A stretch of DNA of 53,862 nucleotides from Asterionella formosa (Eukaryota): assembly GCA_002256025.1 (NCBI GenBank), contig NKIB01013672.1, forward strand, positions 1-53,862, read 5' to 3'. The notes beneath the pieces were generated by a model. The model did not search any database. It saw nothing but the letters and a program-made list of their open reading frames with translations, and had not been told where the DNA came from. Of this stretch, positions 1-53,862 are shown piece by piece; positions within the stretch are counted from its first letter, which is position 1; the number at the start of each line of letters is the position of its first letter. Both the position numbers and the translations under genes were made by a program.

Positions 1-667
1 TAGAAAAGAGTGCATCGTGTAACATACACTTCGTACTTGCATCAGGTTTCGATTGTTATATTACTTGAATATTTTTTAGTCGGAAGATGGAGTAAAATAA
101 CGGTGGCTTACAGTTTTTAAGTGGTACCGTATTATAAAGATTATTACTGGTGAACAAATTTTTCTTCGTGTCGCCAGAAAATATTGTCAGTTGGTCCCAA
201 AAATTATGTGGGTTTCTAAAATAATAATGGAAGTTGTCGAAACTATTTTAGTTCACTCCGTTCATATATATTGTATGAGGCATCATATTTTTTTTGTGAT
301 GTCATACCCTTAAGGTTGCGGCCCTCGGCTTAACCCTAGTTTGGAGAAAAAATCGATAGGGTTGTAAAAACGGCGTGGAACAGGGAATTTTTTCTGTGTA
401 TTCCCAAGATACAAGTATCTCTCTGAATATTTAAACTAAGTAGAAAATGGCACCACATTGATAGAGTTCCATTTCAAAACAAATGAAGACGTTTATGTTG
501 TATCTACCTTGCTCAATGTAGATATATTTTTAGTCCCCACCAGAGCACATGTATATACTAGCTACTTTATAGTATACCTCGAGCATGTACTGTTAGTCAT
601 CAATACAATCATGTTCCATGCCCCACTTGTATTGATAGTGACATTGTCGAATCTGAAAGAGCAGGCT

Positions 668-1010
668 ATGGGAATCGCATCTTCTGTGAACGCTGTGCGT
701 GACTTTACATGCCCAGAGTGTCAATGTCGATGGGACGAGATGGAGAAGTTAGTTGAGCAATACATGGAAGCAGACTTGGTTCAGCTTGCTTCGACTTGAC
801 GAAGATGTTATCACGCCGGGCCAAGGAAGAAACCTTATATGCAAGGTTCTGGTCAAGACATTCTGTTGCTCACTTGGGAAAGGCATCCGTATGGAACTTC
901 CAGATTGCTGCCTGAAGAGGGTTTGTTCGCTTCTCAAGAATAAGGATCACAAAGAAGAGTACACTGGTTTCCAACCAGTATCTAAAAAGTTTAAACATAG
1001 CAGCAAATGA
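668..1010 (+). pseudogene. KolX-like accessory protein (P2X7 intracellular-domain-like), frameshifted near 795-800
   Basis: The ORFs 458..799 and 753..1010 join with a 1-nt shift. This gives CPECQCRW...RNLICKVLVKTFCCSLGKGIRMELPDCCLKRVCSLL...EYTGF, matching the LGKGxRxxLPxC...YTGF signature of the Kolobok second ORF. Confidence 0.75.
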
Positions 1011-1365
1011 CTGTTAATCATCTATCAATTTTATTAGTTTGCTTATATTTGAACTTGTCATTGTCATAGCATTGCAGAAAAATTCTCAGTCTTTATAACA
1101 TTAAAAACCATCAATAAATATTCAAACCTTTCAATCGTTGGCATTAAAAAATTAAAGAACATAAATTTATGACATCATTACTACTTTCAAAAATAGGAAA
1201 GGTTTAGGTACCCGTCTCTGTTCCTTGATTGCAAATGGTGGCAAATGACGGTGCACACGCAAAGAGGCGCCTGATGAAACCATTTGGTTTGACGAAACAA
1301 AGAAAATTATAGATACAACAGAAAACGCACCAGTTACAGATACAACAGAAAACACACCACCCGTA

Positions 1366-2280
1366 ATGAATCTGAGCGGACATCATTTTTTGTCTGCAGA
1401 ATCATTGCAGCAGTTTATAGAGAGCAACAGTAGCTGTAGTAAATGCAGTGAAAAGTTGAGATTGCAAGCGTATAATATTGCATACAAACAAGGAATGGCA
1501 GATTTACAAACGTACCTTATCCAAAAATGTCAAGTAAAAAGATCAATAGAAGATAAATACAATCAATTCATTGAAAGCCATGATAGTTTCATTGACATCA
1601 CAGAGTCATCGGAATCTCATTCACAGATAACAAGTCTGATTGTTGCCGACAATGTTAGTCCATTTTTTGGCATTGCTAGCCGAATTTCAATTACCTGTCC
1701 GCAATGTGATGAAAGAAAGTATGTTGAACCTGTAATTTGCAAAAACAAAGAAGGAAATTACGAGAAAGGCAATCAATCAGAACACTTTGCAATCAATAAC
1801 ATGTTTGCTGTTCTTGGTTGTCACGAAGCAGGAATGAGTCCGGTTGACGTTGATATAATATGCTCATCCCTTTCCTTACCTTTGCAAATTGGTTACTGGA
1901 GCAGGAAGGGAAGGTTTAAAAATTTGGAGCAACGAGTAGGCGATGCTGAAGTAGTTGCAACAGAAAAATCAATGAGAGAGGCAATGAACGAGGAGGTATG
2001 TCTAACTCTGGATGTACAATCTCCTGCTGCCAAGAAATGCAAACATTGCGGACATACCGATCATTTGAGAAGGACAAGTGCACGATGTCAATACAACAAC
2101 AGCAAAATGCAAGCAGCTCCTCGTGTTGAGCTCGTACATGTAACTACTGGTAACACTGATTTTACAGATGAGTCCAATACATGTGGTTCAAGTGTGGCTG
2201 GCGTAATTTTACAAGACCGGGATACTCCAGTCAATCTGGAGCAGGTGAGTAAATTCAATTCAACCAATCAAAATATTTAA
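1366..2280 (+). pseudogene. N-terminal part of a Kolobok (Mutator-like-domain) transposase; DDE core missing
   Basis: CSKC...GIASRISITCPQC...FAINNMFAVLGCHEAG...ICSSLSLP pattern plus a CKHCGHTDH..C knuckle. In-frame upstream TGA at 1246-1248 and possible splice donor near 2245. No catalytic domain before the right TIR. Confidence 0.7.
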
Positions 2281-2497
2281 AGTGATGCGGGAACTTACCA
2301 TGGAGTCTTCTTGGACAGAGAATTATACAGTCAAATAAGCCTATGCAAGACTCCATTTTTTACAAGAACGTTTTCGCACATACGAACTCCGATTCCAATA
2401 TTTTGGCGACTGTTGAAAAAGCCGATTGCTCTACATCTACGGGGTTTCACGACGATTAAAATAGATAGCCGTGTACCCTTTAACGTCAGGAGTTAAC

Positions 2498-2616
2498 TTC
2501 TGGAGAGAAGTGGCAGTTATGTATCGTAGATTTTTGAAAAGCTTCGTAGCCCCTTTTTTGACTATTTTTGCGGTAGTTACGAATCTATGATACATTACTA
2601 CCACTTCTCTCCAGAA
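2498..2616. repeat. Subterminal inverted repeat (35-bp arms, 3 mismatches) inside the Kolobok element
   Basis: TTCTGGAGAGAAGTGGCAGTTATGTATCGTAGATT (2498-2532) versus AATCTATGATACATTACTACCACTTCTCTCCAGAA (2582-2616). Confidence 0.9.
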
Positions 2617-3109
2617 ATGAGGTCCTTAACATATCTGTATATACATCATACCCCTAAGTCGGGGAATGACAGTATCTAAGCATATGCAAAGTGGTCGTAA
2701 TGGTGAAAGCTAATTTTAGCTACCTTGAACTATTTTATTTACTTGTACGTGATGTGTGGATTGACATTCAGCATAAAAATATATTTGGAAATAGTGGGCC
2801 TCGCAATTTGTAACTGTGGGGCCGCAACCTTAAATTATGTACGTAACTAAATTCATCATATTGGGCCACCCAAATAATTAATTTGGGTGATTAATTATAT
2901 TTGACTACAGTACCGGTAGCGTTTTTTTCTTGCAGCTGTACCAGTAATCGGCGTTGTAGATGAAGGAGTAACTGGTGGTACCATATAGGTATTTGTTAGT
3001 ATGTCTGAATGCAGCGTCAAAAGACCCAAGGTACCTGGTAGCCCTGGTACCAGGGCAGTGTGTATCATAGCCCTGTGTAAGCCTATATACCAGTGCCTGG
3101 TCCCAGGTA

Positions 3110-4532
3110 CCTATTCATTAGCTGAGGTCAACGCACTCAGCATCACGATCATGCCATTCCAGACATTTTCACAATCACAATACAGGTATGTTATCCATGT
3201 ATTTTGTATCTTTAGAATTCATACGAAATATAATTTATGTAAAAGAATAAGAGAATTCATCTTGGATGCTGACAATATCGATGGTAAGGATAATTGTTGA
3301 TATGCTTCATGCACCCAGTTGCCGACAGCCACATTGCTTCGACTTTCTCCATCAATTCATGCCTGATAGCACTCCGAAGATTTGCAGTCGATAACACACA
3401 CTAACTCGAATAGATATTTAGTTTAGCTTTTCAAATTCAATATCAAATGATCTGTTCCATACCTGTTTTGTGCTCATTAGGGTTGGTTGTTGCTTGCATC
3501 ACAAATCATGTCGCGATATTTCTCGAGATCCATATCGCTCCGCCTTTCTCAATAAATTAAGGAAAGATTGCAATAAAACAATTTGTAGTGAATTTGTCTT
3601 AGAGCAACGATTTATCCTATAAAAAAATTAATCTTGAACTTTTAAAATATGTAGTTGTAACATCAACTAGTCCTGCCTTGGAAATAACCATATGATTGTG
3701 AACCATCACATGAAACCAAGAAAAGTAATCTTGATCAGTATAATAGTAAATATTATTTTCGTGAAGTGCACAACCATGAACTGTAGCATTGGTTCGAAAT
3801 AATGGAATGTGTGTGGGATGAACATGTTTGAATTGTTATAAATCTGTATTTTTTTGGTCAACAGTTGACCACCAGCTTACCAGCTTATGTTGGTGGAAAT
3901 GAAGCATCCATGCATTTCTTCAAAGTCTGGTAGGATGGAGTGTGATACCTGCCTTCCATCAAAATATTTCATTGCTTTTGCCTTGAAAAGCCATTTCATT
4001 AGATGATCAAAGTAAACTGGTGGAAGGTAATTCTCGTTAAGGAATAACATGACTTCTAATTCGATTGGATGCATGTTTAGAGAATGATTACTTGGAAGTT
4101 GAAATTGAGGTGGAAGTATCCTTGGAGAGTTTTTAGTCTCAATTGTTTGTCTGGTTGTGACTGAATATTCTTGTTATAAACTGAATCATCGCTGTTGTCA
4201 TGAAATGGACAATTATGCTGGCCACTTGATTCAAGGATAGGACACATAATCTCTTCTTGTTGTCTACTCTCCCTTAATACTGCAGCATTTCTTACACTAG
4301 TATCATTAACTCCTTTCCTTGAATGATTCGATGCACTACCGCAATACATAGTTTCATTGTGTATTCCAGGAACTCGATGTTCTTGCATGCAATGTCGGCA
4401 GTGACCATATCCATAAAAAACACGGTTGCTACAATTTCGATTGTGAGACTCAGATGGGCATTTGTTCTTCCGAAATGTGTAGCTACACATATAACACCAT
4501 TGCAATGTCCGCAAAGACATTGCAAATTTCAA
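3110..4532 (-). pseudogene. Highly degenerate Plavaka/EnSpm-like transposase remnant
   Basis: Broken minus-strand frames give a Zn finger (CYMCSYTF...SHNRNC), ELEVMLFLNENYLPPVYFDHLMKW and SNVAVGNWVHEAY. These resemble Plavaka-type motifs (LxxxxAPLYLFDxIMxW; DxxTGxWYxEAY). Many stops and frameshifts. Confidence 0.45.
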
Positions 4533-6312
4533 ATGATGACCAAGTCAGGATATGAACAGGATAGAATGAAAATGAAATAATAATTATAATAAATTTAGCA
4601 TCACTCCGATCATGCTGTGCTGGACAATACTTTATGTTATCACTCCACCATAGTACTAGCTAGTAAAAATGAAGGTATACCGCTACATATAGTACAGGCG
4701 GCAATACTAGTAGTATAGAGCAGCGTCAAAGTTTTCCTAACATCTATGATTTGATTTGCATTGTAGAAGTCTCGTCTCACACTCACTATATTTATTATGC
4801 AACTACTAAGTATGCATTGGATTCTATTAGATCCTTTCAAAATCAGCATCGTCATCAATGTCCCATTGATTAATGCGGTCATTGTAATCAATATTCTTCT
4901 CAGGAACATTTGACTGAAGTGGTTCAACACATTGATGCATATTCTCTTCACTTTCGTTGGGAAATGAGAAGTATGAGTGTGGGTAGATGATATTTGTTGT
5001 GGAAGTAGCAATTCCACTAGGATTCCTTCCATATTCAGATCGATTCTTTTGTGAAAGACCAGTGTAGTAGATTTCCTTAGTACTATAATAAACGATTAAA
5101 TCATCAGTCCATTGATCAGCCAGTGAGACCATTTGAAACTGAACTTTCTTCCCTCACACTTTTTTGATAAGTGGTTTCCCGACAATGTCGACAAACTCAG
5201 TAGAATGAAGAAAATCGTTCTCTGATATATCCTGCGTACCTGAATTGAAACACAAATATTTTTGTTGCAATCGGAATTTTCCTTTCAGCACCAAGAAGCA
5301 AAATGCTTCTGTACCAGAATTGATCGGCAAACCAACAAAACGTGATTGCAATTCACACTGTGCCCGAAGACTGAGTTGAAATTTGGTTACACCAGATTTG
5401 TCTCCTGTTAAAAATGGTTCTCCACGGCTTGTTCTGCCAATAAAATACACTGGAGCAAGAAAATCACGCCAGACTTGGCTGTTGGTATCCTTGGCTTCCC
5501 CTGTCAATGTCCTTTGATTGCGCAAAATGATAAAGCGTGAACTCCCACCTAATAAAGTCATCAATATCCATAGTCTGGATGTTATATTCTGTTAGACCAG
5601 CTGGTGTCGTGTCATGAATTATGTTAGCATTTTTAAATTCAAACACATTTGATAAGAATATGATCACCGACTCAAAACATCATGCTTTCGGAGCATCTCC
5701 CTGCAAGAACTTACCTAAGATTCCTTTAAATTGAGTATTCAATACGCACATTCTGACATTCTCTCAACTTTTTACTGCACATGCCACCAAATGTTGATAT
5801 GATGTGCTCTAAACATGCCTTGTTGGTCTGGTACGTTCAATGGTCTGATTCATTCGAAGTAGTGCATCAGAACTATTCCATTTGAAATCGGCAAGCTCTG
5901 CTGGGTCACTCTCAGCTTCTTTGCCAAACTCAGGTTTGACTGTGTATAGCCGAGTTAGGCAACATTGGGAAAACCAATCCTGGTCGTGATTGGAAATGCC
6001 GCTCATACTACTTGGACCAGATAGGCAGGGCGGGATGTTTGATTCTCTTTTGGGACCAGAAAAAATCACATTAGATTGATATTCTGTTTTACAGTAACTG
6101 CAATTCACAAACTATAACATCAAACTTACATATTCACAGCAAAACCTCTTGGTCTTGAAAAAAAAGCAACTCACAACCTTTGTGACAATTGATGGTTCAA
6201 TTTTCGTCTGTAAATAAAAAATATCATAAAATATGATCAAGGGTATCGTTCGCTAAGTGGCACAGGATTTTCACATATATGATAGTTTTTCGATCAAAAA
6301 TATGATCAATGT

Positions 6313-6481
6313 ATCATATAATTATGATCATGCAGTTAACTTTTACCGAGCTTGAAGTATGATGAGACTATCATAGTTATAATACCATTGCATCATATAA
6401 TTATGATCATGCAGTTAACTTTTACCGAGCTTGAAGTATGATGAGACTATCATAGTTATAATACCATTGCATCATATAATT
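6313..6481. repeat. Perfect tandem duplication, 79-bp unit x ~2.1
   Basis: The unit ATCATATAATTATGATCATGCAG...ATACCATTGC starts at 6313 and 6392, with a partial copy at 6471. Confidence 0.95.
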
Positions 6482-8599
6482 AGTTAAACATGGTCATATG
6501 ATGCAAATAATTTTGTCATACATCTATCTTAGCATGATCGTAATTCTCATCGATATCACTGTCTAAAATAGGATGAAATGGATCGATATTTAGAACTATA
6601 TTTAGCTAATAATGGTTCTATGATTCTATCATATCTTAAGTGGCTACAGAATGTTCTACAATGCTCTCATCGCAATGATTGTTGGTGCCGCTTTCACTTC
6701 CACCTTCCCCCCAAACCAATTCTGAAGGTTGTTGTACTGGTTGCCTTGCCGTTGTTCCCCTGCTCCTTGCATTGTTCCATTTACTCCTGAGGGTTGTTCT
6801 GAGTTTGCATTCACGCATTTTCGTATTACTATTGAATCCGTTTCGTTGTTCCAATCAGCCATACTAACAAAGAGAAGCAATTCATTGTTACCTGTTCATG
6901 TTTTGCTTACACAACAACATTTGTTTCGCTTCTATCTTGCTTCACTTACCACAAATTGAGGAAGTAACTGATGCATATTTCTGTAGAAAAATGTGTCAGT
7001 CGAAGATTGAATGAGAAGCAAAGTATCGATCAATAAATGGGCTCCAACACTGCTCTTTGTAACTTACAAATACTGTTTGTCTACCATTATCCTGAAAGAA
7101 GCAACACATATGTGTCACTTTTTCTAACAGTTGCGGATTGATCCAAAGATGACTGATAGGTAGCACTTACCGATTTCTTTTGTCCACATTGATGGTTGAC
7201 CTGCCACCAAATCGAAAAGGAGCTATTGAATCACTGAAAGGGGACGAGTCATTCCGTATTTGTAATCCCAGCAGCAATTGATCATCTTGGCATTTGCTCT
7301 TGACAAACCGTGATGCTATGCACAGCTTGTTGATTCCGCTCTTCTCCATCATATTCACTCATTCTTATCGTGCTGTATCGTCACTTCAGTTTTTCGCATC
7401 ATGTGTTGCTTGAGATCCTTCATTTGAGGAAGTGGATGCAGCATAACAAGGAACATGAAAGGCATCTGCTCTTGACTTACCATCAATTGATTCCGCCCTT
7501 CTCTTCTAAGCCGCAAGTATCGCTCATTGGGCTTTATTATCACTTTAGTTTTCCGTGTCATCATCTGTGTTAATCCTTCAATTCAGGAGCAAAGTGTATG
7601 CATGACAAGGAACCAAATGAAAACATGATTTCAAATGTTTCAGCCATGAACACACATATATAAATTTTTGTAAGAATTTTAAATGTATACATAGTGGAAC
7701 ATTTGCATAGGTTTAAACACGCTCATTATACGGCACATCCTGTGTATACTAATATCAATTTTGATTATACATAGTTCAAATATATACAATGCATGATGAG
7801 TTCATAGTTTTCCACGACCTGTTGAGTTTTTTCAATTTTTGTTTTGTCAATTCTTGTACCTACAAGTCAGTGGCTGATTTAATTAAGCCCCTTACTAATA
7901 AACGGGAGTCATCACCAATTTTTCAAATGGTCGAAATCATACATTTATGTATATAGACATATTGACCAAAATTCATATGGCCTACCGGTAGTCCTGTATA
8001 ATTGCTGGTAATTACTTCCATCATGGAAATACCACAATATTGCAGCGGAAAACTGAATATGCTCATGTGTTTAGGATCATTTGATCATATTTTTAAGATC
8101 AATTAATCATGATTCTTGAAAAAAAATGTTGATCGTTCATTTTCTCATCAACGACACCGTTCATCATATGATCAATATGTTATGATCAAAGGTATAGGAT
8201 AAACGAATCTAAATTCATTGATTAAAGATCATTGTTTATACCGGAGTACTTGCTCATGCATGCAACCCCTTCCCCCCCTGTAGACAGTCCAGAAATGATA
8301 ACCCCCAAGCTACCAAATTTTTATGTCTTGTAAGAATTATCGCAGCATGCATGCATACATTACTCCTACTGGTATATACAATGAAGAAATGATGACCAAC
8401 AGACTACCAATCCTATAGGTCCTGTAGAATTATCGCAACATGGCTGCTGCATATCTAATGAAAGGGCGGGAGGAGTCATCCATGCACCTGTATAGTATGA
8501 AATGGTATGGAAATGATCAAATAAAGCTAGTCTACACAAGGAGCAGTGCATCATATATGCCCTGCTGTTGTTATTTTAATTCCTATGAAATCTCTTGAT

Positions 8600-9400
8600 C
8601 TGTTCTGTGCTTTTTCGCCACAATTGTTTTCATTGGCTGTTTCACTGGACAGCATTCGAATTGATTGTGCTTTGAACGAAGCAATGATCAAAGTCCACCC
8701 CATTGCAGAATGGTGAGTCTCAGAACTAAGTATCAGCCAGTCGATTAAAATTGGACTGTCTTTTGTGCACCCTTGCTCGTTTTGTTTTTACTTGACTTGG
8801 CAGCTGTCAGCCAAGAGCAGCCATGGCATGCCACCGTTTATTGTCTATACAAGTTTCGAATGCGTTCAGCTATGATAACTTTTGCTCCCCCCTCCTAAAC
8901 ACTATCTCACAACGCACCCTTGTCATAGATTTTTCTTTATCCTTTGGCTTCACAGGCCCAGGTTACTACTTCATGCCTTCATCTGCAAGGAGTTCAGCCA
9001 AGCAGGTCCATGTTGGCGTCAAGAAAACCTCAACCCCGATATTCCTCATATGCTCCACCCATCGAATTCTTCATTGATGAAGTCAATGGAGCTATATTGA
9101 CAACATCAGGTGGCGCAGGCTTGTGTATAGATTGATGATGCCGAAAGCAATGCTTCCTTTTCCTGTAGGTATCTATTTGTCAACATTCAATCTATTCTTG
9201 TTCCCGCAAGGAGACCAGAAGCAATTATCCCTTTACTTCTCCTCCCAAGAACCTTCATTTCTCTTTCACAATTGTCCTGATATTTGCAGAGCATTTTTAG
9301 TTCCCTTTTGATTTTTCCACTTGTTTCAATCCCTTTTGCATTCAAGTCAAGAAACAAGCAACTCATTGAGATATCTGGAGGTTTTGGTCAGTGGCACCAT
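8600..9400 (-). pseudogene. Degenerate IS630/Tc1-mariner-like transposase remnant nested in the TE block
   Basis: Minus-strand translation around 9070-8960 gives IGVEVFLTPTWTCLAELLADEGMK**PG, resembling the GVxVxxTPKxHxELAGEGIEYSWG catalytic-E motif. Confidence 0.45.
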
Positions 9401-11585
9401 AAAGCAACAATCAACAGGTCATGGCGGCTGTTCTCCATTTTCTGTAGCAAGTGACATTCAAGAAGGGTCTGGGATCATTGGGGAGAAAACTTAGTAGAAT
9501 TCTCTGTGTTTTCCCCCGTCTGTTTGGCATTCTACCATTGCTTACTCTCAATCAATACTAGCTAGTATAGCTAATGAAAACCGTAATTAGATGAAGTGTG
9601 ACTTCCGGTTTCTAATATTTTACATTGTGGCACTACTGAAACTTGAATCCATAAATGGGCATTCAACTTGTGCTTGCTTCTTGCATTTTTGCAGTATAGA
9701 CTGGCTGGTGTTCGATAGGCCAAGCAAAGTGTCTTGCTTTTCATGAACATCTACAAGGTACTAGTGCTTTTGTCGAGGTTTGTGTCTAATACCAACTGCT
9801 GCCATCCATTGAAATATTCCAGATACATCAAAGAATACGCTCTTGTCTTTAAAGGTAAGGAACTAGTACGATGACAAAGAAAATCTAATGAGACATGAAA
9901 GTTACGAAACCAGAATCACTCTGTTTCTATAAATACACGGCACAGTCTAATGCTTCTTTGTGTATATCGCCTGCTATGCTGCGTTTCAATTATAGATGTA
10001 TTACGTTCTTGTTAGAGAGACGATGTTACGGAGAAGTAGATTGTGCTGTTCTATAGTGGATGTTGTTAAGCTATGATTGAGGTTGCCACACTGATTGATG
10101 CTCTGGTGACAGACCGGCCGGAAATATTCGTCTTGTGTGATGAGCCATTTCGTTTTCATTGGATTTCTTTTCAAGCTCTTAACGGATTGCATAGTACGAA
10201 CATACTGGACAATGTAGATGATGATTCATCGAAGACTTATGATGACTTGAACGACAAATGAAGATTTTATCACAAACATTCGTTCCTCTTGACATGGCTG
10301 CTTTGTCGTTGTTGCAAGAATCAGAGTGAGGACTGGCGAGGATGATGAGCCAAACCACATTACTCTAACTGGTACATATCATACCAAGAAATTTAAATAA
10401 AGGAAACTAAAAGAAATAATACATATATTTATTAAATTTCCATAGTCAAAAGGGTTACTATTTAAATTAAGAGGGCATTTAACGAAAAATTATGATCAGA
10501 GGATCATAATCCTATGATGCATCATGGAAATATGATGGTTTTTATTTGCAGACGTTAGCTAAGCGGGAATGATGTTCTGATGAGGCTGCTGAAATAGAAG
10601 ATTCTTGATAACCTTGTATGGACGAGTTTCGTACCGAATTACGACCTTTGTATTGATTGAGCTCATTGACCAATTGATAATATGCTTTGGCAAGTGCAAA
10701 ATGTTTTTCCCTCAGTTTGTCATGTACTTGTTGGTCCGTGTGATTAGAAAATTTGTGATATGGTACCATGTTGTCCATCTGCATCTGGGAGTTATTATTG
10801 GTATCATTGACAGGAGCTATTTTTCTTGTAGCAACAACTGAAGAAGAAATGTTATCATTGCTTTCAGTATCATCAATTAGGGGATCCTGTGTACTACTAG
10901 TAGCTGATGGTGTCCCCATCGACATTGGGAAAGTACCCCCATTAACTCCCTGTTGCATATTGGGTTCCTTTGGATAATCGACGATTCGCTTTTTCTTTGT
11001 TTACTCATTTTGGAACTTGCTTCTTTGTTCCATACCAGCAGTATTTGCCACATGTTGGTTGTTTCCATGAACCTCTTTATGGTTTTTTGAAGACATCTTA
11101 CTACCAGCAGATAACTGTTGTCATTGTCTTAAGTTCAATGATCTTAAAATCAGTGTTGCTACCACAATGAAATGAATCATCCTCAGCCACTACGTATAAT
11201 TTGTTATGCTGTCTAGATATGATACCAAAAGACCAACAATGCTATTTACATTATCATTTTTTTCAAAATCAGAAATCTTGCCTCAGTCTGCCTGCCTTCC
11301 GATTCCTCATGTTTCTCTGGTTTCAATGCGCGCTTCGTGCACATCCTCTTTCCCTTGTCAAAAATACTAAAAAAGCAAGACGATACCGCAATGATAGCTA
11401 TGTACAGGTACATAAGTAGGCTCGGGATTGCTGATGCGGTACTCAGTACCTGGTATCAGGGTACCTGGTACGGAGTAGTTCCCATGAGCGATTGCAACGG
11501 CACGCATACCGATATGATATCATCGATGTCAAATCATTGTTGTTTATTATTTGTTGAATCGACACGATAAATGCTATAACTCGTC

Positions 11586-12794
11586 ATGACAACTACCGGT
11601 GAGTCAGGAGCAAATTATGTCGGGGGCCAAACTACTACCAAAGTGCGTCAAGCGCTGGATATTGACAATTTATCGAAGTGGATGAGTCGACAGCTTGAAA
11701 TCCAAAAACTCTTCTCTTCACATGTGGACGATTCTATCGAACTCAACATTCGTCAGTTTGGCTTTGGGCAATCGAACCCCACTTACAAGGTCATAGCCAC
11801 ATGCAATCATCAAACAATCATCATGGTCCTTCGCAAAAAACCTCAACAGGTAGCTCATGCGTCTGCACACGCCTTGCATCGAGAATTCCAAGTATTGACC
11901 GCACTAGCAATGCACAACTTCCACGCACCAACTACAACGAGCATCGTTCCGGTCCCTCAAGTTCACGTCTATTGCGAGGACGCGGAAGTGGTAGGGGCGG
12001 AGTTCTACCTCATGGAATATGTTGAAGGACGAATATTTACGGATCCGACTCTTCATGGCATGTCTTCTTCAGATCAACACTTGGCCTATCAAGATGCACT
12101 CCGTGTGTTGTCCAATATTCATTCCGTTCAGCTTCGTAGCGTGGGACTGGAATTCTACGGTCAACCAGGAAATTATATACAGAGAAATATCCAACGACTT
12201 GTGTCTGTTAGTATCAAGCAATCGCAATTGTTAGGTGATGTACTTCCTGAACTAAATGGTATCACTCAACGACTCTCCCAAGCCGCCCCATATTGCCCGA
12301 ACTACGTTTCTCTTTTGCATGGAGACTACAAAGTGGACAATCTCATCTTTCATCCAACCAAACCAAAGATTATTGCTGTCTTGGACTGGGAACTTTCCAC
12401 GATTGGAGACCCCCTCTGCGATCTTGCCAATCTCAGTATGATGTATTTCATGCCCACGGCGGACCGTGGTGGCGTCGTGGGGATTGCCGGATTGCAAGGC
12501 ATTCAACTGGATACAACGGGTATCCCAACACGAGAAAAACTCATGATGGACTATTGCCTTTACAACTCGAATATTTCTCTTCGTCTAGCACAAGAATGGA
12601 GTGGCTTTTACTTGGCGTTTCTATTCTTCAAAAATTGTGTCATTGTACAGGGTGTGGCACAACGGCACAAGACAGGAGTGGCCAGTAGTGCTGTTGCTGC
12701 TAGGGTGGCTAGTTTACTACCCATTGTAGTGCAGACAACATTGAAAGTCTTGAACGATTATCCTCCACCGGTCGTGGCGTCAAGTCGATTGTAA
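11586..12794 (+). CDS. Aminoglycoside-phosphotransferase (APH) family protein, ACAD10/11 kinase-domain-like, with PTS1 (SRL)
   Basis: [35 protein letters not shown] and [19 protein letters not shown] motifs; C-terminal SRL; intact 402-aa ORF. Confidence 0.92.
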
Positions 12795-12800
12795 TACTTT

Positions 12801-15800
12801 CTATTTTACAAGGATGCTAACAACATGACGTTTTTTCAATGGCACATTTCGATACCACTTTTCGGGCACTTTGTCAATGGAAAATATTCCTTCCCTGGCG
12901 AGTGCCGCGTTCACTATCTCCGGTGCCCTACGTGTCACCGTGTTCAAAACATCGCTGGACACACATCCATTCTTTGCGCACAATGCAAACGCCTTGGATA
13001 TGATCAATTCGCTGCGCCCTGTTGGAAGACATTTCCAGCAGGCCTTGAGAAAAGAGTCATACGTTATGTGATTTGGTTCGAGATCAGCTTGTTCATGGAT
13101 TGCCTTGAATTGCTCCGCGGCAACTGCGAAATGATTTTTCTTTGCATCTGTCGACGAGGCATAGGCAAGTGCAGTGGCCAGCAAGACCCAATTATACGAG
13201 CCGATGGTCGGGGCCATATTCGCATCATCCTGTTGCATCTTCATCTTTTCTAATAAAATTGTGGCCTCCTGCACACTTTGTGCGTCGCCGCTTCGAGCCC
13301 AAGCAGCCAGAAAAATGTGGACGGTGGACCTATCCACTTGAAAGCTGACTTTTCCGGTCCTTACTAGTGTTTCCATGTGCTCGAAGAGTGCTTTGGCCTT
13401 TTCTTTGCTGCCCTTGGCTTTGCTGTACATGTATGCAGTCAAGGCTTGTTCATAAAAGCTTCGGGCCAATGGCGGCGACTTGCCACTTTGTGCCATTGTT
13501 TCAGCATCGGTTATCAACTTCTGAAGTAAGTCCATAGAAGCCTCCGTCCCATCATTTAGGCACATACGGCAAAGAATGGAATATATCATAATTGTAGGAG
13601 GTATTTTCAATTGCCGCATCTGGTCTAACAAGGCAAACCCCTTTTCTACTAATGGGCCGGGTTGGACTCCCACTTTGGCCAGCAAGTTGAACATTGTATT
13701 GAAAATGATTCCATCGGGCTTGAGGGAATCGTCCCCTTCTTTGTATCGCTGCAAAACTTCGTTAAATAAGGTTTCAGCTCGCATCACGGCATTGCGTCGA
13801 TCCACATCGTTGATGAGGCCCTCGAGCAGTGACGAGTAGGTGTTGATGCTGGGTTTCATGTGCAGATCCCCTGTAAGTGTCGCGGCTTTCATTTGCATCA
13901 ACAACTTGTCGGCTTTCTCGATGGATCCCTTCTTGGCATGGACATTGATAACACAGTTGAATTCAATAGTTCCTGGTTGAAGATAGAACAAATCATCTCC
14001 CTCATTGCTTAGTTCGATGACATGTTGAAGTAAGCACTCCGCTCGATAACCAGCATCGTCAGCCGGATTCTTTGCAAATTCTCTCAAAATACTCGTTGTC
14101 GTCCTTGTATTGATATCGAAGGTATCTTCACCATTGCGACGAAGCTGGCACATCTGAGAAAATAAATCATTAGCCATTTGGATCATGCCATTTTCACCGG
14201 ACTTGACTACAGATAATAAGGTGGGATATAGTACTCGATTGTTGGCTTTCGGAAATTGCCTTGGGTTTAGGTAATGCTGCTCCTCAACTTCTTGTAACAA
14301 TCTCAATGCTCGACTGCCGCAATTGACATGACCAGATGCAGCCCATGCGTCGAGAGCCATCGCATAGGTTTCGAATATCGGGGCAAAATCTTGCGCCACA
14401 GGAGTTCCTTTAAAATCATTCATCATGACTTCCATTAAAGATTCGACTTTTTCACCCGCATTTGACCTCTTGCTTTCCTTCCAGCCAGTTATGACAGCAT
14501 TGAATATCCAACGATCAACGCGGTATAATTCATTTCCCTTAACATTGCCTTCTCTGTACATAGCTCCTATTCTCCGGACCAAATCATCTGCAAAATTCAT
14601 CTTGTTCTCAGCCTCGGAACGCAGCCACGAATTAATGCAAGCTGCTAATGTCACTAGACTGACCATCTTCTTCTCTTTTACTTTCCTATTACAAGCAAGC
14701 TCGGACAACAACCGATGGGCTTGTTGAGGTTGATCTCTGCTAGCGTATGCCAGAATAACAGTTTGATAGGCAATGCGATCAGGCGAAGTCATACGCCTTA
14801 GAAGCGCTTCCGCTTCTTCTGCTCCCTTTTGATTTGCTTCGTTTACTCGAACCTGCATGGCTGCACTGTAGACATGAGCAGAATTCGATAAACTTGGGTC
14901 TTGTTCAAAATCTTCAATCAACTGATCTGTCCGTCGCAACGCTACCAGGACATCGTCCGGATCTACTATTCGGGAGTACGCTGTCAGTACTGACGCGTAA
15001 ACGTATTCATTGGGACGGTATGCAAAGTCTCCAGTTTTTTTGTAAATTGTCTTCAACTCTTGTAAGAGGGCATCTGCACGTTTCGCACCCTCCAGTCCCC
15101 TTCCAGCTTTGGCCCATGCATCCACGACGGCACTGTAGTCGCGAGCAGATGGCTTCATATTGAGTTCTTTCCCAGAGTCATGATACATTTGTATTCGCTC
15201 CTGCAGTAAAGCTTCCACTCTTTCCATGTCGTTACTTCGTGACACACATTTCATGACAGATGCGTAGGTGTACGCATTTGGTCGAGCATTTTCATTCGGC
15301 AGCTTCTTCATTTCCTCCAACATGTTCAAAGCTTCTTGTTTAATCTCATCATTCGATTTTGAGTTGCTCTTGTACAATGCTTCCAAATATGTAGTATACG
15401 TGAAAACGTCGGGACCGCTCTCTGAATTCTGGCTCTCACTTGCTTTCATTCGCTCCAACCATTCATTGGCCTTAACCCAGTTGTCCGCCCTCGCCCAGGC
15501 TTTGACGACGGCAGATAGCAGCACACGATTCGTTTTGATTTGCAAAGTTGGTTTTGACGATAATCTCTCCACCAATTCTTCCGCCCTCTTTGCACCCTCT
15601 TCGCCCATGTCAGCGTTCGAGTATGCGTTTGCCACAATGGCGTAACAACTCGAATCCGGTTCTACAGCTAGACCCCAATAGCTCGGACTGCAATTTTGAG
15701 AATTCAAATACCATCGATCTTCCATTGCTAGAAGTTCGGCATCCATACTCAAGGCCCTCTCTCGCTTGTCTTTAATTTTTTCCAGAGTTTGAAGGTGTGC

Positions 15801-16154
15801 GCGGAATTTGCTTCGATCTGGAGAAGGCGGTCTCCGTGGTGGCGATGATATGTAGTCCTGATCTTCATCTACTCCGATGAAAAGGCGGGATTGCAGAGGC
15901 ATTTTGGTGGTTCGTATTATTGCTCCCGTCAGTTCAGGCGATTTCCGGAAGTGGTGAAGTAGTAGTCGCTTATTGTGCCCCAATAGTGACTGAAATGATT
16001 CTGTTTGGTGAAGGTTCACCAAGACGACCACCATGATTGCTTTCAAGCTGAATCGACAATACCCTTGGAGCACTTGACGCCTGGACGACGGGCATTTCTG
16101 GAAGGACGTCATGGTCATGGTCGTGTTGTGTCTGAGGTTTGTTTGGCTATACAT
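12801..16154 (-). CDS. Large P-class pentatricopeptide repeat (PPR) protein, probably plastid-targeted
   Basis: 1117-aa ORF with many ~35-40 aa repeats (PDxxxYxxVxxAY/W...A..LL..M). Hydrophobic N-terminal segment followed by TES-F. Confidence 0.92.
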   Translation of the reverse strand: MYSQTNLRHNTTMTMTSFQKCPSSRRQVLQGYCRFSLKAIMVVVLVNLHQTESFQSLLGHNKRLLLHHFRKSPELTGAIIRTTKMPLQSRLFIGVDEDQDYISSPPRRPPSPDRSKFRAHLQTLEKIKDKRERALSMDAELLAMEDRWYLNSQNCSPSYWGLAVEPDSSCYAIVANAYSNADMGEEGAKRAEELVERLSSKPTLQIKTNRVLLSAVVKAWARADNWVKANEWLERMKASESQNSESGPDVFTYTTYLEALYKSNSKSNDEIKQEALNMLEEMKKLPNENARPNAYTYASVMKCVSRSNDMERVEALLQERIQMYHDSGKELNMKPSARDYSAVVDAWAKAGRGLEGAKRADALLQELKTIYKKTGDFAYRPNEYVYASVLTAYSRIVDPDDVLVALRRTDQLIEDFEQDPSLSNSAHVYSAAMQVRVNEANQKGAEEAEALLRRMTSPDRIAYQTVILAYASRDQPQQAHRLLSELACNRKVKEKKMVSLVTLAACINSWLRSEAENKMNFADDLVRRIGAMYREGNVKGNELYRVDRWIFNAVITGWKESKRSNAGEKVESLMEVMMNDFKGTPVAQDFAPIFETYAMALDAWAASGHVNCGSRALRLLQEVEEQHYLNPRQFPKANNRVLYPTLLSVVKSGENGMIQMANDLFSQMCQLRRNGEDTFDINTRTTTSILREFAKNPADDAGYRAECLLQHVIELSNEGDDLFYLQPGTIEFNCVINVHAKKGSIEKADKLLMQMKAATLTGDLHMKPSINTYSSLLEGLINDVDRRNAVMRAETLFNEVLQRYKEGDDSLKPDGIIFNTMFNLLAKVGVQPGPLVEKGFALLDQMRQLKIPPTIMIYSILCRMCLNDGTEASMDLLQKLITDAETMAQSGKSPPLARSFYEQALTAYMYSKAKGSKEKAKALFEHMETLVRTGKVSFQVDRSTVHIFLAAWARSGDAQSVQEATILLEKMKMQQDDANMAPTIGSYNWVLLATALAYASSTDAKKNHFAVAAEQFKAIHEQADLEPNHITYDSFLKACWKCLPTGRSELIISKAFALCAKNGCVSSDVLNTVTRRAPEIVNAALAREGIFSIDKVPEKWYRNVPLKKRHVVSILVK

Positions 16155-16390
16155 ATACCGAACGACGATAGGTAACGACTGATTGGAATTGTGATGTGTT
16201 GATAAATATTTCTCTGAGCTGACTGTGGTCGTATAATTTTATCCATCAATTTCATTGGTGATTAATGTCATACATATATAGCGGCATATTAACAAGGGGT
16301 CTGGGGAGCGAGGAAGGAAAGTCAAAATGGGTCATGACGATGGCAAGAACGACACAGCCCACCAGCCGCGTGGACCTCATCCTGACAAGT

Positions 16391-16518
16391 GGTACCTGGT
16401 ACCTGGTACCGGTCAGGTAGCTGGTACGGAGTACCGGTATGTGGTACCTGGTACCAGGTTCCATCAGGTAGTACCGGTACCGGTATTTCCATTTAGACAT
16501 TCCTCAGACAACCGGTAC
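16391..16518. repeat. GGTACC(A/T)/ACCGGT palindromic heptamer cluster
   Basis: ggtacctggtacctggtaccggt... between the divergent PPR and JmjC genes. Confidence 0.85.
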
Positions 16519-16677
16519 ATCTAGTCGTCGGACACCTGTCGACATCAACAGCCTAACAGACACATTCTGACAGGAGTACCCATCACCAGCATTCAAGTGC
16601 AATCGTTTTGGGATAATTCCGGTATGTACCATTTGTCTCATGATGGGAACAATAGGACCACCGTGTCGACAAGTAAG

Positions 16678-17739
16678 ATGACAAGAACACTGAAGACATG
16701 GACAGGATATTTGATCCATGTTGCAACTTGTGCACTGCTGATGCTAAATTGTTTAGCAAGTGCCTTTTGTATTGATAGATTGTCACCGCATCAATTCAGA
16801 GGAACGGCTCCACACCCAGAACCAGTTGTTGTTGAAGACATTATAGACTTGAAACCCTGCGATGAGTGGCTTAGTCACATTCTGACTCGCTCTGGTCATG
16901 AAATGGTCAACTTACAACGGGAGTTTGGAGTACAGCAAAAGACACTGGACAAAGCCATTGAAATGGCAATGACCAATTCCCGACACTCCGATGGGATCTT
17001 CATTACCTCCAAGACGGACAACGGATCATCCTGCTCAACAGATCAGCTGGCACTTTATGATGTTCAAGAGGACTTATTCGCAGACATTGACTGGCTACCA
17101 TACTTTGCCTACTACACTACTGTCTCCAATGCTTTGATTGTTTCTGGCAATGGCGGAACGTCTGAGTTAGAATGCTACCCATGGACGACAACAAAAACAT
17201 GTCTCAATGGATACCAAATATGGCAGTTGATACCTCCGGATTATGGACCATTGCTCCAACCACAACCTACTACTACCACAGTATGATGGGGTGAACACAC
17301 TCTATCCATGGGCCAAAGGTCAACATGGAATCTATTTGAATTCCGACATTCGGATGTTCAAGATGACTGGTCGGAATGGTTGGATGAAGAAAAGTGGTAT
17401 GAGATGCAAGAAGTGGCAGAGCTTTCCGACAGAATGAAACCCAATGTGGACGTGGAGGGACTGTATTATAGTACTGTCCTTACAGCTGGGGATTGTTTAG
17501 TTATTCCACCAGGGTGGTGGCATCAAAGTTATGGGTTGGAGCCCTCCATGTCAATTTCATCATTAAGATGTGGAACAACTCAAGATGTGCCAATGGCAAT
17601 TCAGAAAGTTTTGAGCGGAATAGAGGGGCAGGGTAAACCAGCACTGTTGGAACGAGAGGAATTTGATGACAATGAAGATGCAGCAGTTAAGGTGATCAAA
17701 GCTCTATTCGATTTTCTGGACAAGATGAACACATTATAG
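16678..17739 (+). pseudogene. JmjC/cupin-8-like protein with ASA-F plastid presequence, interrupted by an in-frame TGA at 17284-17286
   Basis: ORFs 16597..17286 and 17308..17739 are in the same frame. Motifs ALIVSGNGGTS, IWQLIPP and VLTAGDCLVIPPGWWHQSY; signal LLMLNCLASA-F. Confidence 0.75.
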
Positions 17740-17899
17740 CGAGAAATAATTGCAGCATAGAGCTTGGTGCTGAATAATAGTGATCAAATGCATTGAACAA
17801 GAACTGCCTACTAACCTGCACTAGCAAGGTAAGCAAATGGAGCTGATGTATGACGCAAACCTGTTTGTTACCGTGATTTCTTGAGCAAAAGGTTTGATT

Positions 17900-20500
17900 G
17901 TATGAATGTTTTGCTTTATGTATACCTGGGGTGGTAAGCTATGCTGGCTATACCAGTTGTGGATATGTACCATAAAGCTATCTCAGGTGAAAGAAAGAAT
18001 TCCTAAAACAGCAAAATAAAATAAGGGTCATTCTTATCATCCTGTTATTGGTCATCATTGGTATATTATTGCTGGGTTTGGGTGCAAAAATGACAGTTAA
18101 TATCATTTTTCTTGTATCACCAACCAAAAATAGACTGTACCACTGATACCCTTTTTGAACCTCCTGACCATTGATGACTCTGTATCACATACGGTGTCAC
18201 CAATGAAATAACTATAAACATGCCAGCATCACACTAAATTGTGCTAACATTGGTGTTAACATTCCAAGAAAGTACTGGCAGTGCCAAATTGTCCTGCTTA
18301 TCCTCAAGGAACTTTGGCAGAAAGAAAATCAAATATTCAGTTTCTTCATTCAAGCATTCTTCTACAATGCAAATGGCAATTCCCTTACATTTTGTTTTGA
18401 AAGCGTCAATGCAGCTAAAACTAAAGTGCTGGACTCTTCAGCTGCACCCAGATGCAAAAAGAGATCCTTGATGTTTTGGTTACACTTAAAAGTCGTCTCA
18501 AGGTCTCTCATGTGGAATTGGAAGAGTTGGAAGATTGTGGATACAACTCTGTAAAAAGTACAGGCTTGGCTAGAAATTAAGATATGCAAAAGAAAGCGGG
18601 ATCACTATTTCCATCTGCTATCAGAAGGTCGTGGAACATAAGAATAGAACCAAAAGTTCAATACTATAGTTGTTAGTCTACATATAATACTTTTCCTTTT
18701 ATCTCAATGTTGGCAGGAGGTTGTTGCTATCCCAGTGTTCGAATTCTAATGAAGATCACATCTTGCTGAACAGCAGAGCTCCCAGGCAGCCAGTATATTC
18801 AATGTATCCACAATTGGTACGGAGACCCAGCCAAGATGGGGCAAAGCGACTGGGATTATCTCTGTAAGCAATCGATTATCACTTTTCCAGCCCTGGCTGG
18901 GATTGCCGAAATCGGCAAGGGGTCTACTGAAGGAAACCATTTTATATACTCTACAGATTTGGTTATAATAACCATTTTCCTCATTTTTGTTTGCTGCCTG
19001 AAAAGCGATTTCGGCAATTCACCTTTCACCATGCCAATCATCTTCCATCATGCTCAGCCTGAAGCGAAATGAGTTCATTGATGATGCCAGTAGCGATTCG
19101 TTGTCAAATGGATGCGGTTGGTTGTTGGATTGCTGCTTGTCTTCTTGTGAGATTGATGTAGTTGCATTGTCCATATTTCTTCAGATGAATGATGATTCCG
19201 ATGTATCTCTGATGTTGGCGGCAAGTTTTTGCTCCGGTCATTTATGTGCTTAACAGATATTCTCATCATATAGCCTATATATGTGCATGGTACTCAAAAC
19301 AACCATACATGGTTTAAGCTAAACTTTAACTTGTACTTTGAACATGTTATAATATTAATGCTGTAGACTCAGTATTATCTTTACAAGACCAGAATTTTAA
19401 ATTATATCATTTTCATATTTATGGATTTTATGTATTTCCGATTTCATCCTCACAATTATACTTCTCGATCTATCCTCGTGCCTGCCGATGCTAAATTTGG
19501 GTTTACAACATGGACCTTTTGACTTTTGTCTGATACCATTGTCTGCTGCATGTTATGCTAGTTAGAGTGGATTGGTGAGTATAACAGTGAAACACTGACT
19601 GTGGAATGTAGATACTTATTGTTCAATTTGCGATTTGATTGCTTCCATTGTCCGTTTTGATCGCTTCTACCTTTGTTTGTCGTCCTGTACTGTTGTTTTT
19701 GTTTGATAATATCTATCTACAAAAGGGCCGATGTATGTATCAATGCTTACTCTTTGATTTGTATAGTCATTGACCATGATGTCAATATTGCCGCCAAGCA
19801 ATGCTTTTCTTGTACTAACTCGCTTTGCTACCTTTCTACTCAGAGTTTGTATCACATACTATGTATCAATATTCAGCTAGAGGGAGTCGATAGTAATTGA
19901 GCAGACTGGTGATCACACTTGCTCAGAATGGAATGATCAGGGTTGTTTGGTGGGAGGAATGACTGTGGGCGGAAGCACTCCTGCTACGTGTGTCAGGCTA
20001 CAGCTATGTGCATGGTTGGTGCAGCAACCAGATCATCTACACTACATCAGTTGGATTCAGCTTTTTGTTCTTTTCTGTATTATTTTGCTCTTCGATTGTG
20101 TGATGGAAAATCAATGTTGCATGTGTAAGTACATACTACTACAATGCATACATCTCCACTGAAACTCATATTTTGTACTTCATTTCTAACCCAAAACAAT
20201 ATTTTCTATTTCTCATTTGATGCCACTTATTACATTGCATATCATACATTGGTTGCTCCAAACATCATTTTCAATTTTCATTGATATTGTAGTTTACAAT
20301 CATTCTCGTGTGTTCAATGCTAGTTTTACCATTTCTATGTATATTACCGTTATTCTGGTTGTCATGCTAAAATCGGCAATTTTATGCCAAAAATTCGTTG
20401 TGCCCCATATTGCCCCTAAATAAAAATTACTTACAGGTTAATAATTACTTTAAAATTACCCAAGTGGCAAGACGACAGCTGGAGAGGGAATTTCTACATG
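17900..20500. mobile_element. Unclassified degenerate TE-like relic
   Basis: AT-rich and CpG-poor, with only broken ORFs (e.g. minus-strand LLGGNIDIMVNDYT...IDTYIG). No termini identified. Confidence 0.35.
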
Positions 20501-20509
20501 GTAGGAGTA

Positions 20510-20610
20510 TCTGGTACTCGGAGTACAAGAAACTGTACTCAGACCACATATCCTGAACCACCAAGTACCAGGTACCGTACCTAGGCAATACCTGGTACTC
20601 CTACCTGGTT
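20510..20610. repeat. GGTACC(A/T) cluster
   Basis: gtaccaggtaccgtacctagg...cctggtact at the TE relic / PPR-TrmO promoter border. Confidence 0.75.
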
Positions 20611-20799
20611 CTCTGTGCCTATCAGTATCATCATAAAAAGAAGAAATGTCAGGCCTCCGCCGAGCGAGCCATGATATTTTAGTTGAAGAGTTTACAAATC
20701 ATCCACCCATCAAAAGAGGACGAAACGATGAGCGAAAACAAAAATCCATGAATATATTTATTGATAGTTACAGTATTCCTTCCATTCATTGCCTCCACC

Positions 20800-23454
20800 A
20801 TGACACGGCAGTTGAGATTGTCCGAACGAAGCTTCTCCATGTCGTCATTACGTTCGAGCATGTTCATCGTCCTTTCATTCACAATCATGATCCATTTAGG
20901 AAGTGCGTTTCGGGCGCCACCACATGGTAGAAAAGTCAATTACAACATTGTAACAACAACTGCTGGTCCATCGAGACAATCACCGAGACTAAAGCACACA
21001 AAATTGTATCGACAACAAGATTCTTCTAAGGATACTCCAACAAAGATAGCACAGCAAGAAGCTCTCTCGCTCTCAAAATTCTGTAACTACCTCGAATCAC
21101 TCCAGAATACCAGAGATAAACGAGAAAGCGCGTTGAAGATGGATTCAGAACTTGCTATTATGGAAGATAGATGGAAATTGAGCATTGGCAACGATCGTCG
21201 GTATACGGGATGGTACTTGAAGGATGATGAGGATGTTGGCCGCACGTATAAGGGACTAGCATTCAAGCCTGACGTCACCTGTTATACCATTGTGGCAAAC
21301 GCCTACGCGAATGCCGGAATGGGCGAAGAAGGAGCAAAACTAGTAGAAAACCTGGTGGAGAGATTCACTTCCAATTCACGAACACAACAGAACAGCAAAG
21401 AGCTCCTTTCTGCTGTCGTGAAGGCTTGGGCGGTCGCTGAGAATTGGACCAAAGCAAATGAATGGTTAGATCGAATGACAAAGAATGGGAGTTTACAAGC
21501 GCCCGACATGGTTACCTACACTATGTATCTAGGCGCGTTGTCCCAGAGTAAGTCAACAAATGAAATCGACCTACAAAGGGAGACTCTGGCAGTTTTGGAT
21601 AGGATGAAAAAACTGACTGTTATTCAAAATTGGGCGGCTCGCCGGTGGCGCGCCAAACTGTCGCAACGGCTTTCAAGCAGGACGGTTGATGATGTTAGTG
21701 TTCATTCAACCGCGATGGCGCGCGCAGTTCTCCCTTCAGCAATCCTCCGTGGTGCGTTCATAGCCACTACTCTTGCCTGTGTCGTCGACACTATTGTCAT
21801 CAGGAGAGGACAGTTAAGCTACAACAACTTGTTCGTGAAGGGAATGTCGACGAAGCTTCCCCCTGCTGCGGCATTGTCTGTTGCTGCTTTTGCAGTGGCC
21901 TTGGCGGGAATTCTCTTCGTTTCGCGAACATCATCAGGCCCTGCGCCAAGGGGACACGATCAAACAGATGGGACCGAGGGCGTTCGCGAATCCGTTGCTG
22001 GGTCTTCGGACACGCCATCAATCCGAGGGCGAAGAATGACAAGAACTGACGAAGAGTCCATTCAGACGGATGGACTTTTGGTGAAACCCATTGGAGTCGT
22101 GCATTCGATCTATCGCCTGTGCGTCGGAACACCTAGACAAGGATTGCTGGCGCCAAACGCTCATGGAAGAATTGAACTGAAGGGGCTCTCAGCCGACGCT
22201 GTCGATGGCCTTGAATGCTTTAGTCACATTTGGATTGTCTTCATCTTTCATTTGAACACACAAGCCAAGAATTCAAGCCGAATTCCTTCCAAGATTGCTC
22301 CGCCAGCACTCGGTGGACGAAAAATTGGCGTGTTCGCCACGAGATCGCCGCACCGAAACAATCCCATTGGGATGACTCTCTGCAAATTGGACTCCATCAC
22401 GAAACCTAACAAGAGTAGTAACAAGACATTTTTGAACGTTTCCGGATTGGACCTGGTTGATGGTACACCTGTTGTGGATATTAAACCATATGTTCCTCAT
22501 TATGATTCCGTTCCCGCAGACCAATTGACACTGCCATCATGGGTCAGTGGTGGACTGGCTACTCGGAGACCGGTGAATATTGAAGCACAAGCGCTACATG
22601 CCTTGGAAGACATCTTGACGGAAAATCCCAAGGCGCTGCAGTTTTATGGTGGCGACGGTCAATCATTGGATGCCATTGTGGATCAGGTTGCCAATTGCAT
22701 TGCAGAAGTGCTATCGGTGGATGTCAGAAGCGCATGGCAAACAAAAAAGGCGCGAGAGGGAAGGTCTCAAGCAGAACGAGCGGAACGTGTCCAAGGAAGC
22801 TACACTGAGGCTACTGACAATGTCGATGGTTCGGGTGGCACGCAACTGTGTACGCAGCAATTGGACAATTTGTTGATTCATTACACCGTATCACAGCCCG
22901 AAAGCCAGAGTCGGGATGCCTCGGAAGGAAGTGGAGCGGAAGATATTGTTTCAGTGCATTCCATCCAACTACAAGATCAATCCGCTGTGAATTTACAAAT
23001 CGAGACGAGGACGTCAGCTGTTACCGACGAAGTTGAGGCGCAATCAGTGGCGTCCCAATCAGTTTGCGAACTGGATGTCGCTCAATCCAATACTAACGAG
23101 ATTATATCAAACATCGAAGAAGAACGAAAAGCAGCACCGCCATTAGTGCTTTCTCCCCAATTGCTGAAAAAGGCACCGGAAAAGAGCCGTGTTCAAGTTG
23201 TTGCCTCGATAGAAGAGGATATTCCAACAGACGGGGAATATCATGCGCTAAAGAATTATTGGTCAATGGCGGCTAGTAAAAATACTCCAACTGGCCTGAT
23301 TCCCGATAAGGAAAGACGACAATCTTCGAAAAGATCCTTTGTTTTCTCGGATAAACCAGTTGGTTTGCAACAAAACGACGAGCCTCCTACTATTGTGGAG
23401 TCGGCTGAAACCAATCTGTCAACACCGGACCAGCCACCGACAGGCAGCACATAA
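20800..23454 (+). CDS. TRMO: Chimeric ORF: plastid presequence + ~3 PPR motifs fused to a TrmO/TsaA tRNA m6t6A37 methyltransferase (native TrmO start probably 21715 or 21844)
   Basis: The N-terminus aligns by eye with the PPR at 12801-16154 (DKRESALKMDSELAIMEDRW...PDVTCYTIVANAYANAGMGEEGAK). The C-terminal part has KPIG, GTPRQG, GLECFSHIWIVFIFH, GVFATRSPHR and GLDLVDGTPVVDIKPY. No stop codon between them. Confidence 0.85.
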   Translation: MTRQLRLSERSFSMSSLRSSMFIVLSFTIMIHLGSAFRAPPHGRKVNYNIVTTTAGPSRQSPRLKHTKLYRQQDSSKDTPTKIAQQEALSLSKFCNYLESLQNTRDKRESALKMDSELAIMEDRWKLSIGNDRRYTGWYLKDDEDVGRTYKGLAFKPDVTCYTIVANAYANAGMGEEGAKLVENLVERFTSNSRTQQNSKELLSAVVKAWAVAENWTKANEWLDRMTKNGSLQAPDMVTYTMYLGALSQSKSTNEIDLQRETLAVLDRMKKLTVIQNWAARRWRAKLSQRLSSRTVDDVSVHSTAMARAVLPSAILRGAFIATTLACVVDTIVIRRGQLSYNNLFVKGMSTKLPPAAALSVAAFAVALAGILFVSRTSSGPAPRGHDQTDGTEGVRESVAGSSDTPSIRGRRMTRTDEESIQTDGLLVKPIGVVHSIYRLCVGTPRQGLLAPNAHGRIELKGLSADAVDGLECFSHIWIVFIFHLNTQAKNSSRIPSKIAPPALGGRKIGVFATRSPHRNNPIGMTLCKLDSITKPNKSSNKTFLNVSGLDLVDGTPVVDIKPYVPHYDSVPADQLTLPSWVSGGLATRRPVNIEAQALHALEDILTENPKALQFYGGDGQSLDAIVDQVANCIAEVLSVDVRSAWQTKKAREGRSQAERAERVQGSYTEATDNVDGSGGTQLCTQQLDNLLIHYTVSQPESQSRDASEGSGAEDIVSVHSIQLQDQSAVNLQIETRTSAVTDEVEAQSVASQSVCELDVAQSNTNEIISNIEEERKAAPPLVLSPQLLKKAPEKSRVQVVASIEEDIPTDGEYHALKNYWSMAASKNTPTGLIPDKERRQSSKRSFVFSDKPVGLQQNDEPPTIVESAETNLSTPDQPPTGST
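21623..21657. promoter_or_regulatory. Candidate CHR-like (TTCAAA) and E2F-like (GGCGCGCCAAA) motifs in the PPR/TrmO linker
   Basis: TTCAAAATTGGGCGG at 21623 and GGCGCGCCAAA at 21647-21657, in a GC/CpG-rich patch just upstream of the putative native TrmO ATG. Confidence 0.4.
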
Positions 23455-23852
23455 GAGACTTGACGTCTCGATGTGCTATAACAACAAATACCTTAGTATT
23501 CACCTAGAAACTCTTGTTTGCCCTGATTGCGCCATCCATATGACAACAAATTATCCCCTCACTATAGCAAGTGACTTTCACTGTATAAAATATAGGAATA
23601 TTTCCTATTAACGTGAATTGTAACAACACAGTATAAATGGCAAGACATCTTACGTAATTGCCTGTTGCGTTCCGGAGTGTGGATGTAATGGCTGTGTACC
23701 GGTAGTGATATCATGAGAGAGTTGACCATCACAAATCGAACGTGTACGCTGGGGTATTCTACGTAGTCTAGCGATCCATCAGGAATAGGAAATAAATTGT
23801 AGCAAGTATCTGTTAGGTATACTGTACATTGTACATACATTTTAATAGCAGA

Positions 23853-24062
23853 CTACCGGTACCTGGTACCGGTAAGCATACCGGTAGGTACCAGGTACCA
23901 GCACTTCGACTTGACAACTACCGGTATCAGGTAACAAAAGGTACCAGGGCCTTCATAGCAATTCCTCATGCCTGTCGATACTCCATACCGGTATATATAT
24001 GATGCTCCGGAGCACGGAGTACCACTTAGGAGAATTCCTGGTACCAGTACCAGGCCAGGTAG
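23853..24062. repeat. GGTACC(A/T) cluster
   Basis: taccggtacctggtaccggt...ggtaccaggtaccag at the TrmO 3' / TE border. Confidence 0.85.
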
Positions 24063-24079
24063 GTGAGCGATCTCGCTCA

Positions 24080-24470
24080 ACTACAGACATTTAAATGTAT
24101 TACCTTTATTAGATAGATCTATGTCGTTGGACGAAGAAGGCTATAGATAGAGACGTTCGTTTATCTTTCCGTTTTTATATTCTTATTGTGAGTTAACTAA
24201 ACTAGTTTAGGTTGTTCGGTTTGAACAAACAAATGAACTATTCTCCAAATGCTGTTTGCATTTTTAGAAACATACAATCATAGATAGACCCATGTCGATC
24301 TCACACTTCCTGATCATAGGTTTTTAACCATTGATCATTCATTTTCAAACTATCAGTCTTCCAAAATAGCTTCTATTGTCCGGCTCATTATAGCCGGAGT
24401 AACAACGTAAAATGTGTGGCTGATGAGAGCTTGGTACATCAAAGTTAACTCATTCGAATCATTTGACTCA
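24080..24470 (-). mobile_element. Possible Copia-type 3' end relic (RNase H tail, PPT, LTR start)
   Basis: Minus strand reads DSNE...CTKLSSATHFTLLL, then purine-rich ATCAGGAAG directly before TGTGAGATC (24304), followed by TAGATAG-rich sequence. Confidence 0.3.
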
Positions 24471-24479
24471 TTTGACTAT

Positions 24480-25720
24480 GAGTCATAACTACTACGTAGA
24501 TGAGCTTTACAAAAAAAGCCATATCCTAGCTACTGTGCTGGAATTCCATTTTGGGACCTTTTAGGACAAAGCTGTTCCTTACCACACCAAAGAAATCCTG
24601 TTTTTTCTCTGCTGATTCCAGTGAGTTCCTCAAGTATACAAAATTTGCACTATTATGGCTTTTTTGGACCTTTTTGGAGTGCACACGGAATGTTTGGAAG
24701 GCATTCTGTGACAAGCACATTGGCTTCATCTATCTCTAAATTCTTCGGCTGGGGTTGATCAAATGCTCATTAGGTGAATGCTGCAAGCCTCCAAAAATGA
24801 TGGGTCCAGCTTTGGTTTATTTAATGACGTTGAAGAAATTACCATTGCCAAACCACGGCCTACAGATACCTGGTCACTTCCCCTCATTTCTTTCGCCTGT
24901 GGGAAATCCAATGATTCATTATTCATCCATTAATTGAGAATGCTGGATCTCATGCAATCAGCAACTTCCAAGCTTACACAACTGCACAAGCTCAGGACTT
25001 CATCATCTGCTGTGCTTGTTCCAAACCTAATGTAATTTACTCCCATTGTATTATACAGGCATCAAAAACTTATTTAGAAACCTAGCGTTATTTTGCATGC
25101 ATATCTACACACTTTGGTATCAAGTTTGCTGCACTGCCCTGTCATAGTTCATTTGTTTTTGAGGGAGGGGCAACTATTTTTGTCTGACCATTGTCATGTG
25201 CTTCTCCAGTAGTGTGGCGGCTTTTGCATCTAAATTCATCAAAATATCACCATGTGCTTGGTGTGGGGTCAAGGTCAATGATGAAAATGGCTCTGGGCTT
25301 CAAGAGAAATGTCAAAACATGCCAGGGCAGCAGATAATGCCCCTGTGCAATGAACCCCCCCCCCACCAATGCATCACACAACAGGGATTTGTGGAATTCA
25401 AGAAGTGTAAATTGTCACCAAATGAATGGAGGATGTTAAGTAACCGTGCATTGGACTTCTATACACCCTTGGTAATACATACATGTTACACATGTATGGC
25501 ACATATTTTACATTTTGTATGGTGCAGCATACATAGTACCTGGTACCTGGTAATTTGTATGGTATATATTAAAATTATGGTGTGTGATTTATATTATTAC
25601 CACTCACGCGCATGCTCTTTTTGGCCCAAAATCCCCTTGCATCGTCATATCATCAACTTTTTATTATATCAATGCATGTATGAGGCAGTAATATAGCACG
25701 AGGGAGGTACGTATGGATAT
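24480..25720. mobile_element. Unclassified degenerate TE-like relic
   Basis: CpG-poor with a stop-riddled minus-strand coding-like frame (DFPQAKEMRGSDQVS...HRMPSKHSVCTP); no intact gene. Confidence 0.3.
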
Positions 25721-25947
25721 ATAGCTAACACGGGGAAGCAATAATATATACCTTACAAGTAGTATCATATCCAATCACACTCATCAGTGTGGTCAAAAAA
25801 TATTCATCAGTTCATTTGTTATTATTAACAGCACATACATAGGACCTGATCCTTCTATTGATGCTTGTCGTCCCGAACAAGTTCTTTCAATCGCTTAAAA
25901 CAGTATCACACAAAGCCTTCGTTCACCAGAAGACAAATCTCCCAATC

Positions 25948-28900
25948 ATGAAGTTCCAGGGAGCCTTCGTCGCTTGTTCGTACAGCCTGCTGGCAACAGT
26001 CAAGGCGTTTTCGCGTCCACATCAGCTGCACAAATCCTTCGTCAGACACCCATCGTCGTCGTTAGCCGTCGCTGCCATTGAGCTGCCAGCAAGTACGAAG
26101 AGCACTGTGGTCACTACCCCCGAATCTGACTTTATCCAACCTGACCCAGATCGGCGGCAATACCGAGCCATCAAGCTAGCTAATGGCCTTGAATGCCTCC
26201 TTGTCAGTGCTCCAGAATCCGACGTGGAAGCCGGCGCGGTTCACGTCAAGGCGGGTCACATGGACGACCCAGACAACCGACCTGGTCTCGCACACTTCCA
26301 CGAGCACATGCTGTTTCTGGGCACAGCCAAGTATCCCGACGAGAATGAATATGAACAGTTTCTGAGTCAGTATGGGGGGAGTTCCAATGCGTATACGGAC
26401 ATGGAAGATACCAATTATTATTTTTGTGTCAGTCCGCTTGAAGACGATGAAGAGGATGAAACCACGTCTGCTGCGTTGGAGGGGGGCTTGGATAGACTTG
26501 CACAGTTCTTCATTTCTCCGCTGTTTGACGCAAACATGGTGGACAGGGAGCTTCGGGCCATTGACAGCGAATACAGAAACTCGTTTACAGCTGATGGGTG
26601 GAGAAGCTACCAACTTCTCAAGGCATCGGCAAATCAAAAGCATCCATTTGCAAAATTTGGGTGTGGGAATTATAAGACTTTGACGCAAGGAGGGGAAATT
26701 GTTAATTCAACTCACTCTACTCCTGGGGAGTCATCGCCAGTTCAAGACTTGGAGAACTTTTGGAACTCATATTATCAGACATTTAATTTAAGATTGAGTG
26801 TTGTAGGCAAATCATCGTTGGATGAGCTACAAGCTTCCGTCGAACGCACGTTTGGACAGTTGCCACCGTCAGAAGGAACTCGTCGACATAGCAACATGAT
26901 GCCAAACAAACAATTCGCGATGGAACATTCACAATATGGTGGGGTACCGGCTTTTGGTCAAGGGCAACTCTCGAAAATTCGCGAAGTCATTCCCTTATTG
27001 GAGGGACGATCCATCAAACTATACTTTGCGACACCACCGCTTGATGATCCCGTTTTGAAAGAGTCTCGACCCTACCGTGTCCTTTCTCACTTGCTCGGCC
27101 ACGAGAGTCCAGGAAGTCTTTATGTCTTGTTGGATGAAGAAGGGTGGTTGGACGGTCTTTCCAGTGGAGTGGGGATCGACACGTCGGACTTTTCCTTATT
27201 TACGCTGACATTGAGTTTGACTCCAACAGGAATGGCAAACAAGGACAAGGTTTTGGAGCTTGCTTTCCAGTGGATTGCACTAATTCGTGAAACACCCACA
27301 GAAAGGATGCAACAGTACCACGATGAATTGAAACAAATCACCGATACAAATTTCAAGTTCCGAGAAAATGGAGATCCAACTGACTTTTGCTCCGCAGCCG
27401 CAGAATTGCTCTTTTCGTACGATCCGGCTAAACTCTTGATTGCATCTGGGCATGTGGGGGATTATGATCCAGAGGTCGCCAGGGCGTTTTGGGATAGAAT
27501 AATACCCGAAAATTCCATGATCAGTATTATGAACTCGGACTTAAAAACAGATATCATGTCGGACGAATGGCAAAAAGAACAATGGTATGGTGCTCAATTC
27601 AGGGAGAGTCCAATATCTGCTGAACAAATCAAGGAGTGGACAACACCCGCCTCTATTGACGAAAGACTGCATTTGCCAGATTTAAACGAATACATTCCCA
27701 CGGACTTTTCACTTCGATGTGACGACGCAAAGTATCTGGACGATGACGACGACGATGAGATTGGCGAAGAAGTGCCGCGAGTTTTGGTGGACCGTCCTGA
27801 CCTCCGCGTGTGGCACAAAATGGATCGCAAATGGAGAGTCCCTAAGACGGTTTTTCATCTATCTTTGTTGTCGCCCAATGTTTACCGTTCTCCTCGCACC
27901 ATGACGTTGAACCGACTTTACGAACGTGTTCTCAATGACGACCTTAACTCCTTTGTGTACGATGCCAGTCTGGCTGGTCTCAATTACAAGGTGTCATGTG
28001 CTCCTTCTGGTTTCCGTATTTCTGTCAGAGGCTACTCCGAAAAGATCTCTTTCTTGGTTGACACGTTGACTTCGAGAATGTTGAGTTTAATTGAGGAACT
28101 GAAGGAGGGCCCAAGTGCTCACCCAGGGCTCGCGCTGAATTTTCGAAACGCAATGGAAGGCTTGCTTCGGGAAACCAAGAATTATCGACTGGATACTCCA
28201 TATGACATTGCTAGCTACAATTCTCGTTTAGTTCTCGAAGAGTCTGTCTGGTATGTGCAAAGCTATTTGGACGAAATGGAAGGCGATACAGCAGTGAAGG
28301 ACCCCTTGACCATGGAAGAGTGTGCTCGTGTGGCTGAAGAATGCCTACGAGGTCGTCTTAAGGCAGAATCCCTCATTATCGGAAACATCGACGAGGAAAG
28401 TGCACAGAAGATTGCTGATGTCGTCGACTCGCACTTTTTGGCACCTTCCCGTCCTCTACTTGACAATGAAGTTCCAAGTTTTAGATCTATGAAACTCCCT
28501 ACAAACGCTGAAGCAATTGCTATCTTTGGTGCTTCCGTTGCTGACAAGACCTCTCCTATTGTTTACCAAGAAATAGCCTACAGCGAGTCCGAAGACAACA
28601 GCGCCATTGAGCTGATCCTACAAGCTGGTTGCGACTTTACTCTCGGCTACGAAGGAGTTGCCATCATTGATTTGTTGAGTCACATGGCTTACAGCTCAGC
28701 ATACAACCAGCTTCGTACCAAAGAACAGCTTGGCTACATTGTCAGCGCCTATGTGCGAAAGACAACTGGCGGAGGTTGGGGACTTTCTGTTGTTGTGCAG
28801 AGTAGTGTCTCTACTCCCCTAGTCCTTGAGGAACGATGTGAGGCATGGCTAAAGCAGTTCCGCACAGAGTTAGAAGAAATGAGCGCAGAATCAATGTCCA

Positions 28901-29364
28901 GAGAAGCAGAGGCTGTGGTAGGTCAACTGCTCGAGCGCGACACCAAGCTATCGCAAGAAGTGGGCCGATTTTGGGGCGAGATCATGAACGCAGAGGGACT
29001 ACCTGCAGAAATGCGGACTCCGTCCTTTGATCGACTAGAACTTGTTGCCGATGAGCTCCTTGTTTCAGAAGATGGCGACGAAGATGACCTATTCTACACA
29101 AATGGTAAGAAACGAAAGAATGCAGTGGAGTTGAAACAAGCTGTGCTTGATTTTTTCGACAAACATTTTCCCTTCGGTGCTCCCGAACGCCGGGCCATGT
29201 CAGCTCGAGTTTACAGTCAGAAGGACAGAGCCGAGTTTGATGCCAATAAAGGCAAACCAGGAGTTCTCTCCAGCTACGAAGAGATTCGAAACTTGAAACA
29301 GTATTTAGAGACATATCCCACTGCTCCTTACTGGCGAATCACGAAGGACACCTCCATCATATGA
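25948..29364 (+). CDS. Insulysin/pitrilysin-like M16A metallopeptidase, probably plastid-targeted
   Basis: PGLAHFHEHMLFLGT (HxxEH), GGSSNAYT, LSHLLGHESPGSL and QLRTKEQLGYIV motifs. Signal MKFQGAFVACSYSLLATVKA-F from the ATG at 25948. Confidence 0.95.
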   Translation: MKFQGAFVACSYSLLATVKAFSRPHQLHKSFVRHPSSSLAVAAIELPASTKSTVVTTPESDFIQPDPDRRQYRAIKLANGLECLLVSAPESDVEAGAVHVKAGHMDDPDNRPGLAHFHEHMLFLGTAKYPDENEYEQFLSQYGGSSNAYTDMEDTNYYFCVSPLEDDEEDETTSAALEGGLDRLAQFFISPLFDANMVDRELRAIDSEYRNSFTADGWRSYQLLKASANQKHPFAKFGCGNYKTLTQGGEIVNSTHSTPGESSPVQDLENFWNSYYQTFNLRLSVVGKSSLDELQASVERTFGQLPPSEGTRRHSNMMPNKQFAMEHSQYGGVPAFGQGQLSKIREVIPLLEGRSIKLYFATPPLDDPVLKESRPYRVLSHLLGHESPGSLYVLLDEEGWLDGLSSGVGIDTSDFSLFTLTLSLTPTGMANKDKVLELAFQWIALIRETPTERMQQYHDELKQITDTNFKFRENGDPTDFCSAAAELLFSYDPAKLLIASGHVGDYDPEVARAFWDRIIPENSMISIMNSDLKTDIMSDEWQKEQWYGAQFRESPISAEQIKEWTTPASIDERLHLPDLNEYIPTDFSLRCDDAKYLDDDDDDEIGEEVPRVLVDRPDLRVWHKMDRKWRVPKTVFHLSLLSPNVYRSPRTMTLNRLYERVLNDDLNSFVYDASLAGLNYKVSCAPSGFRISVRGYSEKISFLVDTLTSRMLSLIEELKEGPSAHPGLALNFRNAMEGLLRETKNYRLDTPYDIASYNSRLVLEESVWYVQSYLDEMEGDTAVKDPLTMEECARVAEECLRGRLKAESLIIGNIDEESAQKIADVVDSHFLAPSRPLLDNEVPSFRSMKLPTNAEAIAIFGASVADKTSPIVYQEIAYSESEDNSAIELILQAGCDFTLGYEGVAIIDLLSHMAYSSAYNQLRTKEQLGYIVSAYVRKTTGGGWGLSVVVQSSVSTPLVLEERCEAWLKQFRTELEEMSAESMSREAEAVVGQLLERDTKLSQEVGRFWGEIMNAEGLPAEMRTPSFDRLELVADELLVSEDGDEDDLFYTNGKKRKNAVELKQAVLDFFDKHFPFGAPERRAMSARVYSQKDRAEFDANKGKPGVLSSYEEIRNLKQYLETYPTAPYWRITKDTSII

Positions 29365-30044
29365 TCAGAAAGCTCGTGATCAATGTTTCCAGTTGAAACA
29401 ATTTTAACTAATTTCAATGAATGAGTAAGTCTGCCGCGAATTCAATAACAACTTGGCAGTTTATTCACAATAGCGACCCTTTACTATGGTGAGCCTATAT
29501 TACTAATACATAGGGTGCAATTGTAATTTTTATCATTATGTTACTAGTAGGAGAATCGGTAGTATGTAGAGTAGAACACTTATCTCGATACATTGGAGGT
29601 GTCCGCAGTTCCTCTTGAATTTTATGGTACCATGTATTCCGGTTGAGTGCCTCGCAATGTATCGAAATCATAGTCACATGATTTACTACCTATTAACAAA
29701 AGCTATATGTGTACCGGTAGCCTTGTGGGACAGCTTTCTTCGCCTTCCCTTTGTCCTTCATTGTGGAGTGATCGATTTGCAACAAACGACCTGGTACCTG
29801 GTACTCCTAGTCTCCAGGTCCACCCTGGTCCCACTACGAAAGCGAAGTCGTATGTAGACGGTATTTGTGCACTACCTGGTGCACCGAGTACTGAAATACC
29901 GTTACTCTGGGACTCCGGTACCAGGTACTGATTTTCATGCCGGTATATACCTTTGTCCGTGGAGTGATTTTGAAACTACAAACAGCAACGTAGATTCATT
30001 ATGAACGTATAAACAAGAGCCATGAGCATACATGTTGGCATACT

Positions 30045-30301
30045 CCTAATTTATACATGTGTTTTGCCGTTGAACAAAATTATGTCTACATCCAGCAACG
30101 TAGAAAAAGTATAAACGTTTAAATATCACATTTTTTATAAAAATGGAACTCTATCAATCTGGCCCCGATTCCTATTTAATTCAAATATTCAAATGGACAC
30201 TCGAATCATGAGAATTCATAGTAGGAAACTCCCTGTTCCACGCCGTTCTTACAACCCTAGCGATATTTTCTCCGAACTAGGGTTAAGCCGGGGCCGCAAC
30301 C
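30045..30301 (-). mobile_element. Solo/truncated left terminus of a related Kolobok element
   Basis: The reverse complement begins TTAA|GGTTGCGGCCCCGGCTTAACCCTAGTTCGGAGAAAA... and stays alignable to 314-~560 for about 250 bp. No partner TIR found nearby. Confidence 0.85.
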
Positions 30302-30319
30302 TTAACTTGTTGACACAGA

Positions 30320-30633
30320 CTACCAGGTACCAGGTACCGTACCTTGTACCAGGTACCAAGTACCTGATACCTGATACCTGGTACTGTTACCCGTATGTAG
30401 AGTGAACGGGATAATAGTCTACCTGGTACCGGTACATTGTAGACTCTTGGTACCAGTACCAGTACCTTGGCACCCAAAGAAGTACCACAAGAAGGTACTG
30501 GTACCAGGGAGCAGGAGAGAATTACCGGCCGTGATGTCGCTTTTGTTGACACGGATGCTGCACCTAAAGGCTTACCTAGACATCTTAGAGAGTACCTGGT
30601 ACCAGTACCTATGTAGTCTGGTACCAGGTACTG
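30320..30633. repeat. GGTACC(A/T) cluster (largest in the window)
   Basis: taccaggtaccaggtaccgtaccttgtaccaggtacc... between the Kolobok end and the DBT promoter; a related cluster lies at 29790-29930. Confidence 0.9.
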
Positions 30634-30770
30634 GAAAATCAGCAAAGATGGTCACTTTTCTTTCGATGTAAGCGAAGCAAAAGCTTCTCATTGTACAGTT
30701 GATGATTTCAATTCGTTGCTTGTTGCATTGACCTCAATAAAAACTGTCCTACAGTATCAACAACCTACTT

Positions 30771-32510
30771 ATGACTCCGATCTATGTCCGTTCATCGAAG
30801 GTGAGGATAGAGATCAGAAATGTGAGTGACCCAATTTCTATTTGAGTCAAAGGCTAATTCGCCAATTCTTGTTTTGTTTCGTTACACTGTGTAGTTTATT
30901 CGATGCCTGTCGCTTCCAAAGCGACTCCTTCGGAGTGTCTCTACTCTGAATCAAGAGAAGCATGTATTTCAACTAAAAGGAATCTACACAACTAAACTTG
31001 GAGGATTGACTTTTCACAGTGTCGCCAAAACGGACTCAAACAATCAACATCGCGCTGTCATGTGCGTTCGCAAGCAGTCAACGGCGACAGTCATCGATGA
31101 AGAAAAACCAGCTACTCGTAATGTTATTCCCTTTATACTGGCTGATATCGGAGAAGGTATCTCTGAAGTAGAATTACTGCAGTGGTACGTTGAAAAGGGT
31201 GACCGAATTGCTCAATTCGATCGAGTTTGCGAAGTCCAGAGTGACAAGGCAACAGTGGAGATCAGCTCAAGATATGATGGTGTCGTGCAATCTCTGAATG
31301 GGAAGGTTGGGGAAATAATGCGTGTAGGGTCGCCTCTTCTCCATATTGCGGTAGCTGGCTCGGAGGCTTCCTCTGATGAAACACAAGGGGGAGATCGTTT
31401 TCATTCTGACAATGTCCTGCACAGCATCAATGACCAACAGGACCAGCTCCACATCCCAAATAAAAAGATTGAATTTAAGGATGTATCCGTTTCAGAAAAT
31501 TCACATTCACCACCTGTAAAGAAGGTGTTAACAACTCCAGCGGTTCGTAAGCTTGGTATGGAGAACAAAATTGATCTCTCCTCTATTTCTGGCTCTGGAC
31601 CTCATGGTCGAATCCTCAAGGGCGATGTCTTGCAGCTCGTACATGCGAATGCAAATTTAACTGTCAATGAAGGAATCGAGTCCTTGGCGTCAACTGAGAG
31701 GGTAAATCCTACAATACTATCAGACGAGGATGAAACTGTTCCAATTAGAGGCTACAACCGGCTCATGTGCAAAACAATGACCGCGTCACTACAAATTCCT
31801 CACATGTGTTATGCAGACGAGATTAACATGAATGCTGTGCTAAAGTGTCGACGAGACCTCAATCCAATTGCAGAAGCCAATGGAGTCAAACTATCGCTGC
31901 TTGCATTTGTCATCAAGGCAGCATCGTTGGCCATGAAGGAGTATCGAGTCATCAATTCAAGCTTAGACGCTGATCAATATACGTTGACATACAAAGCTAA
32001 TCACAACATCGGAATTGCCATGGACACGCCTCGGGGATTGGTGGTTCCAGTTATCAAGGGGTGCCAGAACCTTTCTATTTTTGACATTGCTCGTGAGATC
32101 GAAAGGCTTAAACAATGTGTAAGTGATCGACGGAGCAAAGGGCGTGTACTGTATTCCATGAGGTATGGATATAAGTTCTCATCAATTTCTTTCTACTTGC
32201 TCAGGCTTTGAACTTCCAACTAACAGAGGAAGACATTACTGGGGGCACATTTACTATCAGTAATATTGGAGCAATTGGCGGTACCTACATGTCGCCCATT
32301 GTGAGCTCCCCACAGGTCGCAATTGGTGCCATGGGGAAGATTCAACGACTTCCGCGTTTCGTTGGCGAGAAAGTGGAAGAAGTCAACATAATGCAGATTT
32401 CGTGGGGAGGAGATCATCGGGTCATCGATGGAGCGACGATGGCGCGATTCTCCAACAGGTGGAAAGAGTATTTGGAATCTCCTATCACGATGTTGATGTC
32501 CATGAAGTGA
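30771..32510 (+). CDS. DBT: Branched-chain 2-oxo-acid dehydrogenase E2 (dihydrolipoamide acyltransferase); exons 30771-30800, 30895-32118, 32205-32510
   Basis: Lipoyl domain (LADIGEGI...[15 protein letters not shown]), E3-binding TTPAVR, catalytic [12 protein letters not shown] introns restore the frame; Arg/Ser-rich mitochondrial presequence. Confidence 0.95.
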
Positions 32511-32944
32511 TGGTGCTTAGAAAATAGAACTATAGATGAGGATAAGTGAAAAATGTGTATAAGTTTAAAATGGAAAGTTTCTTGAAAGTCAAAAATATCC
32601 ATCTCCTCGTTGCAACGCTTGCATTTTAGTGATGTAATTCCCACATATTCATCAAGGTTGCTGTAGAGAAAATGCACGAAACAAAAGTTAGAAAATGTCA
32701 GGCTTCAGTCACTTCTCTCGCCACATCCATCGTCACGGGAAACCTATTTCAGATGCCTTTCGACTCGAATAAACAGTCGATGATTCTGGGCGGCAACACA
32801 GGGTCGTGTAGTGCACCCGTAGTATTGCACTGTATCCAAACTACTTGAATACATGTAGTCTGTCATCAAAGGTCAAGGGTTTTGCTCTGACGGCAGTGAT
32901 ACATTTGCCCATTTGAGAATAGATCAAAACTGAGTCACTTACTC

Positions 32945-33739
32945 TTAATCACCCTTATACCACGCTGGTACATTGGCACTGATAAAAGTGGGTAGAGGTG
33001 CCAAGTTGTTGTCCACCACCCACGACAAAAGGTTACGGAAGTCTTTGTTGAATGCTGCTCCTAGTTGGTAGCCCGCCCCAACGGTTTCAAAGAGACCAAA
33101 TACGGCACCCTTCTTATTCGTGGTCGAGCCTTCTGGGTTTCCTTTCGAGACGATGTTGCCAATGGTGAAGAATTTAACCTTTCCTTCTTCATCAAACTTT
33201 AGTGCGACGGCTTCAGTAATACCCTGGGCTCTCGTACCGGCCATTCCATACTTCATTGGAACACCTTCAATGATCCAGTCTGAAGTTTGCTGTCCAGTGT
33301 ATCTCACAAAGAACCGAACGGTGGAAGGGTCGTCAGGGTCGACGCAGAAACCAAATGCGTTGTGTTGCATATCCCACGCTTTATAAACCCCAAGCCTTGT
33401 CATGGTCTGAACGTAATCATTTTTGTTCAACGGGCCAACGATTCCTCCAGCAAAGACTGAATAATAGATATGAATGGTAAGTGCAGTGACAAATCATTTG
33501 ACGAATAATAACCGTATACAATTTAAGCATCAATGCTTACCCAAATCATCAGAGAGTTGATCTGGATCCGGAGGAGAATAGAAGCCAGTCGCAGTATTCA
33601 TGAATGTTTCTGCCTTGGAAATGAGCGCAGCGTTCTTGCTAGAGGCTTGGGAGGCCCCCGGCATGGTAAAAAAAGCATCGCATTGCTGTGAGATGAATAC
33701 AAGTAAAAACGGGAGAAGGGCGGCAGCTTTGCTTGCCAT
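32945..33739 (-). CDS. Plastid-targeted NTF2/SnoaL-like uncharacterised algal protein; intron 33457-33540
   Basis: Signal ...ISQQCDA-FF. Splicing joins DDL-VFAGGIVGPLNKNDY, the FxxxxVGPLxKxDY motif of a common algal family. Confidence 0.75.
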
Positions 33740-34249
33740 GACGATGCTTCAATTGAAATGAATTTTCCTCAAGTTGATATGGAAAATAGAAATGGACTAC
33801 TGGTTTCGGTGACCGCAGCATTCACTTCGATCTCGAGGGTTCACATAAGACTGTATATCGTAGAGTAGAGTGTAACGACGACAGCATAGTATCTCGCATG
33901 GAGCGACGAGCACCAACTCAGCAGCATTCTCAGCGAGTCATTGAAGAGATCGTCACCGCTTTTTTCAGGCCTATACCGGTACCAGCACAGTGCTGGTAAA
34001 TTGTTATTGAATGTATAGTACTCCGAGAACATCACAAAAACGAAAACAATTTTTTTTTGAGAGAAATGTAGATAACGACTGCGCGTGGTGGCCGCGTTTT
34101 AATTAGTAATCCGTGATATAATTACTGTACTATACCGGTACTACACTATGACAGTTGATGTCCCTGCAGTATACCGGTAGTAATAAACCGGATCCTCATA
34201 AATCAATCTGGTTTACTGGAAGTTGCAGTGAAAGGCGATGTGTAATAGT

Positions 34250-35090
34250 GAAGATTGTATTGCTGTTGTTGTACTAATGAGATCGGCCTTCACATTGGCC
34301 TATCTCCTTTCTCCTCTCCTCTCCTCTCCTCTCCTACCAGCACCAGCATCACCATACCGTCCATATGGCAGCTCAAGGACCAACTGAATACTCAACTGAG
34401 GAGAAACATTCCTTTTGCGACCAAGTTAGATATTGCATAGGTGGTCCTGTTCAAGCCCACATGCTTTGAAGTTTGCAGATTGCCATTATATTCGCTGCTG
34501 GTTGTGAAATTCATCAAAGATTTGCATCTAGGGAAGAGAAGAAATTTCGAGATATGGCTGAAGCATATTTTCGAATTCTGGATGAAGACCTTAGTAAGGA
34601 TGATATGTGTGGTGATAGTACCACCATAAAAAATGAATTGCAATATGAATGGGGGTCCAAGGATAAATTGACCATGACAGCAGGTGATACTTTGTGGAGA
34701 AAGTGGAAGGAGATTAGGAACAAGCTTTGTAGCACTATCATTTCTAGTTCAAACATCACCTAGGATTTGCACAAACTTCAAAGTGGATGAGGTTTGAAGG
34801 ATGCATACTTCAAATTTGTCTGCAATATTTACATGCTAAGTTTTCAGAAGAAGAATCCGATGTGTCAGATCATCATTGATGGATTTTTGGTCAATCAACC
34901 AGCCGACTCGATTTCAGGTTGTTCCAAGCCCATCCATTCAATGCGAATACAGAGACCCAACTTTGTGCTATTTGCTGAGAACTTCAAAGATTTTTTGGAA
35001 GAATATAGAAATGGTGGTTCCAGATTTGAAGACAGTGATGTTGTAAATATTAGTCAACGATGCTTCCTTTGTATCATCATTTGCATGTGA
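34250..35090 (+). pseudogene. Degenerate TE-associated coding remnant (Myb/SANT-trihelix-like)
   Basis: Broken frames give GDTLWRKWKEIRNKL...LQSG; CpG-poor; (CTCCT)5 at 34311-34335. Confidence 0.3.
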
Positions 35091-36285
35091 TACATACAGT
35101 ATACCGGCATACTGGTTCCTGTATTACCATGCATACCAGTATTAAACTACCTGGTACCAGTACCTGGTACCATAATCCATCTGTCATAAACTATTGGATA
35201 CATTCGGACTACATACCGGTACTTAATATGAAGTCTCCATGTGTAGATGACTATAGCAATATACCAGCATATTTGTAAATAGTGGACCAAGGATAACAGG
35301 AGCCTACAATATTCGCATGCTGAAAATGAAGTGAAAAAATGAATGTAGTAGCTCATGTAAAAAAGGAATGTAGTTACATATGAATATATATGAAATCATG
35401 AATGCTAAAAAATGTAACTAGGATGTTGTGATGATCATGCATCATTTGATTGGCAATCTGTGTCACTGATGTTTGATCTGGAACATATACCTCATAAATT
35501 TATCAATTGAAGCATGGTCAGTGAATCCCAGCTCAATCTACTGCCCAGTATACCATTATAATGCAGTCATGATATTCCACACAACCCTGCACTGACAATA
35601 CTGCATACTAGCTTCATCTGTCTAATACCAAACCTTATTTAACATATAACCAATGCAATATTTAATAATGTACCAATATTAGAACTATATTTATGTCATT
35701 TATGTACCGTTAATTTATTGGCACTAGCAGAGGATTAGTACAACATACCTCTGGTGGAGTCATTCTATGTTTAGCAGACACAGTTTGGTGGAGATACATG
35801 TGACCAATACGTATGTAGTAGGTATGTGCTGGAACTTTAATCTGTGGATTTAACTGCTACCAGCAATACATCCAACAGGGTATGAAATAAATTTATGGAG
35901 CACACAATAATAGAATATTATATGGTAAATAGTTTCTCTGTGTCCAGCGGCATATGGTATCATTGTGATTGTGTCAACAGGTGTTTTGTATCATGCTTAC
36001 TAGGCACTATTTTAATATGCGTAGTAGCGCAAAATTAATACCAAATGCTCAGTCAACCTTTTTCTTAATCCAGCCAAGGAGATAAAATATCGTACATTGG
36101 TATCAGCCAGCAATAAGCCATACCGGTACCCTGGTACATAGACTAGACAACCGGCTGTGGGACTTGATTATTGTTGCTTAGACCAAGGTACTCAGTACCT
36201 GTTGGTACCAGGTACCAGTAGCTACTTTACCGTATATAATACACATACCGGTGTGAGTACAGCATACCGGTAGATGCCACCGGTA

Positions 36286-36578
36286 TGTTAAAAGGTCTCA
36301 TACTCCTTCCCCTCTGACGGGTTTCCTCTTACGTAGGTCTTACCTGTTGTACCACAAGTATTGTTATCTTCTTTCTGCTGCTAGCCTTTGTGCTAGTTTT
36401 CACTATTGACCTTACTCTGTCAATTCTCACTGTTTCTTAATTTATAAGCTTAAACTTAAACTAAGTTTCAATCCCATTCATCACACTTCGAGAACCTGTT
36501 CTTTGTGTTCCCTTTCATTGATGTATACATTCTTCTGATTGATCTAAGACATCAATCTTGTTAGCAAGCTTCTTGACA
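36286..36578. mobile_element. Candidate solo LTR
   Basis: TGTTAAAA...TCTTGACA termini (6/8 inverted match). Flanks CGGTA/TGGGA match 3/5. Pyrimidine-rich interior with TATAA. Confidence 0.25.
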
Positions 36579-36701
36579 TGGGAATGCACCATTTGACTAA
36601 TTGGACCATAGTTGAGTCCACAGTCTTTGTGACTCATTCTAGCCATTGATGCTATGTATACAACCGACCATGTTTTACGTTTTTGTTCACTTCGTATTTC
36701 A

Positions 36702-36832
36702 TACCAGGTACCAATACATCACACGACCCATCATCCATCAGCCGCCCGTTCAATTCCGATGCAGATACCAGGCTTGGGTACTGGTACCAGGTACCAACCG
36801 GTACCTGGCACCAGATACCAAACCAGGGTACC
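36702..36832. repeat. GGTACC(A/T) cluster
   Basis: taccaggtacc...ggtactggtaccaggtaccaaccggtacctgg directly upstream of the P5A ATPase; further clusters at 35148-35222 and 36121-36285. Confidence 0.85.
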
Positions 36833-36882
36833 ACGCACAGCATCATATTTGTGGAGTTTACATCTGCTCGGCCGTCTGAACA

Positions 36883-39800
36883 ATGACGAAGCAAGCATTA
36901 CCAAATCAAGCACGAAGCAACATCATCACAATGACAAAAGACGACGAAGAAAGGAAACCCCTGGTATCATCTGTTAATGAAATCAAAGAGAGAATAGGAA
37001 AACAATCAAATCAAAAGAAACCAAATGAATTGGAAGGCACAAAAGTGATTCCGTTGATTCAGCGCAGCCAATTGCTGCGACTTGACGTGTCACCGTTTGT
37101 TGCCGTCTATCTAATATTGATAGCTTTGGATCAAACGCAGGACGACCATCGCCATGTTCAATTGATGCTTTGGATAGCCTTTCCGTTAGCTCTTGTGAGT
37201 CATCTCGTGCTTGTTTTATTACAGCAATGGAAGGTCTCCATGGCCTGCGCAGTGGGCTATCAACGAGCAAACGAGAACAACCCCTCCGCTTGGACACATT
37301 GCTTGGTAGAATGTTCAGCCATGAACGGAACGACGGATGCTGAGATAGTTGCAGTGACCCAGGCGAATGGAGTCGCGGTGGTCAATTTTCAAGACATTAT
37401 CTTTCGAGCTCCGGCAAACGATTGCGACATGGATTCCCTATGGAAGACAACGAACAATTATAGCCACGTCTTTCATAGAATCATTTACCCTGATCACTTC
37501 TCGCTGGAATTTTACAAATCTCACAAGGGCTATACGACACTCCCGCAAGTAAAGACTGCTCAGACTGTGTACGGCGAGAATCAAACCAAGATTCAGCTGC
37601 CACGTTTTTTGGATCTGCTTGGACAACAATTGCTCGCACCTTTCTTCCTGTTTCAACTTTTTTGCGTTGTATTGTGGTCTATGGATGAATATTGGTACTA
37701 TGCTTTGTTTACGCTCTTCGCGTTGATCATGTTTGAATGCACCGTTTCGTACAATCGACTTGCGGGATTGCAACGCTTGCGAGGAACCTTGAAACATCCA
37801 TTCCATATCTCGTGCTTCCGTCACGGGTTATGGTTCATGTTAAGAACGGATGAACTATTGCCCGGTGACGTTATTTCATTAACTGCGAAGGCAAATGAAA
37901 TAAATGTACCGGCCGACGTTTTAATTTTGAGTGGGACTGCAGTGGTGGATGAAGCGCTACTGACGGGAGAATCTATTCCTCAATTAAAGGGACCGTTAGA
38001 TGCCAGTGACAGCAATGGAAAAGATGTTCTGAATATTTTGGATATGCAAGATCCGCAGCATAAGCAGTCAATTTTATTTGGAGGAACTAATCTGGTGAGT
38101 CATGACAATGAACAAATGGTATCAACGAGAATTCCACTACCACCAGATAGCGGCATCGTTTGTATCGTTCTCCGAACTGGATATGACACTGCTCAAGGGT
38201 CACTCCTCCGCAGTATGGCACACTCGTCCATGAAATCCGCGGACGGCATCCATACCAAAGATACCTTTGTCTTCGTCGCCATGCTACTGTGTTGCGCTAT
38301 CGTCAGTGCAGTGTCTGTCTTGGAAGAGAGTTGGAACGACGAGACTCGCAATCGCTTTAAATTGATTCTTCATGTTATTATCATTGTCACATCAGTCGTT
38401 CCACCAGAGCTACCCATGGAACTATCCTTGGCTGTTACGAACTCAGTGGCCGACCTCATGCGAAGATGCAATGTGTATTGCACTGAACCATACCGCATTC
38501 CTTGGGCTGGCCAAGTTGATACATGTTGTTTTGATAAAACAGGGACATTAACGTCAGATGAGATGCAACTGCGGGGTGTGAGGCTATTTGGGTTGGACAG
38601 TACGGACTCATTGGTAGACCCTAGTGAGGAGAAAATTCCTTGGGTTACATTGCGTGTAATGGCGGGATGTCATGCATTAGCTGTCCGTAGTAAAACGTCC
38701 AAAAAGAGAACTCTGGTCAAAGAAGTGATTGGGGATCCACTTGAAAAAGCAGTGCTTAGTGGAGCTGGATTCATTCTCCAAACCAGCAACTTTGTGGTGA
38801 ATGAACATCAAGAATCTGGCAAGCCACGAGCTATCCTGATACATCATCGATTTGCGTTTTCTTCTCGCCTCAAACGAATGACTGTATTGATCACAGAAGA
38901 TTCAGATCGCACAATGTGGGCCGTGACCAAGGGCGCACCTGAAACTCTAAAGCAATATTTGACGCCAGAATCCCTTCCGCCAGATTATGACGAAGTTGCG
39001 GAACACCACATGGGGCTTGGACAGCGAGTGTTGGCGATGGCATATCGCAACCTTGGTGCAAATGCAGAACTTAAGGAGGAAAGTCGTGATGCTGTGGAGC
39101 GCAGTTTAATCTTTTGTGGGTTTTTGATTCTCGATTGCCCACTCAAAGCTGACTCGAAGTCTGTAATATCAGAGCTCCGTAAAAGTGGTCACAATGTCGT
39201 TATGATTACTGGCGACGCACTGCTGACAGCGGCTGAGATTGCTCGACAAGTTGGAATCATGGCTAGAGGGGGTATAACATATGAATTGCAAGCCAAAAAA
39301 CACAATAAAACAAATGACACTGGCCATTCCGATGTCATGTCCTCATTTCATTTTGTCCCAATTGGTTTGAGGTCTGGAAGTCTCGACGGTTCAATTGCAT
39401 TGTCAGAGACAAACCTGAAGACCCTGAAAGAACTGGCGTCGCGGTCGGAAGCCTCCTTTTGTGCATCAGGTGCTGTTCTCGGACACTTGGCTCAAGTTGC
39501 GAGCACTGAGGATACCAGCGAATTTGTGAATCTGACAGCTGCTGACGAGAGCAACGTGATGCTCCATCCTGCCGCCCAAGCCGTGCTTCGTGATATCGTT
39601 CCCATAATATGCGTTTTTGCCAGGCATGCACCTAGGCAAAAGGAAGCCATTGTTGCTGCTTTCAATCTTGGAGGTCGGCATACGTTGATGTGCGGAGACG
39701 GAACAAATGACGTTGGAGCACTAAAACGAGCTCACATTGGTATTTCCATCATAAGTGCACCTGAGTTGGAAAATAAACACAGGGAAGCGACTGCTACTAT

Positions 39801-40779
39801 TGCGAAAGTCAAAGCCGATGAGAAGCGAGAGAGAAAGGCAAAGAAAGACGGGAACTCAACGAGGAGAAGCAAGGTTTCAAATGCATCCGCTTTCCAGAAA
39901 TCAATGCGTCAGCTGCAGGAAGCTCAAGAGGAACTGGACCATGTTGAACTTGGAGATGCGTCCGTTGCATCACCGTTCACGTCACGTGCAATGAGTATTC
40001 GATGCTGTAAGGATGTTCTCCAACAAGGCCGTTGCACGTTGGTGACAATGCTACAAATTTACAAGATTCTTGGTGTGAACTGCTTGGTAAACGCTCTTGT
40101 CCTAACGAAGCTGCATATGCACGGTGTCAAACAAGGGGATCGCCAGTTGACGATTCTGGGTGTCGCGGTTGCGATCATGTTTTTCTTTATCACGCGAGGA
40201 AAGCCGTTGCCGACACTTTCACCACATCGTCCACCGTCATCTGTCCTCTGTCGACAAGCACTCCTATCGATTGCTGCGCAGTTCGCTGTTCATTTTTCTT
40301 TCATCATGATAGCTACCGATATTTCTGTCGCTTTTGTCGATCCCTACGATCCCAGTATCATCCCCGATGCAAGGTTTAACCCGAATGTACTCAATACCTG
40401 TACGTTTTTGTTAACCATGCTGGCCACTGTAAACACTTTTGCAGTCAACTACCGAGGACGCCCATTCATGGAGGATTTGAGCGAGAATACCCTTTTATTT
40501 CGAAGTATACAAGCTTGCTATGCGCTTCTATTCATTTGTGTAATGGAGGTTTTCCCGCCGCTCAATGACCTTTTCCAACTCAGCCCATTTCCTGACACCA
40601 ACATGAATAGTTCTGCCAACGACGACTGGATATCATCTGTTTCACAAATTGGTGGTCTTACAAGCTTTGTTAGGCAGGTCGGCTTCCCAATTGCAATGTG
40701 CTCGTTCATGGTAGTCGATACGGCCCTGGCCTTTGCTTGTGAAAAGATTATCGTTCGATTGATTGAAGGACCACCATGA
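36883..40779 (+). CDS. ATP13A1: P5A-type ATPase (Spf1/ATP13A1), ER transmembrane-helix dislocase
   Basis: LTGES, ITSVVPPELPMELSLAV-like, CCFDKTGTLT, MITGD, MCGDGTNDVGALK and GRCTLV motifs; start at 36883 or 36931. Confidence 0.96.
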   Translation: MTKQALPNQARSNIITMTKDDEERKPLVSSVNEIKERIGKQSNQKKPNELEGTKVIPLIQRSQLLRLDVSPFVAVYLILIALDQTQDDHRHVQLMLWIAFPLALVSHLVLVLLQQWKVSMACAVGYQRANENNPSAWTHCLVECSAMNGTTDAEIVAVTQANGVAVVNFQDIIFRAPANDCDMDSLWKTTNNYSHVFHRIIYPDHFSLEFYKSHKGYTTLPQVKTAQTVYGENQTKIQLPRFLDLLGQQLLAPFFLFQLFCVVLWSMDEYWYYALFTLFALIMFECTVSYNRLAGLQRLRGTLKHPFHISCFRHGLWFMLRTDELLPGDVISLTAKANEINVPADVLILSGTAVVDEALLTGESIPQLKGPLDASDSNGKDVLNILDMQDPQHKQSILFGGTNLVSHDNEQMVSTRIPLPPDSGIVCIVLRTGYDTAQGSLLRSMAHSSMKSADGIHTKDTFVFVAMLLCCAIVSAVSVLEESWNDETRNRFKLILHVIIIVTSVVPPELPMELSLAVTNSVADLMRRCNVYCTEPYRIPWAGQVDTCCFDKTGTLTSDEMQLRGVRLFGLDSTDSLVDPSEEKIPWVTLRVMAGCHALAVRSKTSKKRTLVKEVIGDPLEKAVLSGAGFILQTSNFVVNEHQESGKPRAILIHHRFAFSSRLKRMTVLITEDSDRTMWAVTKGAPETLKQYLTPESLPPDYDEVAEHHMGLGQRVLAMAYRNLGANAELKEESRDAVERSLIFCGFLILDCPLKADSKSVISELRKSGHNVVMITGDALLTAAEIARQVGIMARGGITYELQAKKHNKTNDTGHSDVMSSFHFVPIGLRSGSLDGSIALSETNLKTLKELASRSEASFCASGAVLGHLAQVASTEDTSEFVNLTAADESNVMLHPAAQAVLRDIVPIICVFARHAPRQKEAIVAAFNLGGRHTLMCGDGTNDVGALKRAHIGISIISAPELENKHREATATIAKVKADEKRERKAKKDGNSTRRSKVSNASAFQKSMRQLQEAQEELDHVELGDASVASPFTSRAMSIRCCKDVLQQGRCTLVTMLQIYKILGVNCLVNALVLTKLHMHGVKQGDRQLTILGVAVAIMFFFITRGKPLPTLSPHRPPSSVLCRQALLSIAAQFAVHFSFIMIATDISVAFVDPYDPSIIPDARFNPNVLNTCTFLLTMLATVNTFAVNYRGRPFMEDLSENTLLFRSIQACYALLFICVMEVFPPLNDLFQLSPFPDTNMNSSANDDWISSVSQIGGLTSFVRQVGFPIAMCSFMVVDTALAFACEKIIVRLIEGPP

Positions 40780-41551
40780 GTATGGAACTACACTGACGAA
40801 TACACTTTGTGCAGCTTTCGCAATGGCGGCCGGCAATATTTACCTCTTGTAATTTTTCTGGTGACCTCTATTGCTAAGAGTGAGTTTTCCTGACAAACGA
40901 CAAACGACTTAAAATAAAATTCCTTGTCATTAACAAAGTATGCCCCAATTTAAAATGCACACCATTAATTATGGCCAATCAATCACCATAATAAAGGAAG
41001 ATTGGAGACAGAGCAAAATACAGGTTGTTGATCCGTACCGGTGTGTCTCATCAGTGTGACCATTTTTAATCCTTTTTGAGTTCTTGGTCAAGGGGTCCGG
41101 TGCCTGATTGTATTTCTATTGACACTTTCGGCGGCCGTTATTTGAATGTGCTCTGTAGTATAGCTTTGTGTTTTGTTTATTGTACATACGTAACCCCCCA
41201 ATATGACATAACTGATCATGTGAATTGCAGCCGCCAGCCAGCCAGCCATGGTAGAAAACAATACCGGGTACAGTCGTCGGAAAGACTGTTTCGAGGGACA
41301 TAGTACTGAACATATTTTTCTATGCAGTATGCATACCCTGTAGACCGTTATATTGTTTATATGAAAGAGTGTAGATATGAGAAATGCAGGTGAGATATAC
41401 GTACAATATATATATAAATATATAGAATTCATTTGAACCTCGTTGTTCGTCGTTCCATTCATTTTACCTTCATTCGCCATCCCCCGGTGCCCCTCTTCTG
41501 TGCCTATTTTCCATATCATTCATCGAATCAGTTGAAGAGCTCCACTATATT

Positions 41552-43082
41552 ATGAACGGCAACGGCCATAATGACATAATCCCCATGGAAATGGAGCCAG
41601 TCTTGGGGAAGAAGGTGACAGGTGACAGCAGTACTTCCGACGAGCAAAGGCCGTGCAATCCACTCCAAACACTGCACACGGTGTGGCTGTTGATTGTGGC
41701 TTACATGGAGTACTATCAAGGAATCACTCTGGCTATAGTATCAGTTCTAATCGTCACCCTGGTCATTGTCGCCTTGGAAAAGATTGCCTATGCTTCCACC
41801 ACCAAAACGCACAAGCCTGGCATACGCTCGGACTATTCCAGTGCCATTGGTCTCAATGAGCTCCAAATGGGAAAGCTTGACCATTGGTGTCTTCAAGTAA
41901 GTTGTACTATTTACGGCATATCACATTATAGAATTGCAATATTATAAGTTTGATATCGCATTGGACCAACACGGACTCATTCTCCTTTCTCGTTCCGTAT
42001 TACCAAACTCTAGGGAGGTGATGATTATTGCCAATGCGATGACCCCACGATCGGCATTCCAAACGAAAAGGTTAAAGGCTGGAACAAGGCTCATAAGCTC
42101 AATAAGAAACTTGTTGAAGACTTGGGCTTTTCTGAAGACTTGGATGTTGTCTTTTTGGGTGATGCTGCCGTTGAAGAACTCAACGGGCGATGGCTGGGAA
42201 TGGAAAGGGAGGACTTGAAAGGCATTAAGAAATATTTCACAAATTCATTTTCTGTCGCTGGTGGCGGGGAAGTGAATGGCCTTGCTCTTGGTATTGCTGG
42301 AGATACTGTAAGTGTGTCGTTTTGCTTTCTCACCGTGGCATGAACAAGCCATTTTTGTTACAAAACAACTGCACTCACATATTGTCTGGTTTACTTCACA
42401 GATTTCAAACTTGCGTTGGAGAGTCAAACATGGTGAGCTGACTACCTCTCTCAACCCAACGATTTGGTGGATTCTAATAGGGTCGAATGATTTGGGTCGT
42501 GGCCAGTGCGCTGAAGAAGCCGTGTTGGTAGGCATTCTGCAACTGGCACATGAAATCTCCATCCAGAAGCCAGAAAGTGTCGTGGTCATCAACAGCATTT
42601 TGCCCAGACATACTCCCATCAAGTTGAAACATCAAAAGAAGCCAATCGATTTGTGGCCTTATATAGAAGCCGTCAACTCGCAACTGCAAAGCTTTTGTAC
42701 CAAGAATGAGAAATCTTTTTTTTATTTTGACGCACATGAGTTGTTTGTCACGGAAGAAGTGAGAAAGGGCCACAAAAAACTGGTGGTCAAGAAGGACCTT
42801 ATGGACGAGAGTTCGCACCTGACTTTGGCAGGACACAAAGTGTGGGGCAAGGCAATGCTATCTGTGGTGACGCAATTCAAGGAAAAAATGGCAAAATCTG
42901 TAGGAGATACAACCACATATGTGCACTCAGAATATAACAAAGATGTTGTAGACGACAACCACGAAGATGATTTCACGGGAGAAAATCCTGCAGCTGAGCA
43001 CAGCAGTAAGCCTGCTTGGAGCTCAAATACGGACGACAAATTCAATGACTTAACAGATATGGATGACTACTTGCGGTCCTAA
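41552..43082 (+). CDS. Membrane-anchored SGNH/GDSL hydrolase (PAF-AH Ib-like); exons 41552-41896, 42014-42307, 42402-43082
   Basis: N-terminal TM, DHWCL-GGDD-C-C-DP, VVFLGDA, ALGIAGD-T-NL-WR, LIGSNDL, NSILPR and HL-G-W motifs; GT-AG introns keep the frame. Confidence 0.88.
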
Positions 43083-43183
43083 CTATGTAAGCAATCGGGA
43101 CGAGAAATGAACTAGTAGAGTAATTAAGCATAATCACCTCATCGTGTTTGATTACAAACACTAAAAAACAGCCAAGAAACCCT

Positions 43184-44022
43184 CTACAAATTCCTGTGTT
43201 GGGGATATTTTTCTTTCAAAGCTTTGAGCTCCTCTGACTCTCTGTATTGATATGGACGCACTCCCCAATGGCGTTGAAGCGCATCCTCCTTGTCCCATGA
43301 AAATAGTGATCCCGCATTCCGCTTGTAATAGTCTCCAACACCAGCCACAAAGGAAACGCCCAATCCCGTCATAAAGGCCCTGTCCACCCGCTTCATCACA
43401 GATCCCATGACCAATCCAGTAGCAAATCCTGCGTAAATGGCATTCCATTGGTCTTTCTTCTCGCGGATAGTGTAGGATAAGGCTTTGATCCCCAAATAGG
43501 TACTTCCAACGGTACCCATATATAGGGCAGGGATGAACGTAGTACGCATGAGATACGCAGTCGTAGGAAGAGTAAGGATAGGGCCCTTCTTGGTCATGGT
43601 CAACATATCCGGGGACCATCCCAGCATTGCTATTCCACAGAACATTCCGAATGGAAATCCCAGGAACTGCAATTTGTATTACCGGTAGGAATATATAAAT
43701 ATTTATTAGTATAACGATGTGGTTTGTTTGTGATTCGTGTGTTGGTAAGAAAAACATTGTTCCAACATCACACAGACAGACACACACACTCCTCAGCACG
43801 TACCATGCCTTTACAGGCTGCATTTATCGGGTTCGGAGGACCTTCGTCAACGTGCTCCGCATGCTCGCCGAGAGTGGTGATGGGCTTTTTGTGTTCAGCG
43901 ATGACGATATCTTCAAGTACTTTGAATCCTTCAGGATCATTGACGGACAACTCATACCAAAATTGCGAATGTGGTTGACCCCTGCGGGCGGAAGGGTCGA
44001 GATGTGGTTTGGGATCCGCCAT
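43184..44022 (-). CDS. Tim17/Tim22/Tim23-family membrane protein (possibly NDUFA11-like); intron 43667-43803
   Basis: GxxxG-rich helices and the IREKKDQWNAIYAGFATG signature; GTACGT...TTGCAG intron joins the frames. Confidence 0.82.
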
Positions 44023-44227
44023 TGTTTACACACAAAATGCTGTCACGCAAATGTAATTACCAGTACATTCATACGACAGCCAGCATCAAGTGTGGACTTT
44101 GGGAGGGAGCATCAGTATGTACCCGGTATGTCTGACGCCTCCTTTAGATATGTTTTGTTGTCGGAGAAAATATTACCCGGGAAATACAGTTATTCGTCGT
44201 TGTTGTGTCTGTGCGAAACAATTTGAT

Positions 44228-44352
44228 TACCGGTATCAGGTACTGATACCGCTACTAAGCATAACGTGGTACCAGGTACCTGGTACTCAGTACTATACGC
44301 ATCTGTATGATGCCGAATTCTTGTACCAGGTACCTGGTACCAGGTACCGGTA
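44228..44352. repeat. GGTACC(A/T) cluster
   Basis: ggtaccaggtacctggtact...gtaccaggtacctggtaccaggtaccggt between the divergent Tim17-family and PLAC8 genes. Confidence 0.88.
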
Positions 44353-44507
44353 TTCGGATTGCCTTTGTCAGTCATTACCGTACTCTGTTGATAATGGTGT
44401 TCAAAATCATTCCCACCATATAACGACAACATCGAAAATCCTGGTTCATTCTATCCATCAGGTTCGATTACGACCGGTACACATCACTCTACATGAGCTA
44501 CTCAACA

Positions 44508-45473
44508 ATGCCTGTCACCGCTACTGCGGTGGTGGCGCCAATGGTGGATGTCGTGTCTCCAGCGACGCTTGAAGAAGGTGAGAAATCGGAAATGGTGGAA
44601 TCGGAGATTGCCACTGTCTCCTGATCTGATCGACACACTGATCTGCTGATGTATGATATGCACGCTTCAAATGAAGCTCTCGACGCCTTGTGCATTACTG
44701 GACACGCCGCTTATTGAATTGCCTGTCACCACTTCCTCTTGCCTCCTCCAGGCTACAGCTTTCAAGCCGTCTTGAATGGAGTTGTCTTTCCTGTGACTGT
44801 CCCTCCTGGCGGAGTCAAAGAGGGACAAACCATTAAAGTTCCATTTCAACCAGTTGCTTTCTCCGAGCTATCTCCCTTAGTTCCTTCCTCTGCTTCCACT
44901 GTGCAAGGAAGGTGGAAAGACGGAATCTTTGACTGCTGCAAGTACTCTTGCATGCACCCGTCGTTCCTCAATGCTTGTTGCTGCCCGCAAATACTCATGG
45001 CGCAAGTCTTGACCAGAATGAACATGGACTGGTTAGGTGAACATACTACAGAATGGGAGTCCAAACTCACATTTCGTAGAGTTCTCATCATTGTCATTAT
45101 TTACTACGCGGTCAGCACTGTCTTGGCTCCATCGGGACCTAGTTGGGACGACGACGATACCGCATCCCTTGACTACCCGGACACTCCCATCTGGCAACAC
45201 GTCGTTTACAATTCACTAACGACAGCCTTTAGCGTATATACCGTGATTGTTCTTATGAAGCTGCGCAAGGCGGTGAGAACCAGGTATGACATCCCTGTCA
45301 CAAGGTGTGTCAATCAACCAGTGGTGGAGGATTGTTGTTGCAGTTTCTGGTGCGGATGTTGTACTGTGGCTCAATTGGCACGACATACTGCCAATTATGA
45401 CGAGCGTCGTGCGGTGTGCTGTTCGTATGACGGACTTCCCTCAAGCAGAGCAACACGTGAGTTTGTGGTCTAA
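44508..45473 (+). CDS. PLAC8-family Cys-rich membrane protein; intron 44578-44751
   Basis: V.SPATLEEGYSF...VPPGGVKEGQ, GRWKDGIFDCC, ACCCP and EDCCCSFWCGCCTVAQLARHT motifs. Confidence 0.9.
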
Positions 45474-45684
45474 GGGAAGGAGAAAGGAATTCAGAACTGT
45501 GGATCAGCGGTTGGAGACCGGGATTTGCAGTATGTGGACAGGTCGGCTATTAGTTCATGATATAGATATAGTAGACGAGGACCAATGAGATTCATAGTAC
45601 AGATTTAATGTACTCCATTCTATTTCTTTCTCATCGTACTTGTAATAGGTAGTAGCTCTCCTTAGTACCAGTCCAGTAGTATAC

Positions 45685-47094
45685 CTACTGCTCAGCGTCC
45701 GAGAGTTGTTTGAGTCTTTCCACTTCTTGCTCTTGAAACGCAGCCACGAGCGCGTCATGAAATATCCCTCCATTGCTCGCCAAAACACCCTTGACCTTGT
45801 CACTCATTTTTGCACCTAAAGAAAAATCAACCTCGTCCCCATTAGTGTCTGTCATTTTACCTCCAGCTTCCGTAATCACAACATGACCAGCTGCATGATC
45901 CCAAATCCACTCCAAATAACCAGGTTTTGGTAATCTCACATAAAACTCAGCCCCAGCTCGTGCCAAGACGCCATATTTAGCCATGCTATCAAATTTCCGA
46001 GCATTGATAATCTCCCCCTCTGCTGTCACTCCCTCGGCCCCATGCAGTAGCTTGGCTATACCTGCACACTGTCCCAAAGCATCACTGAATCGTTCGACAC
46101 CGATACAAAAGCGAGCATCGCTTGTAGCCATGGTCGAACCATCATTTGGTGTCACAACAAGGGGAACCGGTGGGTGACTCCCTGGAACGAATGGAAGCTG
46201 ATAGCACCCACCTCCCTTGGTGGCAACAAATATACATCCTCGCGTCCCTTCATTGTTTTCTTGTGTCTCATCATTCTTCCATGCGTAATTGAAATCATCT
46301 GGACGCGACGGTAGGTTTGGACAAGCCATGATTCCAATTGTTGGTATTCCTTCTTCTAATAGAGCCAATGCCACACAATATTGTCCTCCCTCTCGCCTCC
46401 CTCGTAGAAAACCTTTTGTACCATCAATGGGATCTAAACACCATACTCTTGATGGACGCTTGTTTTCCGAATCATTCCACAATTCATATTCCTTCCCCAA
46501 GTCAATAGATCGTTTGACAAGATCTGCATTATATAGGATGTTTGTGGTTGCGTTCGTCACCAACTCAGCTAATGTATCATTCTGATCTAAAGCTTGACTT
46601 GATTCTTCAGCAATGAACGAATCATGATTTGCATTCAACTTAAATGCTTCCTTCAAATGATAAAGTACCATGGCTTGTACTGCAAAATCAGCCACTGTCA
46701 CTGGAGATGTGTCCCACTTCTGGATGGTCTCAATATTGTTGTTGTTGTTCTGATTCGTAAAGGAAGTTGATGATGATGGTTGCAACTCACGTGCCACTTG
46801 ACCTGCCTGTCGGACTGCGGCAAGAGCTACTAAAACATCAGTACGTCTTGGTAAATCTAGGGGAAGTTGATCTACATCGGGAGCATGACAAGCAGCAGCT
46901 GCAGCAGAATTAGTAGCTGTAGAAGAAGCAGACAGTCCAATAGTGCTACTGCGAGATGCGGCTTGTTGACCAGCCACGAATACCGTGCTACTATAGTATG
47001 CGGCGGTCGAACGTCCAACTACCAACGAAACAGTGGCAAAGTAGCAAAACGGCAAGTGATAATGACGACGACGAGTCATTATTGTTAGTAGCAT
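45685..47094 (-). CDS. 3'(2'),5'-bisphosphate nucleotidase (HAL2/MET22/SAL1 family) with N-terminal targeting extension
   Basis: SPVTVADFAVQ, IAEE, WCLDPIDGTKGFLRG, QYCVALAL, DSMAKYG and EWIWDHAAG motifs. Confidence 0.93.
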   Translation of the reverse strand: MLLTIMTRRRHYHLPFCYFATVSLVVGRSTAAYYSSTVFVAGQQAASRSSTIGLSASSTATNSAAAAACHAPDVDQLPLDLPRRTDVLVALAAVRQAGQVARELQPSSSTSFTNQNNNNNIETIQKWDTSPVTVADFAVQAMVLYHLKEAFKLNANHDSFIAEESSQALDQNDTLAELVTNATTNILYNADLVKRSIDLGKEYELWNDSENKRPSRVWCLDPIDGTKGFLRGRREGGQYCVALALLEEGIPTIGIMACPNLPSRPDDFNYAWKNDETQENNEGTRGCIFVATKGGGCYQLPFVPGSHPPVPLVVTPNDGSTMATSDARFCIGVERFSDALGQCAGIAKLLHGAEGVTAEGEIINARKFDSMAKYGVLARAGAEFYVRLPKPGYLEWIWDHAAGHVVITEAGGKMTDTNGDEVDFSLGAKMSDKVKGVLASNGGIFHDALVAAFQEQEVERLKQLSDAEQ

Positions 47095-47703
47095 GCTGGT
47101 TGCTTTAAACTATTATACACATGTGCATATCTTATGGTTTGCCTTGTTTTTTGTGAAGTGCTGAGATTTTATTATTCTACTTGAGCGAATATCCCATGTA
47201 GACTACGGTATCCTACCGGGTACTGGTTCGTTATCTGATCTTACGACATTACAGGTACGATTTTTCGTCGTAACTATCGTACAATGTATTTACCAATGTA
47301 TCTATTCAATGCATGCAAAGTGACACACTCTCGAGAGATTATTTTATATCCATATCTGACACAAAAATTCTTTAAGTAAAGGGGACTACAAAGTATTGAT
47401 AAACTCGTTGTGAGGATGGTTGCGCGGGGTTACTTACGACACTTACGTATACAACCATACAGTGGATTAGAAAAGGCATGCAAAACCAATTTACAACAAC
47501 ATACCCTCATGTGTTGTATGTGTGAGCGAGTATACCGGTATGTAAATCCCCTTCGATCGTTTCATTTTCGTTGTGTACATAAATATTTATTTTTGCCACC
47601 AGCCAACACGAAGAACACACAACGATGGGATGCTGCTGATGACTGTGTCGAACGCATTGACTCCATCCCTCACATTTTTGTTATATTCCATTCCATTCCA
47701 ATC

Positions 47704-50700
47704 ATGGGAGTTCGAGGCCTATGGAGGCTCTTGCTTCCCATTGGTCGCCGCATCAGTGTAGAAACATTAGAAGGACAGGTCCTTGCAATTGATGCTTCCA
47801 TTTGGTTGACTCAATTTCTAAATGCCATGCGTGATCCAGATTCTGGATCTGTCAAGGAAGCCGCTCACTTGATTGGATTCTTCCGAAGGTTGGCTAAATT
47901 GCGCTTTCATGGAATTAAACCTGTGCTGGTATTTGATGGGGCCACACCAGAAATCAAGGTACGAGAAGTACAAGCACGACGACGACGAAGAGAGCAATTT
48001 GCTTCCAACAGTACTACTCATGGGATACAAAGATTGGCCAAGCGCTTGCTGGTGCAGGAATTGAAAAAGTTAAAAGGAGGTACCAAGCACAAGGTTCCTG
48101 GGGCTTTATCAGCCACATTCAACCTTCCCGCCGAAGAGTTGCGTGGCAAATACAAGGAACCAGACGAAACTCTTCCCACGAATGAAACGTCAGAACAAAT
48201 TGCAAAAGCACTCCAGGAAGAAGAGTGGAATGCAACAGTAGGGGAAAACGAGGAAGAAGCAGTCGAGAACGATTGGGATGATCCGGGACGTTCAGCGTCT
48301 CAGAGCACAAAAGGTGACGACAACAATGAAACCGCAGGCGATAATCCAGATTTTATCCTTCAGCACCTTTCTTCCATGTCGGCTCATGCACGCAAGGATG
48401 CAATTGAAGAAGCCAAGCGAAGACAGCGTCTACAATCGCGTAGAGAATTTATGCCTGTTGCAGGTCAACCGGAAGACTATTCTCAAGTACAAGTACGCAA
48501 CTTCCTTCGATCATCTAGACTCAATCAAAATATTGTAAAGCTGGCTAAGGGTGCTGCCGCCAAAGACAATTGTCTATTGATAGGAGAGGCTGTGGCGTCG
48601 GATTCAACACGAAGGATTGTTTTTGAGAAATTCAATGTACATTCCACCAAGCGCTTACTCAAGAATAATCAACATTCTGATAGCGACGAAGAAATTTGGC
48701 CCGACAACGACAAACCTCCAAAGCTCCTTCATGATTCAGAGGATGACGAGGTAGTTGGAGGTGGATTTTTGAAAGATAATCCATTTTTAAAGAAAATTCA
48801 TGATTCAGACGATGAGATAGTGGTATGTGGCTTTTCTAAAAGTGCCTCAGTTGCAAAGAAAATTATCGAGTTGGAAAGTGATGATTCAGAGGAAAGCCAT
48901 TGTGGATTCATTTTTGAAGAGAAACCAATTTTTTATTATAAGATTAGTGACAATGACAATGAAGGTGGAGGTTTTGTTACTGATAATCAGCCTGATGTTT
49001 CCACAAGCGAGCACCCATCTCGGCTGAAACGGAAAGTACAAATTCAAGCTCAACTCATTGAGGATGAAATGCTGGCAAGGGCAATCCAGGAGTCAGAAAA
49101 TGCAGAAAAATTACCGGTATTCGGGAGAGAAAATGTCGAAATATATGAAAGAAAATCAGATGAAACTCTAGCTCAGCAGCAACAAGGTCCCAACAAGCAG
49201 CTGAAATCGCATTTATCCGCTTTGGAAATCGATGACTCTTACGAGGACGACCGGAAGCTTCCTGCAAAGTCATCATTACCACAAGTTGAAATTGATTCGG
49301 ATGGAGACGATGATATCGACTGGGAAGACGGTGATGCTAACGATAATGAAATTATTGCTTCACTTCCGGACCAACCCGATTATTTTGGGGAGATGAGCAT
49401 TGAGGAAGATAATGTAGACTGCGAGGTCGGCGAGGAGAATATTGATCATACATCGCAGAGTCATGAGCATACTGATATGGGCGGATTTGATGCACATGAC
49501 TTTAGTTTGCCGATTCAAAATATGAATGTGGCTGCTTTAGAGCAAGCCCAGGCGACAGCTGCAAATTTAACAGACTGGGCCGGTCGAGCATTTCGACGAG
49601 CGATTGCTGTGCACGCGGAAGAGACTGGTAAACTGGATGACGATATCCCAGTCATCCGCCCAGTGTTCAGCACAGACCATGTTGACGTGGTTCCAATGGA
49701 ACATACTATTGAAAAGATTCCAATCGCCAGATCGCAGGTAGATTTTGTTGCATTGTCGGACGAGCATAACCAAAACCTGATCGTAAGCAACGATCAAACG
49801 GCAAGTCGAACTGATATTTCCGAAACAACGCATGAATATCCAATGAACAATTCGTCGCAACTCTCGATGGATGCTTTTCATGGTGGTTCGACCAAATTAA
49901 TTATCCAGGACGAATTTAGATCAGAAACAGAAGGAAAACCTGAAGAGCGCGATATGGAGACTGTAACAGACGAGATGAAAGCAGAGATCATTCACTTGAT
50001 CCGTCTTTTCGGGATCCCTTACGTCGAAGCTCCAGCTGAAGCCGAAGCTCAATGTGCTGCGCTCGAGGAGCTTGGTTTGGTTGACGGTATTGTCACGGAG
50101 GATTCTGATGTATTTGTATTTGGAGGGAAGACTATATATCGTCATATATTTGAGGACCAAAAGTATGTCGAGGTTTATTTGTCTAGCGACGCAGAAAGGG
50201 ATTTAGCTTTGACCCGAAACCAATTTGTTGGATTGGCCATGCTATTGGGCGGTGACTATACCGATGGAGTTAAGGGGGTAGGAATTGTCAATGGAATGGA
50301 AATCCTTCAAGCTTTTGATTTGACAAATGGAGTGAAAACCGGTTTAAGTAAGTTTCGTAAATGGCTTGATGGATTCGACCCGGGTGATGTATTCGGGAGC
50401 AAGGTTTCGTGCGACTCGAAATCACCAGAACAGACATTCCATATCAAACATAGATCTGCCAGACAGCGATGGTCGGCTCCAACAAATTTCCCATCTGACG
50501 CTGTTTTGAACGCATACCTCAATCCGGTGGTGGATAAGTCCGAGGATACGTTTTCTTGGGGAGTTCCTGACTTGGATGGGCTTGTTGAGTTTTGTCGACG
50601 AAATATGGGTTGGGAGGTCGGTGATACGAAGGCAATAATTCAGCCCATCCTCGATCGAACGAACACTGGAATGCGTCAAACAAGAATTGAATCCTTTTTC

Positions 50701-50943
50701 ATGAAGTACGAAGACAACATAAAATTTGCCAACGTAAAATCTAAGCGTTTGAGGGATGTCTTGCAAGAGATTCAAGGAGAGAAAACTGAAATTCTTTCAC
50801 AAAACAGTCCCTACGATAGCGAAGACGACCATCAAAAGGAGGTAAACGAGACCCTGATAGTCGTTAATGACGAACTAGCACCACCGCTTGCAAAACGAAA
50901 GAAAACAACTTCGAAAAGGGGCAGGCCTAGAGGAGTAAAATAA
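47704..50943 (+). CDS. ERCC5: XPG/RAD2 structure-specific endonuclease
   Basis: MGVRGLW...LAIDASIWL...VFDG N-domain; long acidic spacer with UIM-like motifs; GIPYVEAPAEAEAQC, TEDSD and GGDYTDGVKGVGIVN I-domain; basic NLS tail. Confidence 0.95.
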   Translation: MGVRGLWRLLLPIGRRISVETLEGQVLAIDASIWLTQFLNAMRDPDSGSVKEAAHLIGFFRRLAKLRFHGIKPVLVFDGATPEIKVREVQARRRRREQFASNSTTHGIQRLAKRLLVQELKKLKGGTKHKVPGALSATFNLPAEELRGKYKEPDETLPTNETSEQIAKALQEEEWNATVGENEEEAVENDWDDPGRSASQSTKGDDNNETAGDNPDFILQHLSSMSAHARKDAIEEAKRRQRLQSRREFMPVAGQPEDYSQVQVRNFLRSSRLNQNIVKLAKGAAAKDNCLLIGEAVASDSTRRIVFEKFNVHSTKRLLKNNQHSDSDEEIWPDNDKPPKLLHDSEDDEVVGGGFLKDNPFLKKIHDSDDEIVVCGFSKSASVAKKIIELESDDSEESHCGFIFEEKPIFYYKISDNDNEGGGFVTDNQPDVSTSEHPSRLKRKVQIQAQLIEDEMLARAIQESENAEKLPVFGRENVEIYERKSDETLAQQQQGPNKQLKSHLSALEIDDSYEDDRKLPAKSSLPQVEIDSDGDDDIDWEDGDANDNEIIASLPDQPDYFGEMSIEEDNVDCEVGEENIDHTSQSHEHTDMGGFDAHDFSLPIQNMNVAALEQAQATAANLTDWAGRAFRRAIAVHAEETGKLDDDIPVIRPVFSTDHVDVVPMEHTIEKIPIARSQVDFVALSDEHNQNLIVSNDQTASRTDISETTHEYPMNNSSQLSMDAFHGGSTKLIIQDEFRSETEGKPEERDMETVTDEMKAEIIHLIRLFGIPYVEAPAEAEAQCAALEELGLVDGIVTEDSDVFVFGGKTIYRHIFEDQKYVEVYLSSDAERDLALTRNQFVGLAMLLGGDYTDGVKGVGIVNGMEILQAFDLTNGVKTGLSKFRKWLDGFDPGDVFGSKVSCDSKSPEQTFHIKHRSARQRWSAPTNFPSDAVLNAYLNPVVDKSEDTFSWGVPDLDGLVEFCRRNMGWEVGDTKAIIQPILDRTNTGMRQTRIESFFMKYEDNIKFANVKSKRLRDVLQEIQGEKTEILSQNSPYDSEDDHQKEVNETLIVVNDELAPPLAKRKKTTSKRGRPRGVK

Positions 50944-51054
50944 GTTCATTCGATAAAATGCGAGTAAACATAATTTGCAAAGTGAAAATATAGATGTAAC
51001 TAAGATAATACTTGAGGCGATTTCTGCGCCTGAGACTAATAACATGTGTACCTC

Positions 51055-52977
51055 TTATGACATATCAAATTGTACAGGCACAAGCTCACTATCAGTATGA
51101 GACATGCCTGTCGACAACCCCCCACCGCTACGGTGATCAACATGCATTGCCTCCATTCCCCGGCGAGCCTTGTATTCCTCAAACATAATCCAGATTTTCA
51201 AGGAGATTAAACAAAAGGCAAACAGACCGACATAGCCCCAGAACCAAGGAGCGATACTTGTAACATAAAAGTCCGCGGCAAAAAGATTTAGTCCAGATTG
51301 GATCTGATAGATTCCCATTGCCAACATGGATATACCGGTGAAACGATGCGAAAAGTACCAGATCTCACGAGGAGAACGAGGAAATTTGATGATTGAGTTT
51401 TCCATATCATAATGAGAAGTCGCGTATGGATCCTTCTTTTCAACGGGAGGTCGCAAGAAACCGTTCATCACCTGGAAAGTCACACATACCAACAGTACTA
51501 AACCAACCCAATGGTGAGGATTGGAAAAGTGTGCGGTATTAACGCCTGCGGGCTGGACACTCATTGCGGAAATAGCAACTATGACCGCAACCAGGGTAAA
51601 GAAGAAAGAAATGACATTTGAAAACACGTGAATGTAAATCCAGGAGCTTGGTACCAAGGTCCTGAACCAAGCCACTGTGATTGCAAAAGGTGATGCAATA
51701 CCCCACGCCAAAGTCGCAATTGTTCCGTGAGCAGCAAACGCTCCCAGGTTGGTCATGGGAACTTCACCCGTAGATGTAGTTATACTTGCGCATGATACCA
51801 AATCCTTAATTCTGAGAGCGCTACGATGTTGATGGTAACCAAATTCGTTACTCTCGCCGACAGCAAAAATAAACGTGTTTGCGCCGTTATTAATTACAGG
51901 GACCGTATCCAATGCCTTTGTGAAACGCAGCTGTGTAACACCATTTACTTGAGTAATACTGCTCTCGACCAGACTCTGTTCGGTGGCTACGACGAAACCC
52001 TGTACTGACTTATCATTTATGTTTCTGACATCGACAGTATTTTCATTTGGGAGGCCAATAATAGCGGTTGAACCAATCATGTTTCCATCCTCCGAGAAAC
52101 CCCATCCCAACCAAGCCTCTCCCAGGTATTGAAAAATACCACAGAAGTTGTTCCCGTCTACCTTCCAATGGAAGGAAACCTCCGGCATGAGCGGGAGCAT
52201 TAGGTATCCAGCTTCAACATCAGAGTTGCACTCAGCATCAACGATGCTGGCAACGTTCTTCGTGCTACTATCACTAGAAGATCCTCCGATAGAAGTAGTA
52301 TTCGTAGTACTTCCAGAACCTCCTAATCCGCTTGCTGCCTCGTTCCTGACAAGGGTCAAGTCCAAGGTAAATGCCCCCTTTGACGTGTGCCTCGCAAGTT
52401 CAGTTGCTCCGGGAGGTCCGATGGCCCACAAGAAGACATTCTCTCCCGAGTGTAGCAAACGGACCTCATACATGTCTGATTCCTCAAGAAGCTTCTCAAA
52501 GGTCAAGACAGTCGTGACAGACCCATCATCCGCTTTGTGCTGAACAATAGAGGAAAAGACCAGGGTCTGACGGTCAAGGAGGTGAACTCCGGCGGTTTGG
52601 GCCACCACTTTGCCACCAAGAGCGTATTTCTGGACCGATCCGCCCTCGACAAGTCCGATTACAGCATCGCTGCCTACCATGAATTCCGAAGTGGAAGTAA
52701 AGTTCGAATTATTTTCAACGTCAAAGAATCCAACGGCCAGCCACGATGGCGCTTCATCGATCGACCCCGCAGTATGAATCAAACGCGCCTCGACAGCGTT
52801 TCCCTCAATGTCGTTCCAATGAAAGGTAAGCTCTCCTTCTACCAAGGTTACTTGATGGTCAAATGTAGATTCAGTAGACTTGATAAAGTTGTTAGTGGCG
52901 TCAACAAGCGTAGTCACTGCAGTCACACCAAAGGGTGCTGCTGCCATCACGAAAAGAAACGCTAATTTCTGGAACAT
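51055..52977 (-). CDS. Two-DOMON + cytochrome b561 (CYBDOM) putative ferric-chelate reductase
   Basis: Signal peptide; two WL.VGF/WLGWGF...M.GS.A.IG DOMON domains with C-terminal His; four conserved b561 His (AHG, IHV, PHH, SHR). Confidence 0.92.
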   Translation of the reverse strand: MFQKLAFLFVMAAAPFGVTAVTTLVDATNNFIKSTESTFDHQVTLVEGELTFHWNDIEGNAVEARLIHTAGSIDEAPSWLAVGFFDVENNSNFTSTSEFMVGSDAVIGLVEGGSVQKYALGGKVVAQTAGVHLLDRQTLVFSSIVQHKADDGSVTTVLTFEKLLEESDMYEVRLLHSGENVFLWAIGPPGATELARHTSKGAFTLDLTLVRNEAASGLGGSGSTTNTTSIGGSSSDSSTKNVASIVDAECNSDVEAGYLMLPLMPEVSFHWKVDGNNFCGIFQYLGEAWLGWGFSEDGNMIGSTAIIGLPNENTVDVRNINDKSVQGFVVATEQSLVESSITQVNGVTQLRFTKALDTVPVINNGANTFIFAVGESNEFGYHQHRSALRIKDLVSCASITTSTGEVPMTNLGAFAAHGTIATLAWGIASPFAITVAWFRTLVPSSWIYIHVFSNVISFFFTLVAVIVAISAMSVQPAGVNTAHFSNPHHWVGLVLLVCVTFQVMNGFLRPPVEKKDPYATSHYDMENSIIKFPRSPREIWYFSHRFTGISMLAMGIYQIQSGLNLFAADFYVTSIAPWFWGYVGLFAFCLISLKIWIMFEEYKARRGMEAMHVDHRSGGGLSTGMSHTDSELVPVQFDMS

Positions 52978-53212
52978 CTTGCTGGAAATGATGATTCTTT
53001 GGAGACCGTTTATCTACAGAGGCTTTCAAAACGACAAGAAGCAGCAGGGGACACTCGCGAGCTGGGAATGAAAGGCGAAGCAACACAACAAGGGACTTGG
53101 ATCTTGGTTCGTTCGGTTCACTTTTGTTTTGTCTTATGTCTGTCGTCACAACACACCCAACCACCTCGTGCCAGTAACTTAGTCTCATACACTTTGCTTA
53201 GCGTATAATATA

Positions 53213-53860
53213 CCGTATACTTCATTGTCCTGGACCCCCCCTATGGTTGCTGGACCCCCCTGTACATTTTTCTCGAGGTGGAACCAAACACCCAATAATT
53301 TTCTTGTCATAGACAAAGTAACGTGCCATAATTCTTTTTGTCCTCGTAGGCACTAGTATGTAATAATTTAGCTACCATTTTGCGATTCTTTTGTACATAC
53401 AAAACACAAGAGACGACAGGTAGTGGCTGTGAGCAGCTGGAGAATCCTTCATGATGTTGTCGCAACCTTGACCATGACGAAAATACCAATTATCTCCACG
53501 AAAATAGAGAACGACGCTTTGCTACTTGCTACCTGTATTAAGAATGACATGGAAAATACAATCGTAAAAGAAGTAAAGTAATAACACTAATAATGACAAC
53601 GAAAATTGAGATCGCCGATAACAACATGAAGTCGCGTTTTTCTTGCGAGGTGAAGAACTCTCTCATTTTTCACAAGACGGAAATAATTGTCATATTAATA
53701 CATCTTAGAAAAATGTGCGCTATCCTGTAGAACTAAAGAAATTTACTTAGGTCCATTATAAGGGAAATCTCTTCATTGTCCTGGGCCCCCCTTAAGTAAA
53801 ATCAGTCAAATTCAGTCACGGCAGTGTACATTGGGGGGTCCAGGACAATGAAGTATACGG
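53213..53860. mobile_element. pogo/Tc1-mariner-type MITE (648 bp)
   Basis: Perfect 28-bp TIRs CCGTATACTTCATTGTCCTGGACCCCCC (53213-53240, 53833-53860), TA on both sides, internal TIR copy at 53771-53791, no transposase. Confidence 0.92.
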
Positions 53861-53862
53861 TA

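Follow-up and report, generated by a model that had tools for sequence, protein, structure and literature searches.

The window analysed here is a stretch of 53,862 nucleotides of DNA from the freshwater diatom Asterionella formosa (contig NKIB01013672.1, assembly GCA_002256025.1, positions 1 to 53,862, forward strand). On its plus strand, at 20800 to 23454, lies a fused PPR-TrmO reading frame of 884 amino acids plus a stop codon, with no internal stop; on the minus strand at 12801 to 16154, 4.6 kb from the fusion, lies a PPR gene of 1117 amino acids that represents the source family of the fusion's N-terminal part (N-domain). Within the N-domain, frames 2 and 3 contain 18 and 14 stops and frame 1 contains 0. 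The initial annotation had proposed a single in-frame PPR-TrmO gene, with a presequence, PPR motifs, a linker bearing two hydrophobic stretches and a TrmO domain, and the uninterrupted 884-aa frame, with these elements placed much as proposed, bears it out.

RNA contigs cover the whole reading frame and outline an approximate mRNA from 20718 to 23652 (+), these limits being contig ends (5' at 20718 in run X8, 20719 in X3 and 20754 in X1; 3' at 23652 in X1) and not mapped transcript ends. At least part of the stretch is present in 16 RNA runs from 14 studies. Transcription through the junction, on which the initial annotation had staked its reading, was found: contigs bridge nt 21616 in three of the four RNA libraries examined, and no splice joints occur across the gene in these four runs. 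The bridging contigs are X1 record 3 (poly-A, 21479-23652, 0 mismatches), X3 record 4 (poly-A, 20719-21721) and X7 record 10 (a single 2959-nt contig, 20403-23388), while run X8 has a contig gap at 21598-21661. Contigs at the 3' end are deeper than those at the 5' end in X1 (69 vs 44) and X3 (29 vs 9), depths that are not interpretable. A transcript that includes the PPR part runs to the end of TrmO without meeting a stop, so the fusion is its only product. PPR-TrmO is a real, transcribed gene encoding one polypeptide.

Residues 1-36 (20800-20907) resemble a signal peptide, with a hydrophobic window at aa 21-31 (Kyte-Doolittle, KD, 2.67) and a small-x-small site followed by Phe, GSA-F at aa 34-37; they were assigned by a hand rule (hydrophobic core, then small-x-small before F) that in P0001 and P0220 first picks an earlier F within the hydrophobic core. 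Residues 37-84 (20908-21051) have the basic, Ser/Thr-rich composition of a transit peptide and are poorly conserved (28-36% identity to orthologues). The aligned cleavage-like site reads ATS-F in P0003 and P0220 and TMS-F in P0004, and Phe at +1 is kept throughout the four fused lineages as well as in the parent, a PPR gene whose own N-terminus shows TES-F behind a hydrophobic core, so that the same arrangement is present in fusion and parent. The first 25 residues from F37 of the fusion contain 0 D/E and 3 K/R. Across the four fused lineages there is no D/E in the first 15 or the first 25 transit-like residues (0 and 1, respectively, in the parent), and K/R number 2-4 across these lineages and the parent. 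As described in the consulted portion of the ASAFind 2.0 report, a transit peptide that has F, W, Y or L at +1, a nearly acid-free first 15 residues and a net positive charge marks plastid proteins as opposed to ER or periplastid ones, and its first three residues tend to be uncharged. The fusion has both the aromatic +1 residue and the acid-free, positive start of an ASAFAP-type bipartite presequence, and departs from the last tendency with R at +2. The conserved signal-peptide-then-Phe motif, the one feature on which we base a plastid destination, makes such targeting probable.

Behind the presequence lie two long helices, aa 81-130 (21040-21189, motif FxxYLxSL...RDK...MDxELxxMExRW), which the AlphaFold2 (AF2) model places at model residues 2-24 and 28-51 with pLDDT 83-97. 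These helices are particular to a diatom PPR family and are common to its stand-alone members P0054-P0062. Three PPR motifs follow at aa 155-272 (21262-21615), supported by PDB sequence matches, the AF2 model and identity to the paralogue. The model (pLDDT 84.4) contains three helix pairs, aa 159-192, 200-228 and 237-273 (about nt 21274-21618; model residues 80-92/97-113, 121-133/137-149 and 158-169/176-194), that is, tandem helix-turn-helix units of about 35 residues arranged as in a PPR solenoid. In a PDB sequence search 17 of the 18 matches at E<=1e-3 are named PPR proteins, designer PPRs among them, and maize PPR10 (4m57) matches at E 3.6e-7 over a single stretch of about 95 residues. PPR-titled entries account for 12 of the 19 best Foldseek rows (about 3 Å over 116-140 columns), and no Foldseek match to the block reaches E 1e-3, the best being 4e-3. 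A protein library search with the N-domain returned 530 matches with the diatom PPR family at the top, and 12 of 14 proteins scanned from that family have PPR Pfam matches. The N-domain itself misses the curated thresholds (PPR_2 21.7 bits vs 30, PPR 19.1 vs 25, NCBIfam TIGR00756 17.6 vs 20), as do the orthologues, and for this reason we call it a PPR-derived three-motif stub. The N-domain is a PPR derivative despite these sub-threshold scores. In what we take to be the numbering of code positions, position 5 varies among orthologues in motif 1 (T/A/A) and motif 2 (S/S/D; alignment read by eye). In three orthologues, by the same reading, motif 2 retains a D at its last position and motif 3 a T at position 5.

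The parent gene gives 86.4 bits with PPR_2, plus matches to PPR_3, PPR_long, PPR and PPR_1, and is 99.7% identical to P0053. Its residues 116-285 align to aa 93-272 of the fusion at 49% identity (90/184, E 4e-49, tblastn/BLASTP), and the similarity stops at nt 21615, where the initial annotation had put the junction (near 21616); its suggestion that a truncated PPR duplicate was the source is likewise upheld by the gene at 12801-16154 (-). The 5' part of this nearby PPR gene was copied ahead of a diatom TrmO gene.

The PPR block and TrmO are joined by a linker (aa 273-424) in which two stretches are hydrophobic, H1 at aa 316-334 (KD 1.78) and H2 at aa 356-374 (KD 2.49). Its first part, aa 273-348 (21616-21843, with H1 at 21745-21801), is lineage-specific: neither tblastn nor BLASTP finds similarity to the paralogue past nt 21615, identity to orthologues is 25-28%, and one relative's RNA contig has a 3-nt insertion at 21642/21643. 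H1 is moderately hydrophobic (KD 2.19 in P0003, 1.66 in P0004), poorly conserved, and not helical in a model of poor pLDDT (54.5). The second part begins with M349 and H2 (21844-21921), whose aligned counterparts in the non-fused relatives P0007-P0011 are the Met at the N-terminus and the sole hydrophobic anchor; K347, G348, M349 and K352 are invariant in five of five fused-clade sequences, and H2 is about equally hydrophobic in P0003 and P0004 (KD 2.33 and 2.43). By this alignment M349 and H2 are the ancestral start and putative membrane anchor of the diatom TrmO. No ATG in any frame occurs between 21716 and 21843, the 128 nt before M349. The two other frames of the linker have 4 stops each, and in base shuffles the 152-codon linker stayed open in 25 of 20,000 trials and the 76 codons from junction to M349 in 674 of 20,000.

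TrmO converts t6A37 to m6t6A37 with AdoMet, as a homodimer. The TrmO region of the fusion (aa 425-665, 22072-22794) probably comprises an N-terminal beta-barrel domain, single-sheeted in this family, and a C-terminal helical part, to judge from profile, PDB and Foldseek matches. PF01980 matches aa 443-569 (E 1.1e-35, 122.7 bits vs a cutoff of 26.8) and the equivalog TIGR00104 matches aa 427-573 (119.1 bits vs 93.25), while the Pfam C-terminal TrmO model gives no match at E<=1. Among PDB TrmO/YaeB sequences, 7btu matches at 3e-29 and 1xqb at 3.5e-27, the latter alignment reaching aa 601. Foldseek with a poor query model (aa 273-700, pLDDT 54.5) gives eight matches at E<=1e-3, all eight to TrmO, YaeB or AF0241, with 208-286 columns on two-domain chains at 8-9 Å rmsd. 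Identity to orthologues over the region is 84-91%. The AdoMet contacts of E. coli TrmO, Q25, R92, D125 and K136, correspond to Q22, R82, D111 and K122 in A. fulgidus and are required in E. coli, according to the portion consulted of Kimura et al. (2014, PMC4132733). Counted by hand against AF0241 (2nv4), they fall on Q447 (22138-22140), R515 (22342-22344), D551 (22450-22452) and K562 (22483-22485), all invariant in the relatives' alignment A1. Because these residues are intact the TrmO part looks catalytically competent, and it would presumably still convert t6A37 to m6t6A37 on tRNA. The C-terminal tail (aa 666-884, 22795-23451), over which there is no Pfam family, is common to non-fused diatom TrmOs; its identity to orthologues is 73-76% over aa 666-725, 27-29% over 726-783 and 62-68% over the end block 784-855 (...PTDGEYxALKNYW..AASKNTPTGL...).

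Full-length relatives of the fusion are P0003 (874 aa, 58% identity, 98% coverage), P0004 (881 aa, 55%) and P0220 (872 aa), and the full-length fused frame occurs in four 90%-identity clusters, in 6 of 10, 4 of 4, 3 of 4 and 1 of 4 members of clusters 1 to 4. The remaining three members of cluster 4 are short gene calls of 594, 588 and 535 aa from an internal ATG or GTG, which might conceivably be interrupted alleles. The tree unites the six fused-clade rows with 100/100 support and places this clade within the single-anchor diatom TrmOs. In all 21 aligned relatives outside the clade the N-terminus is short and there is just one hydrophobic stretch, which points to a family default of membrane anchor first and catalytic part after it, and the core motif starts by residue 176 in 29 of the 29 outside rows where it was detected. 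Compared with P0003/P0004, the N-terminal helices are 70/67% identical and the PPR block 62/65%, whereas the linker (28/25%) and the variable tail (27/29%) are far less alike. Eight within-species amino-acid variants were found, none in aa 85-272, none in aa 425-725, and four of them in linker aa 273-348. The initial annotation had allowed for a young chimera that happens to read through. That view is not supported, given the only 49% identity to the parent, the fused frame in four lineages of one clade, and a PPR block conserved far above the linkers and free of within-species amino-acid variants. PPR-TrmO is an old fusion kept by selection.

Based on these observations, we propose, with a probability of roughly 0.55 for the view as a whole, an old, selected fusion that retargeted TrmO to the plastid and kept the PPR stub as an auxiliary handle. 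The copied segment brought its start codon, a putative signal peptide and, behind it, a transit-like peptide beginning with Phe, as well as the two-helix motif and the first three PPR motifs. From there the frame continues across some 76 new codons until it meets M349, the old TrmO start, with the membrane anchor that follows it. Retargeting is most likely the main effect of the fusion: the borrowed bipartite presequence may take the enzyme via the ER route into the complex plastid, where the two hydrophobic helices could form a hairpin that holds it at a membrane; PPR block and TrmO would then share the stromal side, and plastid tRNA would be the substrate. The helical and three-PPR block would most likely be an auxiliary handle that binds RNA or a partner; a role as a long, programmable guide to particular sequences is unlikely.

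The protein might instead enter the ER and stay outside the plastid, with H2 alone spanning the membrane. As sole span, H2 would put the PPR and TrmO parts on opposite sides, TrmO facing the cytosol and its tRNA, and the N-domain lumenal (in the ER or chloroplast ER) or cleaved. We consider this topology unlikely, although the ancestral anchor and start, H2 and M349, are retained, an anchor with the catalytic part behind it is the family default, and H1 is weakly hydrophobic and poorly conserved; a constrained RNA-binding-type domain would have no obvious use in an RNA-free lumen, and the +1 Phe and acid-free transit-like start of all four lineages and the parent are plastid features in the consulted part of the ASAFind account.

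A PPR-guided enzyme, as the initial annotation had suggested, would use its PPR tract to deliver TrmO to a specific organellar RNA, perhaps a substrate beyond t6A37 tRNAs. PPR proteins bind single-stranded RNA in a sequence-specific manner, with one motif assigned to each nucleotide. Three motifs could read about three nucleotides at most, and the limited number together with the variation at position 5 of motifs 1 and 2 speaks against a programmable guide; the parent has many more repeats, so the stub is left without most of any original binding surface. The block must nevertheless do something, being 62-70% conserved between lineages with no within-species variants, the D of motif 2 and the T of motif 3 noted above are kept, and PPR-catalytic fusions acting on tRNA are known, PRORP being one and PPR-TGM (PMC4029402, as consulted in part) another. 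Bacterial TrmO, however, finds its tRNA without any PPR (PMC4132733, same portion), and we regard guidance as rather doubtful.

A more speculative idea, to which we likewise give little weight, is that one gene makes two enzymes: a plastid-imported, tethered long form with a plastid-specific RNA or a ribosome or nucleoid partner bound via the PPR handle, and a short form started at M349 that keeps a membrane-anchored, cytosol-facing job. If so, the copying of a neighbour's 5' end would have given a tRNA modification enzyme dual targeting in a single step, and a PPR-TrmO class would have its first member in the long form. That the PPR copy merely abuts TrmO in an accidental or decaying chimera, and only a short, internally started TrmO matters, is very improbable: the conserved ancestral M349 with no ATG close before it, the short calls of cluster 4 and the deeper 3' contigs would suit it, but about 348 upstream codons are kept open and in frame in four lineages, the other frames of the N-domain are full of stops, conservation of the PPR block well exceeds that of the linkers, and RNA covers the whole frame, with the PPR-bearing transcript yielding only the fusion.

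The proposed old, retargeted fusion offers a clean, datable case of a nuclear gene gaining an organelle address and an RNA-binding module simultaneously through the partial duplication of a neighbour, with donor, recipient and junction all visible inside one 10-kb stretch. Its scope is narrow, one small diatom clade, and its function is read from sequence. If the plastid location is correct, the gene is a candidate for the enzyme making m6t6A37 in a secondary plastid. Spinach chloroplast tRNA-Thr carries m6t6A37 according to a review (PMC8877259), so plastid TrmO activity has precedent and is to be expected biologically, although spinach has the primary plastid of a land plant and the diatom plastid is secondary; the consulted portion of that review names no enzyme for the chloroplast modification, and the word TrmO occurs 0 times in its text.

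The catalytic domain of the fusion, with its four AdoMet contacts, is shared with bacterial and archaeal TrmO/YaeB (E. coli, P. aeruginosa 7btu, H. influenzae 1xqb, A. fulgidus AF0241 2nv4) and human TRMO. Those proteins are small and soluble, about 150-250 aa, whereas the fusion adds a 424-aa N-terminal extension and a C-terminal tail of about 220 aa. The single-anchor diatom TrmOs (P0007-P0012, P0016 and P0021-P0024, including Cyclotella cryptica and Amphora coffeaeformis entries) are sister groups of the fused clade in the tree. Their cores are 44-62% identical to that of the fusion (best local alignment), and they share the H2-aligned anchor and the long tail with its conserved end motif; they start at the Met equivalent to M349 and lack the presequence, the PPR block and H1. 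Diatom TrmOs appear to be generally membrane-anchored with long conserved tails, a form of which we found no description in the literature searched.

PRORP (PPR plus NYN nuclease), PPR-DYW and PPR-SMR, the plant-type fusions that the initial annotation cited, are likewise organelle-targeted proteins in which PPR repeats precede a catalytic domain that acts on RNA, but their catalytic domains are others, their PPR tracts are longer, and no membrane helices are known to separate the modules. The PPR_long Pfam model of PRORP weakly matches the parent gene. The initial annotation knew of no described PPR-TrmO architecture, and none was found in the literature searched, where no paper linked PPR and TrmO ('TrmO' with 'pentatricopeptide'). 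The same annotation had passed over the published PPR-TGM subfamily, as well as M349 and H2 as ancestral start and anchor. As described in the consulted portion of Manna and Barth (2013, PMC4029402), PPR-TGM proteins, diatom ones included, have N-terminal PPR motifs and a C-terminal tRNA methyltransferase domain, an order that PPR-TrmO shares, and were proposed to have arisen when an existing tRNA methyltransferase gene was extended at its N-terminal end. Their catalytic domain is a chlamydial-type tRNA guanine methyltransferase, unlike the beta-barrel TrmO/TsaA domain (PF01980) found here, and PPR-TrmO differs further in being limited to one small diatom clade, in having its donor gene only 4.6 kb away and in carrying putative membrane helices between its two parts. 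PPR-TrmO can now be placed next to PPR-TGM as a second kind of PPR-tRNA-methyltransferase fusion.

The fusion gene at 20800-23454 (+) is one unbroken open reading frame of 884 amino acids. Frame 1 contains no stop throughout, while frames 2 and 3 contain 18 and 14 stops in the N-domain, four each in the linker, and 9 and 13 in the TrmO part. All of the elements that the initial annotation listed are present in this frame: an N-terminal hydrophobic segment ending in GSA and followed by F (aa 34-37), a helical block with three PPR-like motifs (aa 155-272, nt 21262-21615), a linker of 152 aa with two hydrophobic stretches (H1, aa 316-334, and H2, aa 356-374) and, C-terminal to the linker, a TrmO domain.

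The TrmO domain matches PF01980 at aa 443-569 (Pfam, E 1.1e-35), and reaches 119 bits with the NCBIfam equivalog TIGR00104 (TsaA/TrmO), whose cutoff is 93. At E<=1e-3 the PDB yields just four matching sequences, each of them a TrmO/YaeB protein (7btu, 1xqb, 2nv4 and 3okx). The passages available from Kimura et al. 2014 (PMC4132733) give Q22, R82, D111 and K122 as the AdoMet contacts of the A. fulgidus protein, equivalent to Q25, R92, D125 and K136 in E. coli, and report that these four residues are required in vivo. Counted along the 2nv4 alignment, Q447, R515, D551 and K562 of the fusion are identical to the four A. fulgidus contacts, and they are invariant in 5/5 fused-clade sequences. The AF2 model of aa 273-700 is poor (mean pLDDT 54.5) and serves as a weak fold check only; all eight of its Foldseek matches at E<=1e-3 are TrmO, YaeB or AF0241. 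We conclude that the catalytic part is an intact TrmO, and presume it to be active as an enzyme.

Diatom TrmO homologues (P0007-P0022) and the fusion also share a long C-terminal tail, which closes with a block at 23149-23364 (aa 784-855; ...PTDGEYxALKNYW..AASKNTPTGL.P.KE...F.FSDKP) for which no matching Pfam family was found. Within the fused clade this block is 62-69% identical, compared with 22-29% for the stretch directly before it. Non-fused diatom TrmOs (P0007-P0012, P0016 and P0021-P0024) have a short N-terminus with one strong hydrophobic stretch, followed by basic residues. Judged from these sequences, TrmO appears to be membrane-anchored across diatoms generally, and we found no mention of membrane anchoring in the parts of the TrmO literature available to us.

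The N-terminal part is PPR-derived despite sub-threshold profile scores (Pfam and NCBIfam: PPR_2, 21.7 against 30; PPR, 19.1 against 25; TIGR00756, 17.6 against 20). When aa 80-300 were compared with PDB sequences by phmmer, 29 matches were obtained at E<=10, and 17 of the 18 at E<=1e-3 are named PPR. The natural maize protein PPR10 matched at E 3.6e-7 over one stretch of ~95 residues; designer PPRs have far lower E-values, but summation over their repeats inflates these. Among 1.84 billion representatives, 530 proteins matched this query at E<=1e-3. The best non-self match, P0053, is 99.7% identical to a window ORF at 12801-16154 (-), and is followed by a family of ~430-aa proteins with 30-40% identity to the query, most of which align over nearly its whole length, including the two helices preceding the repeats. 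PPR Pfam matches at E<=0.01 were present in 12 of the 14 proteins scanned from this family. A confident AF2 model of aa 80-300, built from an 18-sequence alignment (pLDDT 84.4, pTM 0.81), consists of two long helices, a disordered loop and three helix pairs. A Foldseek search with this model gave no match at E<=1e-3 and is taken as supporting evidence only; of its best 19 rows, 12 are titled PPR proteins (~3 A over 116-140 columns), six are organellar-ribosome or plastid-RNA-polymerase chains, their identity not given, and one is an "RNA binding protein" (4ozs).

We identify the N-domain as a truncated duplicate of the neighbouring PPR gene's 5' end. This parent, the 1117-aa ORF at 12801-16154 (-), scores 86.4 bits with PPR_2 and matches four more PPR models. 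Fusion aa 93-272 align to parent aa 116-285 with 49% identity (90/184, E 4e-49), and the similarity ends exactly at nt 21615, the junction flagged by the initial annotation. The copy took in the start codon and presequence, as the parent likewise opens with a hydrophobic core and then TES followed by F. At the DNA level, similarity between parent and copy lies within the coding part only (70% over 205 nt and 77% over 69 nt). We do not claim co-duplication of the promoter, since the only match upstream of the two start codons, 17 nt long (E 0.029), was rejected as evidence. Fusion and parent each have GGTAC/GTACC-rich sequence ~240-250 nt before the start codon (20500-20620 and 16252-16524), and a further 42-nt match of 81% lies near 30.3 kb (30319-30356); this sequence may be a small repeat or a common motif of promoter regions.

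At least one other gene separates parent from fusion. Two adjacent open frames lie between them at 16525-17739 (+), of 253 and 150 codons stop to stop, and are probably one gene with an intron or frameshift. The first piece has no Pfam match at E<=0.001; the second contains a PPGWWHQ stretch which we take to be reminiscent of cupin/JmjC proteins. Neighbouring ORFs are ordinary eukaryotic genes, encoding an APH-type kinase (11586-12794), an M16 insulinase-like peptidase (25861-29364), a 2-oxoacid dehydrogenase E2 (31060-32211), a P5A-type ATPase (36883-40779), an inositol monophosphatase family protein (45685-47094), an XPG nuclease (47416-50943) and a DOMON-cytochrome b561 protein (51055-52977).

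The recipient is as clear as the donor: a single-anchor diatom TrmO gene. The start methionine and single anchor of more distant diatom TrmOs align to the fusion's internal KGM(349)xxK and to H2, and K347, G348, M349 and K352 are invariant in 5/5 fused-clade sequences. No relative was detectable for the ~76 codons from the PPR breakpoint to M349, which include H1 and are the least conserved part.

Four clusters at 90% identity contain full-length fused ORFs: these are present in 6/10 members of the cluster from this species (848-871 aa), in 4/4 of the second (857-874 aa), in 3/4 of the third (881 aa) and in 1/4 of the fourth (P0220, 872 aa). Several calls begin with GTG or TTG, so the caller was prokaryote-style and the long proteins are continuous ORFs rather than spliced models. 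The short calls in the fourth cluster (594, 588 and 535 aa) start at an internal ATG or GTG, and interrupted alleles possibly lie behind them. In a maximum-likelihood tree of the TrmO core (39 rows: 36 hand-picked of the 50 relatives P0003-P0052, plus P0001, P0052 and P0220; P0001 is the fusion of this species), the six fused-clade rows form one clade with 100/100 support beside the single-anchor forms. This placement implies that the fusion arose once, before the lineages split.

Identity of P0001 to its full-length fused relatives P0003 and P0004, respectively, is 91% and 90% in the TrmO N-domain, 70% and 67% in the N-helices and 62% and 65% in the PPR block; it is 34% and 31% in the spacer, 28% and 25% in the linker and 27% and 29% in the variable tail. 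The ten cluster members from this species, of which six include the N-domain, show eight genuine amino-acid variant sites; four of these fall in the linker, two each in the transit-like part and the tail, and none in aa 85-272 or aa 425-725. The initial annotation had raised the alternative of a young chimera that happens to read through. This is rejected by the four clusters and their single clade, by the conserved blocks and the placement of variants, and by base shuffling, in which the linker stayed fully open in just 25 of 20000 shuffles.

None of the best 80 of 143 confirmed metagenome loci is a fused orthologue, and the closest of these 80 reaches just 44% identity over aa 429-724. Ten other relatives that are long or have an extended N-terminus were searched with Pfam for independent PPR-TrmO fusions; the sole PPR match among them is in P0220, which belongs to the fused clade. 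One relative, P0048, has a sulfotransferase domain before TrmO (PF17784, E 1.7e-40), which may be a merged gene call; another, P0016, has a long repeat region rich in Ala/Glu/Lys and, after it, a C-terminal Stc1-like match just below the Pfam cutoff.

At least part of the fusion stretch is contained in 16 RNA runs from 14 studies, and we aligned the contigs of four runs from four studies (X1, X3, X7 and X8). Transcription across the junction, on which the initial annotation had made the one-gene reading depend, is borne out by contigs that bridge nt 21616 in three of the four, and no splice joint was reported in any of them. In X1 (poly-A), a contig at 21479-23652 with no mismatches overlaps a second at 20754-21498; X3 (poly-A) has a contig at 20719-21721; and X7, from a diverged strain or relative, has a single 2959-nt contig at 20403-23388 with a frame-keeping 3-nt insertion in the linker at 21642/21643. 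X8 has a contig gap at 21598-21661, which is not evidence for a transcript boundary.

Contigs show neither transcript starts nor levels, and their depth cannot rank gene parts; for this reason the difference in depth between 5' and 3' contigs was not taken to indicate an internal promoter. The contig 5' ends at 20718, 20719 and 20754 only suggest that the ATG at 20800 is usable as a start. Two upstream ATGs lie near these ends, one at 20728 opening a 7-codon uORF in the main frame (20728-20751), the other at 20748 in another frame that overlaps the main start (20748-20930). A short ancestral-type isoform from M349, made via an internal transcription start, is possible: the retained M349 codon has a purine at -3, and the 128 nt before it are free of ATGs in all frames, the latter being weak evidence.

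In the flanking sequence (19800-20550 and 24179-24300), the depth of X7 contigs is very high (300-1470). In X1, a contig of 1183 nt (depth 344) aligns to the window only at 20357-20433 and differs from it beyond that point; loose contig ends include a GGAAT-type satellite. The pattern suggests an element upstream of the gene that is either repeated or strongly expressed. Scans of the surrounding sequence for Rfam families and tRNAs found nothing, so the high upstream RNA depth is not a known RNA family.

According to the passages available on ASAFind 2.0 (PMC12136025), diatom plastid proteins carry a signal peptide and then a transit peptide with F, Y, W or L at +1, whose first 15 residues are nearly without acidic residues; periplastid proteins lack the aromatic residue. 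A small-x-small motif followed by F comes after the hydrophobic core in all four fused lineages and in the parent PPR gene, and in each the next 15 residues contain no D/E and 2-4 K/R. The site was placed by a crude hand rule that first picks an earlier F in P0001 and P0220, and R at +2 of the transit-like segment is atypical. Plastid TrmO activity is plausible, as m6t6A37 has been reported in plastid tRNA in passages that name no enzyme: in spinach chloroplast tRNA-Thr (review PMC8877259) and, in an Arabidopsis chloroplast preprint, among the annotated plastid A37 modifications.

We propose that the borrowed presequence would redirect TrmO into the plastid, where the enzyme would methylate t6A37 of plastid tRNA, and that H1 and H2 would form a hairpin placing the PPR block and TrmO on the same side of the membrane. 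H1 is the weak point of the hairpin model: it is poorly conserved and moderately hydrophobic (KD 1.66-2.19), and the poor aa 273-700 model, which has H2 but not H1 as a helix, gives no reliable word on the hairpin. If H2 alone spans the membrane, it would separate the PPR block from TrmO, one on each side.

The PPR block is constrained and therefore has a role. PPR proteins bind with one motif per nucleotide, such that three motifs contact ~3 nucleotides at most. With the motif numbering used here, and read by eye in the alignment of three orthologues, position 5 is T/A/A in motif 1 and S/S/D in motif 2; conservation is limited to position 5 of motif 3 (T/T/T) and the preceding D. Since there are only three motifs and position 5 varies in the first two, an accessory handle that binds RNA or a partner seems to us more likely than a programmable guide.

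A literature search (supplements and subscription-only papers outside its scope) found no paper with both "TrmO" and "pentatricopeptide", and the sole match to "TsaA" and "pentatricopeptide" was a maize methionine review, judged by its title. The closest published design is the PPR-TGM subfamily, in which PPR motifs are likewise joined to a tRNA methyltransferase, there a tRNA guanine methyltransferase domain, with diatoms among the reported taxa (PMC4029402). Unlike PPR-TGM as described there, the fusion has TrmO as its catalytic family and an identifiable donor gene. We regard it as a variant within a known kind, namely fusions of PPR motifs to a catalytic domain and retargeting through capture of a presequence.
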